Source: an uncultured Ignavibacteriales bacterium (GTDB taxonomy: Bacteria > Zixibacteria > MSB-5A5 > GN15 > FEB-12). Taken from it: a stretch of DNA of 64,000 nucleotides. Both the position numbers and the translations under genes were made by a program. Numbering within the stretch: position 1 is the first letter of the stretch; each line of letters starts with the position of its first letter. Of the stretch, positions 1-64,000 are shown one piece after another. The notes under the pieces were generated by a model, which searched no databases, was not told the origin of the DNA, and saw only the letters and a program-made list of their open reading frames with translations. The stretch spans positions 72,402 to 136,401 of the forward strand of contig CAYNEO010000004.1 of assembly GCA_964396245.1 (NCBI GenBank), read 5' to 3'.

Positions 1-369
1 TTCAAACAGTTTTTCGATCTATCTACCACACAGCTTCGTTTTCTCTGTGTCCTGTCCGTGACCGCTCTTCTGATGAGCGGTTATCTTCTTATTCGTTCCT
101 ACGCCACGCCTTCCGCTGACGCCGATCCACTTCCGGTGTTCCTGGCGGACGGTGATGAAAAATACACCGGCGTCTTCATCGTTGATCCTAATACCTCGCC
201 GGTCGATTCACTCGAACTGCTGCCGGGTATCGGCCCGGTGCTCTCGGAGCGCATAGTCGCCTACCGCCAGCATAACCGGTTCGAGCGAGAGATCGATATC
301 ACCGAGGTCAAAGGAATCGGTCCCAAACTCTACGAGAAGATCAAACCATATCTCAGGGTTCGTCGATGA
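1..369 (+). CDS. comEA: ComEA-like helix-hairpin-helix DNA-binding protein (5' end possibly outside window)
   Basis: Hydrophobic N-terminal segment followed by tandem HhH motifs LELLPGIGPVLSERIV and ITEVKGIGPKLYEKI. The frame is open from nt 1; the first in-frame start is GTG 58. Confidence 0.6.
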   Translation, partial: FKQFFDLSTTQLRFLCVLSVTALLMSGYLLIRSYATPSADADPLPVFLADGDEKYTGVFIVDPNTSPVDSLELLPGIGPVLSERIVAYRQHNRFEREIDITEVKGIGPKLYEKIKPYLRVRR

Positions 370-1223
370 GTTCGCTGTCCACCGTTGGAATTGATCCGGT
401 CGGCGATCGGTTTCGGGCCGCACGGGTTCAGACCGAATCCGGGCGTCCGGCCGTCGATACTCTTCAGGAAGTCACACCATCGGATCTGGTCGGGAACTCG
501 CTTTTGGTCGGAAGCCGGCTGGTGTGCAGTGTCCCCGACAACGAGGTGCTGGTAAAGTCATTATACCTGTCGGAGTTGGGCGGCGCCGATGCCGATGACA
601 TCGCCCGCTTCGAATTGAGCGCCTCGCTGCTCGATTCCGATTCGGCCTTCGAATTCAAGATTCTCGAAACCGGCCTCGACCGTCGTTACCTTGGGCTGGT
701 CTACAGGAAAGAGCGATTGGCTCGTCTCGATGACATTTTTGGGTTTGGGCATACCGACGGCTATTCCTGCGCCAACTACGAGTCACGGGCAGCCGCTCTC
801 GGCAAAGGATATACCACATTCTGCGAACAGCAGGGCGGTCAACTGGTCTGTATCGGGGAGATATCCAACGGCGCCGGCTCTCTCTGTTTTCTTAACCGGG
901 GGTATATGGTTGGTCTCGCCCACCTGCGTATTCGCGGGAGTCAATTCGACCACGATGACTGGCTGAAACGGCTCGCGATTGAATTCAAGACGGTAATCAA
1001 CTTCAGGTTATCGTCGCTCTCGAATGAGGGAATCTCGGTGCCGCTCTCGACTTTGCTTCTCACGGGGGAGAGGGTTGACGAGCGGATGCTTTCGGTCTTC
1101 TCATCCTATTTCCCGGCCGGAGTTTCGGTGCCCCGTATCATCCGGGCGTTTCTTCACGATCAAGCTGCCGGCGTTGACCGTCCGGAAACATTCCTCGTCG
1201 CCCTTGGACTGGCCGTTAATTGA
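366..1223 (+). CDS. hypothetical protein, weak PilM/actin-like ATPase resemblance
   Basis: 285-aa ORF whose ATGA start overlaps the stop of the comEA-like gene. The termini (VGIDPVGDRFRAARV ... FLVALGLAVN) resemble PilM. Tentative. Confidence 0.4.
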   Translation: MSSLSTVGIDPVGDRFRAARVQTESGRPAVDTLQEVTPSDLVGNSLLVGSRLVCSVPDNEVLVKSLYLSELGGADADDIARFELSASLLDSDSAFEFKILETGLDRRYLGLVYRKERLARLDDIFGFGHTDGYSCANYESRAAALGKGYTTFCEQQGGQLVCIGEISNGAGSLCFLNRGYMVGLAHLRIRGSQFDHDDWLKRLAIEFKTVINFRLSSLSNEGISVPLSTLLLTGERVDERMLSVFSSYFPAGVSVPRIIRAFLHDQAAGVDRPETFLVALGLAVN

Positions 1224-1302
1224 CTTGCCTGAAACCGGATCCGTCAATATGTTACGCGGAGTATACGGGTCCATAAACGGACAGCAAGAGACAGGAATTG
1301 AC

Positions 1303-1821
1303 ATGGCCGCAAAAAAGAAAATAAAACGTGCAATCTATCCCGGAACGTTCGACCCGGTCACCAACGGGCATCTCTCGCTCATCGAACGGGCCTCCCAGAT
1401 TTTCGATGAACTCATTGTGGGCGTCGCCTTGAACGCCGGCAAAAACCCGTTCTTCAGTTTCAAGGAGCGCGTGGGCCTGATGAAGAAAGCCGTCAACGGC
1501 AAGGGGAATGACTACAAAATTGAAGTTATCGGCTTTGAAGGTCTTACGGCCGAATTCGCCAGGAAAGTGAAGGCCAAAGCGATCATCCGCGGGCTTCGGG
1601 CCCTCTCCGATTTCGACTATGAGTTTCAGATGGCGTTGATGAACCGCAAGATGGCCCGCGAGGTGGAGACCGTCTTTCTCATGCCGGCGTTGTCATGGGT
1701 CTACCTGTCATCGTCACTTGTCAAGGATGTCGCCCGCAACGGCGGAGAAATCGGCACCCTCGTCCCGGCGGTTGTTGCCCGCGCCATGAAAAAGAAGTTG
1801 AACAGCGCGGCCGCCAAATAG
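1303..1821 (+). CDS. coaD: phosphopantetheine adenylyltransferase
   Basis: MAAKKKIKRAIYPGTFDPVTNGHLSLIERA carries the nucleotidyltransferase TxGH motif. Length is about 172 aa. ATG 1303 was chosen inside the longer tracked ORF 1024..1821. Confidence 0.9.
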   Translation: MAAKKKIKRAIYPGTFDPVTNGHLSLIERASQIFDELIVGVALNAGKNPFFSFKERVGLMKKAVNGKGNDYKIEVIGFEGLTAEFARKVKAKAIIRGLRALSDFDYEFQMALMNRKMAREVETVFLMPALSWVYLSSSLVKDVARNGGEIGTLVPAVVARAMKKKLNSAAAK

Positions 1822-1937
1822 ACCAACCGAGCCAATCGTCTTTGGTCGGCCGAAACCGCTGCCGGCCTTGCCAATATCATCAGGGATAGTTATAATCCGG
1901 GCCGTGAGTGAATATACCCGGATGAATACCGAGAACA

Positions 1938-3536
1938 GTGAACGACGAAAGCCCGACTATGAGCGAGCAAAAGCCCGATAAGAAACAGGATCAGCCGAGC
2001 GAAAACGAAGTCCAGATACCACTGGCCGAACTGATAAGAACCCGACGTCAGAAAGTACTCGCGTTGAAGGAAAAAGGCGTCAATCCGTATCCCTACCGCT
2101 ACGCCTGCACACACTACATCTCAGAAATTCAGAAGGATTTCGACAGCCTTGCCGAAAAGGCCGAGGTTGTCCGTATCGCCGGGCGGATCATGTTGAAACG
2201 GAAGATGGGCAGAGTATTCTTTGCCGACCTGTTCGACAGCACGGATAAACTCCAGGTCTATGTCAAGCTCAATAATGTCGGGCAGGAGCCGTTCGATCTT
2301 TTTGACATGCTCGACCTCGGAGATATAATCGGGTGTGAGGGAACGCTGTTCGTTACGCGCACCAATGAGCGCACCTTGAGCGTCACCAGTTTCGAGATTC
2401 TCAGCAAATCACTTCATCCGCTTCCGGACAAGCACCACGGTCTGAGCGACGTGGAATCGCGGTACCGTCGGAGATACGCTGACCTTATAGTGAATCCCGA
2501 TGTCCGCAAGACGTTCATCATGCGCACACGGATAATTCAGGAAATCCGCGACTACCTGAACCGGGCCGGTTTTCTGGAAGTGGAGACGCCGATTCTCCAG
2601 CCGCTGTACGGCGGCGGCATGGCACTCCCGTTCAAGACCTTTCATGAGAAGCTCGACTCCGAAATGTACCTCCGAATAGCCGATGAACTATATCTCAAGC
2701 GGCTGATTGTCGGCGGCTATGACAAGGTCTGGGAGTTCTGCAAGGATTTCCGCAACGAAGGTCTCGACCGGTTACACAACCCGGAATTCTCCATGATCGA
2801 GCTGTACTGGGCGTATGCGGACTACAAGGATATCGCCGCCATGTTCGAGGAAATGCTCCGGCAGGTTGTCCGTTCCATTCACGGGCAGTACAAAATCACG
2901 TACGGCGGCCACGAGATCGATTTCGAGCCGAAATTCGCCTGGGTGACCATGCTCGGTTCCATCAAAGACGCCACCGGTGTCGACTTCACCGATCTTTCCT
3001 ACGAAGAAGCTCAGGCCGCCGCCGAGACACTCGGGGTCGGGTCGGGCGATCTGATAAACTGGGGGAAAGTCGTTGAGGCTGTCTGGGAAGCGAAAGTGGA
3101 AGAATCTCTGGTTCAACCGACATTTGTCGCCGATTTCCCTGTCGAGATATCGCCGCTGGCCAAAAAGCACCGCGATAACGAACGCCTCACCGAGCGGTTC
3201 GAGCTGTTCATCGCCGGCCAGGAGATGGGTAATGCGTTCAGCGAGTTGAACGACCCGGTCGATCAGCTCGAACGGTTTCTTCAGCAGGGCAAGGCAATTG
3301 CGGCCGGTGACGAGGAAGCACAGCCGCTCGACGACGACTTTATCACTGCCCTGACATACGGCATGCCGCCCACCGGCGGACTCGGCTTCGGTATCGACCG
3401 GCTGGTAATGCTGCTGACCAACCAGCACACGATAAGAGACGTCATGTTTTTCCCCCAGATGCGCAGCTACAAGGAAGGCACGGTGCCGGTGTCGAAGATT
3501 CTTGCGCAGATTGTCGATGAAGAGAAAAGGCGGTAG
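1938..3536 (+). CDS. lysS: lysine--tRNA ligase (class II)
   Basis: OB-fold N-terminal region and class II motifs FRNEGLDRLHNPEFSMIELYWAY and GLGFGIDRLVMLL. Alternative start ATG 1959. Confidence 0.93.
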   Translation: MNDESPTMSEQKPDKKQDQPSENEVQIPLAELIRTRRQKVLALKEKGVNPYPYRYACTHYISEIQKDFDSLAEKAEVVRIAGRIMLKRKMGRVFFADLFDSTDKLQVYVKLNNVGQEPFDLFDMLDLGDIIGCEGTLFVTRTNERTLSVTSFEILSKSLHPLPDKHHGLSDVESRYRRRYADLIVNPDVRKTFIMRTRIIQEIRDYLNRAGFLEVETPILQPLYGGGMALPFKTFHEKLDSEMYLRIADELYLKRLIVGGYDKVWEFCKDFRNEGLDRLHNPEFSMIELYWAYADYKDIAAMFEEMLRQVVRSIHGQYKITYGGHEIDFEPKFAWVTMLGSIKDATGVDFTDLSYEEAQAAAETLGVGSGDLINWGKVVEAVWEAKVEESLVQPTFVADFPVEISPLAKKHRDNERLTERFELFIAGQEMGNAFSELNDPVDQLERFLQQGKAIAAGDEEAQPLDDDFITALTYGMPPTGGLGFGIDRLVMLLTNQHTIRDVMFFPQMRSYKEGTVPVSKILAQIVDEEKRR

Positions 3537-3646
3537 TCGCTCCGCCTGTCTGTCATTGGTGGTCCGAACCGGAACACTGGCCGGCGCTGATCGTTGAAGT
3601 AAATAGCTGACAGTAGAACAATCTGTCGAGAAGGAAGCGTGTTACT

Positions 3647-3850
3647 ATGTCCTGGCAAAAAATCTGTTCCAGTTACTGGTTGCCGATGACCGTAGCTACG
3701 TGGCTGGGCGGGATCATGTTCAGTTCACGCCGTTCGGGGATCTGTCGTTTCCTCGCATTTGTCGGGTTGATCGTGCTGGCCTGGGCGACTTTTATCGCGT
3801 GGCCCATCCTCAAGGAAGACTTGACCGAGTCCGAGAAGAGCGAAGAATAA
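3647..3850 (+). CDS. small hypothetical membrane protein
   Basis: 67-aa ORF with purine-rich GAAGGAAG about 9 nt upstream. One clear TM segment, ICRFLAFVGLIVLAWATFIAWPIL. Confidence 0.35.
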   Translation: MSWQKICSSYWLPMTVATWLGGIMFSSRRSGICRFLAFVGLIVLAWATFIAWPILKEDLTESEKSEE

Positions 3851-4036
3851 ACATCGCTTTTTCTTCCCTCACGCGTGATCGACATCAGCCAGATTATACC
3901 CGGCTCCCGGTTTCATCAGACAGCTTAATGACGGCCACCCAGGCTTGTTCTTCGCTTTCGCCTGCCTGAACTCTTTTGTACATTACTCGTCAGTTGACAG
4001 GTTGGATAACGCGAAGGCATTAGAAATAGAGTCAGG

Positions 4037-5272
4037 GTGTCCGAACAACCGGCAAAAACGACCAGTTCGCCCGGGGACATATCGGGCGATAAGAACCTTC
4101 TTGTCATTTTCTCCGTAACGCTGATGGCTGTCCTCGGCGTTTCCAGTATCACCCCTGCTTTTCCCGAGATTGTCACCCGTTTCGATATTTCCCCCCAGGA
4201 AGTCGGCCTTCTGATAACCGTGTTCACCCTGCCCGGCGTGCTCATCGCGCTGTTTGCCGGCGTACTCGGCGACCGCCTCGGACGCAAGAAAATCCTCGTT
4301 CCGTCGCTCTTCATATTCGGGATCGCCGGGACCGCCTGCGCCTTTGCTTCGAACTTCGACCAGTTGCTTGTTCTGCGGCTAATCCAGGGCATCGGCGCCG
4401 CATCACTGGGAACACTCAACACCACCCTGATTGGCGACCTGTACGAGGGGAAATTGCGAACGACTATCATGGGCTACAACGCCTCGGTGCTGAGTATCGG
4501 CACCGCGAGTTATCCGGCTATCGGCGGTCTGCTGGCCATCTTCGGATGGAACTATCCGTTTTTTCTGCCGATAACGGCTATTCCCGTGGGGCTGTTTGTT
4601 CTGCTGCGGTTGAAGAATCCCGAACCGGACAGTACCGAGCATATCCGCGACTATCTTCGCAACGCCTGGCAGAGCGTCAAGAATAAAGAAGCCCTTCTGC
4701 TCTTCTCGGCGTCGCTGGTAACGTTCATTCTGCTGTACGGCCCGTACCTGACCTTCTTCCCGCTTCTTCTGGACTCGCGATACCAGAGTTCATCGTTTGT
4801 GATTGGTCTCATGATCTCGATTGCGTCAATCGCCACCGCCGTCACATCCTCGCAACTCGGAAGGCTCTCACGCATATTTGCGGAGCGGACGCTTATCAAG
4901 ATCGGTTTCGTACTGTACCTTGCTTCGCTGGCAATAACTCCTTTGCTGGCGAATTTCTGGGAGCTTTTGATTCCTATCATTCTATTTGGCATTGCCCAGG
5001 GGACCAATGTCCCGAGTATTTTCACCCTGCTGACAAACCTGGCTCCTCTGGAATACCGTGCCGCGGTGATGTCGGTCAACGGGACCATTCTCAGGCTGGG
5101 GCAGACTCTCGGTCCCCTGATTATGGGCGGGGTGTACGGTGTCTGGGGCATCGATGGTACGTTTTTTGTCGGAGCTGCCCTGGCATTTTTCACCGGGATC
5201 ATTCTGGTAAGCGGGCTCCACGCCAAAGTTGTCTCCCGAACTGAGGACTCCACGCCGTTCAGCCAGATTTGA
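4037..5272 (+). CDS. MFS transporter
   Basis: 411 aa with a multi-TM profile. MFS loop motif GVLGDRLGRKKIL lies between TM2 and TM3. Confidence 0.85.
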   Translation: MSEQPAKTTSSPGDISGDKNLLVIFSVTLMAVLGVSSITPAFPEIVTRFDISPQEVGLLITVFTLPGVLIALFAGVLGDRLGRKKILVPSLFIFGIAGTACAFASNFDQLLVLRLIQGIGAASLGTLNTTLIGDLYEGKLRTTIMGYNASVLSIGTASYPAIGGLLAIFGWNYPFFLPITAIPVGLFVLLRLKNPEPDSTEHIRDYLRNAWQSVKNKEALLLFSASLVTFILLYGPYLTFFPLLLDSRYQSSSFVIGLMISIASIATAVTSSQLGRLSRIFAERTLIKIGFVLYLASLAITPLLANFWELLIPIILFGIAQGTNVPSIFTLLTNLAPLEYRAAVMSVNGTILRLGQTLGPLIMGGVYGVWGIDGTFFVGAALAFFTGIILVSGLHAKVVSRTEDSTPFSQI

Positions 5273-5492
5273 CATCCGTCCGGCCCGTCTGTTCTGACCG
5301 GTACAGCCGGGGGTACACCGTGGACCGACAAGTACACACTTGAGCCGCCGTCAGACTGTCCGCAACTCGTAACTCCTTACTACAGTTGTGGTTGTGTTCA
5401 TTATTCAGGTTTGGCATGGACTTTGATCTCATTGTCAGCGAAACGGGACAGGAGAGTCCAAAATGCAAACGACGACGAAAGGAGACATCAGT

Positions 5493-5852
5493 ATGAAAAA
5501 GGCACTGGCTCTGTTTCTGATCCTGGGGGTGGCTTGGATGATATCAGCTCCGGCTGCCAACGCCGGCAACGGTCCCGGTACCGGAAGCGGTAACTCATTC
5601 TTCTACCAGTGGTTCCAGGATTCCGACGGTGATGGAATCCCGAATTGTGAGGATGAAGACTGGATTCGCCCGGAGGACGGGACCGGATTCATGCACCAGA
5701 TCGGAAATATCACAGGCTCTGTGCAGGCTACCGGCAGCGGCAGCGGCAATCTCTTCGAATATCTCTGGCAGCACAAGCTCGAAAACAAAGGTGAAGCGAC
5801 CGGACAGTCGTTCTTCCAGTATATGTTCGAGCACGCTCAGGGCTCGAAGTAA
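5493..5852 (+). CDS. small secreted repeat protein with Ca-binding-like DxDxDG motif
   Basis: Sec signal peptide MKKALALFLILGVAWMISAPAANA. DSDGDGIPNCEDED resembles a thrombospondin type 3 repeat. Three aromatic repeats: GSGNSFFYQWF, GSGNLFEYLW, GQSFFQYMF. A terminator follows. Confidence 0.65.
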   Translation: MKKALALFLILGVAWMISAPAANAGNGPGTGSGNSFFYQWFQDSDGDGIPNCEDEDWIRPEDGTGFMHQIGNITGSVQATGSGSGNLFEYLWQHKLENKGEATGQSFFQYMFEHAQGSK

Positions 5853-5877
5853 TCAAAAGCGGGTTGCTCTTCAGCAG

Positions 5878-5912
5878 GGTCCTGCCCTCGAAAGGGGGCA
5901 GGATCTTTTTTT
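5878..5912 (+). terminator. intrinsic terminator
   Basis: GGTCCTGCCC-tcgaaagg-GGGCAGGATC followed by T7. Confidence 0.8.
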
Positions 5913-6141
5913 ATCCAGATCTGTCAGGCTCGGTTGGATCCGCGCCGATCACCCCTCGCCGGCTTTTCGGTGCGACTAAAACGATTGCCCCAACAATCGT
6001 CGGGGGTGTATAATTAGTTGACTTATAAGATATTACTTGCGATGAAAGGGAAGTCATGGCGGCGGAAACGACTGTTGGGTCATGTGTGAGCCGATCCAAA
6101 GCGGGACTACGCCTCCGGCGCGCGCAAGAATTGGGAGAATA

Positions 6142-7368
6142 ATGAGCTTCGAAAGATATATCGCCCAGAGATACTTCAGCTCCGGCCGCTTTTTTGTATC
6201 GATTTCCACCTGGATTTCAATCATCGGCGTCACCCTTGGCGTGGCGGTGGTGTGCATCGTGACCTCGGCGCATAACGGCTTTGAATCGGAAATTCGAAAC
6301 CGCCTTCTCGGTACCACGTCACACATTTCGATTTTTGCCCTCAATAATGACTTCATAACGGATTATCGAGAGGTGATGGATGAAGTCGACCAGGTGCCCG
6401 GTGTCGTGGCGTCATCGCCGTTCATCTACTACAAAAGTGTGATCAGATCGGAGAAATCCGAGGACGGCATTATCGTGCGGGGAATTGAACCCGATCTGGA
6501 GCGCAAGACCGCGATTATAGCCGATGTTATTAAAGCGGGCTCCTACGCGTTTACTCCTGTTGTTGACGGAAACGACACCATTCCGGGAATTCTGCTGGGT
6601 AATGAACTCGCCCGTCGGCTCGACGTTTATCTCGGGGAGATGGTGGCGATGTATTCTCTGCGTGGTGAGGATATCCGGTCCCGGGCTACACCGCGGGTAA
6701 AGAAATTCTACGTTTCGGGCATTTTTGAAACGGGCATGTATGAATTCGACGGCCAGATGGTCTACATCTCACTCAAATCGGCCCAGGATCTTTTTCGCAC
6801 GGGCGATGCGGTCAATACCATTCACCTGAAACTGACCGATATTTATCAGGCCGATCGAATTGCCCCCAAGATTGACAGTCTTCTCGATTACCGGTTTCAG
6901 GTCGTGCCGTGGAACATACTTAACAAGAATCTCTTCGGATGGATAGAGCTCGAGAAGATATTTCTGTTTGCCGGCTTTATCCTGATCGTGATTGTCGCGT
7001 CGTTTTCGATAATTTCAGCGCTGGTCATGCTGACCATGGAAAAGCGCGCTGAAATCGGCATTCTGAAAACAATGGGCACAACCCCGGCGAGCGTTGCGCG
7101 GATATTTGTCTATAAGGGCCTGTGGATCGGCATCATAGGCGTCCTGGTGGGCTGGGCAATAGGTTTCTTGATCGCATACCTGCAGAACACGTTCAAGTTT
7201 TTCCAGCTGCCGCCGGACATTTACTTTGTGAGTTATATCCCGATCGACATCCATCCGCTGGACTTCGTTCTGGCCGGGGCCATCACGATCCTGGTGTGTT
7301 TTCTGGCGGCGTTGTATCCGGCATTACAGGCGGCGCGGGCATCGGTTGTCGATGTCCTGCGGGAATAG
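6142..7368 (+). CDS. lolC: lipoprotein-releasing ABC transporter permease (LolC/E, FtsX family)
   Basis: N-terminus MSFERYIAQRYFSSGR..., a large periplasmic loop and C-terminal FtsX-type TM helices. lolD follows. ATG 6142 lies inside the tracked ORF. Confidence 0.8.
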   Translation: MSFERYIAQRYFSSGRFFVSISTWISIIGVTLGVAVVCIVTSAHNGFESEIRNRLLGTTSHISIFALNNDFITDYREVMDEVDQVPGVVASSPFIYYKSVIRSEKSEDGIIVRGIEPDLERKTAIIADVIKAGSYAFTPVVDGNDTIPGILLGNELARRLDVYLGEMVAMYSLRGEDIRSRATPRVKKFYVSGIFETGMYEFDGQMVYISLKSAQDLFRTGDAVNTIHLKLTDIYQADRIAPKIDSLLDYRFQVVPWNILNKNLFGWIELEKIFLFAGFILIVIVASFSIISALVMLTMEKRAEIGILKTMGTTPASVARIFVYKGLWIGIIGVLVGWAIGFLIAYLQNTFKFFQLPPDIYFVSYIPIDIHPLDFVLAGAITILVCFLAALYPALQAARASVVDVLRE

Positions 7369-7458
7369 GTCCCAAAAGTGCGATTGATGCTAAAAAATTG
7401 GGCAGATTTGGCGAAAATGATAGTATAGCAACGAGTAATAGGATTGTATTCGAGCACT

Positions 7459-8157
7459 ATGGACAATAATGGTCTTATCCTCTCCGCCCGGGACATCCAC
7501 CGGGACTTCCAGACCCCTGATTCGGTGCTGTCGGTTTTGAAGGGGATTTCACTGGATGTCAACCGCCGGGAAATGGTGTCCGTCACCGGGGCCTCGGGAG
7601 TCGGAAAATCGACTCTTTTGCACATTCTGGGCGGTTTGGATCGTCCGACTCGCGGCGAAGTAACGGTAAGTAATGTCTCCCTGACCGGAAAGTCGGAAAA
7701 AGAACTGGCCCGGTTTCGGACGAAAAGGATAGGATTCGTCTTCCAGTTTCATTATCTTTTAGACGACTTTACGGCGCTGGAGAATGTGATGATTCCCATG
7801 CTCCTGAATGGCAAAAAGCGGGGCGATGCGGCCCGGCAGGCGGAACTGATTCTGGACCAGGTGGGTTTAATAGATAGAAAAGGCCACCGTCCGAAGCAGT
7901 TATCGGGCGGAGAACAACAACGGGTGGCTGTTGCGCGCGCTCTCGCCAACGACCCAGACATCGTTCTGGCTGATGAGCCATCGGGAAATCTGGACACCGC
8001 CACCGGCCGGAAGTTACACGACCTCCTCTTCCACCTCAATTCCCAGAAGTCGATTACGTTTTTGATCGCCACTCATAACGAAGAGCTGGCGGAGCGCTGT
8101 AACCGGCGATTGACACTGGTTGCGGGTAAGGTGACCGAAGAGGTGAAGGGAGACTGA
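7459..8157 (+). CDS. lolD: lipoprotein-releasing ABC transporter ATP-binding protein
   Basis: Walker A GASGVGKST, signature LSGGEQQRVAVARAL, Walker B IVLADEPSGNLD. Confidence 0.85.
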   Translation: MDNNGLILSARDIHRDFQTPDSVLSVLKGISLDVNRREMVSVTGASGVGKSTLLHILGGLDRPTRGEVTVSNVSLTGKSEKELARFRTKRIGFVFQFHYLLDDFTALENVMIPMLLNGKKRGDAARQAELILDQVGLIDRKGHRPKQLSGGEQQRVAVARALANDPDIVLADEPSGNLDTATGRKLHDLLFHLNSQKSITFLIATHNEELAERCNRRLTLVAGKVTEEVKGD

Positions 8158-8162
8158 CGAAG

Positions 8163-8711
8163 ATGCTTTGTCCGGAATGTAACAAACGGGAAGCAACCGT
8201 ACATTTGACACAGATCGTAAACAATCAGAAGGTAACGGTATCGCTGTGCAAGGAGTGCGCGGCCAAAGTCGGCTTCCACTCTCCGCTCGACAACATGCCC
8301 TTTCCTCTGGCGGAGATACTCTCAGGTATGACACAGAATTTACCCCAGGCCGCGCAAACTGAAGCCGATGAATCGCTGGTCTGCGAAACGTGCCATATGA
8401 CGTTTGCTGATTTTGCCCGTCACGGCCGTTTCGGTTGTGGCGGCTGTTATTCGGCCTTTCGGCCGAAACTCGAACCGATCATGCGCAAAATTCACGGTTC
8501 GTCGCTGCACCGGGGACGCAATCCCGGCATGATCGCCGGCGGTGCGGCCAGCCAGGCGCTTCCCATCAAGGAAGAAGAGCGGCTCGACACCGAGCTGCGC
8601 AAGGCTATCGAAGCGGAAGATTTCGAACGCGCCGCCGAATTGCGCGACAAACTCAAGGCAATGCGGCATAGTCCGGCGCATGAAGACGATGACCAGGGAG
8701 CGGATGAATAG
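8163..8711 (+). CDS. mcsA: protein arginine kinase activator McsA (UvrB/C motif protein)
   Basis: Paired Cys clusters CPEC..CKEC and CETC..CGGC plus a C-terminal UVR motif EDFERAAELRDKLKAMR. Lies upstream of mcsB. Confidence 0.85.
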   Translation: MLCPECNKREATVHLTQIVNNQKVTVSLCKECAAKVGFHSPLDNMPFPLAEILSGMTQNLPQAAQTEADESLVCETCHMTFADFARHGRFGCGGCYSAFRPKLEPIMRKIHGSSLHRGRNPGMIAGGAASQALPIKEEERLDTELRKAIEAEDFERAAELRDKLKAMRHSPAHEDDDQGADE

Positions 8712-9777
8712 AGTGAGCACGATGTTTGATGACATGGCAAAGTCGCCGGCGGCCTGGCTTACCGGTAAAGGAAGTGACTCGCTGGTCGTGATTTCCAGCC
8801 GCGTTCGTGTGGCCAGAAATGTGGCCGGCTGCCTCTTTCCGCCCGCAGCCGATGTCGAAACCAAGAAGCGTATTGTCTCCTATTTCGACTCGGCCAGCAC
8901 CAAATCGAAACTGCTGTCTTCGGGAGACTACCACAAGGCGGCGGATATCGGTGACCTCGACCGCGATTTCCTCATCGAACGGCACCTGATTTCACCGGTC
9001 TTTCTGGACGGCGATCTCTCGAAAGCGCTGTTTATCGGCGCTGACGAGCGCGTGTCGATCATGATAAACGAGGAAGATCACCTGCGAATCCAGGCACTGG
9101 CGGCGGGATTGGACCCCCAGGGCGCCTATGAACTGGCCATGCAGTATGAATCCGAGGTCGGCAAGTATCTCGAATTCGATTACGATGCGGACTTTGGCTA
9201 TCTCACCGCGTGTCCCACCAACGTCGGCACCGGCATGCGAGCCTCGATTCTCATCCATCTGCCCGGTATGGTGCTGACCAAGGAAATCGATCGCATGATA
9301 TCGCGCATCACCCGCAGCGGCCTTATCGTGCGAGGATTCTACGGTGAAGGATCCGATGTGCTCGGCAACCTGTTCCAGATTTCGAATCAGAACACACTCG
9401 GGCTTGCCGAGGAAGAGATTGTCAACCAGATCACGCGTGTGGCCGAAGAAATCATCGAAAGCGAGGCGGCTGCGCGCCAGCGGCTTATCGATGAAGCCGG
9501 TGATATGATCGAGGACAAGATCTGGCGTTCATACGGAATTCTGAAACACGCCCGCGTGCTGACATCCGACGAGGTTATGAACCTGCTCTCGGCGGTGCGG
9601 CTCGGTCATGCGATGAAGATTATAGATTTTCTGGATATCTCACTGATCAATGAAATTCTGCTGTTGTCGCAACCGGCGCATCTGCAGAAATACTATGGAC
9701 AGGAAATGGACAACAACCGTCGTGACTTTGTCAGAGCCCAAATGGTACGGGAAAAGCTACGGAACAGTCAACAATGA
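8704..9777 (+). CDS. mcsB: protein arginine kinase McsB
   Basis: ATP:guanido phosphotransferase signatures NEEDHLRIQ and CPTNVGTGMRAS. ATG 8704 overlaps the mcsA stop (ATGAATAG). Confidence 0.88.
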   Translation: MNRVSTMFDDMAKSPAAWLTGKGSDSLVVISSRVRVARNVAGCLFPPAADVETKKRIVSYFDSASTKSKLLSSGDYHKAADIGDLDRDFLIERHLISPVFLDGDLSKALFIGADERVSIMINEEDHLRIQALAAGLDPQGAYELAMQYESEVGKYLEFDYDADFGYLTACPTNVGTGMRASILIHLPGMVLTKEIDRMISRITRSGLIVRGFYGEGSDVLGNLFQISNQNTLGLAEEEIVNQITRVAEEIIESEAAARQRLIDEAGDMIEDKIWRSYGILKHARVLTSDEVMNLLSAVRLGHAMKIIDFLDISLINEILLLSQPAHLQKYYGQEMDNNRRDFVRAQMVREKLRNSQQ

Positions 9778-9846
9778 ATAGTTGTTTTGAACTTGCAAGA
9801 CAGATAGAAGAGCGTTATTTCTATAGAGAAGGAAGGTACTAACAAT

Positions 9847-12315
<2,469 letters not shown>

Positions 12316-12340
12316 TCTCCTTCAAATAGACTAACTCAGG

Positions 12341-12376
12341 AAGCCGGTCGGGATTGATTTCCGACCGCTTCTTTTT
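12341..12376 (+). terminator. intrinsic terminator after clpC
   Basis: CGGTCGG-gattgattt-CCGACCG followed by CTTCTTTTT. Confidence 0.7.
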
Positions 12377-12503
12377 GTCGGATAAGTTGTTTCCGGACAG
12401 CCGGTTGGCGTTTTTGCTTGCCATTGGGCGGAGATATGTTATATTAGCGGCTCCCCGACAGCGGGGTAACAGCGAACAATTACGATAGTCATAGAGGTCT
12501 GTC

Positions 12504-12761
12504 ATGGCACACAAAAAAGGTGTAGGTTCTTCGAAAAATGGCCGGGACTCACAGGGCCAGCGTCGCGGGACCAAAGTATTTTCCGGTGAGACGGTGAGCG
12601 CCGGCTCGATTCTGGTCCGCCAGTGCGGCACACCGATCAAAGCCGGACAGAATGTCGGCACCGGCTCCGACCATACGCTGTTTGCCAAAATCAGCGGGAT
12701 AGTCAAGTACGAACGGGTCGGCAAATCGGGCAAACGCGTCTCGGTCTACGAGTCGGCCTGA
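12504..12761 (+). CDS. rpmA: 50S ribosomal protein L27
   Basis: [24 protein letters not shown]... is the canonical L27 N-terminus. 85 aa. Confidence 0.95.
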
Positions 12762-12795
12762 TTTGTTCTCGCGGCAGACAGCTGCCGAAAAACTC

Positions 12796-12836
12796 AGCGC
12801 TGTCGAATGTGCATGCATCCGACAGCGCTTTTTTTT
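12796..12836 (+). terminator. intrinsic terminator after rpmA
   Basis: AGCGCTGTCG-loop-CGACAGCGCT followed by T8. Confidence 0.85.
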
Positions 12837-12907
12837 GTGCGAATCGGTCCCGCTTGACTTGCCGGTCGAGTGCGCCTACATTGCGTCGATACCGAAGTAG
12901 CCAGATT

Positions 12908-14236
12908 ATGAGAAGAATACCCGCACTCATAGTGCCCCTGCTTCTTGCCGTCATGATGGCGGCGCTTTCATCGAGGGTCCTCGCACAGGACAGTTCCCGG
13001 ATCAGTTCCGACTCCGGCTCCGTTGCGAGTTCCGCGGTCCAATCATCGCAGCCGGTATCCGACTCGAACCTCACCGGACTCAGCTCCGAGGGACAGCAGA
13101 AACTTCAATCGTATTCGCGTCTCAACGTGATCTGGCTCTTTGTCAGTTTTGCCGTTGGAGTGGGTGTCCTGCTGCTGATCCTGTTCGCCGGGTGGTCCGC
13201 CAAATTCCGTAACTGGGCGCAGCTCGCACGCAAATCGTTCTTCATCACCTGGCTGTACATCGCCATTCTCGCCGTGGCCGTATATATCCTGCAATTTCCA
13301 TTCACGCTCTTCCGCGGCTTCTTCGTTGAAAAGCACTATGGATTTCTCAACCAGGGATTTCTCGAGTGGTTCGGTGAGGATATCCTCTCGCTGATTATCA
13401 TGATCATACTGGCTATCGTTCCCGTCTGGCTTTTCTATGCGATTGTGAGACATTTCAAACGCTGGTGGCTGATTTTTACGGCGAGCATGGTGCCGGTTAT
13501 TGTCTTTTTCATCGTCTTTGCGCCGGTGGTAATTCAACCGATCTTCAACGAATACAAGCCGCTGAAAAACCAACAGCTCAAGAACGAACTGCTCGCGCTT
13601 GCGAGTAAAGCCGGTATTACCGGCTCACACATCTACGAGGTCGATGCTTCAAAACAGTCCTCGAAAGTGAATGCTTATGTCACCGGGCTGTTCGGGTCGA
13701 AGCGCATCGTTCTCTATGACACGCTGATCAAGAATTTCACGCCGAACGAGATACGGTTTGTCATGGCTCATGAAATGGGACACTATGTGCGTCACGACGT
13801 CTGGCTGGGAACGCTGATTGCAGTCACATTCCTTTTGTTTGTCATGTGGCTTATCAGCCTGTTTATCCCGGGGACCATTCGCAAGTTCCATTTCCGATTC
13901 GGTTTCGACCGTCTCGGTGATATCGCCTCGCTGCCGCTGGTGCTGCTTTTTGCCAGCGTGTTGTATTTCGTGTTGCAGCCGCTGCCGAACATGGCCTCAC
14001 GGGCCATGGAACATCGCGCCGACGCGTTCGCCATGAAAATCTCCGGCGTGAGCGATCAGGTGGCCGCCGAGGCATTTCGTAAACTGGGCCGGTATAATCT
14101 GTCCAACCCGAATCCCAGTCCCTTTATCGAATTCTGGTTCTACACGCACCCATCGCTGAAACAGCGTATTGACTTTGTACTGAATTATCATCGCCCGTCG
14201 GCGTCGCCGGCTGAAGCAAAGGAAATTGAACAGTGA
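12908..14236 (+). CDS. M48 family (Ste24/HtpX-like) membrane metallopeptidase
   Basis: Signal/TM N-terminus, Ser-rich linker, multiple TM helices and an intact HEXXH (FVMAHEMGHYVRHD). ATG 12908 lies inside the longer tracked ORF, which would otherwise overlap rpmA. Confidence 0.8.
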   Translation: MRRIPALIVPLLLAVMMAALSSRVLAQDSSRISSDSGSVASSAVQSSQPVSDSNLTGLSSEGQQKLQSYSRLNVIWLFVSFAVGVGVLLLILFAGWSAKFRNWAQLARKSFFITWLYIAILAVAVYILQFPFTLFRGFFVEKHYGFLNQGFLEWFGEDILSLIIMIILAIVPVWLFYAIVRHFKRWWLIFTASMVPVIVFFIVFAPVVIQPIFNEYKPLKNQQLKNELLALASKAGITGSHIYEVDASKQSSKVNAYVTGLFGSKRIVLYDTLIKNFTPNEIRFVMAHEMGHYVRHDVWLGTLIAVTFLLFVMWLISLFIPGTIRKFHFRFGFDRLGDIASLPLVLLFASVLYFVLQPLPNMASRAMEHRADAFAMKISGVSDQVAAEAFRKLGRYNLSNPNPSPFIEFWFYTHPSLKQRIDFVLNYHRPSASPAEAKEIEQ

Positions 14237-16536
14237 CCTACGGAAAATCGCCGCTGATAGTCTTGTTGCTTGTACTGAGCGTTACCCCATTTTCATCCGC
14301 TACAGCCGCCGATGGAGCGCAACTCGCCGAAGTTGTCGAGCAACTGGCAAATCCTTCGCTCGACAATACCGTAGCATATGATGTCGCCGGCCTGGAAATC
14401 GAGCACCACGGTTTTGTCCTGGTATTGGATTCCGGAACCATGTACCTGATAGAACCGGTTGTGCTTGACTCGGGTGCGCAATATGTCGGCGGGTATTTTC
14501 AGGGACGGGCGCATTTTCGGTTTGTGCCGCCGGTGCAGGTTGAGAGAGACCAGGTACGGCGGTTCTTCAAAACGGATTCACTGAATCGCGAATGCACGAC
14601 CACCGAACTGCTGTTCAGCAGGGACATGTACTCTGTCGTAATGGAAGCGGGTAAGAAGAAGTCGCCGGACATTACGCCTGAATTGGCCGAGAGTTTCTCC
14701 GAAAGCAACGGAGTGCTCACTGAGGGAGGCAGCCGCGAATTCGTTTTCAGCGCCGTAAAGGCTGTTTCACAACCGGCCGGCGAGTCGTTTTTGCTGGTAA
14801 ATACCGAGCTGTACGAAACAGGTCGGGTCATATATCGATTCGATCCCTATGACCGCGAGGAGGTCAAGCTGTACCGCTACTCATTCGAGCGCGGTTATGG
14901 ACAACGGATGGAACTGGTGTCCAGCTACAGTATCTATATCGATTCCTCTTATCGCACAATCAACGGCTTCAGCAAAAGACAAATTGACACCCGCCAATAT
15001 GCCATTACCGCCGTCGTGGACAACGAGGGATTTTGTGCGTGTACGGCGACGCTGGAGGGCGTCATCCTCAAGCCCGTGCAGATGGCGGCGATGAGCCTGC
15101 GACCCGAGATGGAGGTCGACAGCATTCTCGATGCGTCGGGCAGTCACGTCGGGTTCATCCGTCCGGCAAATGAAGATAATCCCGACCCCGGGCTCTACCT
15201 GTTCCTGGCGGACCGTTTCGAGGCCGGCGACAGCCTGGCTCTGACACTCTTTTATGGCGGCAATATCGCTGATGTCGGCGGGGGTGAATTGTCTGTCCAC
15301 GCGGGCGCGGACTGGTATCCGCGATACAGGTATTTTGACCGGGCAACTTTCGACCTGACACTCCGCACTCCCCGCGATCTGGCTTGCACGGCCACCGGCA
15401 AGCAGGTCGAGCGCAAAGTGGAGAAGCAAAAGTATGTCACACAGTGGCGACAGGATTATCCCGTTGCCGATGTCACGTTCGCTATCGGGAGGCTGGAAGA
15501 GTACGTTGCGTCCGCTGAGGACCTTCCTCCGATTCATCTCTATTATGAGCCCACGGCGATGACGGCGCAGGCAACCGATACCGCATACGTCCCGCCGGGC
15601 GAAGAGGACGTGTTCAACAGCCTCAAGCTGTTCACCCATTATTTCGGTACTTGCGTGTTTCCACAGCTTGTGGCTGTAGAGACACCGTCTCAGGACGCCG
15701 GTGTCTATGCCGGTTTTCTCGCACTGGGCATGCAGACATTTGTGGCGGATCTCGGGTGGGGCCACGATCGACTGACACGATCGACCGGCGTCGCACACCA
15801 GTGGTGGGGAAGTGCCGTGGGATATGAAACGTACCACGACGAGTGGTTGAGCAAAGGCATCGCGCTGTATTCAGCCCTGATGTACCTCCAGGCGGCCGGG
15901 GGCAATGACCTGTTTATCGATCGTTTGAGCGCCTATCGCGACGAGATATTTGCTTCTCACACGTACCTGTTCAGCACCGAAGAGGAATCCGGTCCGGTTA
16001 TTCTCGGCAATCGTACCGCCGGCTACCTCACTCCAGAAGATGCCGAGCTCATCGTGTACAAGAAAGGCGCCTATATCATCCACATGCTCCGTAACCTGCT
16101 GCTCGACACCAAGAACATGAACGAGGACCGATTCCTGACCATGATGCGTGACTGGTATCAGACCTATAAGGGCAAGCCGGCGTCGACATACGAGTTCCAG
16201 CGCATGGTCGAGAAATACACCGGTGTTGACATGAGCTGGTTCTTCAAGCAGTTTGTCTACGAACAGCAACTGCCAACCTATGAATTCTCCTATACCACGG
16301 AACGCGATTCCTCGGGCAACGCCGTTATTACCTGCCACGTGGTCGAGTCGGGAGTCCCCGACGACTGGATGATGTATGTGCCGGTGGAGATCGAGTTCAT
16401 GAGCGGCAGCAAGGCATATCTGCGCCTGTTTATCGAGCAGCCGATCAGCGATATCACACTGCCGCCGGTCGCGGGCAATATCAAGGCGATTCGATTCAAC
16501 CCGTTCAACTCGGTGCTCGCCAAGGTCAAGCGATAG
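14233..16536 (+). CDS. secreted M1 aminopeptidase-like protein with degenerate zinc site
   Basis: Signal peptide. Block TGVAHQWWG[11 protein letters not shown] aligns with the M1 gluzincin motif HEXXHxWFG-x18-E, but H, E and the distal E are replaced. GTG 14233 overlaps the M48 stop (GTGA). Confidence 0.7.
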
Positions 16537-16630
16537 CTGTCGGCAGTTTCCCAATTCCCACTTGCCCGTTCAGGGCAAACGTGTATATTGCTCCCTGTTA
16601 TGTGAAAACAATAACAATCTGGAGGATATT

Positions 16631-18031
16631 ATGGATTATCGGATTGAGACGGATTCGATGGGGGAAATTGAGGTACCGTCGGATCGCTACTACGGCGCAC
16701 AGACTGCCCGCTCGCTGGTTCATTTCAAGATCGGACACGAACGGATGCCGCGCGAGCTGATTCGCGCCATGGGGATACTGAAGAAAGCCGCGGCCCTGGT
16801 CAATATGGATCTGGGACTCCTGCCGAAGGAGAAGGGCGATTTGATCGTGAAAGCCGCCGACGAAGTTATCGACGGCAAGCTGGACCTGCACTTCCCGCTG
16901 GTGATCTGGCAGACCGGGTCGGGCACGCAGACCAACATGAACACCAATGAAGTCATTTCCAACCGGGCGATCGAGATGGCGGGCGGTGTTATGGGTTCGA
17001 AAAGCCCGGTTCACCCGAACGACGACGTCAACAAGGCGCAGTCATCGAACGACACCTTCCCGACCGCGATGCATATCGCCGCCGTCGAGGAAATTCATCG
17101 CCGGTTAATCCCGATGATCACTCAGCTCCGCGACACGCTGAAAAAGAAATCGGAAGAATTCAAGGATATCATCAAGATCGGCCGGACACATCTGATGGAT
17201 GCCACGCCGCTCACGCTGGGGCAGGAGTTCTCCGGCTATGTCCAGCAGCTGACCCTGGGATTGGATCGCATCAACGACGCCCTCGAGCGGCTGTATCCGC
17301 TTGCCCTTGGCGGCACCGCGGTCGGTACCGGCCTGAATACGCACCCGGAGTTCGCCGTCAGGGCGGCGGCGAAGATCGCTGAATTGACCGGCAAGCCGTT
17401 CGTTACGGCGCCCAACAAATTCGAATCGCTGGCGGCCCACGATGCCCTGGTTGAAATATCGGGAGTGCTGAAGACTATCGCCTGCTCGCTGATGAAAATC
17501 GCCAATGACATCCGCTGGCTGGCCTCCGGTCCGCGCTGCGGAATCGGCGAAATCTCCATCCCCGCCAACGAGCCGGGATCTTCGATCATGCCCGGTAAGG
17601 TCAACCCGACCCAGTCCGAGGCAATGACTATGGTGGCGGCACAGGTAATGGGCAACGATGTTTCGGTCAATGTCGGCGGATCATCGGGTAATTTCGAACT
17701 GAACGTTTTCAAGCCGGTAATCATCTACAACGTGCTCCAGTCGATTCGCCTTATCGCCGATTCCTGCGAAATGTTCAATGAGCACTGCGCCGACGGTATC
17801 GAGCCGAACAAGATCAATATCGAGAAGAACCTCAGGAATTCGCTGATGCTTGTCACGGCGCTGAATCCGCATATCGGCTATGACAACGCCGCCAAAGTGG
17901 CCAAGAAGGCACATGCCGACAACAGCACGCTCAAGGAAGCGGCCGTGGCGCTCGGTCTGCTGACGGCGGAGGAATTCGATGAGAAGGTTCGGCCGGAGAA
18001 AATGATCGGCCCGAACCTGAAGGCCAAGTAA
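16631..18031 (+). CDS. fumC: class II fumarate hydratase
   Basis: Fumarate lyase signature [24 protein letters not shown] precedes ATG 16631. Confidence 0.95.
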
Positions 18032-18062
18032 CCGAAGCTGTTTCAAATAGACATCAATAAAT

Positions 18063-18087
18063 AAGGCCCCGCTCTGCGGGGCCTTTT
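18063..18087 (+). terminator. intrinsic terminator after fumC
   Basis: AAGGCCCCG-ctctg-CGGGGCCTT followed by TT. Confidence 0.7.
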
Positions 18088-18150
18088 AAGTACTATATGG
18101 GAGGATTAGATGCTGTCGTTTTTTGTTACATCGTCTCTCGTCTCTAGAGT

Positions 18151-18183
18151 GCGAGGGCGGTACAGCCCTGTACCGACCCTCGC
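18151..18183. other. strong 14-bp hairpin with one bulge
   Basis: GCGAGGGCGGTACA-gccc-TGTACCGaCCCTCGC. Confidence 0.7.
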
Positions 18184-18304
18184 TATATCCTAACTAGCCT
18201 TTAGGACAGCTCCACCTCATCCCTCAAGGTGGCATTTCCTCTAACGAAAAAAAGGCTTTCAGGTTCCACTTTTTCAAACGTGAAAAAACGCCGTGTGACT
18301 GCAA

Positions 18305-18337
18305 TTAAAAAGGCGGAGCGTCCTGCTCCGCCTTCTT
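18305..18337. terminator. bidirectional intrinsic terminator
   Basis: GGCGGAGC-gtcct-GCTCCGCC, flanked by AAAAA on the left and TTCTT on the right. The U-run is better when read on the minus strand. Confidence 0.7.
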
Positions 18338-18465
18338 GGTCTGTGCTGTCTAACTGGATAGGACCGTCCCGTTTGAGACGGCATTAATTATAACAAGCAG
18401 ACAGCTCTTTTCGTTTCAACTTTCTAACCAGAAACGAAATAAAAACCGTATTTGGTCCACAATCG
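18305..18465 (-). ncRNA. candidate ~160-nt small RNA (unclassified)
   Basis: Minus-strand TATAAT at 18477..18472. Three hairpins follow (TTCGTTTC/GAAACGAA; GCTGTCT/AGACAGC enclosing CCGTC/GACGG), and the region ends at the terminator at 18332..18307. No family recognised. Confidence 0.25.
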
Positions 18466-18585
18466 TAAGCCATTATACAGCAACAAATAACGCTGCTATG
18501 TCCAACGAGGGTCGATCCCGACCATACCTCTCTGTCACGCAAGTGTCATTGGCGCTGTCGCACAGTGTGAATTTGTCCCTAACGG

Positions 18586-18798
18586 TTATCCCTGCTTGAC
18601 CGGCAGGACATGGATTGCCTTCACGACCAGAAGCACCTCGTCGCCGTTCTGCAGATTCAAATCCTCGAGCGATTCGGTTGTCAATACCGAGGCCATCTGC
18701 GTCGGTTCCTCGACCGCAAATTTGACGAGCGACATGATCTCGCCCTTCTTGATGGAATGCACCCTGGCCGTGATTGCGTTCCGTGCTCCGTATTTCAT
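18586..18798 (-). CDS. mop: molybdenum-pterin-binding (Mop/TOBE) domain protein
   Basis: 70 aa. MKYGARNAITARVHSIKKGEIMSLVKF... shows the typical TOBE single-domain pattern. SD AAAGGAGG. Confidence 0.8.
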   Translation of the reverse strand: MKYGARNAITARVHSIKKGEIMSLVKFAVEEPTQMASVLTTESLEDLNLQNGDEVLLVVKAIHVLPVKQG

Positions 18799-18904
18799 CG
18801 GATTCCTCCTTTACAGGTTTTCGTGTGCGACCTGAATCTAGCCGAATACCGGCCGTACTGTCAATTGACATTGCGTATAAAATCAACCGCCGTATATTCG
18901 TGCC

Positions 18905-20590
18905 ATGCAAACAGCCCTCCATATCCTCAGCCTGGTCAATGAGATTCGCGGTGAGATGACCGGTGGCGAAATCGTTTCAACCGCGTTCTACAAGAAAGAG
19001 CGCGCGGCCTATTTCTTTGTCAGAAAAGGCAAGCTGAAGTCCTGCCTCGCGTTCATATTCCATCCGGTCGGGTTCGGCTACTATCTCGTGCCCAGCGGCA
19101 AAATCAAAATCGACACCAGGGAAAAACCCTGGCCGATCTTCGCGCTCGACGGCGCCCGTATTTCGGAAGTGGAGCAGATGGGACTGGACCGCCTGTTTCG
19201 AATCGTATGCGAGAAAGACAGCGAGACCAGGGTCTGTGTCCTTGAGGCTATCGGGCCAAATGGCAACATATGGCTGCTCGACACCGGCGAGAAGATTCTC
19301 GGCACACTCCGCAAACGCGATTTCAAGTCCGGGAAAACTTATAGCCCCGCCACATTGCCTGATCGCCTGAGTCCATTTGAGCTCAATGGGGCGCTGATCA
19401 GCAAGCGCCTGCGCGATACAGCCGGCTCGTCGCCATCGATGGTGACCTTCATCGAGAAACAGGTGCTCGGGTTCAACCGCACCATGGCCAAAGAAGCGGT
19501 GACCCGGACCGATATCGATTTTGTCGAACTCGATCAAGTATCAGACAGTGACCTGGACAAACTCGCCGAGACTATCACCGACATAGCCGAGAGGTTTCGC
19601 CAGCCCGATGCCGGCTATCTTTACGATGTCCGGGGCGCGCTCGAAGCGTACCCGTTCAAACTGCGCACGGTCGACACTCAGCCGGAAAAATTCAAGACCT
19701 TGTCTCTGGCGGTGATGGCCATGTCGTCGCGGCGCAAATCGGTCGTGCAGGAGGCGGACACTGAAAAGCAGGTCACCGATGCCGTCCGCAAGGCGCTCAA
19801 GAAACTCGAGCGGCGCGTTCCGCGTCTTCAAAAAGATATCGCCGAGGCGGCCGATTTCGAAAAGTACCGCAAGTACGGTGAACTGCTCCAGATTAAACTT
19901 CCTGACATCCAGAAAGGGATGAAATCGATCACCGTCGAGGATGTATATTCGCCGACATCGGAACCGCTGACAATCAACCTCGACCCCGCTCTGCCGCCGC
20001 ACGAAAACGTCGAGACATATTTCCGAAAATACCGCAAGGGTCGCGAGGGACTGGAGCTGCTTCAACGGCGGCTCGAGATAACGGGACAGGAAATCGACGA
20101 ACTCAGGCTGATTCTGGGGGAACTCGAGCGGAATTTTGATTCGGCCTACGAGCGATACCGCTCGGATATCGATTCACTTCTCCCGCGCGGCGGCGAACAG
20201 AAAGACACCGCCGCACCGCGTCTGCCGTTCAGGGAGTATCACCTGTCGACCGGTCTTAAAATCTATGTCGGTCGGGACGGTTCCGATAACGACCGCACGA
20301 CATTCGAATACGCGCGTCCGTACGAATTGTGGTTTCACACCCAGCAGTGTCCCGGCTCGCATGTCGTGATCAAGTACCCGAACAAGTCGTTTGAGCCGTC
20401 GAAAGGCGAGATTGAAGAAGCGGCCGCGATTGCGGCCTATCACAGCAAGGCCAAAAATGATTCGCTCGTGCCCGTTGTCTACGCCGAGCGACGTTATGTC
20501 CGCAAGCCGCGCGGCGCCAAACCGGGGCTCGTAACAGTGGAGCGGGAGAAATCAATCATGGTCGCCCCGCGCAAACCGGTGGACGAGTGA
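18905..20590 (+). CDS. rqcH: NFACT-family ribosome quality control protein (RqcH / FbpA-like)
   Basis: NFACT-N-like N-terminus, a coiled-coil middle and a C-terminal NFACT-R/DUF814 block (YELWFHTQQCPGSHVVIKYPN). Confidence 0.8.
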   Translation: MQTALHILSLVNEIRGEMTGGEIVSTAFYKKERAAYFFVRKGKLKSCLAFIFHPVGFGYYLVPSGKIKIDTREKPWPIFALDGARISEVEQMGLDRLFRIVCEKDSETRVCVLEAIGPNGNIWLLDTGEKILGTLRKRDFKSGKTYSPATLPDRLSPFELNGALISKRLRDTAGSSPSMVTFIEKQVLGFNRTMAKEAVTRTDIDFVELDQVSDSDLDKLAETITDIAERFRQPDAGYLYDVRGALEAYPFKLRTVDTQPEKFKTLSLAVMAMSSRRKSVVQEADTEKQVTDAVRKALKKLERRVPRLQKDIAEAADFEKYRKYGELLQIKLPDIQKGMKSITVEDVYSPTSEPLTINLDPALPPHENVETYFRKYRKGREGLELLQRRLEITGQEIDELRLILGELERNFDSAYERYRSDIDSLLPRGGEQKDTAAPRLPFREYHLSTGLKIYVGRDGSDNDRTTFEYARPYELWFHTQQCPGSHVVIKYPNKSFEPSKGEIEEAAAIAAYHSKAKNDSLVPVVYAERRYVRKPRGAKPGLVTVEREKSIMVAPRKPVDE

Positions 20591-20629
20591 ATATCATATC
20601 GGCGTGAGGTATATCTCTGAGGGGTGACT

Positions 20630-21919
20630 TTATGTTCCCGCTTCGGCGAGTAATGGCTCCGGCTCTCTCCGCCGCATCGGCTGGAATTTCTTGTAAGTCA
20701 GTGAACGCCACAACCATTCCACCGGCCCGAATCGATATCGCTTCAGCCAGTAATTTGAAAACGGAATCAACACCGCCCAGATGGCGAAGACAATGAGCAG
20801 CTGAGCCCATCGGTCAACCTTGCCGTACAAGGCAAATCCCTGTCCGTAGAACAAAAACGTCCCGATAAGCGACTGAAGGAGATAATTGGTGAAAGCCATC
20901 CGCCCGACGGGGGCCAGCGCCGAAGTGATCCGTTTCAGATAGCCTTGTCTGCAAATCAGCATCACCAGGCAAATATATGCGAAAGCCGTAAAGAGCGAGC
21001 CCCAGTAGTTGTAATGCATGTTACCAAACAACGAAGACTCAACTGACCATCCGGTAGCGAAGTCCCGGGTTATGCCGAATATTGTCAGCGGCAGTCCGAT
21101 AATCAGGCCCGCGACAGCGCCGATGATGTAAAATCGTGCCGATCTCTGCGCCGAGAGCACACCCCACTTATAAAGCGCCATTCCGATAAGCATGCATCCG
21201 CCTGCTCGCCAGCCGATAAACGCCAGCATCGAGCTGGTCTGTACCATGAGCGACGCCACGATCCGGTTCAACAACTGCCCGGTCCATCCGCCGCGGTAAA
21301 CAGCCAGCAGTTCGCCGACAGTCTCGGGCGACGGATTCCAGAACGTCCTCATCTGCTCCGTGGCCTCAGGCGGCCAAAAAGGCAGAGTGGCAGAAACCAG
21401 CAGGTATATCGCCGAGGCCACCGATAGCGAGATAATCCCGAAGATGAGCAGCCACTTCGGTGACATCCGACGAAACAGATAGACCACAAGCGCACACAGT
21501 GCGTAAGGGACGAGAATGTCGCCGTGCCAGAGCAGGTAGGCGTGCGCCAGCCCGATAATCAACAGCCAGAACGTGCGGCGGTAATGCACACCGGCCGGTT
21601 TGAGCCCGCGGGCCTCGACCCGAGCGGTCAACAACACAATCCCCGCGCCATACAGCATGGAAAAAATAGTCAGGAACTTCATGCTCGCGAACACTTGCGA
21701 GAAAGTCCACACCCCGAGATTGACACCGGTGAGGTCACCGTAGGCCGTCGGGTTGAAATAGGCGGAGTCGATCATGGCGAACATTTGAATGTTCATGATC
21801 AAAATGCCAAGGATTGCAATACCGCGGAGAACATCGAGCGAAGATATCCGCTCCGATTCTTCGGTTGGCGTGGCCGGTGCCGACGCCCGTACGGTTTCCG
21901 CCATGCTTGCTTCGGACAT
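20630..21919 (-). CDS. DUF418/DUF1624 (YeiB-like) polytopic membrane protein
   Basis: SLDVLRGIAILGILIMN N-terminal motif and about 10 TM segments. Confidence 0.7.
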   Translation of the reverse strand: MSEASMAETVRASAPATPTEESERISSLDVLRGIAILGILIMNIQMFAMIDSAYFNPTAYGDLTGVNLGVWTFSQVFASMKFLTIFSMLYGAGIVLLTARVEARGLKPAGVHYRRTFWLLIIGLAHAYLLWHGDILVPYALCALVVYLFRRMSPKWLLIFGIISLSVASAIYLLVSATLPFWPPEATEQMRTFWNPSPETVGELLAVYRGGWTGQLLNRIVASLMVQTSSMLAFIGWRAGGCMLIGMALYKWGVLSAQRSARFYIIGAVAGLIIGLPLTIFGITRDFATGWSVESSLFGNMHYNYWGSLFTAFAYICLVMLICRQGYLKRITSALAPVGRMAFTNYLLQSLIGTFLFYGQGFALYGKVDRWAQLLIVFAIWAVLIPFSNYWLKRYRFGPVEWLWRSLTYKKFQPMRRREPEPLLAEAGT

Positions 21920-22105
21920 GATAACCCTCGCACAGAGTTGTGGATTGGATGCTCCTGGTTCAATATAGAATAGAGCTCATCTCAGGCAAACAGTTTCTCG
22001 CGAGTTGACTGGCGCCGCCACACGAACATGCGCAATGTAACAAAATTCAAATATTCGACTGAGATGCACCGGAGGGAGAGGGGTGGATGTGATGGTGGAC
22101 CGGGT

Positions 22106-23197
22106 CTATTCGCGTGGGATTTTCTCGCCCGTCATTGTTTCGATTTCATCGAGCAGACTCTTCTCGAGTTCCGCCTCGGTCACGCGTTTGACAATCTCGC
22201 CCTTTTTGATAAGGATGCCCTTACCGTCGCCGCCCGCGATACCGACATCGGCGGCCGCCGCTTCACCGGGACCGTTCACGGCGCAACCCATGACCGCGAC
22301 CTTCAAAGGCTTCTTGATATGCCGCGTTTTTGCAGAAATCGACTCCGCCAGGGGGATCATATCGATCTGACATCTTCCACACGTGGGGCAGGCAATGACT
22401 TCGATGCCATCGTTTTTGAGCGCACACGCGGTCAGGATTTGCTTCGCGACACGCGGCTCATGAATCGGGTCGGCTGTCAGCGACACGCGAATGGTATCGC
22501 CGATACCGGTCATGAGAATGGCGCCGATACCTACCGATGACTTGATCGTCCCGGTCTCCAGTATGCCCGACTCAGTGATACCGATATGAAGCGGGTAATC
22601 GCACTGTTCGGCCAGCATGTGATACGCCCAGAAAGCCGTGACAGTATTTGTTGACTTGACTGAAACAACAATATCGCGAAAGTCCATATCCTCGAGAATC
22701 TGGATTTCTCTCATCGCGGCCTGGACAAAGCCTCGAGGATCATCGTGACGGTACCTGTCGAGTATATCCTTCGGAAGTGACCCGGAGTTGACACCGATTC
22801 GGATAGGGATTTCCCGTTCTTTGGCCGCCTTGGTGACCTCTCGCACTTTCCATTCCGCGCCGATATTGCCCGGGTTGATGCGAATCTTGTCAAACCCGGC
22901 TTCGATAGCCTTCAAAGCCAGCTTGTACTGGAAATGAATATCGGCCACGAGCGGTCTGGAGACCTGTTCGCGAATCGCCTTCAGACAGTTGCCCGCCTCG
23001 TGATTGAGCACCGAAATCCGTACAATATCACACCCGGCGTCGAAAAGCTGATTGATCTGCTTGACCGTGGCGCCGACATCGCGGGTGTCGGTGGTGGTCA
23101 TCGACTGTATGGCAACGGGAAAACCGCCGCCGATAATCACATCGCCTATTTTTACTGCTCGACTTTTACGTCGCTTTATGGGATATTGTAGTTCCAT
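22106..23197 (-). CDS. ispG: 4-hydroxy-3-methylbut-2-en-1-yl diphosphate synthase
   Basis: VAIQSMTTTDTRD, INPGNIG, and C-terminal Cys ligands (ACPTCGRC ... GCAVNGPGE). Confidence 0.95.
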   Translation of the reverse strand: MELQYPIKRRKSRAVKIGDVIIGGGFPVAIQSMTTTDTRDVGATVKQINQLFDAGCDIVRISVLNHEAGNCLKAIREQVSRPLVADIHFQYKLALKAIEAGFDKIRINPGNIGAEWKVREVTKAAKEREIPIRIGVNSGSLPKDILDRYRHDDPRGFVQAAMREIQILEDMDFRDIVVSVKSTNTVTAFWAYHMLAEQCDYPLHIGITESGILETGTIKSSVGIGAILMTGIGDTIRVSLTADPIHEPRVAKQILTACALKNDGIEVIACPTCGRCQIDMIPLAESISAKTRHIKKPLKVAVMGCAVNGPGEAAAADVGIAGGDGKGILIKKGEIVKRVTEAELEKSLLDEIETMTGEKIPRE

Positions 23198-23259
23198 GCT
23201 CGTGCTTGTTGACCGATGATGAACAGTTTTCTAAGTTATGGGTTCTACGCCGGTACGCA

Positions 23260-23682
23260 ATGAAAAGTTGGTCTTATTTTATCTGGTTTAAGCGGTTGAT
23301 TCCGTTCGTATTGCTGGGGATCCTATGGTTGGCGTACGTCAAAATTCGCGACTATCGTCACGACCGGCAGGCGCGCTTTGAATCGACAATCGCCCTCGTG
23401 ACCGCGCACATCTGGATCGCCGGCGCAAAGTATCATGACGATCCCGATCGGTTCGTGATATACCGGGACTCCGTGCTGAAAGCGAACGACCTGACTCTCG
23501 ATGAAATCGAAGACTATGCCTCAAAGTACCAGAAAGAACCGGAGAAGTACGAACGGGTAGCGGAACTGACTGCTGAATTTGTCGACTCTCTTTATGAGCT
23601 CGAGGATTCGCTGAGACGGGTCGAGAAGGATACGTCGGTCGCCGCTTCCGACTCGACTCAACAGAAGCGATCGGAACGCTAG
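23260..23682 (+). CDS. hypothetical membrane-anchored protein
   Basis: N-terminal TM (LIPFVLLGILWLAYV) followed by a charged helical region. No family recognised. Confidence 0.45.
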   Translation: MKSWSYFIWFKRLIPFVLLGILWLAYVKIRDYRHDRQARFESTIALVTAHIWIAGAKYHDDPDRFVIYRDSVLKANDLTLDEIEDYASKYQKEPEKYERVAELTAEFVDSLYELEDSLRRVEKDTSVAASDSTQQKRSER

Positions 23683-23694
23683 GGGGAAAACCCC

Positions 23695-23913
23695 TCAGCT
23701 TTTCTTCGCGTATCCCACATAAAACGCATAGCGCGCCAGTGCGAACACCGGCACCATAAGGATCAGAAACCACGGCGTCCGGCCCTGGACGAAGTCCGAG
23801 ATAATCATCCCGATCCAGACCAGTCCGACAAGGATTAATGTCGCGCGATTGGCGAGCAGCCAGTTGGTCCGTTGACGCTCGTCCATCCCGAGAGCATCCA
23901 TTTCGCTTTTCAT
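23695..23913 (-). CDS. small two-TM membrane protein downstream of the XRE regulator
   Basis: MKSEMDALGMDERQRTNWLLANRATLILVGLVWIGMIISDF... The ATG lies 4 nt after the stop of the HTH gene. Confidence 0.55.
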   Translation of the reverse strand: MKSEMDALGMDERQRTNWLLANRATLILVGLVWIGMIISDFVQGRTPWFLILMVPVFALARYAFYVGYAKKS

Positions 23914-23917
23914 AACC

Positions 23918-24148
23918 TCACTCCTCCACCAGCTCAAACAGGTCATCCACACGCATCCCGAGCTCGCGCGCGATGCGGAACGCCAGGACTGCCGAGGGTG
24001 CATAGCGGCCCTTCTCGATAGCCAGGATTGTCTGCCGTCGGACACCGACCCGGTTGGCCAGATCCTCCTGCGTCATATCGAGCCGCGCCCGGTGCTGCTT
24101 GATATGGTTGATGAGATTTTCGGCCACCTGATATCCTCTATAAGTCAT
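23918..24148 (-). CDS. XRE-family helix-turn-helix transcriptional regulator
   Basis: 76 aa. LDMTQEDLANRVGVRRQTILAIEKGRYAPS is a canonical Cro/C1-type HTH. Confidence 0.85.
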   Translation of the reverse strand: MTYRGYQVAENLINHIKQHRARLDMTQEDLANRVGVRRQTILAIEKGRYAPSAVLAFRIARELGMRVDDLFELVEE

Positions 24149-24153
24149 CTTTT

Positions 24154-24170
24154 CCTTACATAAGGTAAGG
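24154..24170. promoter_or_regulatory. palindrome overlapping the SD of the XRE gene
   Basis: CCTTAC-ataag-GTAAGG (also CCTTA-ca-TAAGG), 6-22 nt upstream of start codon 24148. Confidence 0.4.
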
Positions 24171-24280
24171 TATAGGCTACATTATGTCAAGTATAGAAGA
24201 CTCATCAGGTTCGAGTGTATCGCAGACTTAACTGGCGCGATAAAAATAAGTCGCTTTTATAGTTGGTCGGTATAAGCCAC

Positions 24281-24363
24281 AAAAAAGGGCGGCGCACGAT
24301 TACAGGCCGAGGCGCAAGCACACAAGACACCTGCAGCCAATCGCCGCGCCGCCGTCTTTTTTT
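24281..24363. terminator. long hairpin flanked by A6 and T7 (bidirectional terminator-like)
   Basis: GGCGGCGC..CGATT pairs with AATCG..GCGCCGCC across about 40 nt. It lies downstream of yraN (minus strand). Confidence 0.5.
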
Positions 24364-24531
24364 ACGTTCGAAATTGATCTGTTCCTGCCTTCACTCCCTG
24401 AATACACACACAAGTACACAAAGACTACGCAGGAAATCGCGGTGCTCTTTTAGGTATTAATAGTATCGGTTCTCTACCGTAGAGTAATAAGGCGATGATC
24501 AAAAATCAAGCGGCCTTTTGACAGACAGGGG

Positions 24532-24909
24532 TCACTCGGCGGGGAAGGCGTTGGGGTAGTGTTCCATCTTGCCTTCGAAGAAAGTCACGACATCGAAGCG
24601 CATATCGCAGTCCTCGACGTTTTTTTGCACCACGTACTGTTTGGCGGCATCGGTCAGGTTGCGTATTTTCGTAGCGTCGACCTTGTGAGCCGGGTGCCCG
24701 AACTCATTGGTTGCCGCCGACTTGACCTCCACAAAAACGATCTTGTCGCCTTTGCGGGCGATCAGGTCAATCTCCTTGTGTCCCGCGCGCCAGTTCTTTT
24801 CGAGAATTTCAAAGCCGTTGCGTTCGTAAAAGCGGGCGGCCACATCTTCGAACCGTCGGCCGCGCTCCTGGCGGTTGGGTCGTCGTCTGTCTCGGTTAGA
24901 AGAGGACAT
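24532..24909 (-). CDS. yraN: YraN family endonuclease (UPF0102)
   Basis: GFEILEKNWRAGHKEIDLIARKGDKIVFVEVKS is the canonical YraN core. Confidence 0.85.
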   Translation of the reverse strand: MSSSNRDRRRPNRQERGRRFEDVAARFYERNGFEILEKNWRAGHKEIDLIARKGDKIVFVEVKSAATNEFGHPAHKVDATKIRNLTDAAKQYVVQKNVEDCDMRFDVVTFFEGKMEHYPNAFPAE

Positions 24910-25552
24910 ACTGATTCAGGATTTCGGCCACCGGTCGAAAGGTTTTGCGGTGAATTTCGCACGGGCCGTTCTCTCTCAATTCGATCAGGTGTTTCGGTGT
25001 CGTGTAGCCCTTGTGCGAACTGAATGTAAACTGCGGGTACATATCTTCGTACCTGTCCATGATCCGATCGCGCGTGACCTTGGCCACGATAGACGCCGCC
25101 GCCACCGCCTTGCAGCGACCGTCGCCCTCGACCACCGCCATCTGCGGCTGCGTGATCTGCGGAACCGTGTAGATGCCGTCCACCAGGATGAAGTCCGGGC
25201 GCGGCTGCAATCCGCTAATCGCCTTACGCATCGCCAGCAGGGAGGCTTTCAGGATGTTGATCCGGTCGATAGTGATATGATCGATTATGCCGACCGCGCA
25301 TGGTATCTCGAGTTGCATGATCTCTTCGAAAATGCGCTCGCGCACCTCCTCGGTCAGCACTTTTGAATCTCCGAGACCGTCGATTTCGATATCCTCGGGG
25401 AGAATCACCGCCGCCGCCACCACCGGACCGGCCAGGGGACCACGCCCGGCTTCATCGACGCCGCAGATCATACGGTAGGATTTTTCCCTGAGTTTCTGCT
25501 CGATATCGGAGAAATCGACCATGAATGCCTGTTCTCTGTCGTATAAAGTCAC
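24896..25552 (-). CDS. rnhB: ribonuclease HII
   Basis: ICGVDEAGRGPLAGPVVAAAV, and DSK in GLGDSKVLT. Start is GTG 25552, or alternatively ATG 25522. Confidence 0.92.
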   Translation of the reverse strand: MTLYDREQAFMVDFSDIEQKLREKSYRMICGVDEAGRGPLAGPVVAAAVILPEDIEIDGLGDSKVLTEEVRERIFEEIMQLEIPCAVGIIDHITIDRINILKASLLAMRKAISGLQPRPDFILVDGIYTVPQITQPQMAVVEGDGRCKAVAAASIVAKVTRDRIMDRYEDMYPQFTFSSHKGYTTPKHLIELRENGPCEIHRKTFRPVAEILNQYVLF

Positions 25553-25694
25553 GTGCTTCTCCGTAGATACGCAATCGGAATGCGGGATTCAACTACTTTT
25601 TACCGGACATTGAGTATATCGACACCGCAAACCGCTTTATTTATCACGATTAATCCCGTATCATTTTCCTACCGCGAGACACGGAACCTACGCT

Positions 25695-26285
25695 ATGACG
25701 TCCAGAGGCAAACGACCGCAGTTTGAATTCGCTATCATCGCCGGCGAATTGAAGGGGAAGAAGATCGTTGCCCCCGATTTTGGCGGAACCCGACCGCCGC
25801 TGACCAGGCTGCGCAAGTCGATCTTTGATTTCCTTCAACCGTATCTGCCGGATGCACACTATCTCGACCTGTTCAGCGGCACCGGATCCTACCTGTTTGA
25901 GGCCGTTTCCCGCGGCGTGTCCGGAGCCGTGGGTGTGGAGATGGAGAAACGCCTCGCCGAATCGATCAACAGCCAGGCGCAGAAATTCGGTGTGGTCGGC
26001 AGACTCACCTGCCTGGTCGGCGATGTCTTCGAAGTTGTCCCTCGACTCGAGCAGCAGAGGGAGAAGTTCGACATCGTGATGATTGCACCGCCTCAGTACC
26101 AGGGACTCGTGGATCGCACGCTGGCTACTCTCGCGGAACACCCTGTTTTGACCGATGACGGTTTGATAATCTGCCAGCATGATTCGTCGGAAACGCGACG
26201 TATTGATTTTTCCGCATTTGAAATTCTCCAGCAACGGAAGTACGGCAACACGACCTTCACCGTCCTCGCCGAATCAAGACGCTGA
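25695..26285 (+). CDS. rsmD: RsmD-like 16S rRNA (guanine-N2)-methyltransferase
   Basis: TRPPLTRLRKSIFDFL and DLFSGTGSYLFEAVSRG (SAM motif I). Motif IV reads IAPPQY instead of DPPF/Y. Confidence 0.75.
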   Translation: MTSRGKRPQFEFAIIAGELKGKKIVAPDFGGTRPPLTRLRKSIFDFLQPYLPDAHYLDLFSGTGSYLFEAVSRGVSGAVGVEMEKRLAESINSQAQKFGVVGRLTCLVGDVFEVVPRLEQQREKFDIVMIAPPQYQGLVDRTLATLAEHPVLTDDGLIICQHDSSETRRIDFSAFEILQQRKYGNTTFTVLAESRR

Positions 26286-26320
26286 AGACGGAACAGCATC
26301 GCTCTCGACCGCTTCAATTG

Positions 26321-26689
26321 TCAGGCCTTCTTATCCTCAAGCGCAGATTTCTTCGCAATCATGTCGAGCAGTAATTGACGGAACGGCGAGAGATGGCAGT
26401 CGGTGGTGCACTGAGATAATCTGCCGAGATGGACACAGTGACCGGTACACGGCGAAGGCGCGGTCGAAGAGGGAGGGGGAATAGGCTCCTCGATTCTCTC
26501 TGCGAACTCGGAGACGCTCATCGCAAAGGTGGTGTCGCACCCCGTGAGTCGGTGCTGAAAAAAGTAATACGCCTGGATTCGCTTGTCGTCAATGCACAGC
26601 ATGCCGAGCGGATGGACGGCGGGGTCGGTCAGAATGTCTTCGAGCGTGAACCAGGTTCCGCAGGTTGTGCATTGTTTAAGCTTTTCCAT
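26321..26689 (-). CDS. hypothetical Cys-rich protein
   Basis: 122 aa. N-terminal CTTC plus C-terminal CTGHC...C..DC clusters. No family recognised. Confidence 0.45.
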   Translation of the reverse strand: MEKLKQCTTCGTWFTLEDILTDPAVHPLGMLCIDDKRIQAYYFFQHRLTGCDTTFAMSVSEFAERIEEPIPPPSSTAPSPCTGHCVHLGRLSQCTTDCHLSPFRQLLLDMIAKKSALEDKKA

Positions 26690-26800
26690 AGCAGTATGTC
26701 AGCCGCCCTTTGTGGTGTAAGCATCTGTCGGCTTTATGCTTAAGTATCGGCGGGAGTCCGGCTTTCCTGAACGGACCGCCCTATCCGGCGCAAATCAGGC

Positions 26801-26836
26801 AAAAAAACACCCGACCGGTGAAATCCCCGGCCGGGT
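26801..26836 (-). terminator. intrinsic terminator after rplS
   Basis: On the minus strand: ACCCGGCCGG-ggatttca-CCGGTCGGGT followed by T7. Confidence 0.75.
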
Positions 26837-26859
26837 ATACAATTGCATTCGGGAGGCCG

Positions 26860-27291
26860 TTATTCTTTCGCTTCGGTCTCAGTTGCTTCGGTTTCCGTCT
26901 TTTCAGCCTTCTGGTTGTTTTCCTTGGCCGAAGAAACGTTGTTGGATTCGGTCAGCTGCTCCTTGATACGGGCAGACTTACCGGTGAGCTCCCGAAGATA
27001 GTATAGTTTGTTGCGTCTGACCTGTCCGGCCCGAACGCGCTCGATTTTGTCGATATTCGGCGAAAAAAGAGGGAAGACACGCTCCACGCCGATACCGGAG
27101 GAAATCTTCCTTACGGTAAACGTGGCGCCGGTTCCGCTCCCGCGACGGCCTATCACGGTACCCTGGAATACCTGGATACGCTCTTTGTCACCTTCTTTGA
27201 TCTTGTAATGCACGCGCACCGTATCCCCGGATGCAAAATGTGGATAGTCGTCGCGCTCGAAGGCCTTCTCAATTTGCGCTATCCGTTTCAT
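26860..27291 (-). CDS. rplS: 50S ribosomal protein L19 (with charged C-terminal extension)
   Basis: [35 protein letters not shown]... is the L19 core. The tail is ...[16 protein letters not shown]. Confidence 0.93.
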
Positions 27292-27310
27292 CTCAGGATC
27301 CTTTCTATTG

Positions 27311-28075
27311 TCAATTCTCGTTTCTATTTCTCTTCAATCTATCAACAAGCTCTGCCTCGTCTTCACTCAAATCGGCCGTATCGAGTAATTCCGGGCGTCT
27401 TTCGACACATTTCCTGATCGCCTCGATACGACGATACTCTCTTATTTCGGCATGATTTCCCGAGAGTAGAATCTCCGGTACTTTCAACCCTTCGTACTCG
27501 GCCGGCTTCGTGTAGGTCGGCGCCCCGAGCATCTGATTCATGAACGAATCTTCCAGCGCCGACTCGAAATTGCCGAGCACCTTCGGCATCAGCCGCGCGA
27601 CCGCGTCAACGACGACTGCCGCCGCCGGCTCACCGCCGGTAAGGATGTAATCACCGATGGAGACTTCCTCGATGTCGTACAGGTCGAGAATGCGTTCGTC
27701 GACGCCGAGGTAGTGTCCACAGATGATGGTGAGCCGTTCGCACAGCGAGTATTCAATTGCCCGTCTCTCGTTCAACAGGTCGCCAGCGGCCGAGGTCAAG
27801 AGCAACCGGCCGTTCCCGCTTCCCGATTTTCGATCGGCGCGGCGCCGATACCCGAGCGATTGCAGGCACCGGTCGAGCGGCTCAACCTTCAGGACCATCC
27901 CGCCGCCACCTCCATACGGTGTGTCATCGACCGTCCGGTGTTTGTCGGTGGCGAAATCCCGAAGGTTTATGATTTGGATGTCAAAGAGCTTCTTTTCCCA
28001 CGCTTTCCCGACCAGCGACTGCTTCAACGACAGCGTGAAATAATCCGGGAAAAGCGTTACAATCTCAAATTTCAT
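27311..28075 (-). CDS. trmD: tRNA (guanine37-N1)-methyltransferase
   Basis: [13 protein letters not shown]..., [18 protein letters not shown] 28075 lies inside the tracked ORF. Confidence 0.93.
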
Positions 28076-28089
28076 TTTCCAACCGCGGG

Positions 28090-28611
28090 TCAATCACCTT
28101 CGATCAACCCCGCCGTATCGATCACGATCTTTTTCGCTTCGATATTCACCTGCTTGACGAACTGGTGAATCGCGGGCAGCAACATCTGCCGACCGTCGGT
28201 CATCTTCACCACGTACACATCGTTCGCCGGGTAAGTCCTCACTTCGGCCACCTCGCCGATTTGGACGTCGGAGGCGTCGTACACCAGGCATCCGGTCAGA
28301 TCGAATATGTAGTACGCGCCTTCAGGCAGCGGTACGGCTTCCGACCTCGCAACCGCCAGGTCACGATTGGTCATCCGTTCGGCGTCCTCGAGGTTGTCGA
28401 CACCCTCGAACTTGAGGACCGGCCTGCCCGAGATCAATCGGGCCGACTCCAGCTTCCATCTCCGCCAGGTACCCTGAACATTAACAAATATTTCCCTGAG
28501 ACCGATAAATCGGTCCGGGAAATCGGTCAGCGGCGTGACAAAGAGCTCTCCGTTAACGCCCCTCGTTTTGCCCAGCGTCCCAACCGTGATGTAAACGTCT
28601 TCAGTACCCAC
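28090..28611 (-). CDS. rimM: 16S rRNA processing protein RimM
   Basis: ITVGTLGKTRGVNGELFV plus a PRC-barrel C-terminus. Conserved operon position. Confidence 0.9.
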   Translation of the reverse strand: MGTEDVYITVGTLGKTRGVNGELFVTPLTDFPDRFIGLREIFVNVQGTWRRWKLESARLISGRPVLKFEGVDNLEDAERMTNRDLAVARSEAVPLPEGAYYIFDLTGCLVYDASDVQIGEVAEVRTYPANDVYVVKMTDGRQMLLPAIHQFVKQVNIEAKKIVIDTAGLIEGD

Positions 28612-28842
28612 CTATTCCAGAATCTCGAGGACGGCCCGCTTGCCCCGTCGGGCGGCAACGGCGGACAAGAGTGTCCGAATCGATTTGGCCGTCTGTCCGT
28701 TTTTGCCAATCACCTTGCCGAGGTCACCTTGACCCACACGCAATTCAAAGACGGTCGTGCGACTTCCTTCCACTTCGTTCACCACCACATCTTCCGGTTG
28801 ATCGACCAGCGCCTTGACGATGAACTCAATGAACTCTTTCAT
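28612..28842 (-). CDS. KH domain RNA-binding protein (YlqC/UPF0109)
   Basis: [21 protein letters not shown] carries the KH GXXG motif. 76 aa, located between rpsP and rimM. Confidence 0.88.
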
Positions 28843-28947
28843 GGGACGAATCCTTTCCGATGGTCAGTCTCTTTTTTCGGTACCGCAGGTAAATCAGCCC
28901 ATTTGACCACAAGTGGACAATTCGTCACAAGGTGAAAACTTGCCGGC

Positions 28948-29370
28948 TCATTCGGATTGCGCTTCTTCGGACTTCTCCTCCGATTCACCTTCCGCCGGCT
29001 CGGCGGTCTCTTCTGCGACGGTGACCGTCGCCTTCTTCATCTTGCGCGTCTTCTTTTTCCGCTCGGTGATAGTCGTCCTCAGCGTGACCTCCGAGACATC
29101 CTCGCCTTTTTTCGCTTTCAGGTATTTCTCGGTGAACCCGATCTGGGTCAGCAGCGAACCGACCGTATCGCTGGGAATCGCGCCGTCGTCGAGCCACTTC
29201 GTGAGCTTATCCTCGGCGACAGTGACTTCCGCCGGTTTCGTGATCGGGTTGTAGGTCCCGACAATCTCCAGAAAGCGACCGTCACGAGAGCGCCGGGAAT
29301 CCGCGGCGACAATCCGGTAGAACGGGCGTTTCTTGGCTCCCATTCGTTTCAAACGCAGGTGAACAGCCAA
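28948..29370 (-). CDS. rpsP: 30S ribosomal protein S16 (with ~60-aa C-terminal extension)
   Basis: [35 protein letters not shown] is the S16 core. The tail is lysine/acid rich. Confidence 0.93.
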
Positions 29371-29397
29371 TCGACTTTTCCTCCTTCTCAGGATCGC

Positions 29398-30720
29398 CTA
29401 GAATGGCAACATGCCCTTGGGCAATCCCTTGAGTTTATTCTTACCTAAATTACTGAACATTTTCTGCATGGCGGCAAACTGCTTCAGCAGCTGGTTGACT
29501 GCCTGTACGGAATTGCCGGATCCTTCCGCGATCCGCCGCTTCCGAGAACCGTTTATTATACTCGGATGCTGCCGTTCCTCGACCGTCATGGATTTGATGA
29601 TCGCGGCCATCCGCTCAACTTCCTTTTCATCGACCTGCACGCCTTTCAGCGCCTTGCCCACTCCCGGCACCATTCCGAGAATCGATTCGAGCGGCCCCAT
29701 CTTCTTGAGCTGTTCCATCTGCTCCAGAAAGTCCTCGAAGTCGAAACTCGCCTTGAGAATCTTCTCCTGCATTTTCTGGGCCTTCTCCATGTCGATCGTT
29801 TCCTCTGCCTTTTCGACAAGGGAAACGATATCGCCCATGCCCAGTATTCGGGAGGCCAGGCGGTCAGGGTGGAATGGCTCGAGATCTGATGGTTTTTCAC
29901 CCACCGACGCCAGCTTTATAGGACAGCCGGTAACCTGCCGAATCGAGAGCGCTGCGCCGCCGCGCGCGTCACCGTCCAGCTTGGACAGCGCCACACCGGT
30001 AACGCCCAATCGATCGTGAAATACCTGAGCGACATTGACCGCGTCCTGTCCGGTCATAGCGTCAGCTACCAGCAGGATTTCATCCGGCGTGACCAGTTTC
30101 TTGATCTCTTCCAACTCGGCCATCAACGCGTCGTCGATATGCAGCCGACCGGCGGTATCGAGAATGACCAGATCGATAAAATTTTTCCCCGCGTACTTCA
30201 CTGCCTCTTTACAGATCTCGGGCGGCTTCTTGCCTTCGAGATAAAATGTCTCGACGTCGATCTGGCTGCCCAGTGTCTGCAACTGCTTGACCGCCGCGGG
30301 ACGATAAATGTCGGCGGCTACCAATAGCGGCTTTTTGTTTTTCCGTTTAGTCATCAGGGCAATCTTGCCGGCCAATGTCGTCTTACCGGAGCCCTGAAGG
30401 CCGCAGATCATGTATACGGTCGGGTTCTTGTCTATGGGTGCGAGTGGTTCGGTCTTGCCGCCCAGCAGTTCGACCAGTTCGTCGTGCACGATCTTGATAA
30501 TCATCTGACCGGGCTCGATCGACTGCAGAACTTCGGTACCAATTGCTTTTTCCTGAACCGACTTAACGAAGTCGCGGGCGACCTTGTAGTTGACATCGGC
30601 TTCCAGAAGCGCCTGGCGGACCTCGCGCATGGCGTCCTTGATATTCTTCTCGGACAGCTTGCCGGCGCCGCGAAGCTTCTTGAATACCGATTCTAATTTG
30701 TCACTCAGCGCGTCAAACAT
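29398..30720 (-). CDS. ffh: signal recognition particle protein Ffh
   Basis: MFDALSDKLESVFKKLRG, GLQGSGKTT, DTAGR, and a Met-rich M domain. ATG 30720 lies inside the tracked ORF. Confidence 0.95.
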   Translation of the reverse strand: MFDALSDKLESVFKKLRGAGKLSEKNIKDAMREVRQALLEADVNYKVARDFVKSVQEKAIGTEVLQSIEPGQMIIKIVHDELVELLGGKTEPLAPIDKNPTVYMICGLQGSGKTTLAGKIALMTKRKNKKPLLVAADIYRPAAVKQLQTLGSQIDVETFYLEGKKPPEICKEAVKYAGKNFIDLVILDTAGRLHIDDALMAELEEIKKLVTPDEILLVADAMTGQDAVNVAQVFHDRLGVTGVALSKLDGDARGGAALSIRQVTGCPIKLASVGEKPSDLEPFHPDRLASRILGMGDIVSLVEKAEETIDMEKAQKMQEKILKASFDFEDFLEQMEQLKKMGPLESILGMVPGVGKALKGVQVDEKEVERMAAIIKSMTVEERQHPSIINGSRKRRIAEGSGNSVQAVNQLLKQFAAMQKMFSNLGKNKLKGLPKGMLPF

Positions 30721-30938
30721 CGTAATTCCAATAACAAAAACCGGAGCCGGTCGATACCAGGCCCCAAAAAAAGCTATACTTCTCCCGCCGGTCAAACGCT
30801 CAAAAACGCTCCACCGGGGCCAAGTAATATATCAAAAACACCAGATTAGGCAAGGGGTTTATTGAGTTACGCCGGAATCGAGCGGGCGGTTCGCAGGCGC
30901 CCGATTCCTCTGTCCCGCAACCGGTTCAGACATGCATA

Positions 30939-31811
30939 TCAGGTTGACAGCGGCTTCAGGTACTTCTCCAGCCAGGCCTTGCGATATCGGTCGATTTCCT
31001 TGTACGAGCCGTCCTTCAGCGCTACGTGACCGCCCCCTTCAATTATCTTGAATTCGTGCGGTATGCCGTGCTTCTCGAGTTGTTTCACCAGTAGCTTCGA
31101 TTGCTCGATGGGCACCACCCTGTCGTTGGACCCATGCATGATAAGTATCGGTATTTGAGGCAGTTGACCGGCAAGATCGATTATCGAGAGGCGTCGGAGT
31201 TCGACTTCCCGGTCTTCGGCGCACAGGTTATCGAATTTCTGATTGAGGTATTCACGGAATTCATTCTTTGTATCACACAGTCTCAGGACGTCCGTAATCC
31301 CGGCATGCACGATAGCGCACTTGAAACGGTCCTCTTTCAGTAAAGCCCGGTAGGTGACCAATCCGCCGCGACTTGCCCCCTCCACCGCTACCCGGCTCAT
31401 GTCACACTCCGGGGTATTTTTCGCTACTTTGAGCAAGTTTAGCGAATCATCGAGGTCTTTTCCGCCCCAATCTTCCTTCCCCTCGCTTCCCTTATTGCCC
31501 CGATACTGCGAGCCGATAACCACATATCCCCACACGGCCGTGGATGCCAGAATAAGGAAAGCGGTCATGTCATCGAGCGCACCGCGGTCGCCGGTGCCGC
31601 CCCGGTTCCAGATCAGCACCGGATATTCGCCCGGTTCCGACGGACGCGCCATGTAGCCATTGATCTTGAGGCCGTCCGACATGTAGGTAATTCGCTCGAG
31701 CACCGTCTGCTCGATAACGCGAAGACCGTACAGCTTCTTGACCTGAGCGGTAATAATGTGGCTGGGCTCAACCACCTGCGAATCGACTATGGTCCCGGAC
31801 TGTGGCGTCAT
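30939..31811 (-). CDS. alpha/beta hydrolase, S9 prolyl-oligopeptidase/dienelactone hydrolase-like
   Basis: Nucleophile elbow GASRGG, HGSNDRVVP and GGGHV segments. Confidence 0.7.
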   Translation of the reverse strand: MTPQSGTIVDSQVVEPSHIITAQVKKLYGLRVIEQTVLERITYMSDGLKINGYMARPSEPGEYPVLIWNRGGTGDRGALDDMTAFLILASTAVWGYVVIGSQYRGNKGSEGKEDWGGKDLDDSLNLLKVAKNTPECDMSRVAVEGASRGGLVTYRALLKEDRFKCAIVHAGITDVLRLCDTKNEFREYLNQKFDNLCAEDREVELRRLSIIDLAGQLPQIPILIMHGSNDRVVPIEQSKLLVKQLEKHGIPHEFKIIEGGGHVALKDGSYKEIDRYRKAWLEKYLKPLST

Positions 31812-31867
31812 CGGGACAGTCTAACTGATTGTGATTCAGATGTCAACGGGATGTAGACGGTGATGTG

Positions 31868-32677
31868 CTATTGGGTCGAACTGACAACCAGATCAATCTC
31901 GGTACCGACATCGAGCTCGGCCCCTTCCGGCTCGGATTGCTCGAGCACTGTTTCCGGAAGATAGTTCTCGTCGGTTCGGTAGCTGACCACGCCCAGCTTG
32001 AGAGACTTATTCTCGATCTCTTTCCTGGCCTCGGAAAGCGGCAATCCGACTACCTTCGGCATATATGTAAAGGTCGAAGCCCGACCCCGATTGACCATCA
32101 GATTGACCGGCGACCCGAGAGGCACCTCGGTTCCGGAAGCCGGGTATGAAAATACGACCACTCGTTCGGGAATAGTATCGGAGAACGCCCAGGCTATCTC
32201 GCCGAGCTCCAGACCCGCGGTTTCCAGGTCAAGCATGGCCTGGCGCACCGACAGGCCGTGCATCTCAGGAATGGCGATCATCTTTTTCCCCAGCGAAACG
32301 ACAAATTTGATCGTCCGCCCGGGCTTGACCATCGTCTCGGCGATGGGAAATTGTTGGAGGATGACACCCTCGGCTTTGCCGGGAGAATATTCCTGAGATG
32401 AAATCCCGTAGTCGAGTCCCAGCTCGCTCAGCTGCCCCTGCGTTTCCAGCACCGACCGGTCAACAAAATTCGGCAGGGCGAATTCTTCGCCGTGCCGCGT
32501 AACCATCGGCATTACCATCCGGTCGACAATAAGCACCGCAATGATTAAAGACAGAATCGGGATACCGGCATAGAAAGCAAGTTTCCGCTGGAGCGAACCA
32601 TACGGCAAATATTCCGTCAAAAATCCCGAGCGCTTCCGGTTCGAGCCCTGTAGTCGACTGGCCTGAGGTCTTGTCAT
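31868..32677 (-). CDS. PASTA domain-containing membrane protein
   Basis: Cytoplasmic N-terminus, one TM, then three PASTA-like repeats of about 65 aa. No kinase or transpeptidase domain. Confidence 0.7.
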   Translation of the reverse strand: MTRPQASRLQGSNRKRSGFLTEYLPYGSLQRKLAFYAGIPILSLIIAVLIVDRMVMPMVTRHGEEFALPNFVDRSVLETQGQLSELGLDYGISSQEYSPGKAEGVILQQFPIAETMVKPGRTIKFVVSLGKKMIAIPEMHGLSVRQAMLDLETAGLELGEIAWAFSDTIPERVVVFSYPASGTEVPLGSPVNLMVNRGRASTFTYMPKVVGLPLSEARKEIENKSLKLGVVSYRTDENYLPETVLEQSEPEGAELDVGTEIDLVVSSTQ

Positions 32678-32777
32678 ATCAACTGTTATACACGAATTTA
32701 GCTTCGAGTTTTATTTCTCGCGCCAACATTGAGAAATCCGTCGGCGAAATCAAGGTTTAATTGACGAGGCAATAGAA

Positions 32778-34148
32778 TCATACGTGAACGCGGCGCTTGA
32801 GGCGGGCGCTGAAAGCACCGTCCATCCGGTCGCAGGCAGGATAGGTTTTGACGAAACCGCGCTCATTAATGATGTCACTGTCGTAGAACTGCTCCGCGGA
32901 ATCAATCTCGAATTCCTTGTTACGAAGAAGGAACTCCTCGACAATCTGATCATTCTCGGCGCGTATTATGGTGCAGGTCGAGTATACCATCACGCCTCCC
33001 GGCTTGACCAATCGGGCGGCGCGGTCGATCATCTTGCTCTGCACCTTGGCGAGATTTTCAACGTCGCGCGGCGTTTTCGACCAGCGCAGGTCGGCATTTT
33101 TTCCGGCCGTACCCCATCCGGTGCAGGGCGGGTCGAGCATCACGCGGTCAAACGGACCGCCGTTGAATTCCGCCATGTCACAGGCCACCGGTGCAACAAT
33201 CTTCAGTCCCAACCGCTGGGCATTTTCGACAAGAATTTCCAGGCGCTGATGCGATTTATCGATAGCCGTCACGCGTCCCTTGTTTCTCATCCGAATGGCC
33301 ATGTAAGTAGCTTTTCCTCCCGGCGCCGCCGTCAGATCGGCGACATTCGTGTTCGGCTTCGGATTGAGCAGCCGTACCGCCAGCCCGGCCGATTCGTCCT
33401 GTACAAAGACCTTTCCGGTCCGAACCAGTTCGCTCTCGAGCGGCAGACCGCCGCCTTCGATATGAATGAATTCGGGAAGGTATTTGCCGTAGGAAAAGTC
33501 GATATTGTGTTCCTCGAGTGTATGGGCAACCTCGTCGGGTTTGGCCTTCAGGAAGTTTACCCGGTAGGTCACCTGTGGAGGCTGATTGAAATTCTCCAGC
33601 AACCGCTCGGTGCTGTCAAGTCCGAACTCGCTGAGACAGTACTCCACGAAGTGTTCCGGGTAGCTGTAGTAGTTACACAGGTATCGAACCGGGTCTTCTG
33701 CCTTCGAGACAAACGACACCTTCTTGGGCTCGCGAAGCCTGGCGCGAAGCACGGCGTTGACCAGCCCCGCCTGCGAACGATCCGTGAACCGGTGCGCGAG
33801 ATTCACCGATTCCGAAACAGCCGCCGGCGGAGGCACGCGATCGGTGAACAGCAGCTGATAGAAACCAAGCCGGAGTATATTCAGCAGGCGGTCGGGCAGG
33901 TCCGCCGATGGTCTGGCGAGATAGAATTTCATTTCATAGTCGAGGCGGCGCCGCATTTTGGTCGCGCCGTTGACCAATTGCAGGAGAAACCGGATGTCGA
34001 CCGGTCGGAAATCCTTGCCACGCAAAACCGCCTTGAGCGCGAAATCGGTCTGGTTTCCCTGATCAATCAGCAGCATCGCCTCGAGCGCAGCGGCTCGCAC
34101 CGGGTCAAATTTCGCGGTTTGCGTTTCCTTTTTACTTACATCAGCCAT
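32778..34148 (-). CDS. rsmB: 16S rRNA (cytosine967-C5)-methyltransferase
   Basis: NusB-like N-terminus. DLTAAPGGKATY, MLDPPCTGWGT, YSTCT. Confidence 0.9.
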   Translation of the reverse strand: MADVSKKETQTAKFDPVRAAALEAMLLIDQGNQTDFALKAVLRGKDFRPVDIRFLLQLVNGATKMRRRLDYEMKFYLARPSADLPDRLLNILRLGFYQLLFTDRVPPPAAVSESVNLAHRFTDRSQAGLVNAVLRARLREPKKVSFVSKAEDPVRYLCNYYSYPEHFVEYCLSEFGLDSTERLLENFNQPPQVTYRVNFLKAKPDEVAHTLEEHNIDFSYGKYLPEFIHIEGGGLPLESELVRTGKVFVQDESAGLAVRLLNPKPNTNVADLTAAPGGKATYMAIRMRNKGRVTAIDKSHQRLEILVENAQRLGLKIVAPVACDMAEFNGGPFDRVMLDPPCTGWGTAGKNADLRWSKTPRDVENLAKVQSKMIDRAARLVKPGGVMVYSTCTIIRAENDQIVEEFLLRNKEFEIDSAEQFYDSDIINERGFVKTYPACDRMDGAFSARLKRRVHV

Positions 34149-34151
34149 ATT

Positions 34152-36674
34152 TCACAAATCCATCGGATCAACTATTCCGCCCTCCGGTTCGAGCCGGTAC
34201 ATCGCCTTCCGGTGGAATGAAAGAGCCGGAATCGCGACTGTCAGTCCGTCCGTCAAGAACTCGGCAACTTCGGTTGGCCGGGCATAGCCGCCCTCACCGA
34301 GACCGAGCACCATCTCGAGCATCTCGCCCTCAATACGCATATCGTGAACGGCGGGACGAATATCGATTTCCTTCGTTTCATTCTTGGTCACCCTTTGGCA
34401 TTCGAGGTGCTCCTGTTCCAACAAGCCGCCGACCTGCTGCATCAGTCGATGAGGATCTTCCCACAAACGTATCGGCAACTGATACACGACCCGGTTCAAC
34501 AGCGATGACAGCGACTTATTCTTGCCAAGCACCGACCGCGCTTCCAACAAGTCTATGCCACCGGCCAGGGCGCGGCGCAGGCTGTCGAGCATGTGCGGCA
34601 TGAATCCGGTATCCAGGGTTATATCGACATATTCCGCTTCCGACGTAAACCCCAGCGGCAGCGGCGGACCGAACGACAGCTTCATGGTCGGGTTATACCC
34701 CTGGCTGTACGCCACCGGAAGCCGGGCCCGGCGGAGCGCCCGCTCGAGCATGCGGAGATTATCGAGATGCGACATGTACTTATATGTGGCCTGTTTGCCC
34801 CAGTGGACACGGAAACGATTCTTTGTCGGCGCGCTGACATTGCGCGAGGCCACCCGCTTTTTGCCTCGTCCGAACTCTCCCGGTGTGTCGGCAGCCGGCG
34901 ATTCCGCCTCGCGTGAGGGCCGCACGTACGCTTTCAGTTGTGTCGACGTTTTTTCTCTCTCGTTCTTCAGATGTTCCGTCGAGACGCCTTTCGCTATATG
35001 CGACCACGGCAGTTCCGCCGAAAACGGAATCGCCTCCAGTGCCTGAACCGGATCGATACCGTGTTCCTTGAATGAGTCCAGCCAGAGATCATAATTGAAA
35101 GTCTCGGTCCAGCCGTCAAAACGACAGCCCGTCCGGTAGGCCGTCTCGATGACACCGGCAATATTGCGGCCGCCGCGGCCGAGCACACAGGTGAGACTGG
35201 CCTGCTGCGTGTTGTTATACTTTATGTGAATCTGGTTATGGCGGAGCCGCCCCTTGAGGAACATGATACGACTGAAAAGTTCTTCCTCCGGAAGTGACTG
35301 ATCCCACTGGAATGGTGTGTGCGGCTTCGGCACGAACGGCGACAGCGTAATATTGATCGTTTTCTTTCCGGGGAAGTCACGACCGATCTGATGAATGCGT
35401 CGTGCGAGATCGACAATCCCCTGCAAATCCTCCTGTGTTTCGCTCGGCAGACCGATCATGAAATACAGCTTGATCGTCGTCCATCCCTTTTCGAACATCA
35501 TCCGGGCGGTGTCGAAAATGGCCTCGTCGGGAATGTCCTTCCGAAGAAACAGCCGCAGTCGCTCCGTACCCGCCTCGGGAGCTATCGTAATACCGTAGCG
35601 CCTGACACGCTTGACCGCATCGAGCAAAGCCGGGGTGATATTTCCCGGGCGAAGCGACGGCAACGCGATAGAAACGTGCAGCGGCTCCAGCCTTCGCGCC
35701 AGCGTACCGGCGAGGCTTTCAATTTCCGGGTAGTCCGACGTCGACAGCGACATCAACGAGACCTCTTCATAACCGGTGCGTGTAATCTGCGTTTCCGCCT
35801 GTCTCAGGACCGATTGTTTATCCCGTATGCGAACCGGACGGTAGATTGGTCCGGCCATGCAGAAGCGGCAGCCCTGCGGACATCCCCGCATTATTTCGAT
35901 CCCGAGATGCGAGTGAACCGTCTCGACCAACGGCACCAGCGGCTGTTCGGGGTAATATTCGTCCTTGAGTTCCCTGACAACACGAGCCTTGATCTTTTCC
36001 GGGGCGAAGTCAACAACCGGCCGACGGTTATCATCGTAGAAGGCAGGTATATAGACAGATTCGACCTGCCGGCAGAGGGCCTCGAGTTTGTCCTTTCGCG
36101 GGGCACTGCGCATCTCGTGCAGTATGCCCAGCATCTCCGGCAAACCTTCTTCAGCGTCCCCGATAAAAAACAGGTCAACGAACGGCGCTATCGGCTCCGG
36201 GTTATACACCGCCGGCCCGCCGGCCATGATGATCGGGTGTTCGTTAGTGCGGTCGGCTGAACGCAGCGGCAGTCCCGCCAGGTCGAGCATGGCGAGCATC
36301 GATGTGTAAACCGTCTCATTAACGAGACTGAATCCGATGACGTCGAAATTCCCGGCGGGACGGGCCGATTCCAGTGAGAACAAGGGGATCTTCTCCCGCC
36401 GCATGATCTCCTCGGCATCGGTGTCGACCGCAAACACCCGCTCGCAGAGAAAACGATCATCCTTGTTTATGAGATTGTAAAGGATCTGGAGTCCGACGTG
36501 GGATTGCCCGAGCTCGTACTTGTCCGGGTGGGCGTAGAGGAAATTCAGACGTCCGCGCGGGTCTTTGATAATCTGTCCCAGTTCGCCGCCGGCATACCGT
36601 CCCGGCTTTATGACGTACGGGAAGAACTTTTTCTCGAGCAGTTCTCTCATGTACAATAAGTGCTCCGCTTTCAA
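34152..36674 (-). CDS. B12-binding-domain radical SAM protein fused to a DUF2344 domain
   Basis: Radical SAM cluster motif CPQGCRFC. The C-terminal ~220 aa (YMSHLDNLRMLERALRRARLPVAYSQGYNP) match the DUF2344/TIGR03936 pattern. Confidence 0.8.
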   Translation of the reverse strand: MKAEHLLYMRELLEKKFFPYVIKPGRYAGGELGQIIKDPRGRLNFLYAHPDKYELGQSHVGLQILYNLINKDDRFLCERVFAVDTDAEEIMRREKIPLFSLESARPAGNFDVIGFSLVNETVYTSMLAMLDLAGLPLRSADRTNEHPIIMAGGPAVYNPEPIAPFVDLFFIGDAEEGLPEMLGILHEMRSAPRKDKLEALCRQVESVYIPAFYDDNRRPVVDFAPEKIKARVVRELKDEYYPEQPLVPLVETVHSHLGIEIMRGCPQGCRFCMAGPIYRPVRIRDKQSVLRQAETQITRTGYEEVSLMSLSTSDYPEIESLAGTLARRLEPLHVSIALPSLRPGNITPALLDAVKRVRRYGITIAPEAGTERLRLFLRKDIPDEAIFDTARMMFEKGWTTIKLYFMIGLPSETQEDLQGIVDLARRIHQIGRDFPGKKTINITLSPFVPKPHTPFQWDQSLPEEELFSRIMFLKGRLRHNQIHIKYNNTQQASLTCVLGRGGRNIAGVIETAYRTGCRFDGWTETFNYDLWLDSFKEHGIDPVQALEAIPFSAELPWSHIAKGVSTEHLKNEREKTSTQLKAYVRPSREAESPAADTPGEFGRGKKRVASRNVSAPTKNRFRVHWGKQATYKYMSHLDNLRMLERALRRARLPVAYSQGYNPTMKLSFGPPLPLGFTSEAEYVDITLDTGFMPHMLDSLRRALAGGIDLLEARSVLGKNKSLSSLLNRVVYQLPIRLWEDPHRLMQQVGGLLEQEHLECQRVTKNETKEIDIRPAVHDMRIEGEMLEMVLGLGEGGYARPTEVAEFLTDGLTVAIPALSFHRKAMYRLEPEGGIVDPMDL

Positions 36675-36757
36675 ATGCTACTCGGGCGCTTAGACGATAA
36701 CAGATTATCCGGTCGGGCGCAAGGGACGAAGGACGAAATCCGATGAATTGGAAGCTG

Positions 36758-37756
36758 TTACTCGAGCGGGAGATACGGGACGGCGTCAAGCACGAATTCC
36801 CCGGGACCCGTCTTCTGATAACGGTAATATCCGGCCGCGGCGATCATGGCCGCATTATCCGTGCAGAGTGCCGTTGAAGGATAAAACAAGCGTTTCCGGG
36901 CCCGGTCCAGCTTCTCTTTCATCAACTCCCGAAGGCGGGAATTGGCCGCCACGCCACCGGAGATAGTGACATCGCGAATACGTCTTTCCGTTGCCGCCAG
37001 CACCGTTTTCCGTACCAGGACGTCAACCACAGCCTCCTGGAATGAGGCGGCAATATCGGCCCGATGCGACTCGACCGTTGCCGGGTCGGTCCGCTTCAGG
37101 TACAGCGCGACCGCGGTCTTGAGACCGGAATACGAGAACTGATACCCTTCTTTCATGACCGCACGAGGAAACCGGTGGTAGGTTGGATCCCCGTTTTGTG
37201 CGAGTTTGTCCAGGCGGGCGCCGCCCGGGTAACCGAGATCGAGCAATTTGGCCACCTTGTCGAATGCCTCACCCGCCGCATCGTCGCGGGTTCGCCCGAG
37301 AATGTCATATTCACCGAACTCCTTGACCTCCACCAGCATCGTGTGGCCGCCTGAGACTATCAAGGTCAGATGGTGCGAGTCAAGGTCGGGATGCTCGAGG
37401 ATATTGGCCGCCAGATGACCTTCGATGTGGTTCACCGGCACAAAGGGGATACCCCGGGTAAATGCGAAACCCTTCGCGAACGAAAGCCCGACCAGAAGCG
37501 GACCGACCAGCCCCGGTCCCATGGTGGCCGCCACCAGCTCGATATCAGTCAGCGTGATACCGGCCTCAGCCATGGCCTGCTGGAAAACCGGGACAATCGT
37601 CTTGATATGTTCACGGCTGGCCACTTCCGGCACGACACCGCCGAACTTCGTGTGAATCGCCTGCGAGAGGATCACATTCGACAGAATTCGGCGTCCATCC
37701 TCCACGACGGCAACCGAAGTTTCATCGCAGGATGTTTCAATTCCCAGAGTCAGCAT
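36758..37756 (-). CDS. tsaD: tRNA N6-adenosine threonylcarbamoyltransferase
   Basis: LGIETSCDETSVAVV, VNHIEGHL. 332 aa. Confidence 0.95.
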   Translation of the reverse strand: MLTLGIETSCDETSVAVVEDGRRILSNVILSQAIHTKFGGVVPEVASREHIKTIVPVFQQAMAEAGITLTDIELVAATMGPGLVGPLLVGLSFAKGFAFTRGIPFVPVNHIEGHLAANILEHPDLDSHHLTLIVSGGHTMLVEVKEFGEYDILGRTRDDAAGEAFDKVAKLLDLGYPGGARLDKLAQNGDPTYHRFPRAVMKEGYQFSYSGLKTAVALYLKRTDPATVESHRADIAASFQEAVVDVLVRKTVLAATERRIRDVTISGGVAANSRLRELMKEKLDRARKRLFYPSTALCTDNAAMIAAAGYYRYQKTGPGEFVLDAVPYLPLE

Positions 37757-38675
37757 TACTCTCGATAATAATTTTTACTGATTTTGTCGATGTTTTTCGA
37801 ACTTTGAAATCGGGCGGGTGGTCGACCTTGACCGGCGCATCGCCATTCTGGTCGACCTGCCGGAAATCAGCGGAGACGGTGATCGCAGTCCGGTCCAGGG
37901 CGTCGATCTCATCCGGCGCTCCGGTAAGTTCCACCGTAACAGTCGGCGGCTCGGTCGTGGCGGTGTGCCCGGGAGGTACATTGAATACGACAACCGGCAG
38001 ATTCTCGAATACTCTCGTCTTCACCGGTACCACGTCGATACTGAGGGTGACCGAATCCGGTTCGAGCCACATCCCGTAATGCGGCGGCTTCAGCAGCGGC
38101 AATCTGAGGGCGACATTGTTTCTCAGACCGGTCAGCTCCTCACTGCTCGTCAGGATAGTCGTGTACTGATCAAGAAGAGAACTCGGCCCGTGAAGCGTGA
38201 CTTCGGGCGGCGTGACCTCGACCGGTGCGTTCACGGCAAAGCCGTCGTCCGGAATCGTGACAACATCGGGAATAACCGGAAGGACCACTTCGCCCTGCCG
38301 GTCGATATTCAACTCAATCTGCGACGGGAACACGATGTCGTCCAGGGTGACATTGCTGGAGGCCGAAATCAAGAACGTATTGCTGGTGTTCAGGGTAATC
38401 CGGTGTCGACCGACGAGGTATCGTGACGCGTTAATCCTCACGCCTTCCTCGCGCCACTGCCTGCGCAGGAGCTGTTTTCCGGTTGCCGATACTTTTACCT
38501 GCACCGTATCGGGCGGGTTTGCGGCCAGTGTCAGGCTGTCCTTCAGATCAACCTGCGCGACCGGCAGGTCGACTTCGTAGTTATACGTCTTCTCGGTGGC
38601 GACATGGAACCAGATCAAAAGCCCCATTATGAGGGCAATAATCTTAAGCCAGAAGTTTTCGAGCAATTTCATCAT
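37737..38675 (-). CDS. YbbR-like domain-containing protein
   Basis: N-terminal TM (LKIIALIMGLLIWF) followed by repeated beta-rich YbbR-type segments. Its 3' end overlaps the tsaD start by 20 nt. Confidence 0.65.
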   Translation of the reverse strand: MMKLLENFWLKIIALIMGLLIWFHVATEKTYNYEVDLPVAQVDLKDSLTLAANPPDTVQVKVSATGKQLLRRQWREEGVRINASRYLVGRHRITLNTSNTFLISASSNVTLDDIVFPSQIELNIDRQGEVVLPVIPDVVTIPDDGFAVNAPVEVTPPEVTLHGPSSLLDQYTTILTSSEELTGLRNNVALRLPLLKPPHYGMWLEPDSVTLSIDVVPVKTRVFENLPVVVFNVPPGHTATTEPPTVTVELTGAPDEIDALDRTAITVSADFRQVDQNGDAPVKVDHPPDFKVRKTSTKSVKIIIESNADSGN

Positions 38676-38787
38676 AGGCGTGTCGCACCGCCGCCGAAAG
38701 GCACTGGAATTTCTCTCTGATTAACTGTGTCTATGGTAAAATAGAGTATCGGCAAAAGCAACGTTTTATGTGATTGGTGATGTGTGC

Positions 38788-40263
38788 TCAATCGACACGC
38801 TGGGGATTGTTCCACCAAAAGCGGGTCAAACCCCTGTCACTGCCGACCCACAGGTAGTCGCCGTCGAGCAGAAGGGCGTTAACATAGGTTGACGGCAGGC
38901 CGTCGTCGATGCTAAACTCCCTGGAGTACGGCATGCGCTCGCCCCTGAACAGAAGGGTGAAGCCCCGGTCGGAACTGACAGCGGCGATATCGCTGTTGGC
39001 CGCCAGTGCACGCGGGCGGAACAGGGCGCTCTGAAGCGGGAACTCCTGCGCCTCGCCGGTTGCCGTGTTCAGCATGACCACACCGCCGTCGGATGCAAAC
39101 CAGACCTCGTCCTCGTACACCGCGATGCTGTACACCTCATTGAACAACACCATCTTTGGATCCTGGTACCGCTGTAACTTCCCGGTTTTCAGCGACAGTC
39201 GGTAGGCGCCGGAACTTGCGGCTATCCAGACAAAGTCGTTGAGCCGCTTAATTGCGTAGATGGTCTGGTTGATAAACTCGCCCGGGTTGACGTACAGCAC
39301 CGAGTCGGCCATAAAATCAAGGAGTGTCAATCCGCCCGCCGTCCCCACATACAGCGTATCGCCGATCAGCTCGAGACTCGTGACTTCATCGTCCGTAAGA
39401 CCGGACCTCCGATTCATCTGATCGGTGACCCGATTCAGCTGCCGGTCGTACACTAACAAGCCGATGGCGGTGCCGATGTAAATCGCCTGGCTGTCAGCCG
39501 CGAGGCAGGCAATATCTACCGCCGGAAAATCATTCGTGACCCCCGACTCGATATACACAAAACCGCTGTCGTTTCGGTTAAAGCCTGATATCCCCGTCCG
39601 GTAGCTGTTTTGTATGCGGCCCGTGACCCAGAGAATACTGTCGTCTTCCAGGATAACATCGACTTGATCCTGGAGCAGCCCGTACGGTATCAACTTCATC
39701 ACGTCCGTGACCGATGATGCCGTGGCAGCGCCGTACCCCCAGGTGCCAATCCAGACTGAGCCGGTGCCGTCATCGAGAATATCGGTTATCCGAAATGAAC
39801 GCCCGAACGGATCAATGAGAAAGCCGCCCGCCGAATAGTTGTATCCGAACGGAGGAAACATCGTGTTCGGAACGGCCAGGTGCCTGCTGTTAGTTCGAAG
39901 ATCGGGGATCTCGTCCACGTAGGACCACGTGTCGAACAGCGAGTTGTATTCAAAATCACCGTCGTCGGTCCGGGCATACAGCTTGTCGTCAAACGTATTC
40001 ACCCAGACCCGGTAGACGTCGGTACCTTCGAGACCGACCGCGCCGGTCATCGGTGTATCCCATCGGCGTCGAGTGTAATCGTACGTGATGATTCCGCTCG
40101 ATGTAGCGAAGTAGGCCCGGCTCATGGAGGCGGCAATATCGTTAATGTAATTGAAATCGGCGTAGGTGACCGCCTGGCCCGGAAGCCGTTGACCAAACCC
40201 GGCAGCCGGAAGGCCGGCAATCAGGACTGACAGCAGTACAATGGTGCGTATGGTATATTTCAT
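38788..40263 (-). CDS. secreted beta-propeller repeat protein (two-component-regulator-propeller-like)
   Basis: Signal peptide. Multiple repeats of about 45 aa with Y/W-G-T patterns (IWVGT, LYVGTAGGL, LWVGSDRGL). Confidence 0.6.
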   Translation of the reverse strand: MKYTIRTIVLLSVLIAGLPAAGFGQRLPGQAVTYADFNYINDIAASMSRAYFATSSGIITYDYTRRRWDTPMTGAVGLEGTDVYRVWVNTFDDKLYARTDDGDFEYNSLFDTWSYVDEIPDLRTNSRHLAVPNTMFPPFGYNYSAGGFLIDPFGRSFRITDILDDGTGSVWIGTWGYGAATASSVTDVMKLIPYGLLQDQVDVILEDDSILWVTGRIQNSYRTGISGFNRNDSGFVYIESGVTNDFPAVDIACLAADSQAIYIGTAIGLLVYDRQLNRVTDQMNRRSGLTDDEVTSLELIGDTLYVGTAGGLTLLDFMADSVLYVNPGEFINQTIYAIKRLNDFVWIAASSGAYRLSLKTGKLQRYQDPKMVLFNEVYSIAVYEDEVWFASDGGVVMLNTATGEAQEFPLQSALFRPRALAANSDIAAVSSDRGFTLLFRGERMPYSREFSIDDGLPSTYVNALLLDGDYLWVGSDRGLTRFWWNNPQRVD

Positions 40264-41462
40264 TCAGTTTGCGAACCCAGGTAATCGAGCGTCGCGGCCA
40301 CCAGCAAAGCAGTACCGTAAACCATGGCCGCTTCATCAATTATAAACTCCGATGAGTGCCAGGGTTTATCGGCCCTTATTTTTTTGTTTCGAATTCCCAG
40401 GCGAAACATCGCCCCGGGGACCTTTTCAAGGTAACAGCCAAAGTCCTCTCCGGCAAGCATCAGTTCCGTCTGCGGGACCGGCCGGGGACCGAAAAGGGCG
40501 TGGAAGTTGCGTTCAAGCAATCTGTTGACAGACGGGTCGTTTACCAGCAGGGGATAGCCGGCGACCTCGATAACGTCGTACTTTGCCCCCCGCGCCCGGC
40601 ATACGCCCGCCACCGTTCTCTTGATCAACCTCGGCAGTCTGCGGGCGACATCCTTATCCAGCGCCCGCGCCGTGCCGCTGATTACCGCGCGGTCGGCTAT
40701 CACGTTGCGGGCGGTTCCACCCGAAATCGTACCAAACGTCACAGCGGCCGGTGAGATTGGATTGAGCTCCCGGGAAACAATCTTCTGAACCGCTTCGACA
40801 ATCTCGGCCGCGATCGATACCGCATCGACTGCCGAATGGGGACGGGCGGCATGACCGCTCTTGCCGTGAACGACAATATCAAAATCGTAGACAGAGGCCA
40901 TAGTGGGACCGTCGCGGAGACTGATTTTTCCCGTCGGCAGGTGCGGGTCGACATGGAGGCCAAAAATGACGTCAACGTTCTTCAACGCACCGTTGGCAAT
41001 CATCGGCCGGGCCCCGCCAGGCGGTTGCTCTTCGGCCGGTTGAAAAATAAACCGGACCGAGCCGCGCAAATCCGTCCGCATCTCGGCCAGGATTGCCGCG
41101 GCGCCGAGAACCGTCGCCATGTGCGCGTCATGACCACAGGCATGCATGACCCCGGGATGTTTCGATGAGAATGGTACGCCGCTCTTTTCCGTAATCGGGA
41201 GGGCGTCGATATCGGAGCGGATAGCCACGGTTCGTCCCGGTCGACTACCCGTCAGTTCCGCCAGAACCCCCGTTTCCATCTTAAGCGGGAGGTGCTTCAG
41301 CTTGCGTTTCCGAAGTTCACCTGAGAGAAAGGCGGTGGTTTGGTGCTCCTTGAGAGAGAGCTCGGGAAACTGATGCAGGCGCCTGCGCCACTTGATTTGC
41401 TGCGCGTGCAGCTTGCGTACCCGCCGGAGGATATCTTCCCGGTCGAACCTCTCTTCCGCCAT
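40260..41462 (-). CDS. M20 family amidohydrolase (aminoacylase/hippurate hydrolase-like)
   Basis: HACGHDAH, FQPAEE, and a dimerisation-domain pattern. 400 aa. Confidence 0.85.
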   Translation of the reverse strand: MAEERFDREDILRRVRKLHAQQIKWRRRLHQFPELSLKEHQTTAFLSGELRKRKLKHLPLKMETGVLAELTGSRPGRTVAIRSDIDALPITEKSGVPFSSKHPGVMHACGHDAHMATVLGAAAILAEMRTDLRGSVRFIFQPAEEQPPGGARPMIANGALKNVDVIFGLHVDPHLPTGKISLRDGPTMASVYDFDIVVHGKSGHAARPHSAVDAVSIAAEIVEAVQKIVSRELNPISPAAVTFGTISGGTARNVIADRAVISGTARALDKDVARRLPRLIKRTVAGVCRARGAKYDVIEVAGYPLLVNDPSVNRLLERNFHALFGPRPVPQTELMLAGEDFGCYLEKVPGAMFRLGIRNKKIRADKPWHSSEFIIDEAAMVYGTALLVAATLDYLGSQTE

Positions 41463-41483
41463 ACTTTTGTAACGGCGCGACGA

Positions 41484-42203
41484 TCAGGAAGGTTCTGGTG
41501 AATGCCGCGATTTGGGGCGGCCTCCCTTTTCCATCTTCCGCTTGTATTTGTTGGCGAGAAGGTGCGCGATTCGAAGCGGCTCGGGCAGACGGAATCCGCG
41601 AAGACAGCGCACGATGATATCCCGCGAATAGTTCAAGTCACAAAGGTGACCGGGCGAAATGAACAGAGGCTTGACCTTGTCCTTGGTGCGGTACGCGATA
41701 CCTACTTCGCGTCCCTTATGCAATATCGGCTGCAGTCCTCCCTTGAGTTCCGGCACCGGGCGGTGCGTGCCTATCAGGAGGCGACGGGCGCAGCCGACTG
41801 TCGGTTTGTCGAAGTCGAGTCCGACATGGCAGGCGATGCCGCAACGCTGCGGATGCGCCGTGCCGTGGCCGTGCACGATTATCAAATCCGGGTCCGACTC
41901 GAGTTTCGCGAGAGCCTGGACCATGATGGGTCCCTCGCGGAAATAAAACAGCCCCGGGAAGTACGGGAAAGTGACCTTGTCAAAATGGTACACCCGTTCA
42001 ACTTCCTCCAATTGCGGAAACGACAACACGACCGCACTTGCATACAGATTTTCGCCCCCGAAGCCGTACGCGGTGTCGACCGCCGCAATCATTTTCGGTT
42101 CGTCGGTATTGCCGTGTAGTTTGATTTTCGTCGCGACGTCACGCTGTATGTCAATGGCTCTGTGTTTTGTCGAGGGCCATTCATGGACGTAGTGTAACTT
42201 CAA
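41484..42203 (-). CDS. nfi: endonuclease V
   Basis: AAVDTAY, FPGLFYFREGP, HGHGTAHPQRCGIACHVG. TTG start preceded by AAGGTAGG. Confidence 0.88.
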   Translation of the reverse strand: MKLHYVHEWPSTKHRAIDIQRDVATKIKLHGNTDEPKMIAAVDTAYGFGGENLYASAVVLSFPQLEEVERVYHFDKVTFPYFPGLFYFREGPIMVQALAKLESDPDLIIVHGHGTAHPQRCGIACHVGLDFDKPTVGCARRLLIGTHRPVPELKGGLQPILHKGREVGIAYRTKDKVKPLFISPGHLCDLNYSRDIIVRCLRGFRLPEPLRIAHLLANKYKRKMEKGGRPKSRHSPEPS

Positions 42204-42253
42204 TCAGACCTACCTTTCCCAGAGTCGGAAGAGTCTCAGTAATTACTTAATCG

Positions 42254-42271
42254 TGTACAGAATCCTGTACA
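42254..42271. promoter_or_regulatory. perfect inverted repeat TGTACAG-N4-CTGTACA upstream of nfi
   Basis: 7-bp arms, 51-68 nt upstream of the nfi start, within the nfi/orphan-gene divergent region. Confidence 0.4.
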
Positions 42272-42857
42272 GTGGCTGGTTCGTGTCGTGTGCCCTTAAA
42301 AGTAAGTCAACTGCTTGTTACAAACGCGCAGCTCTTTACTTGAATAAGAAAAATTCCCGCTCGAAAGTCAAGTTTTTGATGCCGTGTTAGCGGTTCTTCC
42401 TCGAACAAAAAACTCCCGTCGTCACTCTGTGACAGCGATAGCAGGCGCCGACTGCCCATGGTGTTCTCCAAAAAACGAACATCATCACATAACCCCGTTT
42501 CACCGGACAAAGTTCCGAAGCCGCTTCAAGAATAGATCGCGGAGTAGTCAGACGATGCGCGAGCGCCGATTACGTATAGATTATGTATCGGTGTCTGCAA
42601 TTTCTCGACTGAATAGTCTAGAACCTTTCGTCCGGGCGCAACCGTTGCGTCCTGTCCTCGCGGCACCGACAAAAAAAACGCAGAACCAATGAGCGTGGAG
42701 CGCCAGTAATTTGTTGACAAGCGATCTCACTGCCGTCATCTTCCGGGTGTATTGCGGGGGAGTTCTCCGCCGCTCATCGCGGGGCAACCCTCTTAAGAAT
42801 TCAACAGGCTAAATCGGGGTCTGACTGAAACGGTCGGGCTTCTACAAGGAGGGGATT

Positions 42858-42971
42858 GTGGCTGAGTTCGAACTGGCGTGGGAACGAACGCATATGTCAC
42901 AAATCAGTTACCGCCGGGGTGGACTCCCCGGGAGCTGGAATCAAACAAACGCGGGCGCGAGGGATTCATGA
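42858..42971 (+). CDS. candidate 37-codon upstream ORF
   Basis: AAGGAGG (42846-42852) lies 5 nt before GTG 42858. It encodes MAEFELAWERTHMSQISYRRGGLPGSWNQTNAGARDS. Stop TGA 42969-42971 overlaps ATG 42968 of the large ORF (ATGA). Confidence 0.3.
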   Translation: MAEFELAWERTHMSQISYRRGGLPGSWNQTNAGARDS

Positions 42972-44083
42972 TTGACGGCTATCGCGAGGTTGCGCTGCTG
43001 TTATCCCGTCAGCCGCTTCGACCAAACGGCGATACACCCTGGGTACGGAACATAATCGACGCAGTGTCCTGGCTTAAAGGGGAGCGGGCTGCGATTTGCA
43101 GTTCGATCGGTCTTCAGACGTGGGAGATGATCACCACCGTCACGGTTGATGCCGGCTTGCCGCTTATCCTGTTTATCCCGGCAGAAAATGAAGCTCGCTA
43201 TTGGGCGGAATGCGTGCGCGCCATCCACGAGTTCGACCTGAACACCCGCGTGGTCACCTTCGTGCCGGTTCTTGCCCCGAAAGACCGTCATGCGGCCAGA
43301 GCAATCCTCGAGGCGCGCGACCGCGCTGTCATTTCACGCGCCGACCTGATTCTTCCCGTGTCGGTAAGAGAGCGCGGAAGTCTCCGACGGCTCATCGACG
43401 ATGCCGAATCAAACGGCAAGCAGATCATGGCTCGGTTCGAGACACCTCACACCGGACGTCACGACGCACTCTCATTCGAGATTGATCCCGGAGCTGTCAG
43501 GGAAGAGCTTCCCAAAGAGGCGGCTGAGTATATCATCCACTGGACCCGCTCGTGTAACACCGCCTGGCCCGGTGAACGGCTCATCGATTACTACCGGGCT
43601 ATCATCGATTCACCGACCTATCCGCGCTCGGCCTTTACAACCCTCAAACGAATCCTGGAGTCACGAAAAATCATCGCCTCGTCGCGACACATGCCGCGAA
43701 AAACAGCGACCGTTTCGTTCTCCGGTCTCTCACCAACGGAACTGATACCGTTGATCAAATGGCGGGCCAGGTATCGGGAGATGTCGTTTGAGCCTTACGG
43801 CGTGGGAATCAAACGCGAAGTTGCAGAGCGGCTCGGTATCAAACCGGTGCTGTATTACGAGCCCGACGACGCCGGCAGTGTTCCGTCGGCTGACCGATGG
43901 CGCTCGCAGTCGGTCGGACAGGTCACCGACTGGCGCCGTGAAGAAGAGTATCGCCACCTCGGCAATCTCGACCTGAGTCGGGTTCCGGACGATGCCCTCC
44001 TCGCTGTCTGCTACGCGGCAGGGGAAGCGAAACGATTACAGTCGGAAATTGGCGTTCGGACAATCTCCTTTATCCCCTCATGA
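42878..44083 (+). CDS. orphan protein: DprA/SLOG-like Rossmann N-domain fused to an AbiGi-like C-domain
   Basis: 401-aa ORF. The tracked GTG 42878 has no SD; ATG 42968 has GAGGG 4 nt upstream. Motifs: ICSSIGLQTWEM..DAGLPLILFIP, ARDRAVISRADLILPVSVRERGSL, IIHWTRS, TVSFSGLS, EPYGVGIKREVAERLGIKPVLYYE, REEEYRHLGNLDL. Confidence 0.6.
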   Translation: MGTNAYVTNQLPPGWTPRELESNKRGREGFMIDGYREVALLLSRQPLRPNGDTPWVRNIIDAVSWLKGERAAICSSIGLQTWEMITTVTVDAGLPLILFIPAENEARYWAECVRAIHEFDLNTRVVTFVPVLAPKDRHAARAILEARDRAVISRADLILPVSVRERGSLRRLIDDAESNGKQIMARFETPHTGRHDALSFEIDPGAVREELPKEAAEYIIHWTRSCNTAWPGERLIDYYRAIIDSPTYPRSAFTTLKRILESRKIIASSRHMPRKTATVSFSGLSPTELIPLIKWRARYREMSFEPYGVGIKREVAERLGIKPVLYYEPDDAGSVPSADRWRSQSVGQVTDWRREEEYRHLGNLDLSRVPDDALLAVCYAAGEAKRLQSEIGVRTISFIPS

Positions 44084-44103
44084 CGGGAATTAGCCCCAAC
44101 CGA

Positions 44104-44134
44104 AAAGCCGGCGGAGATCAGCTCCGCCGGCTTT
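44104..44134. terminator. bidirectional intrinsic terminator
   Basis: AAAGCCGGCGGAG-atcag-CTCCGCCGGCTTT between the convergent orphan gene and the S8 protease gene. Confidence 0.75.
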
Positions 44135-44157
44135 CGTAACTCGCAATGTAGAACCGG

Positions 44158-47115
44158 CTACTTCAACAGCAGCATTTTTTTCGATTCGCTGAACTTGTCT
44201 GTCGCCACCCGATAAAAATACACACCGGAGGAAAACGACGAAGCATCCCAGTCGACATCCACCCGACCGGCGCGACCCTGACCGGTGACCTCGTATACCT
44301 TTTGTCCGAGCACGTTGAAGATTGTGAGCGTGTACTCCGATGCTCGTGGCAAGTCAAACGAAATGACGGTCGACGGGTTGAACGGATTCGGGTAGTTCTG
44401 ATACAGTGCAAATGTCTTCGGCAGTACGTTCGCGTCCGGCGGTTCTTCGACAGGTGTCGGCGCCAGCGTGGCCCGCGCGGCTGCGTTGGCGATGTCAGCG
44501 TAGGTATCACCGGCCAAAAGCGCGAAGGTCACGGTCTGTTCCGCTCCCGGGGCGAGCACCATCGGCCCCGCCGCCATCACCTGGAACAGATCATATCTGG
44601 AGCTCTTGTACGTGTCCGCACTGGCAGTTCCATTCGACAATGAATTGTATTTCTCGGAAGTCGTGTAACCATTACCTGATGCACTCAGGTACTTGGCATA
44701 CACGATCAAATCGCTTCGTCCGGTTTGGGCTGTGTAGAACGGACCTTCGAGCAATTTCACGGCGCGATATTCGCTCAAAGAGGTGCCGTTATTATACGCC
44801 ATCCACGCAATCCCGTCGGCTGACTCATACCCGCCGGCGTCCGAAGCATAGTTGTAAATATCCCAATCGAGAAAGATGCCAAAATAGAAATTCGTGATGG
44901 TTACGCCGCTAGTATTCTGCAGAACGTATTGCAGTATGACAAAATCATCGTCGGGCGGGTCGTAAGTGTACGAATTCTGTTTCACCAGTATGTCGAAGGG
45001 GTCGGCGGCGTGGCTGTCGATAAACGCAGAGTATGTCTGCTGGGCCGCAATCGGACCGGGTACCTGCAAAACCAGATTGCCGCCGGGGGCGACGTTGAAA
45101 TCCATGTCCGGATCCCAGAAATAACTGTGCACGGCGCTCGACACCCGGAAAGCGCTGTTGCCCATCATGAGTCCCCCCTCGTACAGATCGTTACCGCCGC
45201 CATTGAAATCGAAACCCAGCCCACCGGCCGGAAACTGCGACCCGGGACCGAGACCCAGCCCGCCCCAGTTGGAGAGCGAGAACGCTAATCTTGACGTAAC
45301 GTGTGACGCTATCGTCTTGACCAATGGCGGAACTACCTGGAAACTCAGATGCAGGGTGTCGATGGCGGTTAACCCTGAGAAAATCACAAAATCGAGCCCA
45401 AGCAAAGATCCCGTGGACACGGTATCGGATACGACCACCCTGAGATTCTCGGGCGATTGAACGGTCGTGTTCCTCAGCAGACTGCCAAAGGTGGCTACGG
45501 CATCCAGCACGGTGAGTGAAGGATCGGAGTTAAGAAGCACACCTGTTACACCGCTGACTGTCGATCCAAGATTCTGAAGCGTGACCTGCCCCGTGACTGT
45601 ATCGCCCGGATGGATAGGGGCATGGTCGAAGGCGTATATCCGGATATTGGGCTTACCGGCGATAGTGGGGAGGGTATCCAATGCACCCATGCAATCAATT
45701 GCCCCCCAGCCGTAATGGTTGTTTGGCGCGAGCCAACTCGGATCCTTTTGGGCGCCGTTCAGGATCGCTGTCTTGATCTGGTCGACCGTGGCATTCGGGT
45801 TTTTCTGCCGCAGGAGCGCCACCAGACCGCTGACATGCGGCGCCGCCATGGAAGTACCGGAAAGAACGTTGTATGTGTCACCCGGCCAACTGGAATAGAT
45901 GCTGGTCCCCGGCGCCACGACATTTGGTTTGAAACTGGGGCCGACACAATCCGACGGGCCGTGTGACGACGAGCGATTGAGCGTAGCCGGAGTTACGGTC
46001 GTGTTCAGGTTCCCCACCGCAAAACTGGCAATCGAGTCGGTCGCCCGGTTCGCCGGATTAAAAACGATTGTGTCCGCGGGCTCATACCTGTTTCCCGCCG
46101 CAAAGATGTTTACGATCCCCAGCGCTTCGACGTTATCGATAACGTCAAAAAAGATATTTTCACACGCCGCCACGCTTTTCGACAATCCCCAGCTATGGTT
46201 GATCACGTCGGGGACATCGCTCACCGTGTTCGGATCACCGTCCGGGTCGGCCGCCCACTCGAAGCCGTCGATAATCGACGCCCCGGCGATATCTATCACC
46301 GCGGCTGAAATCCACTTGGCGCCGGGCGCGACACCGATCGTGTCACTGCTGGTGTGACCCACCAGGATTCCCATCACATGCGTGCCGTGGTTTGTAACAC
46401 ATCCCGCCGTCAAACCGCAATCAGGAATCGTGTGCGGAAACGACTGATGCTTAATCGGGTCGAACCATGCCGCCGCCGAATCACCGTCGAGCCCCTTCCA
46501 ACTACTGTACAACGCCGGGTGTGAACCCTGTATGCCGGTATCAAAAGAGCATATCACTCGTCCTGTTCCCGTATACCCGGCCGCCCATGCTTCCGGCGCG
46601 CGAATATACTTCAGATTTGAAGTTATCGAATCCGGAGCAAGAGCGCCGCCCGCGACCGACTTTTCTTCCACCGGTGCGATGAGGACAATTTCAGGCGGAA
46701 TGATTACGCGCTCGACATCACCACGAGCTGCCAGTGCCCGTAATTCGCCGGCGGCAACCTCGGCCTCGACAAGATTGGTAATCCAGTGCGATTTAATCCG
46801 CGTTGCCCGTCCCCGCGACTCCAACTGCTCGAGCGCGTTAATCAGTCCGCTCTGCGCATGGCTGTTTTCGTCCTTGAGCTGCTTTAGCGCCAATTCATGT
46901 CGGCCCCGGCGGGTATCCGACTGACTGAGCAGGGTCGCTTTGAATTTGGACGCCGACTCGGCCCGTGGAAGCGTGATCCACACGCGGATTTTCTCGTCCT
47001 GACGGCTGGAATTAATCTTGCGGGATAAATCTTCGCCAATCTCACCGGCGAACAGGGACGGTGCCAGGGTAAGCGCCAGTCCGGCGATAAGGGTGGTCAG
47101 ACGGGTTCGGTTCAT
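44158..47115 (-). CDS. S8 subtilisin-like serine protease with T9SS C-terminal sorting domain
   Basis: Signal peptide. Catalytic D (FDTGI), H (HGTHVMG) and S (GTSMAAPHVSG). C-terminus YQNYPNPFNPSTVISF...SGVYFYRVAT...KKMLLLK matches the Por_Secre_tail pattern. Confidence 0.88.
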   Translation of the reverse strand: MNRTRLTTLIAGLALTLAPSLFAGEIGEDLSRKINSSRQDEKIRVWITLPRAESASKFKATLLSQSDTRRGRHELALKQLKDENSHAQSGLINALEQLESRGRATRIKSHWITNLVEAEVAAGELRALAARGDVERVIIPPEIVLIAPVEEKSVAGGALAPDSITSNLKYIRAPEAWAAGYTGTGRVICSFDTGIQGSHPALYSSWKGLDGDSAAAWFDPIKHQSFPHTIPDCGLTAGCVTNHGTHVMGILVGHTSSDTIGVAPGAKWISAAVIDIAGASIIDGFEWAADPDGDPNTVSDVPDVINHSWGLSKSVAACENIFFDVIDNVEALGIVNIFAAGNRYEPADTIVFNPANRATDSIASFAVGNLNTTVTPATLNRSSSHGPSDCVGPSFKPNVVAPGTSIYSSWPGDTYNVLSGTSMAAPHVSGLVALLRQKNPNATVDQIKTAILNGAQKDPSWLAPNNHYGWGAIDCMGALDTLPTIAGKPNIRIYAFDHAPIHPGDTVTGQVTLQNLGSTVSGVTGVLLNSDPSLTVLDAVATFGSLLRNTTVQSPENLRVVVSDTVSTGSLLGLDFVIFSGLTAIDTLHLSFQVVPPLVKTIASHVTSRLAFSLSNWGGLGLGPGSQFPAGGLGFDFNGGGNDLYEGGLMMGNSAFRVSSAVHSYFWDPDMDFNVAPGGNLVLQVPGPIAAQQTYSAFIDSHAADPFDILVKQNSYTYDPPDDDFVILQYVLQNTSGVTITNFYFGIFLDWDIYNYASDAGGYESADGIAWMAYNNGTSLSEYRAVKLLEGPFYTAQTGRSDLIVYAKYLSASGNGYTTSEKYNSLSNGTASADTYKSSRYDLFQVMAAGPMVLAPGAEQTVTFALLAGDTYADIANAAARATLAPTPVEEPPDANVLPKTFALYQNYPNPFNPSTVISFDLPRASEYTLTIFNVLGQKVYEVTGQGRAGRVDVDWDASSFSSGVYFYRVATDKFSESKKMLLLK

Positions 47116-47419
47116 TCTTATCTCCGTGTTGTCGCGCGATGTCCGCTGAGTCCGGTCGGCTGGCCGAGCGGGGGACCTGAGTGACGACAGTTATCAGGAA
47201 AACCTGTTGTTTGGCAGAAACTTATACACAATAACGACGAATCAGGCGGCGGAGTTCGTGCAATGAAAACCGAATCTCCTTTGCTGCGCCGACCGGGCGT
47301 CACCCGATTAGATTCCTTTGAGTGAAAATAGATAGACGCCAGCGACTTGTAAAGGTCCTTTTTATTCATTACTTTCCCTCAACACTCACGCGATTTCGGC
47401 TCGAACTGGAGACAACAGA

Positions 47420-47935
47420 ATGATTAGCGAACAGATAAGTCAACTGGACCGCGAAACACTCGAGAAGATGCTCGTCGATTTTGCCAAGAACTGGCTGGCG
47501 CACGACGGGCTGTGGTTTCAGGCGGTGGAGAAGCAATTCGGTATGCCTAAAGCCATCGAACTCGACGCCGAAGCCTGGGCTACGTTCACCGTCCTCGAAG
47601 CGAAACGGATCATGGCCCTGCACGATATACCGGAGGGAAGCGGCCTCGACGGTCTCAAGAAGGCGCTGGGATTCCGGCTGTACGCCGTACTGAACAAGCA
47701 GGAAATCCGCAACGAAACGGAAAACTCGTTTGAGTTCTACATGGTCGACTGCCGGGTGCAATCCGCGCGCCGGCGCAAAAACATGCCACTGTTTCCCTGT
47801 AAATCGGTCGGGATTGTCGAATATGCCGGTTTCGCAAAAACTATCGATGAACGAATCCGAACCGATTGCATTGCCTGCCCGCCCGACCCCGAAGCCGGGA
47901 AGGAATTCTTCTGCGGATGGAGGTTCTCGATATAG
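47420..47935 (+). CDS. hypothetical cytosolic protein (DUF6125-like?)
   Basis: 171 aa with SD GGAG. NWLAHDGLWFQAVEKQFG motif and a Cys-containing C-terminus. The family name is from memory only. Confidence 0.5.
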   Translation: MISEQISQLDRETLEKMLVDFAKNWLAHDGLWFQAVEKQFGMPKAIELDAEAWATFTVLEAKRIMALHDIPEGSGLDGLKKALGFRLYAVLNKQEIRNETENSFEFYMVDCRVQSARRRKNMPLFPCKSVGIVEYAGFAKTIDERIRTDCIACPPDPEAGKEFFCGWRFSI

Positions 47936-47977
47936 AGTCGCAACTCAAATCATAGTCAGCACAGAATTGTTGAGAAT

Positions 47978-48007
47978 AAAAAAAGGGCCCGCGGTTCCGG
48001 CAGGCCC
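47978..48007 (-). terminator. intrinsic terminator after the epimerase gene
   Basis: On the minus strand: GGGCCTGCCGGAACCGCGGGCCC hairpin followed by T7. Confidence 0.7.
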
Positions 48008-48030
48008 TTCTCGTATCTTTCTTGATGCCG

Positions 48031-48981
48031 CTACTTCCGAGCGGCCGTAGGCGACACGGCCCCCGAGAAAAACTCAACCGTCTTGCGCAGACCTTCCTCG
48101 AAATCAACCTTCGGGTCAAACCCGAACGCTTTTAGCTTGTCTATAGCGGCGTAGGAGTGCTTGATATCGCCCGGACGCGGCGGGTCGTAAATCGCCTCGG
48201 TTTGCACACCGATAATGTCGCGCAGTTGATCGAGAAGTTGATTCAAAGTGAAACGGCTCCCGCAGGCGACGTTGTAGACATCTCCCACGATCCGCTCATC
48301 TGAAATAGCCAGCATGTTAGCCTGAACGCAGTTGTCGATATACGTGAAATCACGCGACTGCTCGCCGTCGCCGTACACCACCGGCTGCTTGCCGGTCAGA
48401 AGCGCAGTTATGAATTTCGGTATAACCGCTGCGTACTCGCTTCCGGGATCCTGGCGCGGACCGAAAATATTGAAATATCGAAGGCAGGCGGTCGGAAAAC
48501 GGTACAACTCCCAGTATACTTTGCAGTAGTATTCGTTGGTTACCTTGGTTATGGCGTACGGTGACAGCGGGCTCGGGGTCATCCCTTCGTGCTTTGGCAG
48601 CACTTCCGATTCACCATAGACCGACGATGACGACGCCATCACGAGCTTCTTGACCCCCGCCTGGCGGGCGTTTTCGAGCACGTTCAGGGTACCGTCGATA
48701 TTGACTGCGTTTGAGGTCAGCGGGTTGTTCACCGATCTCGGCACCGACGGAAGCGCCGCCTGATGCAGGATGTAGTCTATCCCCTTGACAGCCTGGCCGA
48801 CAGTCCAGTAATCGCGGATATCCCCCTCGATCACCTCTACCCGGTCGATGATTTCAGAGAGATTTTCGGCGCGGCCGGAGGAAAAATTGTCGAGAATGCG
48901 GACATTATGGCCCTCCTCGACCAGCCGGGTGGCCAGATTTGATCCGATAAAACCAGCTCCCCCGGTCACCAGATATTTCAT
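48031..48981 (-). CDS. NAD-dependent nucleotide-sugar epimerase/dehydratase (SDR)
   Basis: GGAGFIGSNL Rossmann motif, SSSSVYGE, and catalytic YAITK (YxxxK). Confidence 0.85.
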   Translation of the reverse strand: MKYLVTGGAGFIGSNLATRLVEEGHNVRILDNFSSGRAENLSEIIDRVEVIEGDIRDYWTVGQAVKGIDYILHQAALPSVPRSVNNPLTSNAVNIDGTLNVLENARQAGVKKLVMASSSSVYGESEVLPKHEGMTPSPLSPYAITKVTNEYYCKVYWELYRFPTACLRYFNIFGPRQDPGSEYAAVIPKFITALLTGKQPVVYGDGEQSRDFTYIDNCVQANMLAISDERIVGDVYNVACGSRFTLNQLLDQLRDIIGVQTEAIYDPPRPGDIKHSYAAIDKLKAFGFDPKVDFEEGLRKTVEFFSGAVSPTAARK

Positions 48982-49094
48982 GATGCTGTTATCCCTTAAT
49001 GTGCTTCCGTGTTATACGATGTCGGCTTATCTGCAATTTAGTTTACCGGGACGGTCGTTATCTCAATTGCGCCGGTCGACGCGCCATGATAACA

Positions 49095-50546
49095 CTACAA
49101 ACCGGGCTTGTCGAGTGATTGTTCCGCCGCGCTGCTGTCAGCAACTTTCCGGGAAAAGAGCAGGTACCGGACATCGTATGCCGCGAAGCTGGTATCACGG
49201 GCATACTTGGCAAGGAATAGTGAGTCATTCACAAAGCCGGAGATTGGACTTGTCGCCGATGCCACCACCCATGACGGCTGAAAGTCGGTGATAACCTGAA
49301 GGTATTTTCCGGCACGGTTATACGGGATGACCTCCGGCGATATCAGGCCGTCACGATCGAGAATACGCCGCCGCGAGTAATACCCGATATAACCGATATC
49401 CTCGGCGGCCACCAGTTGATTTTCCGAGGCTTCAGCATTCAGGTAGATGCCGATCTGGCGATGTACATCGAGGAGGATCTGTTCCTGCTTCCGATAGTGA
49501 GTGACCGGCACATAATCCGCCGCGAGTAACACCAGAATCACTAAACCGTACAATGCCGGTTTGATAATGTTCAGGCGGGTGACGAGCGGTCCATAACGCT
49601 CTATCAAAAACGGTGCGGCGGCCGTGGCAAAAAGCAGATACATGGGATAAATCGGAACGATGTACCAGAAGAAGAGCATGGTCCGGCTGAACATGTAAAA
49701 GAGAACGGTCCCAACAAACCAGATGACTACCGGCCAGCAGAAATTCTGCTTGCGGTTGAGCCACCAGCCCCCGATGACGGCGCTGACAAACAGAATCCAT
49801 CCGAACACCGAATGCCAGGCCATCATGAACCTCAGTGCCTGCCAGGGAGTCGGCCGTCCAAACTGGCTGTAGAGAGCCAGCTTGGCGGTAACGCTGTTAG
49901 GAACGACAGAGCCAAAATACCACTCGGCGAATATCACCCACGGGACGAGAAGAATCGCCGGCACCAGTACATATGAGAACCACCTGTCAGGCCGTTTATA
50001 CCAGTTGTAGACGAGAAGCAATCCCAGCAGCCACAATCCCTCCGGCCTGGTCAGGGTTGCCAGTGTCGCCATACCAATGGCATAGATTTCGAGCCGCTTG
50101 TGTTGATAGTAAAACGCCGACGTCACCAGCAGCGTAAAGAACGCCGTTTCCATGCCGCTGATATCAGCGGTCAGCGAGCGGGGAAACAGAATATACGCCA
50201 TCACCGGCAGCCATGATGCCCATCGGAAACGCAATAACTGGGCGAAACGGTACAGCACCATCGCGGTCAGCCCCGAAAAGACGGCCGAGATAAACAGCGA
50301 TGCTTTCACCGCGGTCATGCCAAGAGCGGCAAATGATGCCAGGATGAGTGTGAACAGGGGTGTCGATGTTCCGAGGACATGCTCCCCGATATTGTAAACA
50401 AAGCCGTAGCCCTGTGCGATATTCTCGGCGTAGCGAAAGGTGATGAAAGCGTCATCGGTCGTGAAACCGGTCAGTTGATAAAAGACAATCCGCGCCAGTA
50501 CGGTCAGGAGAAAAATCAGGATCAGGTTACGCTTGGTCGATGGCAC
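49095..50546 (-). CDS. polytopic membrane glycosyltransferase (GT-C fold-like)
   Basis: More than 10 TM segments. First-loop acidic motif TTDDAFITFRYAENIAQGYGFVYN. Adjacent to the sugar epimerase gene. Confidence 0.55.
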   Translation of the reverse strand: MPSTKRNLILIFLLTVLARIVFYQLTGFTTDDAFITFRYAENIAQGYGFVYNIGEHVLGTSTPLFTLILASFAALGMTAVKASLFISAVFSGLTAMVLYRFAQLLRFRWASWLPVMAYILFPRSLTADISGMETAFFTLLVTSAFYYQHKRLEIYAIGMATLATLTRPEGLWLLGLLLVYNWYKRPDRWFSYVLVPAILLVPWVIFAEWYFGSVVPNSVTAKLALYSQFGRPTPWQALRFMMAWHSVFGWILFVSAVIGGWWLNRKQNFCWPVVIWFVGTVLFYMFSRTMLFFWYIVPIYPMYLLFATAAAPFLIERYGPLVTRLNIIKPALYGLVILVLLAADYVPVTHYRKQEQILLDVHRQIGIYLNAEASENQLVAAEDIGYIGYYSRRRILDRDGLISPEVIPYNRAGKYLQVITDFQPSWVVASATSPISGFVNDSLFLAKYARDTSFAAYDVRYLLFSRKVADSSAAEQSLDKPGL

Positions 50547-50551
50547 GCTCG

Positions 50552-50740
50552 TTACCCCCGGTCTTCCAGATACGCTTTAACATCGTACTGCCGGGACACG
50601 GGGTTGAGTTGTACGCTGATGACATTGGGACGGCAGCAGACGTGACAGTCTTCGACAGACTGCTGGTGATCTCCGCCGCCCGGGTCTATGAAGAACCCGT
50701 TGGCTGATCCGCAGCAGTCGCAGACATATGTCGCTTCCAT
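50552..50740 (-). CDS. CPXCG motif-containing cysteine-rich protein
   Basis: 62 aa. CDCCG ... EDCHVCCRPN is the typical CPXCG family pattern. Confidence 0.7.
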   Translation of the reverse strand: MEATYVCDCCGSANGFFIDPGGGDHQQSVEDCHVCCRPNVISVQLNPVSRQYDVKAYLEDRG

Positions 50741-50771
50741 GGACGAAGAATACGGGAGTGTCCGGCGGCTG

Positions 50772-52238
50772 TCAATACTTTGACATGCCGGCTTCTTTGA
50801 GTTTCTTCAGCTCGCTGTAGGGCAGTTGCTTACCCTCGGCCTTCTCGCGCATGTACTTTTTCGTGAGGCCGACAACGGTTCCGGAAAGTACAATGAGGGC
50901 AATAAGATTAGGGATGGCCATCATCCCGTTGGCCGTGTCGGCGTATGACCAGACCGCCTCCAGGTCGAGCCTCGCCCCGAGCAGCGTAAAGACGATGAAA
51001 ATCCACTTGTAGGGCATTTTGGCTTTCGGACCGAACAGGTATTCGATCCCCTTCTCGCCGTAATACGACCACGACAGGACAGTGGAATAAGCAAACAGCA
51101 GCACGCCGACAACCACCATCCACCGGCCGTAAATGGGCAGAGCGGATTCAAACGCCGCCATAGTCAGGGCCACGCCGGTTTCACCGCTTTTCCACAATCC
51201 GCTCGTCAGAATCACGAGCGCGGTCATCGAACAGATCACGATCGTGTCGATAAACGGTCCGAGCATCGCCACCAGACCCTCACGCACCGGCTCGTCGACC
51301 TTGGCGGTCGAGTGCGCCATCGGCGCCGACCCCTGTCCGGCTTCGTTGGAAAACAGTCCCCGCCGCAGGCCCCACGAAATCGTCAACCATATGGTCACAC
51401 CGCTCGCCGACCCGCCGACAACCGCGGTCGGACTGAAGGCGTGATGGAAAATCATGCCCAATGCGGGCAGGATCTGATCATACTGGATTAGCAGGATGAT
51501 GAGCGCCGAAAGGCAATACACCACCGACATGAACGGCACGAGCACCGATGCCACCCGGCCGATTCGTTTTATGCCGCCGATGATGACAATCCCAACCATG
51601 CACGCAACGAAAATCCCGATACCCCACCTGACCAGACCTTCGGCTGCCGGACTTACCCCAAAACTGTCCACCAGCGCGTGCGCCAGCGTGTTCGACTGCG
51701 CCATGTTTCCCGAGCCAAAGGCAGCGATAGCGGTACAGAACGCGAACAAGTATGCCAGCGGTTTGAAATACCGATGCATCCCCATTTCGATGTAATACAT
51801 CGGTCCGCCGCGGATATTTCCGCTCGGCTCGACTTTGCGAAACCGGATCGCCAGCGTGCATTCGGAATACTTTATCGCCATCCCGAAAAAGGCCGACACC
51901 CACATCCAGAAAATCGCCCCCGGTCCGCCCCAGTAAATGGCTAACGCCACCCCGGCGATATTCCCGATGCCGATGGTCGCGCTCAACGCCGCCGCCAACG
52001 CCTGAAAATGCGTCAACTGACCTTCCATCGCCGGATCGTCGTATTTGCCGCTGGTAATCGCGACGCCGTGCGAGAATCCGCGTATCTGGATGAATAGCGT
52101 CCGGAGTGTCAGAACAAGACCGGTGAGCAGAAGGATGGGAACGATTGAAATCAGCAGGCCGGTAAGACCTTCGCCGCCCCAGACGAAGTTCGAGATTGCC
52201 TTGAGCACCGTGGTGAGAATGTCATTCAGATGATTCAT
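50772..52238 (-). CDS. sodium:alanine (AGCS family) symporter
   Basis: FQALAAALSATIGIGNIAGVALAIYWGGPGAIFWMW is the AGCS signature region. ATG 52238 (MNHLNDIL) lies inside the tracked TTG-started ORF. Confidence 0.88.
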   Translation of the reverse strand: MNHLNDILTTVLKAISNFVWGGEGLTGLLISIVPILLLTGLVLTLRTLFIQIRGFSHGVAITSGKYDDPAMEGQLTHFQALAAALSATIGIGNIAGVALAIYWGGPGAIFWMWVSAFFGMAIKYSECTLAIRFRKVEPSGNIRGGPMYYIEMGMHRYFKPLAYLFAFCTAIAAFGSGNMAQSNTLAHALVDSFGVSPAAEGLVRWGIGIFVACMVGIVIIGGIKRIGRVASVLVPFMSVVYCLSALIILLIQYDQILPALGMIFHHAFSPTAVVGGSASGVTIWLTISWGLRRGLFSNEAGQGSAPMAHSTAKVDEPVREGLVAMLGPFIDTIVICSMTALVILTSGLWKSGETGVALTMAAFESALPIYGRWMVVVGVLLFAYSTVLSWSYYGEKGIEYLFGPKAKMPYKWIFIVFTLLGARLDLEAVWSYADTANGMMAIPNLIALIVLSGTVVGLTKKYMREKAEGKQLPYSELKKLKEAGMSKY

Positions 52239-52637
52239 CGGCACTTCGTAGATAAATATCCGTGACACAAATGGCAAGTTTAAACTGGGGTGAAACGGCT
52301 CCACAATCCCACGACCGGTGAAAATCCCTGAATACAAATGGGGCCGGCGTGTAGCCGGCCCCGGGACCGGACTTTCTTAATCCACCGGTCCTGACATTGG
52401 CCTCTCTCCTGACAGATGGAGAGGTAGGTGGGCAACTATGTCGTCGACCTTTGAAGGTGTTTCAAACGTCGCCGCTGCTGTCCATATAACAAATCCGCTG
52501 CCGAATAAATCTTCGTTGAACAATAACGGATTAGCCGCTGTTGATAAGAGAAAACATGAGGGATCATATCGATATGTCGGGTATGGCATCAACAGGGAAA
52601 GCGTCATTAATTCGTTGCGCTCGGACACGCCTCTTGA

Positions 52638-53981
<1,344 letters not shown>

Positions 53982-54015
53982 GTGAACCAGACTTAGGGGG
54001 ATAAAACCGAACGTG

Positions 54016-54046
54016 ACAGGCCGCCTAGGCGGCCTGTTGCGTTTTG
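54016..54046 (+). terminator. intrinsic terminator after eno
   Basis: ACAGGCCGC-ctag-GCGGCCTGT followed by TGCGTTTTG. Confidence 0.6.
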
Positions 54047-54149
54047 TCCGTTTTATGCACAACCTTCAGCCCCATTTTCTTACAGAATGAGACCAGAAGG
54101 GCATTCCGGATAATTTCGCCCCGGCCTGAGGTCGATAATAGCCTCAGGT

Positions 54150-54698
54150 ATGAGAACTCTACTGTGGGCGAGATTAGTAATCCTGGCCGGAATCATTGCT
54201 GTTATCGGAATACGGTGCGATCAGGCCGAAGCACCCGGAATTTCCGCCGCGCCGCCGCTGGCCGACACGCTGTTGACCGTATTCAGCGATATGAGCTCGG
54301 CCCTCAGGGCCAACGAGCCGGACAGCTTTTTCGCGCTCATACACCCCGATGATGCCAAGAGCCTTCAGGAGCTGTCCGCAAGACACGGCTACAGTTCGCT
54401 CAAGGTCTACTTGCAGTCGCAGTTGCACGGGTGGCCGGACCTCGACACGCTGTGGTACGGTGATATAAGGGCGAACGGCATGTACGCGCGCCTGACCATG
54501 ATCGGCCCCGGCACCAGGATCGGGCAGGACCGGGAACGCCGACGATATACCTTCCTATTGTTCAAGCGCGATGGTGACCGCTGGAAACTCTCGGCCATGT
54601 CAACGCTCGAAAAGGAGCGCTACGACCCGTACGGTTACAAAGTGACTTACCACGAAACGGATCTCCCGCCAAAGCTTCGATTTCCCCGCCAGTTCTGA
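54150..54698 (+). CDS. hypothetical secreted protein (NTF2-like?)
   Basis: N-terminal signal/TM. FLLFKRDGDRWKL segment. Inserted between eno and ftsB. Confidence 0.45.
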   Translation: MRTLLWARLVILAGIIAVIGIRCDQAEAPGISAAPPLADTLLTVFSDMSSALRANEPDSFFALIHPDDAKSLQELSARHGYSSLKVYLQSQLHGWPDLDTLWYGDIRANGMYARLTMIGPGTRIGQDRERRRYTFLLFKRDGDRWKLSAMSTLEKERYDPYGYKVTYHETDLPPKLRFPRQF

Positions 54699-54794
54699 CA
54701 TGACTGGCAGTACTGGTCCAACACCTGGCGTTTCATTTTGCGTCTTGCCGGTTTTTTTCTTGCATCGTGATTCGGCTGTTTTCATTATAGCTGC

Positions 54795-55157
54795 ATGCCG
54801 CGCCGTGTAAAAAAGCAGCCGTCCCTCTTCGCGCCGGCCGGAAATCTCATCAAGCGTCTGTCGGATACCGATGTGCGCTTGCGGCGGAAGATCGTGAAGG
54901 CGGGTTTGTGGACCATCGCACTGCTCTTCATCTATTCCTTCATGAGCGGCACCTACGGAATTCCCCGAATTATCCGCCTTGAACTGGAAAAAAAGTCGCT
55001 TGTCGCGGCAAACCGTCAGCTGGTAGTGGAATTGATCGATGCCGAGCGCACGCGGAGAATGCTGGAGAACGATCCTGTCTATATCGAGTACATTGCCCGC
55101 ACCCGGTATCACATGGCCTATCCGGCGGAGACCATTTATCGCTACCGCGGCCAGTAA
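54795..55157 (+). CDS. ftsB: septum formation initiator family protein (FtsB/DivIC-like)
   Basis: Single TM followed by a coiled coil (LELEKKSLVAANRQLVVELIDAE) and DPVYIEYIARTRYHM. Classical position after eno. Confidence 0.75.
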   Translation: MPRRVKKQPSLFAPAGNLIKRLSDTDVRLRRKIVKAGLWTIALLFIYSFMSGTYGIPRIIRLELEKKSLVAANRQLVVELIDAERTRRMLENDPVYIEYIARTRYHMAYPAETIYRYRGQ

Positions 55158-55162
55158 ACGCC

Positions 55163-55957
55163 ATGCCTCTCGAAAAATCCGAAGCCATTATCCTGAAGAC
55201 CTTTAACTGGTCGGAATCATCGCGTGCCGTTCACTTTTTCACGGAGAAATTCGGCCGGATGCCCCTGATGGACCGAGCCGGACGCTCCGTGAAGTCGAAA
55301 CGGGGGCGGCTCTTGCCGTTCGCGCGCATGGAGATCACGTTCTATGTCTCCGAAAAAGAATCTACCGGCTACCTCTCCGACAGCGATCTGATCGAACTGT
55401 TCTCATTCGAGAAAGAGGGCACACTGGGCCGATTGGCCTACGGTTCGGCGGCGTGTGAACTGCTGTACCGGTTACTGCCGGAACAGGAGCCGCTACCGGA
55501 TCTGTACACGTATCTTATGTCGTATCTGCGCTATATCGACCGAAGCGACCGCCGTTTCTTGCCGGCACTCTTCCTCGCGTTTTTTCTGCGCCTGCTCTCG
55601 CAGCTCGGGTATCACCCGTCAATCGAATACTGCGTGGTCTGCGGCCAGGAAGTGAGCGAATTTATCGGCGAGGGGAAAACCGTGGCGTTCTCGCCCGAGC
55701 GAGGCGGAATCGTATCTCCGGCTTGCCAAAAGCCCGGAGAGTATTATATTGACCTGACTTTAGCCGACCATCGTCGGCTGATGACTCTTCAGCGAGCTTC
55801 CCTGCACGAGGCGGCGTCGATCGCAGTCGGATACCAGGAGGCTGTGCGATTGATCGATGCGCTGGCTAAGTTTCTCAGTTACCAGGCCGATATCAAATCG
55901 GAATTGAAATCGCTGGAGTTCCTGGAAAAGCTAAAAGGCAGTCAACTGAATGGATAA
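55163..55957 (+). CDS. recO: DNA repair protein RecO
   Basis: N-terminal OB fold (EAIILKTFNWSESSR) and Zn-finger Cys pairs (CVVCG ... SPAC). Confidence 0.88.
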   Translation: MPLEKSEAIILKTFNWSESSRAVHFFTEKFGRMPLMDRAGRSVKSKRGRLLPFARMEITFYVSEKESTGYLSDSDLIELFSFEKEGTLGRLAYGSAACELLYRLLPEQEPLPDLYTYLMSYLRYIDRSDRRFLPALFLAFFLRLLSQLGYHPSIEYCVVCGQEVSEFIGEGKTVAFSPERGGIVSPACQKPGEYYIDLTLADHRRLMTLQRASLHEAASIAVGYQEAVRLIDALAKFLSYQADIKSELKSLEFLEKLKGSQLNG

Positions 55958-55963
55958 GACACT

Positions 55964-57301
55964 ATGAGCGCGAAGAACAAAGAAGACTTGATGGATAAAC
56001 TGGTATCGTTGTGTAAACGGCGGGGTTTTGTGTTCCCGTCCTCGGAAATCTACGGAGGTCTCGGTTCCACTTGGGATTACGGCCCGCTCGGCGCGGAATT
56101 GAAACGGAACCTCAAAACCTTCTGGTGGGATGCCATGACCAACCGCCGCGACGATATCGAGGGTCTCGATGCCGCTATCCTCATGCACCCGCAGGTCTGG
56201 CACACCTCCGGCCATGTCAGCGAGTTCACCGACCCGCTGGTTGACTGCAAGACCTGCAAAGGACGCTTCCGAGCCGATAAGCTCGAGGAATGTCGATGTT
56301 TGCTCAAGCCTTCGAAAACCCCGCTCGAATGCGGCGGCGAGCTCACCGATGCCCGGAAATTCAATCTGATGTTCAAGACGTTTATGGGTCCCGTAGAAGA
56401 CGACTCGAATATTATCTACATTCGCCCCGAGACGGCCCAGGGCATTTATGTTAACTTCCTGAATGTCAAGAATTCATCGCGCCAGAAAATCCCTTTTGGC
56501 ATCGCCCAGATCGGCAAAGCCTTCCGAAATGAAATCACTCCCGGCAATTTCATTTTTCGGACCCGCGAGTTTGAGCAGATGGAGATGCAGTATTTCATTC
56601 ATCCCAGTGAGGATGAAAAGTGGTTCGAGTACTGGCGAGAGCAGCGGTGGGAGTGGTATCTGACCCTCGGGCTCCGCGAAGAGAAACTCCGCTGGCATAA
56701 ACATGAAAAAGATGAATTGGCCCACTACGCCAAGGCAGCTTACGATATCGAATATGAATTTCCCTTTGGGTGGCAGGAACTTGAGGGTGTTCACAACCGC
56801 TATGATTTCGACCTCAGCCGACATATGGAAGCGACCAAAAAAGACATGCGGTACACCGATGAACGCTTCACTGAAAAGTTTATTCCATATATCATAGAGA
56901 CTTCCGCCGGCTGCGACCGCACTCTGCTCACGCTCCTGGTCGACGGTTACGATGAAATGGAGGTCAAGGGGGAGAAGCGCGTATTCCTCAGGCTGTCGCC
57001 GAAGATCGCCCCGATCAAGGCGGCCGTCTTCCCGCTGGTCAAAAAGGAAGGCATGCCGGAGTTCGCAACCAGAGTGTACGAAGAGCTCAAAAAGCGATTC
57101 AAGGTGTTTTACGATGAGTCCGGCGCGGTGGGACGGCGTTATGCCCGGATGGACGAAGCCGGCTGCCCGTACTGTATCACTATCGATGGTCAGACGCTGG
57201 AAGACGAGACGATGACTGTCAGGGAGCGTGATACCATGGATCAGACTCGCATGAAGATTGGCGAGATCATCGACTTTCTCGATTCAAAAACACGGATTTA
57301 A
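55964..57301 (+). CDS. glyQS: glycine--tRNA ligase (dimeric GlyQS type)
   Basis: RRGFVFPSSEIYGGLGSTWDYGPLG, FRNEITPGNFIFRTREFEQME. Confidence 0.95.
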   Translation: MSAKNKEDLMDKLVSLCKRRGFVFPSSEIYGGLGSTWDYGPLGAELKRNLKTFWWDAMTNRRDDIEGLDAAILMHPQVWHTSGHVSEFTDPLVDCKTCKGRFRADKLEECRCLLKPSKTPLECGGELTDARKFNLMFKTFMGPVEDDSNIIYIRPETAQGIYVNFLNVKNSSRQKIPFGIAQIGKAFRNEITPGNFIFRTREFEQMEMQYFIHPSEDEKWFEYWREQRWEWYLTLGLREEKLRWHKHEKDELAHYAKAAYDIEYEFPFGWQELEGVHNRYDFDLSRHMEATKKDMRYTDERFTEKFIPYIIETSAGCDRTLLTLLVDGYDEMEVKGEKRVFLRLSPKIAPIKAAVFPLVKKEGMPEFATRVYEELKKRFKVFYDESGAVGRRYARMDEAGCPYCITIDGQTLEDETMTVRERDTMDQTRMKIGEIIDFLDSKTRI

Positions 57302-57379
57302 AGCGTAAGCCCCTGTAGGTCAAATACAAAGGTCCGCGTGTCCGACGGACACGTCATTCAGGACCGAGGCAAGCTGCTT

Positions 57380-57637
57380 TCAAATGCTCCAGATATGCCG
57401 TTCGAGTGCGTGCGCGATGTCCTGGATCGTCGGGTACATCTTGGGATTCTTTTCTCTGGGACGCCTCCGCTGGTCCCTGAGCGCCTGACCATTGATAATA
57501 ACCGTCGGTGATTTCACCGGCTGGTCAGACTCAATAATCTTCGCCAGAATACCCCGTTCCCGAACGAATCGCTTGACGAAATCACTTGCTTCGGTCTGAA
57601 CGGGATCCTTCCTCGAATATATCAGACCGATTTCCAT
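57380..57637 (-). CDS. hypothetical small protein
   Basis: 85-aa ORF starting at ATG 57637 (MEIGLIYSRKD...). No family recognised and no Cys residues. Confidence 0.35.
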   Translation of the reverse strand: MEIGLIYSRKDPVQTEASDFVKRFVRERGILAKIIESDQPVKSPTVIINGQALRDQRRRPREKNPKMYPTIQDIAHALERHIWSI

Positions 57638-57710
57638 ATCCACCCCGTTCCATTTTACTTGCAAGTTCTGTCAAAGCAGTAGACCAGTCAACAACAATGT
57701 ATATTCCTCT

Positions 57711-57751
57711 AACGTTTCTCGCAAAAGAAACGTTTCAAAGTTTTCGCGAAA
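57711..57751. promoter_or_regulatory. two adjacent palindromes upstream of sodB
   Basis: AACGTTTCT-N6-AGAAACGTT (57711-57734) and TTTCGCGAAA (57742-57751). Confidence 0.35.
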
Positions 57752-58011
57752 TGTGACCGCGCCGTTAGAAATTCATGAGAAAGCTGGACCCACGAGTCGC
57801 TTTTTCTGTTATATCAGGCAAGCAACCCTGGTCAGGTCTCCGCGAACCGTCGCACCAGCGGAAAACTCCGGTGATTGAATGTTATTGTCGGGCAGTAATA
57901 AACCGGCCCTCGTGTGGACCGGGCGATCCGGATTCCACCGATTACAATGCGAATTTGGATAAAGATCTTTTCATAAGTAGCCGCAGTACGATACGTAAAG
58001 GAGGAAAAAAA

Positions 58012-58590
58012 ATGGCATTTGAATTACCAAGCCTGCCGTACGCCAAAGATGCCCTGGCGCCGCATATCTCCCAGGAAACGCTGGAATACCACCACGGCAA
58101 GCACCATCAGGCGTATGTAAACAAGATCAACGATCTTGTTAAGGGCACGGAGTTTGAAAAGGCCTCACTTGAGGACATTATCAAGAAAGCTGAAGGCGGC
58201 ACATTCAATAACGGCGCCCAGGTGTGGAATCACACTTTCTACTGGAATTGCCTGAGCCCCAAGGGAGGCGGTGAACCGTCGGGCGCCCTCGCCGACGCCA
58301 TCAACAAAGCGTTCGGCTCCTTTGACAAGTTCAAAGAGAAATTTACCGCCACCGCGGCCGGCACTTTCGGGTCAGGATGGGCCTGGCTCGTCAAAAACTC
58401 CGACGGTTCTCTGGAGATTGTCAGCAAGAGCAACGCCAACAACCCGATACGGGACGGGAAAACGCCGATACTGACTTGCGATGTCTGGGAGCACGCTTAC
58501 TACATCGATTACCGCAACGCCCGCCCGAAATATATCGAGGCCTTCTGGAATCTCGTGAACTGGGATTTCGCCGCCAAGAATTTCGGCTAG
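58012..58590 (+). CDS. sodB: Fe/Mn superoxide dismutase
   Basis: [40 protein letters not shown] upstream of ATG 58012. The tracked ORF 57775.. carries a spurious N-terminal extension. Confidence 0.95.
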
Positions 58591-58630
58591 AGCTGTTCAA
58601 ATTCACAAAAGTGTGGCAGTTGAGAGTCAG

Positions 58631-58661
58631 CCGGGCCGATTGCGAAATGCAATCGGCCCGG
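58631..58661 (+). terminator. hairpin terminator after sodB
   Basis: CCGGGCCGATTGC-gaaat-GCAATCGGCCCGG. The U-tract is weak (TATGTTT). Confidence 0.6.
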
Positions 58662-58707
58662 TATGTTTATGCTATAGTCTAAGATAAGGATTAACGGCGG
58701 ATATGGT

Positions 58708-59763
58708 TCAGGCCAGTGTGACCCAGATGTCGGAAAACGGCTCGACCTTGCCGATGGACTCGTGGGGGAGACCATGCTTCTTCAATTCGCTCGCAAACTC
58801 GGTCGCCTGAGATTCTGGAATCGCGATAAAGAGACCCCCCGAAGTCTGCGGGTCGAAGGCGACGATATTAATTCTCCGGTCAACCGCGTCATCGACAAGG
58901 GCTTTGCCCTCCAGGAACTCCCGGTTGTCATTCGCCCCGCCCGGAATCATGCCGGCTTCCGCCATCTCGAGCGCTTCCGGCAGCAGCGGCAGCCTATCCG
59001 CAAATAGCCGGATAGTCGCGTTCGATGCCGTGGCCATCTCGTAAGCGTGTCCCAGCAGGCCGTATCCCGTGATATCAGTCGCCGCATGCACGTCGTATTG
59101 CAGCATCAATTCACAGGCAGCCCGGTTCAGCTGGGCCATCTGCTTTATGACAACGTCTGTCAATTCGGCACTCGCCTTATTGCGCTTGATACCGGTCGTA
59201 ATCAACCCGGTCCCCAGACGCTTCGTAAGAAACAGGACATCACCCGGTTTCGCACCCGAATTGAGAATAATCCGGTTTGGGTCGATCAAGCCGGTAGCGG
59301 CAATCCCGTATTTGAGCTCGGTATCCTTGATCGAATGCCCGCCGACCACTATTGCCCCGGCCTCCTCGACTTTCTCTTTTCCCCCGCGCAGAATATCGCC
59401 CAGTATCTCCGCCGGCAGGGTACCCTTCGGGAAGGCGACAATGTTCAGGGCGGTGATCGGTCGTCCGCCCATCGCAAAAATGTCCGACAGGGCGTTCGCC
59501 GCCGCTATCTGCCCGAAAAAGTACGGATCATCGACAATTGGCGGGAAAAAATCCACCGTCTGCACGAGAGCCAGATTCTCGGAGATCCGAAATACCCCGG
59601 CGTCATCGGCAGTATTGTAGCCGACCAGCAAGTCCGGGTGAGTTGTCTGCGGCACGGTGGCCAGCACTTCCGCCAAAAACTTTGGCGCCAGCTTAGAGGC
59701 TCAACCCGCACACGTGACCTGGGCGGTCAGCTTGATCAAGTTTTCTTTTCGTTTGTCGTCCAT
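58708..59763 (-). CDS. selD: selenide, water dikinase SelD, selenocysteine-containing (in-frame UGA at 59703..59701)
   Basis: The tracked ORF starts at 59676, but the frame continues upstream through a single TGA to ATG 59763: MDDKRKENLIKLTAQVTCAG-U-ASKLAPKFLAEVLATV... The U-x-x-K spacing matches the SelD catalytic Cys/Sec-Lys loop. Confidence 0.8.
59668..59703 (-). promoter_or_regulatory. UGA codon plus candidate bacterial SECIS hairpin
   Basis: 13 nt after the UGA: CGCCAAA-guu-UUUGGCG, a 7-bp stem. Confidence 0.45.
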
Positions 59764-60171
59764 ACAGGTTCCTAAGATACCACCCTGCCTCTCCAAGAGC
59801 AACCATTCTCAGACGGCGCCGGTTACCGGCTGGGATGTCGATTAAAACAGCCTCTGCCGGAGGATGTTCAAAAAACGAACAGAAATTAGCCCGCCGAACC
59901 GCTACAAACTATTCCGTTTCTTCCGATTAAATACACAAGGGTCCGCCCGAAAAGACGGATTCCAGAGGTATGGAACGATATTTCGCCACCATGGGAAACA
60001 GACGGGCTGATAACAGATACTCAAAGGGCAGGCGAGGTCCATCCGGCCATGACGTTCCATACATTTCCAATGCGTGGTCGCCTCCGGTGATCCCGAGCCG
60101 GCGGTGGGCACTATTGCAGATGGTTGCGGATTAAAAAACGGCATCTTGCGTGACAGGTTTGAGAGGGTCAA

Positions 60172-62316
60172 ATGGGTGACAAGAATGCGGGTCTCCGGCT
60201 GGATGAAATTCTGGTCTGGGAAGGGCTGGTAACCGAAGATCAGATCAAGGAAGTACTGGCCCGCCAGAAGGAAGAGGGCGGCCGGATAGGATCCCATCTC
60301 CTGCGCCAGGGTTTTATCGATGAACCCGGGCTTGTCAAAGCGCTCGCCAAGCAGTTCAACTGCGACGGCGTCGTGCTGAGCGATCTCGAAATACCGGAAA
60401 TCATCATCAAGTTCATCCCGCAGCGAATCGCGTTCGCACGCCGGGTTCTCCCGTTCGACTATGATCCTGAAACAAATGTCCTGAAAGTCGCATGCGAGGA
60501 TCCGCGCGACAAGCATCTCGCCGACGAGCTGAAATTCATCGTCCGGGGCAAAAAGCTCAAGCTGTTTGTGGCCGCCGAACTGTCACTAACCGCCGCGATT
60601 GAAAAATACTACGGCGAAACCGACCAGGTTGACCCGGAAGAGGTCGAAGCGGCCGACGATGTCGACAACGAACACGAGGCCAACCATCCCACATGGGGTA
60701 TCTCCGCCAACCAGGGATCGCGTGAACGCATCTTGCTCGTGACCGATGACGAAGACGGGGGCGAAACAATTCGCACCATCCTGGAACAGCAAAACTATGA
60801 AGTTACCGTCACGGATTCGGCCGATGATGCTATCGACATTATCGACGGTATCCAGTTCTCGACCGTGTTTATCAAGGACACTGTTCCGGGCGATTACATC
60901 GACCTGATCGACCGGCTTCGCAAAACCTCGCCGCGCACCCGCGTCCGTTATTACGAACACGCCGCGAGACTGCTCGTGGAAGACGAATCATCAGCCACCG
61001 CCCATGAACTGCTGATTAAAAATCTCGACCTGTTTACCTCGATGCTCGTCTCGCGCGATAAACTCCGGATCAACCACAGCGCTATTGTCGGCCAGTATGT
61101 CGACCGGCTCTGCCGGCGTATCGGTCTGCCCGACAAGGACCGGATGATCATCACGAGCGCGGCGTACCTGCATGACCTGGCGCGATTCTATTACAGCGGT
61201 TCCGAGGTGCCGAATAACCCGCGGAGCGAAGTCGAGATGAACGCCCGCCTGCTCGACTCATTGAATTTCTCGCCGCTGGTGGTCGCCGTGGTGAACTCGA
61301 TGTACATCAATCTTCGCAAGAAGTACACGAAACGTCTGCCGATAGAGGTCCTCGGGGGCAACATCATTACGATGGTCGACATCTTCTGCGAAACCGTGCC
61401 CGGCGACGAGCCGATTTCCGTCGACAAGTTCGAACTGATCAAGGAAAAACTCCACGACATGACCGGCCGTTTGTTCTTAAGCGAAGTTGTCGAAGCGTTC
61501 ATTGCGATGATTCAGGAAGAAATGCTGACCGAATCGCCGGACGGCAAATTCGGGCAGGTAATGATCTATTCTCCCGAGTCCGATCAACTGGCGTCCGTCG
61601 AACAGCGACTTAAGAACGAAGGATTCAGATCGGTTGCCCACCTCGCTATCGAACCGTTCATGGGCATGTTTCGTCGCGGACAGCCGGATATGATGATCCT
61701 GATGCAGGACGGCAGTGCCGACGCCGTCAATAAATTCGTCGACCAGTTAATAGACCAGGGCGTTGACTTCCATGCCGTGCCGACGTTCGTTCTTCTCGAG
61801 GGAGAGGTTGCCTCCGAATCGACATCGCTTCTCGAAAAGGGCATCGAAGATGTCATCCCGCTCAGCGACAATCTCGGCCTCCTGATCGTGAAAATGAAAA
61901 AGATTCGCTCCCGGATCGAAGCCGAGGCCGCCAGCCGCCAGAAACTCGAAGTCGAATCCGGTTCCTACGGCAACCTCCAGAACATGAATCTTATCGATCT
62001 GCTCCAGGCGCTTGGACCAAGCCGAAAAACCGTGAAAATCGATATCGCCGGACCCGACGGTCATTTTATACTCTACCTCGACCGGGGTGAGATACGCAAC
62101 GCAGTTTACGGTGAGAAGTCCGGCGCGGAGGCCGTCTACGAGGCAATGACATGGTCCAAAGGCAGCTGGCGAATCGAACCCGTAACTGACCGCAAGCTGC
62201 CGGAGCCGAACAACGACCAGTCAAATGAGTCTATCCTGATGGAAGGCTGCCGCCTGCTCGATGAACGTCTGCGAAGTCAGGCCGACGCCAATACCGAGCG
62301 GATCCATCACGTTTAA
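60172..62316 (+). CDS. multidomain signalling protein: MshEN (T2SSE_N) - REC-like - degenerate HD-GYP-like - REC-like - DUF4388/PATAN
   Basis: Tandem 24-aa MshEN motifs at aa 9-32 and 38-61. ILLVTDDEDG...VFIKD is a receiver-like fold. NHSAIVGQYVDRLCRRIGL...AAYLHDLARF is HD-like without HHE/GYP. The C-terminus has GNLQNMNLIDLLQAL...GEIRNAVYG, a DUF4388 pattern. Confidence 0.75.
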   Translation: MGDKNAGLRLDEILVWEGLVTEDQIKEVLARQKEEGGRIGSHLLRQGFIDEPGLVKALAKQFNCDGVVLSDLEIPEIIIKFIPQRIAFARRVLPFDYDPETNVLKVACEDPRDKHLADELKFIVRGKKLKLFVAAELSLTAAIEKYYGETDQVDPEEVEAADDVDNEHEANHPTWGISANQGSRERILLVTDDEDGGETIRTILEQQNYEVTVTDSADDAIDIIDGIQFSTVFIKDTVPGDYIDLIDRLRKTSPRTRVRYYEHAARLLVEDESSATAHELLIKNLDLFTSMLVSRDKLRINHSAIVGQYVDRLCRRIGLPDKDRMIITSAAYLHDLARFYYSGSEVPNNPRSEVEMNARLLDSLNFSPLVVAVVNSMYINLRKKYTKRLPIEVLGGNIITMVDIFCETVPGDEPISVDKFELIKEKLHDMTGRLFLSEVVEAFIAMIQEEMLTESPDGKFGQVMIYSPESDQLASVEQRLKNEGFRSVAHLAIEPFMGMFRRGQPDMMILMQDGSADAVNKFVDQLIDQGVDFHAVPTFVLLEGEVASESTSLLEKGIEDVIPLSDNLGLLIVKMKKIRSRIEAEAASRQKLEVESGSYGNLQNMNLIDLLQALGPSRKTVKIDIAGPDGHFILYLDRGEIRNAVYGEKSGAEAVYEAMTWSKGSWRIEPVTDRKLPEPNNDQSNESILMEGCRLLDERLRSQADANTERIHHV

Positions 62317-62492
62317 TACCTGAAGTTCTCGTTTCTTCCAGTCCGGGTTGATCGTCCGACCCGGAAACGCTTTCCACTTTATGTTGTTGTAGATATGACG
62401 GCGGTGTGAAATATGCGGCCGTTTCTCTTCTCGACGATTCACCTGATGATTACATGTTATTCATTGAATAGAAAGCTGCAAGGAGCAATGCA

Positions 62493-63275
62493 ATGATTAC
62501 GAGAACTGTTGTCTTCGCCGGGCTGTTCATCGGGAGTATCCTTATCCTCGCCGGCTGCAGCCCCCAGCAAGACGAGCTGCACGGCGCCGCCGGCCGAATC
62601 GCCCAGGCGTACGGTATCAATAGATTCACCGATCTGGGTGAAATACGGTTTACCTACAACGATTCGACTGCCGCCGAGACAACCCACCGGCACTGGAACT
62701 GGGAGCCGGAAACCGACCGCGTGGTCTATACGGGAATCGGCCCCGACGGCGACTCGATAAAATACGAGTACTTTCGCAACCAGATGAAAACCGGCGACAC
62801 CACGCTGAACAAGACCCTCGACAAATGGTTTGTCAATGACCAGTACTGGCTGTTCTTCCCCTTTCACCTGGCGTGGGACAACCATATCAAAATAAAAGAA
62901 GACAGCATCACTCCGCTTCCGATTCCCCCGGGGGAATCCCGCTCCTTTACGGTCACATATACCAAGGACGCTGAGCACATGCCCGGAGCCGTGATCCAGG
63001 TGTTCTACACGCCCGAGTACGCCATCACCCAGTGGATATTTCGCAAGGGTGGTGTCGGTGGAACCGCGCGTGTGACCACGTGGGAAGATTACGTTCGCCT
63101 CGGGCCGGTCACGCTCGCGCTTGATCACGAAGGCAAGGACGGCGAATACCGCCAGTGGTTTACCGATGTCGCTGCGAAATACCAGGGCGGCGGTGAGTGG
63201 TTTGAACCGACCAGAATATCACCGCAGACATCCGTGTTCGGCTACAGCGAGAGCGAAAATAACTTGCATCATTAG
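62493..63275 (+). CDS. hypothetical lipoprotein
   Basis: Lipobox ILAGC after the signal peptide. SD AAGGAG. No family recognised. Confidence 0.6.
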   Translation: MITRTVVFAGLFIGSILILAGCSPQQDELHGAAGRIAQAYGINRFTDLGEIRFTYNDSTAAETTHRHWNWEPETDRVVYTGIGPDGDSIKYEYFRNQMKTGDTTLNKTLDKWFVNDQYWLFFPFHLAWDNHIKIKEDSITPLPIPPGESRSFTVTYTKDAEHMPGAVIQVFYTPEYAITQWIFRKGGVGGTARVTTWEDYVRLGPVTLALDHEGKDGEYRQWFTDVAAKYQGGGEWFEPTRISPQTSVFGYSESENNLHH

Positions 63276-63299
63276 TTCAAACGTCTTACATTAATAACA

Positions 63300-63668
63300 G
63301 CGACAGGGAGAGCACCCCACAGCGCAGCAGAATAACAACGGGCTAATATCCAGACACGCGTCTGTGCACTCGAAAGGGCGATAACGGATCCACGCGTAAC
63401 CCTATCGCGGGCGTATGCCCGGACGTAACGCGTGGCGAGCGATCGATAGCACGGAAAATCTCCCGGCCGGTGAGCCACGGCATTGGTGCACCGGCGGGTG
63501 ATACGGGTGGGTTGTGTGCATTCGGCTGACTGTTCGTGATCTGGAGATAGCGGCAATCGGCGGGATGCGCCTTCCCCCAATAATCGCCGCTTTGGATGGC
63601 GGCGGAATGTGATGCCTCTTTTCTACTTTTCGCCAACCCCGCGGTATCCAGACCGCGGGGCTTTTTTT
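63300..63668 (+). ncRNA. candidate structured RNA or long structured 3' region (unclassified)
   Basis: No credible ORF. Nested GC-rich hairpins (CCACGCGT..CGGGC-gtat-GCCCG..ACGCGTGG; CCCGGCCGGTG/CACCGGCGGG; CGCCGC/GCGGCG). Ends in a strong terminator. Confidence 0.25.
63637..63668 (+). terminator. intrinsic terminator
   Basis: CCCCGCGGT-atccag-ACCGCGGGG followed by CT7. Confidence 0.85.
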
Positions 63669-63808
63669 CTTGCGATTTGCCCCGCTGGAACCTAATCTGT
63701 CAAAACCACATTAATACTTATTGTTGGAAAGCGACGGATCATCTGATTATGAAGTTCGTCGTAAACATACGTACATTCTGTAACCGAATAGTGAGATTGT
63801 TGAGAGAC

Positions 63809-64000
63809 ATGGCAGACGCGAAACGCAACAACGGAAAACTCATCGAAGTACGCCCGTCGGGCATCGCCGGAACCGGCGTCTATGCCGCGAAGCGAATCAG
63901 AAAGGGGCGGCGGATCATTGAATATGTCGGCGAACGTATCGGTCCCGACGAAGAATTGAAACGCTATCCCGAAACGGGCAAGAAACATCACCACACTTTT
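63809..64000 (+). CDS. SET domain protein (3'-truncated by window edge)
   Basis: ATG 63809: MADAKRNNGKLIEVRPSGIAGTGVYAAKRIRKGRRIIEYVGERI... shows the typical bacterial SET N-terminal pattern. Absent from the ORF track because it has no stop within the window. Confidence 0.7.
   Translation, partial: MADAKRNNGKLIEVRPSGIAGTGVYAAKRIRKGRRIIEYVGERIGPDEELKRYPETGKKHHHTF

Follow-up and report, generated by a model that had tools for sequence, protein, structure and literature searches.

An AbiGi-type domain fused to a SLOG-like domain characterises a large, well-conserved protein family that lies outside all curated libraries and whose genes behave like core genes of the cell. The gene is chromosomal, single-copy and vertically inherited across the phylum Zixibacteria, and its link to a metal-importer neighbourhood in about 25 loci is new here. 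The member studied lies on the + strand of a 64,000-nucleotide stretch of contig CAYNEO010000004.1 (the window), where the initial annotation had seen in it a candidate orphan conflict or defence module that looked like an autonomous inserted cassette.

In the window, we confirmed the 401-codon open reading frame at 42878-44083 (+), with every peptide segment that the initial annotation had quoted from it. Its first 30 residues, read from the GTG at 42878, have an equivalent in 0 of 40 aligned homologues, whose N-termini extend 5-20 residues ahead of the first strand, and the 371-aa product read from the ATG at 42968 is identical to the public protein P0001, which is annotated from that codon. 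Both observations support the ATG at 42968, not the GTG at 42878, as the start of the gene, and the codons in between probably do not contribute to the translated product. The reading frame thus stands but its start does not; the residue numbers first assigned are off by +30, and the upstream spacer measures 764 nt instead of about 670 nt. The description of this spacer as non-coding holds: we detected no gene, Rfam family, tRNA or repeat in it, its small open reading frames have no Pfam match, and it shows no similarity to other loci. As first described, the gene is flanked upstream by the endonuclease V gene nfi (41484-42203, - strand; Pfam E = 3e-63) and downstream by a convergent gene for an S8 protease with a Por_Secre_tail (T9SS) domain (44158-47115, - strand). 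The closing terminator is likewise borne out by a hairpin (dG = -31.1 kcal/mol, z = -5.3, with equally good folds in 0 of 200 shuffles), which is the terminator common to the gene and the S8 protease gene; in the window, the gene is monocistronic. Coordinates of all features are given in Table 1.

Table 1. Features of the gene and its immediate surroundings (positions in the window; residues numbered from the ATG at 42968; conservation in 262 full-length members)
Feature	Position	Strand	Basis or remarks
Spacer, 764 nt, shared with divergent nfi	42204..42967		GC about 0.50, lower than surroundings
30 extra in-frame codons with GTG start (mechanical ORF)	42878..42967	+	Absent from homologues and public annotation
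Gene proper, 371 codons and TGA stop	42968..44083	+	Two-domain SLOG / AbiGi-like ART-fold protein (fold predicted)
SLOG/DprA-like Rossmannoid domain (predicted), residues 1-155	42968..43432	+	Five beta-alpha units; AF2 secondary structure, Foldseek
S13-R14-Q15 loop after strand 1	43004..43012	+	S13 and Q15 97%, R14 94%; gaps make up the remainder
S45-S46-x-G48-x-x-T51-W52-E53 loop/helix after strand 2	43100..43126	+	S46 98%, G48 96%, W52 95%
R117-D118...P130-V-S-x-R-x-x-G137	43316..43378	+	D118 100%, R117 98%, P130 99%, G137 98%
Inter-domain linker, residues 156-180	43433..43507	+	pLDDT about 77-86, little regular structure
AbiGi/DUF2971-like domain, residues 181-371, predicted ART-superfamily fold	43508..44080	+	HMM, AF2, Foldseek
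H191-W-T-R194, end of C-domain strand 1, candidate ART motif I	43538..43549	+	H191 100%, W192 98%, T193 99%, R194 97%
V249-S-F-S252 strand, candidate S-x-S motif II	43712..43723	+	Partly conserved: V249 98%; 250 = S/A/C, 252 = S/T
M272-S-F-E275-P-Y277-G278, AbiGi/DUF2971-like segment	43781..43801	+	E275 100%, P276 99%, Y277 98%
D321-W322-R-x-E325-x-E327-Y-R329, candidate ExE motif III	43928..43954	+	W322, E325, E327 and R329 100%; strand opens at E327
GC-rich hairpin with A-run and T-run at its sides	44101..44136		Between convergent gene ends

Scans with single sequences against Pfam, PADLOC, NCBIfam and PHROGs returned nothing, or matches at E > 0.1 only, and profiles built from the full-length protein and from each domain gave only chance matches to PDB sequences (lysine methyltransferase 8hkr, AriA and NusG). 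The AF2 model of the whole protein is of high quality (pLDDT 92.5, pTM 0.89), and both domains are basic, with median pI values of 8.7 and 9.1. Comparison of the modelled N-domain with solved structures places it among SLOG families at a Foldseek probability of about 1.0 (E = 7e-5 to 1e-2), as the initial annotation had proposed from motifs; the best match is DprA 4ljr (E = 7e-5, probability 1.0), and YpsA 2nx2, ShosA 8zva, the MoCo carrier 2iz6/6y01, the ThsA SLOG domain 7uxs and LOG 5wq3 also match, the MoCo-carrier and LOG proteins ranking among the best by TM-score. The domain is modelled as a three-layer alpha/beta Rossmannoid with a five-stranded sheet that is superimposable on solved SLOG members. 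The SLOG assignment is thus a structural one: no curated SLOG family, DprA PF02481 and LOG included, gave a Pfam or NCBIfam sequence-profile match, and LDcluster4 reached E = 0.19 at best, in 1 of 40 family members.

The polar and glycine-rich loops that follow strands 1, 2 and 4/5 are 94-100% conserved among the 262 members, at the places where a SLOG ligand site would be expected. The S45-E53 segment is, by position, what we take to be the counterpart of the first glycine-rich SLOG motif (LOG/DprA), and the R117-G137 segment corresponds to the second (the RN/RK...SG/GG region of DprA and LOG). The loop after strand 1, which holds S13-R14-Q15, is a ligand-contacting position in Rossmannoid TIR, DrHyd and SLOG domains (PMC9503650). 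In structure, the N-domain comes closest to DprA and ShosA (E = 7e-5 to 9e-4, probability 1.0), which bind ssDNA and share its basic character. The protein differs from DprA proper, however, in that it has no PF02481 match, no SAM or winged-helix domain (the model contains no extra domains) and none of the DprA-specific GID/H residues, whose absence the initial annotation had already recognised. A canonical DprA is encoded separately in at least one Zixibacteria genome that carries the gene (L084).

The C-domain, when modelled separately, reaches a pLDDT of 92.7. AbiGi is the sole recurrent family among its matches, in agreement with the proposal that this half is AbiGi-like: the PADLOC AbiGi model (PDLC02331) matches 12 members in a set of 40 and 4 in a set of 34 (16/74), with a best E of 2.6e-5 and over short stretches, and Pfam AbiGi (PF10899) reaches at best 21.2 bits vs. 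a gathering score of 22.4 (homologue P0238, residues 291-322 to HMM positions 48-78 of 185; the PADLOC match in the same protein covers residues 291-316). These colinear matches have their centre at MSFEPYGIGI and extend back to the HWTR strand; the similarity does not go beyond a motif about 26-90 residues long, and Pfam AbiGi gives no match to the window protein. On these alignments, the C-domain is a distant relative of AbiGi and not a member of that family. DUF2971 (PF11185) gave one marginal HMM match per scan (E = 0.15 and 0.39), and a re-search with the C-domain profile returned family members only, with no annotated distant relatives.

AbiGi and DUF2971 have been classed as ART-like relatives of DarT (PMC12522546). 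The same paper likens DUF2971 to AbiGi and DarT and gives it an ExE motif, with large helical insertions separating strand 1 from 2 and strand 4 from 5; the AF2 model of the C-domain shows the same pattern of inserts. The enzymology of AbiGi and DUF2971 is itself undemonstrated (PMC13064643; PMC12522546). In structural searches of the PDB, the top match of the C-domain is DarTG 7omu, which is not significant (E = 0.057, probability 0.44, TMq 0.37), and ART folds account for 9 of the top 50 weak matches (DarT first, KptA/Tpt1 six times, NarE and Arr), each of them individually non-significant. In the model, candidate ART motifs I, II and III follow one another in sequence order with fitting strand placement, V-S-F-S lying on the strand next after that of H191/R194. 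Their conservation is 97-100% outside the S-x-S positions, and Y277 could instead supply the motif II tyrosine. The ADP-ribosyltransferase idea that the initial annotation had offered as speculation is therefore reinforced by the published class and by the enrichment of ART folds in the weak Foldseek list, but by no significant individual match.

The gene is not an orphan. We identified 184 full-length homologues at 37-49% identity, and an exhaustive search returned 1,510 clusters at E <= 1e-3. Relatives, in more than 1,100 homologue clusters, are carried by 103 species genomes, mostly Zixibacteria and Fibrobacterota-type MAGs, the sister clade of the Zixibacteria genes consisting of Fibrobacterota-type and a few other MAGs; in a genome sample anchored on DUF6125, the gene was present in 6 of 8. 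Across 262 full-length members that share about 41% identity on average in pairwise comparison, D118, H191, E275, Y296, W322, E325, E327 and R329 are 100% invariant, so that both domains contain invariant polar residues and the conservation of the motifs is far above chance; this argues that each domain has kept a function. One homologue (P0042) is 659 aa long, with no recognisable extra domain. A literature search returned no paper that joins SLOG with AbiGi, or Zixibacteria with ART.

The neighbourhood bears directly on the proposal of a self-contained, single-gene defence or abortive-infection module, in which a SLOG sensor and an AbiGi-type effector would have been acquired as a cassette. 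Although the nearest named family of the C-domain is an abortive-infection protein, SLOG domains serve as sensors in ThsA of Thoeris and a domain of DprA type is at work in ShosTA, we found no homologue of the gene in 72,556 plasmids, 50,697 phage genomes and 2.9 million viral contigs, and no defence gene among its neighbours by PADLOC. The fold of the C-domain does recur in uncharacterised phage proteins (Foldseek probability 0.92-1.0), and the gene evolves faster than its neighbours (mean identity 41% vs. 48-71%), as could be expected of a defence gene; yet its position is conserved phylum-wide, with the same S8/T9SS protease convergent downstream in 52 of 82 loci, and its co-divergence with flanking housekeeping genes (Mantel r = 0.59, 0.49 and 0.40 for three neighbours) is as tight as theirs with each other (0.57 for the neighbour-neighbour control). 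In the window it forms a monocistronic unit that ends in a terminator of its own, which would also suit a cassette, but its GC content is native, it occurs once per genome (80 species genomes listed), and relocated copies lie among tRNA synthetase, ScpAB or polyamine genes. The initial annotation had named conservation and synteny within the lineage as evidence against its own reading, and this is largely what we observe; the patchy distribution, defence-island or mobile context and horizontal transfer that generally mark anti-phage systems were not found. We therefore regard the cassette-borne defence module as very improbable.

In other lineages, the slot upstream of the gene is occupied by metal-importer cassettes. 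At about 25 loci, divalent-metal importers of three non-homologous kinds lie directly upstream on the same strand, at 17-230 nt from the gene (ZnuABC/Tro-type ABC importers at 10 loci, ZIP at 8, and Nramp with Usp at 6-7), and a divergent Fur gene is present at 2 loci (L004 and L083, probably one species). The window locus has no transporter upstream of the gene. The importer states are interspersed on the protein tree, and the presence of importers may reflect the insertion slot and not the gene. A search for an operator or Fur box common to the gene's own promoters and those of the transporter operons yielded no motif convincingly above shuffles. No partner gene is conserved in the neighbourhood, and in the non-Zixibacteria clade the neighbours (alpha/beta hydrolase, EEP nuclease/phosphatase, SpoIID, SdpI-like protein, Na:Ala symporter) have no common theme. 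Linkage to a Macro-domain gene was considered and rejected, since only 2 of about 85 genomes have one close by, and ADP-ribose erasers (Macro or NADAR) show no consistent linkage.

Our preferred reading, which we hold tentatively and at somewhat less than even likelihood, is that the protein is a cytoplasmic enzyme that ADP-ribosylates with NAD+, is gated or directed to its target by the SLOG domain and is tied to metal or oxidative stress, and that it is vertically inherited and not anti-phage. Within the ADP-ribosyltransferase superfamily, the C-domain would belong as a divergent member to the AbiGi/DUF2971/DarT-like branch, with an apparently intact candidate active-site-like set (H191/R194 on strand 1, S250-x-S252 and/or Y277, and E325-x-E327), and would most likely ADP-ribosylate a cellular macromolecule with NAD+, nucleic acid (ssDNA or RNA, cf. 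DarT and Tpt1) being favoured over protein as the substrate. The conserved residues of the SLOG/DprA-like domain are all predicted on the canonical ligand face, and this domain would most likely bind ssDNA or a ligand of the adenine-nucleotide/ADP-ribose type and thereby target or gate the transferase. Because in many lineages the gene stands last and co-oriented behind Mn/Zn/Fe importers, with which it may be co-transcribed, or beside a Fur-family/peroxide-stress cluster, we infer that it would be expressed within a metal-limitation or oxidative-stress response, in a setting that is probably cellular rather than anti-phage.

Three other readings compete with, or extend, this one. In a small-molecule NAD+/ADP-ribose enzyme or sensor, the ART-like domain would cleave or convert NAD+ (cf. 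RES/Frg-type ARTs) and the SLOG domain would bind or hydrolyse the resulting nucleotide as a LOG-like N-glycosidase, so that a metabolite or signal is made or destroyed. SLOG domains are known as ADPr-derivative binders and N-glycosidases that are often joined to NAD+/ADPr-processing domains (PMC9503650), R117 and D118, conserved at 98% and 100%, map to the SLOG ligand face, MoCo-carrier and LOG proteins stand high by TM-score, and the neighbourhood contains no conserved eraser or substrate partner; however, the glutamate of the LOG motif PGGxGTxxE has no conserved counterpart, both domains are basic like those of nucleic-acid binders, and the best neighbours by E-value bind ssDNA, and we consider this reading unlikely. 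We would give slightly less credence still to a C-domain that is no functional ART, its invariant H/E/E/D residues forming a metal site instead, be it in a hydrolase or transferase of a different kind or in a protein that handles metals. Such a site would account for the gene riding behind Mn/Zn/Fe importers, and it is consistent with the repeated context of three unrelated importer types and the Fur/peroxide-stress cluster, with the carboxylate- and histidine-rich invariant residues (H191, E203, E275, E325, E327) and with structural ART matches that all fall below statistical significance. AbiGi, on the other hand, is the only family that matches repeatedly, the motif order and strand placement agree with ART motifs I-III, the interpretable weak Foldseek matches are mainly ART folds, and a metallo-enzyme fold appeared in no search. 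A similarly low probability attaches to a specific form of the ADP-ribosylation reading, a housekeeping and self-contained system for nucleic acids: the DprA-like SLOG domain would bring the DarT/AbiGi-like transferase to ssDNA or RNA, or remove base-linked ADP-ribose by a LOG-type N-glycosidase activity, and so reversibly mark or stall replication or repair under metal limitation or oxidative stress.

Comparison with characterised systems shows partial likeness to each. AbiGi (PF10899; PADLOC PDLC02331), which comes first in the abortive-infection gene pair AbiG of lactococci and is ART-like according to PMC12522546, is the only named family that matches the C-domain repeatedly and colinearly. 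It is, however, a free-standing protein of about 250 aa that is encoded on plasmids, has AbiGii as its partner and occurs patchily, whereas the Zixibacteria domain is fused to SLOG, has no AbiGii, and is chromosomal, syntenic and vertically inherited. The predicted ART core of the C-domain resembles DUF2971 (PF11185) in its candidate ExE motif III and its helical inserts, and DarT (PF14487) is its top PDB fold match, though a non-significant one; unlike DarT, the gene has no DarG-like macrodomain antitoxin partner and forms no toxin-antitoxin locus. DUF2971 genes have been reported beside iron permeases (PMC12522546), which echoes the metal-importer context of the Zixibacteria gene. ThsA of Thoeris (SIR2-SLOG) similarly joins SLOG to a NAD+-using catalytic domain, as is predicted in the Zixibacteria protein, but the effector here is ART-like and not SIR2, the order of the domains is reversed, no ThsB/TIR signal generator lies nearby, and the locus is outside defence islands.

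Homology to a defence protein is, as this family cautions, not evidence for a defence role. The genetics of AbiGi go back to 1996, and the clean set of invariant residues described here offers a tractable way to study how ART-like proteins of the AbiGi/DUF2971 branch work chemically, while the genomic context is a lead that ties the branch to uptake of Mn/Zn/Fe and to oxidative stress. If the nucleic-acid system outlined above were true, the 'abortive-infection' AbiGi fold would have an ancient cellular role kept across a whole phylum. For the Zixibacteria, a phylum-wide 'hypothetical protein' gains a candidate function.

The mechanically predicted 401-codon reading frame contains all of the peptides quoted in the initial annotation, but its GTG 42878 is replaced here by ATG 42968 as the start supported by sequence comparison, because the identical public protein (P0001) has 371 aa and the first 30 residues of the frame have no counterpart in homologues (none was found in a 40-sequence alignment). 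Farther from this gene (hereafter, the target), the window encodes TsaD, YbbR, a PorZ-like propeller, an M20 peptidase, DUF6125, an NAD-epimerase and a Na:Ala symporter (Pfam). The PorZ-like propeller and the S8 subtilase are type IX secretion-related, and further very large Por_Secre_tail proteins are encoded at several related loci. Directly before the target lies a 37-codon ORF (peptide VAEFELAWERTHMSQISYRRGGLPGSWNQTNAGARDS; no Pfam match), the GTG of which follows a strong Shine-Dalgarno-like motif by 5 nt and the TGA of which overlaps the target ATG (ATGA); such stop/start overlaps are typical of translational coupling.

Features at and around the target gene in the window
Feature	Position	Strand	Details
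PorZ-like beta-propeller protein	38788-40263	-	Pfam
Endonuclease V (nfi)	41484-42203	-	Pfam E 3e-63
nfi-target spacer	42204-42967		764 nt
Shine-Dalgarno-like AAGGAGG	42846-42852		
37-codon ORF	42858-42971	+	GTG start 42858; TGA 42969-42971
Mechanical ORF	42878-44083	+	401 codons, GTG start
Target	42968-44083	+	371 aa; residues numbered from ATG 42968
Hairpin common to the convergent target and S8 gene ends	44101-44136		strong; dG -31 kcal/mol, z -5.3
S8 subtilase with Por_Secre_tail	44158-47115	-	Pfam

The target had been described as an orphan that looks like an autonomous inserted cassette, and as a candidate defence module. It is not an orphan: we identified 184 full-length homologues (37-49% identity), all of ~360-376 aa, all annotated 'hypothetical' and none with a Pfam domain, and an exhaustive phmmer search of 1.84 billion cluster representatives yielded 1,510 matching clusters at E<=1e-3 and 1,154 at E<=1e-10. 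Among GTDB contigs (one genome per species), 103 genomes encode a relative, and the 80 loci listed all come from different assemblies. By the labels that submitters wrote, Zixibacteria predominate among the carriers (four of their records span several megabases, and three of these are labelled as chromosomes); a second group bears the labels Fibrobacterota, Chitinivibrionales or Fibrobacter, and a few are Desulfobacterales; many MAGs labelled 'Ignavibacteriales' show Zixibacteria synteny.

The convergent S8 protease is directly downstream of the target in 52 of the 82 loci, and is followed by DUF6125 in 39 and by the epimerase in 25; upstream, the M20-propeller-YbbR-TsaD block is present in ~20 loci and nfi in 14. 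The target co-diverges with its neighbours, judging from pairwise identities (Mantel r = 0.59 for S8, 0.49 for DUF6125 and 0.40 for the epimerase, with 0 of 2,000 permutations reaching the observed r in each case; r = 0.57 for a neighbour-neighbour control), and its GC content (~0.58) equals that of the flanks. Neither tblastn against 72,556 plasmids and 50,697 phage genomes (all matches E>2) nor a scan across 2.9 million IMG/VR contigs turned up a homologue. In a target-independent sample of eight long contigs anchored on DUF6125, the target was beside S8 in four; in two cases the genome carries it at a different place, adjoining TrpRS/TyrRS-ScpAB or polyamine genes, and in two related contigs it is missing from the site, to which alone this count refers. 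Taken together, the synteny, co-divergence, composition and mobility data and the anchored sample therefore show that the target is a chromosomal gene that is widely conserved and inherited vertically, and the position of which is usually, but not always, fixed. In one Zixibacteria contig (L090 5182-5469), the target homologue and S8 are separated by an inserted 95-aa gene with a GIY-YIG nuclease domain, possibly a small mobile or homing element at this otherwise fixed junction.

The position directly upstream of the target (the slot) varies in content between loci. Of 86 loci, ~25 have a divalent-metal importer there, encoded on the same strand as the target and 17-230 nt away from it: a Tro/Znu-type ABC system (10 loci, one also with a DtxR-family repressor), a ZIP transporter (8 loci) or Nramp + Usp (6-7 loci). 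These importers are mutually non-homologous, and slot states are interspersed on a rough NJ tree of the target. At two further loci, L004 and L083, which are probably one species because their upstream regions look identical, the target lies divergently to a Fur-family gene, which in L083 is the first gene of an AhpC-rubrerythrin-ferritin-desulfoferrodoxin cluster. Slots with an importer or Fur cluster are those of L001, L002, L013, L023, L024, L030, L031, L039-L043, L049, L055, L058, L060, L061, L076, L081, L083 and L085. The link between the target and metal uptake genes is reproducible; co-regulation is suggested by gene order only, because no operator or Fur box common to the promoters emerged when one was sought. 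DUF2971 genes have independently been noted adjoining iron permeases (PMC12522546).

Empty slots are bordered instead by a divergent beta-helix (NosD-like) gene or, as in the window, by divergent nfi; the spacer in the window has a GC content of ~0.50 vs. ~0.58 in the flanks. Searches of this spacer detected no Rfam family, tRNA, repeat, gene remnant or similarity to other loci, and its small ORFs have no Pfam match; at another nfi-adjacent locus (L084 4250-4556) the spacer is ~300 nt vs. 764 nt. The spacer may be the scar of a cassette lost from the variable slot.

Other genes occur near the target sporadically. In L045 6638-7844 (a Planctomycetaceae-labelled MAG), a nucleotidyltransferase (NTP_transf_2/Polbeta) and a 146-aa gene precede the homologue, a single instance resembling an MNT/HEPN-type toxin-antitoxin pair. 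In two Desulfobacteraceae-labelled MAGs (L050 7192-7998, L066 7105-7992), the end of an EEP family (endonuclease/exonuclease/phosphatase) gene either coincides with the homologue start or overlaps it, an operon-like arrangement. A 169-aa Macro-domain gene, which would suit an ADP-ribose eraser, lies 1.8 kb from the target in L092 (10929-11438; = L029) and about 9 kb in L084 (14297-14806), the two copies being 75% identical; we rejected a consistent linkage, as the gene is near the target in only 2 of ~85 genomes.

In the AlphaFold2 model of the whole protein, built with an alignment (pLDDT 92.5, pTM 0.89), the N-domain (residues 1-155) has five beta-alpha units, and its Foldseek matches in the PDB were DprA (E 7e-5), YpsA, ShosA, MoCo-carrier protein, ThsA SLOG and LOG (prob ~1.0). 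Sequence searches found no match to DprA, LOG or other SLOG families, and by the threshold of DprA (PF02481) itself the target is no member; the DprA/SLOG fold proposed at the outset is thus borne out by the predicted structure, with sequence profiles silent. On these structural grounds we assign the modelled N-domain to the SLOG/DprA-type fold, an assignment supported by conservation of the ligand face among 262 members (S13-R14-Q15, S46/G48/T51-W52-E53, R117-D118, P130...G137; D118 100%). DprA and ShosA, its nearest SLOG structural neighbours, bind ssDNA.

The C-domain (residues 181-371), modelled on its own (pLDDT 92.7), had no significant match among solved structures (Foldseek, PDB); the interpretable weak matches were ART folds (DarTG first, E 0.057; KptA/Tpt1 six times; NarE; Arr), and BFVD matches were uncharacterised phage proteins (prob 0.92-1.0). 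AbiGi is the only recurrent family by sequence: its PADLOC model matches 12/40 and 4/34 members (best E 2.6e-5), and the matched segments run colinearly from the HWTR strand through MSFEPYG. The best Pfam score (21.2 bits) is below the gathering score (22.4), so that by its own threshold AbiGi (PF10899) does not include the target, and the suggested AbiGi-like half holds as a colinear resemblance but not as membership. Residues H191, E275, Y296, W322, E325, E327 and R329 are invariant in 262 full-length members, and conservation reaches at least 97% at W192, T193, R194, E203, V249, R266, R268, P276 and Y277; the order and predicted strand placement of these residues fit ART motifs I to III, which favours the ART-like core first raised as speculation, although the best ART structural match is non-significant. 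AbiGi is listed among ART-like families, and DUF2971, described as similar to AbiGi and DarT, combines an ExE motif with large helical inserts between strands 1-2 and 4-5 (PMC12522546); the C-domain model has the same insert pattern. Both domains are basic.

Our preferred, still tentative, reading is that the target is a cellular enzyme in which the C-domain would catalyse NAD+-dependent ADP-ribosyl transfer, the SLOG domain would bind ssDNA or an adenine-nucleotide/ADPr ligand and thereby target or gate catalysis, and expression would accompany Mn/Zn/Fe uptake or oxidative-stress functions. Because the nearest ART neighbours, DarT and Tpt1, act on nucleic acids, we favour by analogy a nucleic acid as the putative substrate. 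A small-molecule NAD+/ADPr enzyme or sensor, which the conserved ligand face would also suit, we consider unlikely, given the ssDNA binders DprA and ShosA as nearest SLOG neighbours. A metal-dependent enzyme outside the ART group, favoured by the metal importers and the non-significant ART matches and opposed by the fit to ART motifs, seems less likely still. Least probable is the defence cassette: with the AbiGi resemblance in its favour, it faces a phylum-wide syntenic chromosomal gene without mobile-element homologues. The defence-island form of this idea is refuted by synteny, co-divergence, native GC, the lack of plasmid, phage and viral homologues and the PADLOC result, which placed no known defence gene, whose co-localisation had been proposed as a check, among the ten neighbours, bar the match of the secreted S8 protease to a generic subtilase model.

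We found no description of a SLOG-AbiGi/ART architecture in the literature. The target represents a new family joining two known superfamilies, a phylum-wide, uncharacterised SLOG-ART fusion that is probably catalytic and offers a useful handle on the chemistry of AbiGi-like proteins.

Follow-up and report, generated by a model that had tools for sequence, protein, structure and literature searches.

The selD gene on the minus strand of the window (the whole stretch of DNA analysed, 64,000 nucleotides) very probably encodes a selenocysteine (Sec)-containing selenophosphate synthetase, as judged from its sequence, with Sec21 specified by the UGA at 59703..59701 and a downstream hairpin acting as the SECIS. 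Translation of the frame that opens at ATG 59763 gave 351 codons with one internal TGA. From ATG 59763..59761 we read 20 sense codons (MDDKRKENLIKLTAQVTCAG) up to the TGA at 59703..59701, followed by 330 codons, which begin with ASKLAPKFLAEVLATV and continue for 314 residues more, to the stop codon TGA at 58710..58708. The mechanical ORF call for selD covered only 58708..59676 and took as its start a TTG which corresponds to Leu30 in the full frame. An earlier, sequence-only reading had claimed that this automatic call omits the catalytic N-terminal loop and that the frame from ATG 59763 contains a single TGA; its coordinates were all correct on the minus strand, and the omission of the loop was confirmed by the extension of the frame to ATG 59763 and by a profile match in that region. 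The features that define the gene are the following:

58708..59763, minus strand: full-length selD coding sequence, 351 codons including the predicted Sec21, plus the stop codon TGA at 58710..58708 (translation, TIGR00476 and phmmer match to 3u0o)
59770..59773, minus strand: AGGA, located 6 nt ahead of the ATG, possible Shine-Dalgarno sequence (sequence read; identical in L085 and L086)
59761..59763, minus strand: ATG start codon of selD, the same start being found in the homologues L001–L005, L090–L093 and L135 (MDDRRKE, MEDKRKE, etc.)
59710..59712, minus strand: TGT codon of Cys18, three residues before the predicted Sec in the C-A-G-U motif (translation)
59701..59703, minus strand: in-frame UGA, predicted selenocysteine codon, residue 21 (alignment to E. 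coli Cys17 and Aquifex Sec13; conservation in relatives)
59692..59694, minus strand: AAG codon of Lys24, three codons after the TGA, counterpart of the catalytic E. coli Lys20 (alignment)

Directly upstream of the ATG of these homologues we found unconserved sequence or stop codons, and the AGGA at 59770..59773 may act as the Shine-Dalgarno sequence of selD in the window.

Membership in the SelD family (selenide, water dikinase; TIGR00476; Pfam AIRS + AIRS_C) was evaluated with the 351-residue product, in which the stop was replaced by Cys before the profile search. The product scored 382.9 bits against TIGR00476, the selD equivalog (cut-off 125), residues 11–319 matching profile positions 1–310 of 311, and 336.7 bits against NF002098 (cut-off 299); the ten residues upstream of the TGA matched the very start of the TIGR00476 profile. 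Among solved structures, the best match by phmmer was E. coli SelD (3u0o, E = 2.3e-67, residues 6–342), and Aquifex aeolicus SelD (2yye/2zod) matched residues 8 to 322 (E = 2e-61, 211 bits). Residues D54, D71, N90, D94 and D230 of the window protein aligned with D51, D68, N87, D91 and D227 of E. coli SelD, which structural work has established as conserved ATP- and metal-binding Asp/Asn residues, and all five were invariant in an alignment of 26 homologues. At the N terminus, C-A-G-U21-A-S-K24 aligned with G-A-G-C17-G-C-K20 of E. coli and S-S-G-C13-A-A-K of Aquifex; the Cys of the Aquifex motif SSG-C-AAK (2YYE/2ZOD) is Sec13 in the natural protein. The proposal that the TGA keeps the Cys17/Lys20 spacing of the E. 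coli enzyme was thus upheld by the structure alignment, with U21 falling on Cys17 and K24 on Lys20. The motif G-[U/C]-x-x-K, with its K invariant, was present in 80 of 80 SelD loci from reference genomes.

If the gene caller were right, translation would start at TTG 59676 and yield a functional 322-residue SelD without the N-terminal loop, the 29 codons upstream being an untranslated leader. This start is what automatic callers report, and among the best 120 protein clusters of a large public collection 117 are ~315–330 aa long and cover 85–93% of the query, all 117 being cut at the same place as the ORF call of the window. NCBI gives one of these shortened clusters, P0024 (327 aa), the name 'selenide, water dikinase SelD'. 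However, the product of such a start would be without the Sec/Cys and the Lys that are the counterparts of E. coli Cys17 and Lys20, both of which were reportedly found to be essential when Kim, Veres and Stadtman mutagenized E. coli SelD in 1992–93. Moreover, the 20 codons ahead of the TGA show protein-level conservation across phyla as well as a match to TIGR00476 positions 1–10, and the Cys-type relatives are full length with the same N terminus. The TTG itself is the conserved Leu of an L-x-x-x-L motif, lies within the 3' arm of the hairpin and has no Shine-Dalgarno-like sequence ahead of it. We therefore consider initiation at TTG 59676 extremely unlikely.

The codon equivalent to E. coli Cys17 was then compared in a reference set obtained by scanning one genome per species, which gave 80 SelD loci from many phyla. 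TGA was present at this position in 61 of the 80 loci and TGT or TGC in the other 19, and the peptide before the TGA was conserved as K/R-L-T-x-x-V-x-x-x-G-* (the asterisk standing for the TGA); KLTAEVSCAG*ASKLGP is an example from Zixibacteria, Calditrichaeota and Ignavibacteriaceae genomes. Among the best 120 clusters, the only full-length ones were P0086, P0095 and P0108, which are of the Cys type (351 aa, 60–62% identity) and read LTAEVSCAG-C-AAKLA where the window reads LTAQVTCAG-UGA-ASKLA. Alignment against Sec- and Cys-type SelD sequences, which the sequence-only reading had proposed as a check, thus placed the TGA on the catalytic position, where the Cys-type homologues carry Cys. A second set, derived from metagenomes, comprised at least 80 loci, of which 29 were scorable for the motif, and serves as a small replicate only; TGA was found in 20 of those 29, and six close relatives were among the matches listed. 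Two independent metagenome assemblies, L085 (99% protein identity) and L086 (94%), which represent the same or a sister population as the window organism, carried an identical TGA and hairpin.

These data bear on the reading of the TGA as a nonsense mutation or as a sequencing or assembly error, in which case selD would be a pseudogene or would originally be of the Cys type, with TGC or TGT misread. A TGA is indeed one base from TGT or TGC; nevertheless, the same TGA occurs in L085 and L086, which are assemblies from other samples, and in most of the scorable loci of both sets, the rest of selD is intact with all catalytic residues conserved, and the codon is followed by a structured element that only TGA-type genes have. 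Since both the TGA and the hairpin are identical in L085 and L086, sequencing error and pseudogene are ruled out, and we assign this explanation a probability close to nil. The neighbourhood of the codon also varied among lineages: CAG* or CSG*, that is, a CxxU arrangement of Cys18 and Sec21, was conserved in Zixibacteria, Calditrichaeota, Ignavibacteriaceae and Chloroflexi-type loci, Bacilli-type selD genes had U-G-C, like C17-G-C19 of E. coli, and many deltaproteobacterial selD genes had neither Cys.

The true stops of 38 Pfam-supported genes of the window were TGA in 18, TAG in 12 and TAA in 8, and selD itself ends in TGA. Reassignment of UGA (genetic codes 4 or 25) was ruled out, TGA being the commonest genuine stop in the window. 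As UGA is a normal stop in this organism, the internal UGA needs a local signal in order to be read, and the hairpin that follows it is the candidate:

59671..59687, minus strand: putative bSECIS upper stem-loop with a 7-bp stem CGCCAAA/UUUGGCG and the loop GUU (folding, covariation and absence from Cys-type genes)
59664..59692, minus strand: putative extended SECIS, made up of a lower 3-bp helix GCU/AGU, a 2x2 internal loop and the upper stem-loop (MFE fold)

The arms are CGCCAAA (59687–59681) and UUUGGCG (59677–59671), joined by GUU (59680–59678), and the hairpin begins 13 nt after the A of the UGA, spanning 13–29 nt downstream. The 29-nt element at 59692..59664 folded as (((..(((((((...)))))))..))) with −11.2 kcal/mol (z = −1.95), while the folding of a wider 71-nt stretch was not unusual (z = −0.23). 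As a single sequence, the hairpin is thus modestly unusual in its thermodynamics, and its significance lies in the comparative evidence. The extended elements of L001, L003 and L005 folded into the same architecture as that of the window. The bSECIS model describes an apical loop of 3–9 nt with a G within its first two positions, usually as G[G/U], an upper stem of 4–16 bp, a distance of 16–37 nt from UGA to loop and an MFE of −7.5 kcal/mol or lower (PMC13188914, Fig. 2 legend). The window's loop GUU is 3 nt long (G, then U), its upper stem has 7 bp, the apical loop lies 20 nt from the UGA and the MFE is that given above, each value falling within the published range. A search of Rfam over the whole window at the gathering threshold, and over 57200–60300 with E up to 1, gave no match; Rfam is without a bacterial SECIS family, so this result speaks neither for nor against the hairpin.

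To evaluate the conservation of the hairpin, pairing and covariation were scored in aligned relatives. In the 14 closest sequences, picked solely by a protein identity of at least 56% to the window, 95.9% of the cells were paired in register as compared with 58–60% when slid by one column, a comparison in which the tested structure derives from the window sequence, itself aligned, which favours the window register over the slid controls. Two-sided changes (14 cells) were seen in four of the seven pairs, and the covariation score of 0.457, obtained from hairpin sequences that are related to one another, compares with 0.191 in shuffles (0 of 500 reached it). In close relatives the loop was either GUU or GGU. 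In several of the compensations, one arm carried a synonymous change (Leu TTG/CTG, Ala GCG/GCC) and the other an amino acid change (Lys/Gly, Ala/Gly), a pattern that goes beyond what protein constraint alone would give. Because it is also translated, the hairpin owes some of its conservation to the conserved peptide L-G/A-P-x-x-L. When all 62 TGA-type sequences were considered, 75.3% of the cells were paired as compared with 53–54% after sliding (ungapped alignment A2, with the 3' arm slid by one column), and the covariation score was 0.286 against 0.181 in shuffles, again with 0 of 500 reaching it.

In contrast, the same columns of the 19 Cys-type genes were 50.4% paired and presented no covariation. 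The mean folding energy of the region from +11 to +40 was −10.3 kcal/mol in TGA-type and −6.5 kcal/mol in Cys-type genes of similar G+C (Mann–Whitney p = 1e-4). The closest Cys-type relatives, L087–L089, folded with only −5.0 to −6.6 kcal/mol, and 5, 5 and 1 of the 7 positions, respectively, were pairable in register, none of them in the predicted fold. In agreement with this, the metagenome-derived set (29 scorable loci) gave the same contrast between TGA-type and Cys-type genes. The suggestion that CGCCAAA-guu-UUUGGCG could be the SECIS therefore stood: the hairpin fits the published bSECIS criteria, covaries in relatives and is absent from Cys-type genes.

The register of the window's hairpin was not kept in some TGA-type selD genes of Firmicutes (L022, L028, L041, L052, L066, L070, L073 and L074), which had a strong hairpin further 3', at +29 to +45 after the UGA, for example GACGCAGGUACUGCGUC; this suggests that there are at least two SECIS placements within the SelD selenoprotein family.

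A different possibility is that the UGA is read without Sec, by a near-cognate tRNA(Trp) or tRNA(Cys) or by Cys-tRNA(Sec), in which case the enzyme would carry Cys or Trp; a working Sec pathway might be absent from the organism, or this might be a route for selenium scarcity. Such read-through would suit the absence of Sec machinery from the window, in which ARAGORN found no tRNA gene, tRNA-Sec included, over the whole 64 kb, and Pfam found no SelA, SelB, YbbB or YqeB/C domain among the scanned ORFs. It would also avoid the bootstrapping problem of a Sec-dependent SelD, an enzyme needed for its own synthesis. Nevertheless, purifying and compensatory selection on the hairpin is confined to TGA-type genes, which is sensible only if a SelB-type factor reads it, and tRNA-Sec adjoins selD in TGA-type relatives, so that we regard insertion of an amino acid other than Sec as very unlikely. 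A tRNA-Sec gene (anticodon TCA) was located at most 6 kb from a TGA-type selD in four unrelated lineages:

L014, 5723–5819: tRNA-Sec beside TGA-type selD
L034, 2611–2709: tRNA-Sec beside TGA-type selD
L041, 12919–13014: tRNA-Sec beside TGA-type selD
L043, 968–1064: tRNA-Sec beside TGA-type selD

In L014 (Vicinamibacterales), the tRNA-Sec lies upstream, with ~180 nt between its end and the start of the selD match. For the window organism, it is reasonable to infer, from the established knowledge of Sec decoding, that the genome contains selA, selB and selC outside the window, along with further selenoprotein genes that are mis-called, as had been anticipated from the sequence. Within the window, a search for a second selenoprotein gene gave hundreds of chance TGA-split segment pairs, in none of which the TGA interrupted a Pfam domain. 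An 840-aa radical-SAM/DUF2344 ORF and a 456-aa RsmB ORF (32778–36674, minus strand) lie in one frame, separated by TGA 34154..34152 and one codon; the pair was rejected as a recoding candidate, both domain sets being complete.

Around selD, the window contains housekeeping genes only. The nearest ones encode an Fe/Mn superoxide dismutase (SOD), glycyl-tRNA synthetase (GlyRS), RecO, DivIC and enolase, and on the other side, divergent from selD, lies the gene for a 714-aa protein with MshEN, receiver-like and DUF4388 domains. Two features adjoin the 3' end of selD:

57775–58590, plus strand: Fe/Mn SOD ORF, convergent with selD, probable true start Met80 at 58012
58630..58662, no strand assigned: 15-bp GC-rich hairpin between the convergent SOD and selD genes (terminator scan and sequence)

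In the listed SOD ORF, the first 79 residues are an extension without homology, and in 57302–58011 (~710 nt after GlyRS) no Pfam match was found in the small ORFs and no Rfam match. The hairpin at 58630..58662 is probably a bidirectional terminator for SOD and selD. The Zixibacteria locus L001 carried two SOD copies beside selD (6446–7060 and 7218–7796), the Cys-type loci L087–L089 had SOD 33–96 nt downstream of selD on the same strand (L087, 5637–6260; L089, 1664–2287), and no SOD was found beside selD in L002–L005. The adjacency of SOD and selD may be either a functional link or lineage-specific synteny.

L001 and L003 shared the gene order of the window, namely the DUF4388/MshEN protein, selD, (SOD), GlyRS and RecO, with identities to the window of 82–83% for GlyRS, 39–51% for the DUF4388 protein and 57% for RecO. 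Judging from this synteny, the window organism is close to Zixibacteria metagenome-assembled genomes; as no reference genome exceeded 66% SelD identity, it falls outside the species representatives. A subtilase of 985 aa (44158–47115, minus strand), which carries a C-terminal sorting domain for type IX secretion, agrees with the Zixibacteria placement, and together with a PorZ-like propeller protein (38788–40263, minus strand) it fits an FCB-group organism. Elsewhere in the window, a cluster at 8163–12315 (plus strand) resembled McsA (a UVR-motif protein), McsB (an ATP:guanido phosphotransferase) and ClpC, which form a protein-arginine phosphorylation and degradation module. No Pfam family was found in the sizeable ORFs at 49095–50546 (minus), 54150–54698 (plus), 42878–44083 (plus) and 62457–63275; those at 49095–50546 and 54150–54698 are probably real proteins and were also called as genes on the independent contigs L081–L084. 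Exact matches to the enolase of the window were found only on short metagenome contigs, of at most 10.8 kb. An open frame at 63584–64000 (plus strand) runs off the end of the window and weakly matched the SET domain, with a score (18 bits, E = 0.0039) under the gathering threshold of 22.4.

For the synthesis of the predicted Sec-containing SelD, when the ribosome arrives at the UGA the hairpin would be bound by a SelB carrying Sec-tRNA(Sec), which would deliver Sec to 59703..59701 in competition with release factor 2. In the resulting enzyme, Sec21 and Lys24 would be placed on a flexible N-terminal loop and handle selenium during selenophosphate synthesis, and together with the conserved ATP- and metal-binding Asp/Asn residues would be expected to form selenophosphate from selenide and ATP. 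The synthesis of SelD would then depend on SelD's own product. A more specific proposal is that SelD is the main or only selenoprotein of the lineage, the Sec trait being kept for it, and that CxxU and the recurrent adjacency of SOD (window, L001, L087–L089) may stem from a redox-protected hand-off of selenium. If true, superoxide from selenide autoxidation would be removed locally; we consider this proposal unlikely.

Among prokaryotic selenoprotein families, Sec-type SelD has been described as the second most widespread (PMC13188914, PMC1794560), and selD of the window is an ordinary case of this well-described kind, with nothing new biologically. Its practical value is an annotation fix, the catalytic loop being absent from the automatic ORF call and likewise from 117 of the 120 nearest clusters. 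In addition, the UGA read as Sec marks this uncultured relative of Zixibacteria, a name that does not occur in a 2026 review, as a probable Sec-decoder, which makes the rest of its genome worth screening for other split selenoprotein genes.

Among the closest known systems are the Sec-type SelD proteins of L001–L005, from Zixibacteria, Calditrichaeota and Ignavibacteriaceae metagenome-assembled genomes, which have 56–66% identity to the window protein and share with it the TGA, CAG-U-ASK and the hairpin register, while their stem sequences differ by compensatory changes. Aquifex aeolicus SelD, with its natural Sec13 (crystallised as the Cys variant in PDB 2ZOD/2YYE), is likewise a bacterial Sec-type enzyme, in which S-S-G-[U]-A-A-K aligns with C-A-G-U-A-S-K; its sequence is, however, clearly diverged, and it lacks the Cys three residues before Sec. 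E. coli SelD (3U0O) likewise has an N-terminal loop rich in Gly and binds metal and ATP through the same Asp/Asn residues, but it uses Cys (GAGCGCK) and no recoding, whereas the window has a UGA and a putative SECIS, and its additional Cys is found at −3 and not at +2. Finally, when compared through the general bacterial SECIS model (PMC13188914), the SECIS of E. coli fdhF, the one defined by experiment, lies immediately 3' of the UGA within the coding region, like the hairpin of the window, and presents G-U in a small apical loop at a distance of ~20 nt, although the stem sequences are unrelated and the predicted upper stem of the window is without a bulged U and has a loop of 3 nt.

Follow-up and report, generated by a model that had tools for sequence, protein, structure and literature searches.

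[quoted passage not shown]

The gene described here lies at 60172..62316 on the plus strand of the window, by which we mean the whole stretch of DNA that was analysed (64,000 nucleotides). It comprises 714 codons and a stop codon, begins with an ATG that is preceded at 5-11 nt by a Shine-Dalgarno-like GAGAGGG, and appears in the list of open reading frames with exactly the coordinates given in a preliminary description made from the sequence. The N-terminus fits the family consensus M-x6-LRLDEIL in the alignment, and among the full-length homologues in the database, whose identities range from 49-92%, one shares 92% of its residues with the window protein along the entire sequence. The gene is complete, and its product is a cytoplasmic five-module signalling protein. 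On its upstream side it is divergent from selD, which contains an in-frame TGA that is read through ('TCAG*ASK') and starts at 59763; the spacer therefore measures 408 nt, as had been noted. The possibility of a riboswitch or other RNA in this spacer was rejected, as Rfam returned no match for the window at the gathering score or for 59500-60300 at E<=1. A conserved spacer element was rejected as well, because the 9-mers shared among the 23 selD-type loci fall only within the selD Sec-codon context and no k-mers are held in common outside the selD coding sequence. Scans of the spacer for promoters and terminators stayed at chance level.

The window protein is one of a family that is conserved throughout the phylum Zixibacteria: its genes occur in at least 95 genomes counted at species level, practically all of them from this phylum. 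Sequences compared across the family can be only about 50% identical, and the Zixibacteria proteins are already present in NCBI as 'DUF4388 domain-containing protein'. In most of these genomes the gene sits in housekeeping synteny, with recO-glyQS-selD or divIC upstream and a TPR/anti-sigma/ECF-sigma trio convergent downstream. The trio was discarded as a functional partner: it runs towards the gene, is coupled to it at no locus and does not occur in the window. A search among the 30 further open reading frames of the window for a pilus, GGDEF/EAL or kinase partner met only housekeeping genes, tblastn with a PilT-like protein gave no match in the 64 kb, and neither pilus nor c-di-GMP genes were found at the window locus within that distance. 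The window also encodes T9SS-type cargo. At 24 of the 68 orthologous loci with enough flanking sequence, the immediate upstream neighbour, in the same orientation and spaced at -4 to 0 nt, is a PilT/PilU gene (TIGR01420, 450 bits, cut-off 319). This translational coupling to pilT, seen in about a third of the orthologous loci, is new here; it was missed in the preliminary description, whose 'sensing hub' label is speculation. In the remaining two thirds pilT is absent next door. pilT is the only operon partner ever seen for the family and the only contextual clue to its target. We also looked for a gene fusion that would reveal PilT as the target and rejected it: the 290 extra residues of relative P0072 are an Arg-rich artefact of a wrongly assigned start, and the other long relatives have no similarity to PilT. 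Around the Myxococcus-type relative P0240 only housekeeping genes were found.

The five modules and their order (Table 1) are those proposed in the preliminary description, with MshEN and DUF4388 assigned by HMM and the receiver-like and HD modules assigned by PDB profiles, AlphaFold and Foldseek. The AlphaFold model of the whole protein has a pTM of 0.39, and the geometry between domains is not predicted.

Table 1. Features of the gene and of its upstream spacer, in window coordinates
Feature	Residues	Position (nt)	Strand	Evidence
selD/gene divergent spacer		59764..60171	.	408 nt, from sequence
MshEN_N dinucleotide-binding unit: motif 1 (RLD variant), KEEGG, motif 2 (RIG)	9-61	60196..60354	+	NF053729, regular expression
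MshEN_C / T2SSE_N1 subdomain	65-150	60364..60621	+	Pfam PF05157, profile matches, Foldseek
Linker, acidic, variable, disordered	151-182	60622..60717	+	pLDDT 28-33; unalignable among orthologues
REC1 receiver-like module	183-271	60718..60984	+	Pfam sub-threshold, PDB profile matches, model
Connecting helix and degenerate HD-GYP-derived module	272-455	60985..61536	+	Pfam sub-threshold, PDB alignment, Foldseek
REC2 pseudo-receiver, complete (beta-alpha)5	459-593	61546..61950	+	PDB profiles, model, residue counts
PATAN / DUF4388 (PatA_N) output domain	594-705	61951..62286	+	Pfam PF14332, stand-alone model

[quoted passage not shown] Two 24-residue motifs, separated by the 5-residue spacer KEEGG and with Asp for Gly in the first, had been reported for this protein and are present as described: motif 1, RLDEILVWEGLVTEDQIKEVLARQ, occupies residues 9-32 (nt 60196-60267) and motif 2, RIGSHLLRQGFIDEPGLVKALAKQ, residues 38-61 (nt 60283-60354). 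The second copy had been called perfect, which is correct under the relaxed motif but not strictly, because it reads R-I-G and not R-L-G. These two copies are the sole matches to the MshEN regular expression in the six frames of the window, and 100 shuffled windows gave none. Residues 9-61 match the NCBIfam c-di-GMP motif model NF053729 along its whole length (52.8 bits, cut-off 38, E 2.6e-14), and the Pfam MshEN model PF05157 matches residues 67-151 (49.5 bits, cut-off 23.1). Profile matches of the region to the N-domains of PilF, PilB and MshE range from E 7e-34 to 4e-17, the closest similarity being to the N-domains of type IVa pilus PilB/PilF. In the AlphaFold model, residues 10-150 (pLDDT 86-95) form the four-helix MshEN_N bundle followed by the N1 alpha/beta fold, and the best Foldseek match is MshE with c-di-GMP (5htl, E 2e-8, TM(target) 0.68). 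Like the MshEN domains of MshE, PilB and PilF (V. cholerae MshE, PDB 5HTL), the domain has two motifs, the 5-residue spacer and T2SSE_N1, and retains the Arg, the Leu triad and the Gln; it differs from VcMshE in that it is not fused to a T2SSE ATPase and carries a strictly conserved Asp in motif 1.

The claim that the protein is a predicted c-di-GMP receptor is borne out as far as the identity of the domain is concerned, both HMMs scoring above their cut-offs, but the Asp for Gly is no minor blemish. The Gly at position 3 is present in motif 2 (Gly40, 75/75 orthologues) and replaced by Asp11 in motif 1, and Asp11 falls on the site at which the G11L and G11I substitutions of VcMshE made c-di-GMP binding undetectable, while G40I weakened it 72-fold (Wang et al. 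2016, PMC5013675). [quoted passage not shown] The ligand contacts R9, L14, L29, Q32, G40, L43, L54 and L58 are each kept in 75/75 orthologues and Q61 in 68/75, a pattern that is repeated in 139 full-length relatives, and the (near) invariance of these residues argues that some ligand is very probably still bound. Asp11 itself occurs in 74/75 orthologues and 137/139 full-length relatives, and on these counts the replacement of Gly by Asp in motif 1 is a family hallmark under selection, a point that is new here.

A different explanation would be that Asp11 abolished nucleotide binding and that the MshEN domain is now a look-alike of the PilB N-domain, docking on the platform proteins of the pilus, where it might compete with PilB or give PilT an N-domain in trans. 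This would agree with the VcMshE mutants and with the fact that even the relaxed search motif of Wang et al. 2016 (PMC5013675) still demands Gly at the G11 position. MshEN_C and N1 are moreover protein-docking modules, PATAN may share partners with the PilB N-terminus, and the gene shares a transcript at 24 loci with pilT, whose product is devoid of an MshEN domain. Nonetheless we regard the loss of binding as unlikely, since the surface contacts R9, Q32 and Q61 have no obvious structural role and are (nearly) invariant in sequences of ~50% identity, whereas in known non-binders many positions of the motif have been lost together, eight ligand-contact positions in the case of XpsE. The invariance of Asp11 also suggests a role rather than drift.

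Such a role could in principle lie in an altered specificity, with R-L-D in motif 1, or R-L-E in motif 2 of compact Zixibacteria paralogues, marking a putative MshEN subclass that has another ligand or binding mode; candidates would be 3'3'-cGAMP, pGpG, or c-di-GMP held through an added carboxylate contact. VcMshEN binds cGAMP weakly, and its discrimination of the purine is made at exactly the G11 backbone position. The group of proteins that consist of MshEN, REC2 and PATAN has Asp at motif-1 position 3 in 21/22 cases, in line with the counts in the orthologues and full-length relatives, and its compact members (~420-460 aa) have Glu at motif-2 position 3 in 11/11. Against this, a carboxylate would be placed in a strongly hydrophobic environment (Wang et al. 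2016, PMC5013675), and we judge a changed specificity to be quite improbable.

Both receiver-like modules were recognized in the preliminary description, and their assignments stand. The first, with the acidic pocket formed by VTDDED (190-195) and FIKD (233-236), is supported by PDB profiles, AlphaFold and Foldseek though its HMM score is below threshold: Response_reg PF00072 reaches 22.4 bits against a cut-off of 30.2 and covers only model positions 1-75 of 111. Residues 186-302 match the profiles of PorX and other receivers. The pocket is well kept (D192 73/75, D/E193 73/75, acceptor D236 75/75 orthologues), and the position at the end of beta4 is Ser or Thr in 66/75 family members, the window protein alone having a His there (His263). 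The AlphaFold model of REC1 shows four beta-strands and then a long helix (272-295) in place of a full (beta-alpha)5 fold; the candidate Lys, K283 (K/R in 59/75), sits in this predicted helix, and there is no clear beta5/Lys. REC2 likewise stays below threshold by HMM; five strand-helix units are modelled in it, and residues 462-583 match the profiles of PhoB receivers (E 1e-4). Its acceptor position is M511 (I/L/M/V/A across the family), in agreement with the degeneracy noted earlier; the acidic-pair and Lys positions vary in the family, and the acidic pair, the acceptor Asp and the Lys are all absent from the window protein.

The module between the two receivers was said to keep H...HD without the HHE and GYP signatures. 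This is so in the window protein, and the two signatures are likewise lost in 73-75/75 orthologues. The strings NHSAIV (301-306) and LHDLARF (333-339) are present, and a search of the window protein for HHE and GYP found neither. Pfam HD PF01966 scores 19.1 bits, under the cut-off of 22, over residues 299-343 only, and HD_5 has no Pfam match at E<=10. The first half of the module could be aligned to PmGH (4mcw), V-cGAP3 (5z7c) and DvhD (9rc0); for the second half, the sequence alignment to active HD-GYP enzymes stops at HD. The helical HD-GYP fold was detected by Foldseek (9rc0 E 2.9e-5, 4mcw 2.2e-4, 4r8z 7.1e-4 (TM target 0.57)). N301-H302, H334-D335, R338 and D403 are kept, of which H302, H334-D335 and R338 align with H189, H221-D222 and K225 of PmGH. 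M377 (73/75) and Y378 (75/75) replace the HH of HH(E), the position of PmGH E185 aligns to Leu, and KYT replaces GYP, where K-Y/F-T-K-R-L is conserved, this placement being by motif spacing only. Active enzymes have eight metal ligands, and the module lacks four of them; the GYP loop is also lost.

To our knowledge, all characterised HD-GYP phosphodiesterases require a bi- or trinuclear site. The earlier designation of the protein as non-catalytic is likely for the HD module on the basis of its sequence, HHE and GYP being lost, but it is unproven, as the H..HD..D tetrad of a classical mononuclear site is invariant throughout the Zixibacteria clade. The module might still be a mononuclear HD phosphohydrolase that acts on c-di-GMP, pGpG or another nucleotide under the control of MshEN and REC1, for which the conservation of H302, H334 and D403 (each 75/75), of D335 (69/75) and of K/R338 (70/75), the equivalent of the HDxxK lysine, could be cited. 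With HH(E), the counterpart of E185 and the GYP loop all gone and HD_5 without a match, however, an enzyme seems very improbable indeed, the more so as related clades tolerate the loss of the H and the HD, which distant relatives have lost too. Similar degenerate domains are inactive: HnoD (REC and degenerate HD-GYP) and ECA3548 (PilZN-PilZ and dead HD-GYP) act by binding or protein-protein interaction, not by hydrolysis (Galperin & Chou 2021, 10.1101/2021.11.05.467447). These proteins and ours have in common a receiver or c-di-GMP-binding domain fused to an HD-GYP domain with metal ligands lost. They differ in that HnoD and ECA3548 lose HD and/or HHE (SE/QLE, HT/ANE) whereas the window protein keeps HD and loses HH(E)/GYP, and in that its receptor domain is MshEN instead of PilZ and a PATAN output is added. 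The core of REC1, linker helix and HD-GYP fold is also that of the RpfG-family REC-HD-GYP regulators, as which several orthologues were automatically annotated by JGI, but here neither Pfam model reaches its cut-off, the HHE and GYP signatures are missing and REC1 is apparently truncated to four strands.

The PATAN domain is poorly understood. Its presence at the C-terminus, as previously described, is confirmed by Pfam DUF4388 PF14332 over residues 600-699 (58.1 bits, cut-off 25, model positions 2-121 of 122). The stand-alone model has a pLDDT of 91.5 and a pTM of 0.81, and a search of the PDB for fold relatives gave no significant match (best E 0.29, TM<=0.34). The co-occurrence of GspE_N and DUF4388 (PATAN) was noted by Han et al. 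2021 (10.1101/2021.06.11.447907), and the architecture, which had been called unusual, is not unprecedented: Supplementary Table 4 of Wang et al. 2016 (PMC5013675) catalogues MshEN - HD-GYP - REC - DUF4388 for Myxococcus xanthus MXAN_2807 (ABF87190), which one table prints as MXAN_2809. Compared via the colinear type P0250, MXAN_2807 has the same order of MshEN, degenerate HD-GYP, REC and PATAN, and its HD-GYP is reported to lack catalytic residues. It differs in having a canonical KRLG motif 1, no recognisable REC1 and 661 aa, and proteins of its type retain a true receiver and the HD_5 signal. P0250 (717 aa; MshEN, HD_5, REC, DUF4388) is aligned by the family profile over 8-700 (E 3e-74). 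In P0250 as in P0244 the motif is canonical (R/K-[LI]-G), the REC is bona fide (84-87 bits) and HD_5 is recognised, and on this ground we count the window family as a derived form. The PatA-type regulators (PixE, PixG, PatA) likewise pair PATAN with a receiver fold, but in the reverse order, REC2 preceding PATAN here; REC2 is moreover a pseudo-receiver, and MshEN and REC1-HD are added.

Our preferred explanation, to which we assign a probability of about one half, is that the protein is a non-enzymatic, dinucleotide-sensing adaptor that uses PATAN to act on the motor of the type IV pilus, and that it represents a derived form within its family. It would descend from a signalling protein with the order MshEN-(REC)-HD-GYP-REC-PATAN. 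The MshEN domain would bind c-di-GMP with one canonical half-site (motif 2) and one that the conserved Asp11 has altered; binding would rearrange the central REC1/HD/REC2 scaffold, where phosphorylation of REC1 may be a further input in most members of the family, and the change in the scaffold would expose or hide PATAN. PATAN could then dock on parts of the pilus motor (the PilB N-domain, PilC or PilT) and bias extension or retraction. This link is made by analogy with the cyanobacterial PatA-type regulators: the PATAN domain of PixE binds the N-terminus of PilB1 and PilC, as judged by yeast two-hybrid and localisation (Han et al. 2021, 10.1101/2021.06.11.447907). We counted several observations against the pilus model, namely the lack of a pilT in the window and next to the gene in two thirds of the orthologous loci, the deletion of MXAN_2807, the closest analogue that has been studied, which caused no defect in T4P-motility, gliding or growth, His263 in REC1 together with its lack of a clear beta5/Lys, the Asp11 site, the unpredicted geometry between domains, and the non-pilus role of at least one PatA-type protein.

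Some of the same observations would fit a protein that works as we propose but whose PATAN steers some other process at the pole or envelope, for example division, T9SS secretion or gliding. Anabaena PatA has a non-pilus role (Han et al. 2021, 10.1101/2021.06.11.447907) and localises to division planes, T4P motility is intact after deletion of MXAN_2807, the locus lies in housekeeping synteny in most genomes, and the window encodes the T9SS-type cargo. The housekeeping neighbours are, however, neither co-oriented nor coupled, pilT is the sole operon partner, and the N-domain is PilB-like, and for these reasons we hold a target outside the pilus to be rather unlikely. A bolder version of the adaptor reading, in which an RLD/RLE subclass of MshEN with a changed ligand delivers a dinucleotide signal in trans to the retraction ATPase PilT, strikes us as distinctly doubtful.

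Should neither the binding nor the link to the pilus hold up, this would be just another degenerate multi-domain signalling protein. Several hundred proteins keep the ligand contacts of MshEN save for one Gly, which is swapped for an invariant Asp, and testing an RLD-type protein would tell an overly strict motif rule from a subclass that reads another nucleotide. The coupling to pilT offers a testable route for second-messenger control of pilus retraction, which, if true, would be controlled in this respect as extension is through PilB/MshE. We know of no cultured members of the phylum Zixibacteria, and the family may open a first functional way into the signalling of this group and into the PATAN domain.

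The first 61 residues encoded by the target gene include, in this order, RLDEILVWEGLVTEDQIKEVLARQ, the spacer KEEGG and RIGSHLLRQGFIDEPGLVKALAKQ. [quoted passage not shown] A regular expression for the pattern, with G or D allowed at position 3, matched only these two sites in the six-frame translation of the 64 kb and gave 0 matches in 100 shuffled windows, and the NCBIfam model NF053729, a 53-residue MshE-type c-di-GMP-binding unit, aligns over its whole length with residues 9-61 (52.8 bits, cut-off 38, E 2.6e-14). The motif observation is therefore real and far above chance, although the second copy, which had been called perfect, begins R-I-G and not R-L-G.

The parsing into MshEN, receiver, HD, receiver and DUF4388 modules was also accurate, as judged by HMMs, profile matches and Foldseek (see the table). 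Residues 5-172 match the N-domains of PilF, PilB and MshE (E 7e-34 to 4e-17), and the best Foldseek match of the MshEN domain is 5htl, the MshE-c-di-GMP structure (E 2e-8). Profile matches relate residues 186-302 to PorX and other receivers, 254-341 to HD-GYP enzymes and 462-583 to PhoB receivers, and Foldseek matched the HD module to 9rc0, 4mcw and 4r8z. The PATAN domain, modelled stand-alone with a pLDDT of 91.5, had no significant match in the PDB. In the AlphaFold model of the whole protein, built on 37 family members, the domains are confident (mean pLDDT 82), with REC1 as four strands followed by a long helix (272-295) that enters the HD module and REC2 as a complete (beta-alpha)5 fold; with a pTM of just 0.39, the model does not predict how the domains are placed relative to one another.

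Table. Coordinates of the domains, genes and ORFs discussed (L0xx, loci with orthologues of the target gene in other genomes)
Feature	Location	Strand	Remarks
Target gene	60172-62316	+	ATG start, 714 codons
MshEN	residues 5-150		PF05157 49.5 bits (cut-off 23.1) over 67-151
Linker	residues 150-182		no HMM match; disordered in AlphaFold model
REC1	residues 183-271		Response_reg 22.4 bits, under cut-off 30.2
HD module	residues 272-455		HD 19.1 bits, under cut-off 22; first half only (299-343)
REC2	residues 459-593		weak NblR-type HMM match, 464-564
PATAN	residues 594-705		DUF4388 58.1 bits (cut-off 25) over 600-699
selD	58708-59763	-	ATG at 59763
Antisense ORF	59902-60516	-	204 aa
Downstream ORF	62493-63275	+	260 aa, no Pfam match
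mcsB-clpC	8542-12315	+	mcsB directly 5' of clpC
PorZ-like gene	38788-40263	-	beta-propeller protein
Subtilase gene	44158-47115	-	985 aa, Por_Secre_tail (T9SS sorting) domain
PilT/PilU-family ATPase gene	L071:3916-4998	+	overlaps start of target-gene orthologue
Convergent trio, example	L018:3042-4106	-	
Convergent trio, example	L034:7809-8609	-	
Convergent trio, example	L026:5232-5819	-	
Compact gene with HD-GYP gene	L085:8001-10364		

Conservation was counted in an alignment of 75 near-full-length orthologues from species-representative genomes. In REC1 the acceptor position D236 is invariant, D192 and D/E193 are each kept in 73/75, the Ser/Thr position is S or T in 66/75 (S 60, T 6), and the candidate lysine K283, which lies within a predicted helix, is K or R in 59/75. 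Only the window protein has His at residue 263 (window 60958-60960), and REC1 of this organism may not be a working phospho-switch even if that of the family is. REC2 is degenerate, as had been proposed: it lacks the acidic pair and the Lys, and a hydrophobic residue (M511) replaces the acceptor Asp. The HD module retains H302, H334 and D403 in all 75 orthologues, D335 in 69 and K/R338 in 70, with M377 (73/75) and Y378 (75/75) at the HH positions of the HHE motif; a Leu aligns with the trinuclear-site Glu of PmGH (E185), and no GYP occurs anywhere in the window protein. This bears out the earlier reading of a module that keeps H..HD and is devoid of HHE and GYP. Judged by the alignment together with the PmGH ligand list, four of eight ligands are kept, the classical mononuclear H..HD..D set. 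Residual enzyme activity, to which this set might point, is nevertheless very improbable beside the replaced HH pair and the missing GYP. Galperin & Chou 2021 (bioRxiv 10.1101/2021.11.05.467447) describe ECA3548 and HnoD as c-di-GMP-binding/receiver proteins with inactivated HD-GYP domains that act without hydrolysis.

The assignment as a c-di-GMP receptor needs a caveat for Gly11, which is Asp here. In VcMshE, G11-D12 and G40-D41 recognise O6 and N7 of the guanine through their backbone amides; the G11I mutant lost both binding and function, G11L made binding undetectable and G40I weakened it 72-fold (Wang et al. 2016, PMC5013675). The relaxed search motif of Wang et al. still requires the Gly, their alignments contain no R-L-D sequence, and the solved homologues aligned with the window protein all have R/K-L-G. 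R-L-D is nevertheless found in 137/139 full-length superfamily members and in 21/22 of the MshEN-REC2-PATAN group, whose compact proteins also carry Glu at position 3 of motif 2 (RLD...RLE, 11/11). The G11 mutants could suggest that the domain is a ligand-blind mimic of the PilB N-terminus, which we regard as unlikely. R9, L14, L29, Q32, G40, L43, L54 and L58 are present in 75/75 orthologues, position 38 is always K or R, and Q61 is found in 68/75; D11 itself occurs in 74/75, which argues that the Asp is selected for and is not decay. The documented non-binder XpsE lost eight motif positions at once, whereas in this family all contacts but Gly11 are frozen. From this pattern we take the domain to have kept its ability to bind a ligand, probably c-di-GMP, though through a half-site 1 that has changed. 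Binding loss and changed specificity are live alternatives; an altered nucleotide specificity would accord with a substitution at a guanine-reading position, and is somewhat less probable even than ligand blindness.

A word-indexed protein search returned 324 proteins. The 120 best matches are without exception full-length (about 690-760 aa; 49-92% identity), the named ones among them being 'DUF4388 domain-containing protein' of candidate division Zixibacteria/GN15. Scanning one genome per species, we found a relative encoded in 95 genomes, nearly all labelled Zixibacteria, the others being a batch of 'uncultured Ignavibacteriales', two Calditrichota and a few labelled 'bacterium' only or otherwise. 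Many MAGs with the family (the records behind L001, L010-L014, L017 and others) are binchicken co-assemblies titled 'uncultured Ignavibacteriales', and further titles are 'Calditrichota', 'Acidoferrum' and 'Deferrimicrobium'; the non-Zixibacteria labels are probably binning or naming artefacts of mislabelled or contaminated bins. When a family profile was run exhaustively against 1.84 billion representatives, 456 proteins reached E<=1e-30. The 145 listed representatives absent from the word-indexed search, typed with family-built domain HMMs, form a modular set: 31 have the full five modules, 28 are MshEN-REC2-PATAN, 8 are MshEN-HD-REC2-PATAN (the Myxococcus type), and many have no detectable MshEN_N, a good number of these being contig fragments. 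A compact form of about 420-460 aa within the MshEN-REC2-PATAN group is a second Zixibacteria paralogue family (P0165, P0284, P0285 and relatives), and at L085 a compact MshEN-pseudoREC-PATAN gene has behind it, in the same orientation, a stand-alone HD-GYP (HD_5) gene, the long architecture in split form. In the database protein P0072, an N-terminal extension of 290 residues is an Arg-rich artefact of a wrongly called start. Some relatives, P0250 and P0244 for example, combine a genuine receiver (84-87 bits) and an HD_5 match with a canonical R/K-[LI]-G motif 1, and more distant clades have lost even the H and HD residues, so that the Zixibacteria protein appears to be a derived form, degenerate as an enzyme, of an ancestral MshEN-(REC)-HD-GYP-REC-PATAN regulator.

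The five modules are thus real, but the architecture is less unusual than had been claimed, since Supplementary Table 4 of Wang et al. lists 'MshEN - HD-GYP - REC - DUF4388' for M. xanthus ABF87190 (tagged MXAN_2809 there, and MXAN_2807 in Supplementary Table 3, the alignment and later Myxococcus papers). Motif 1 of MXAN_2807 is a canonical KRLG, in contrast to R-L-D in the window protein; new relative to the catalogued relatives are the extra REC1, the pseudo-REC2, the more degenerate HD-GYP and the R-L-D motif. Our literature search found no paper linking Zixibacteria with c-di-GMP.

As had been noted, the target gene is divergent from selD across 408 nt, a distance that follows from the selD start at 59763; ORF callers give a truncated selD of 322 aa. 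The window SelD is a selenoprotein, with an in-frame TGA 20 codons after the ATG, at the active-site position ('VTCAG*ASKL'), in a Sec-codon context, GCTCAACCCGC (+ strand), common to at least five other Zixibacteria loci. The spacer had no Rfam match and no element in common with other selD-type loci, and the antisense ORF, which overlaps it together with 345 nt at the 5' end of the target gene, is treated as a shadow ORF. Rfam searches at gathering score on both strands of the 64 kb found no family and thus picked up no tRNA, rRNA or riboswitch. The window is otherwise ordinary chromosome (lysS, mcsB-clpC, fumC, ispG, ffh, rsmB, tsaD, recO, glyQS, sodA, selD), and this content, with T9SS-type cargo, fits an FCB-group bacterium. 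The subtilase and the PorZ-like protein point to a type IX secretion system in this organism. The pairing of a McsB-type ATP:guanido phosphotransferase (protein arginine kinase) with a ClpC-type Clp ATPase bearing a UVR motif, best known from Firmicutes, here occurs in an FCB-group genome.

The gene next to the target on its upstream side is, in a set of 81 loci, selD, divIC or one of about 360 aa that passes the PilT/PilU model TIGR01420 (450 bits, cut-off 319). This pilT lies directly upstream in 24/68 loci with enough upstream sequence (e.g. L001, L010-L014, L017, L071), a third of the species, always on the same strand and with its stop codon -4 to 0 nt from the target start, a spacing indicative of translational coupling. 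Target genes linked in this way form a fairly coherent subclade (nearest neighbour also linked in 19/24); L001, from the closest species-level relative, is among them, and no pilT was found in the whole 64 kb of the window. Directly downstream, 44-51 loci have a convergent trio of TPR (about 354 aa), zf-HC2 anti-sigma and ECF-sigma genes, treated as synteny; it is absent from the window, where the 260-aa ORF takes its place.

Han et al. 2021 (bioRxiv 10.1101/2021.06.11.447907) have shown that the output module of PixE is a PATAN domain that binds the N-terminal region of PilB1 and the N-domain of PilC, and they noted GspE_N in some DUF4388 proteins as a hint of a conserved PATAN-ATPase association. 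Skotnicka et al. 2015 reported that the HD-GYP domain of MXAN2807 lacks several catalytic residues and deleted the gene in-frame; motility was affected only by dmxA, sgmT and tmoK, and the remaining 21 mutants were normal in growth, gliding and T4P-dependent motility. That phenotype would accord with a target other than the pilus, which, given the pilT coupling, we hold to be doubtful, slightly more so than ligand blindness and slightly less so than altered specificity. In the mechanism to which we give a probability of about 0.5, the MshEN domain would sense a cyclic dinucleotide, the REC1/dead-HD/pseudo-REC core would relay this signal as a conformational change, possibly together with phosphorylation at D236 in most members, and PATAN would then engage the pilus motor. 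Through the conserved R-L-D variant the MshEN binding rule can be put to a direct test, and this, with the pilT operon link, is the main source of interest in the family.
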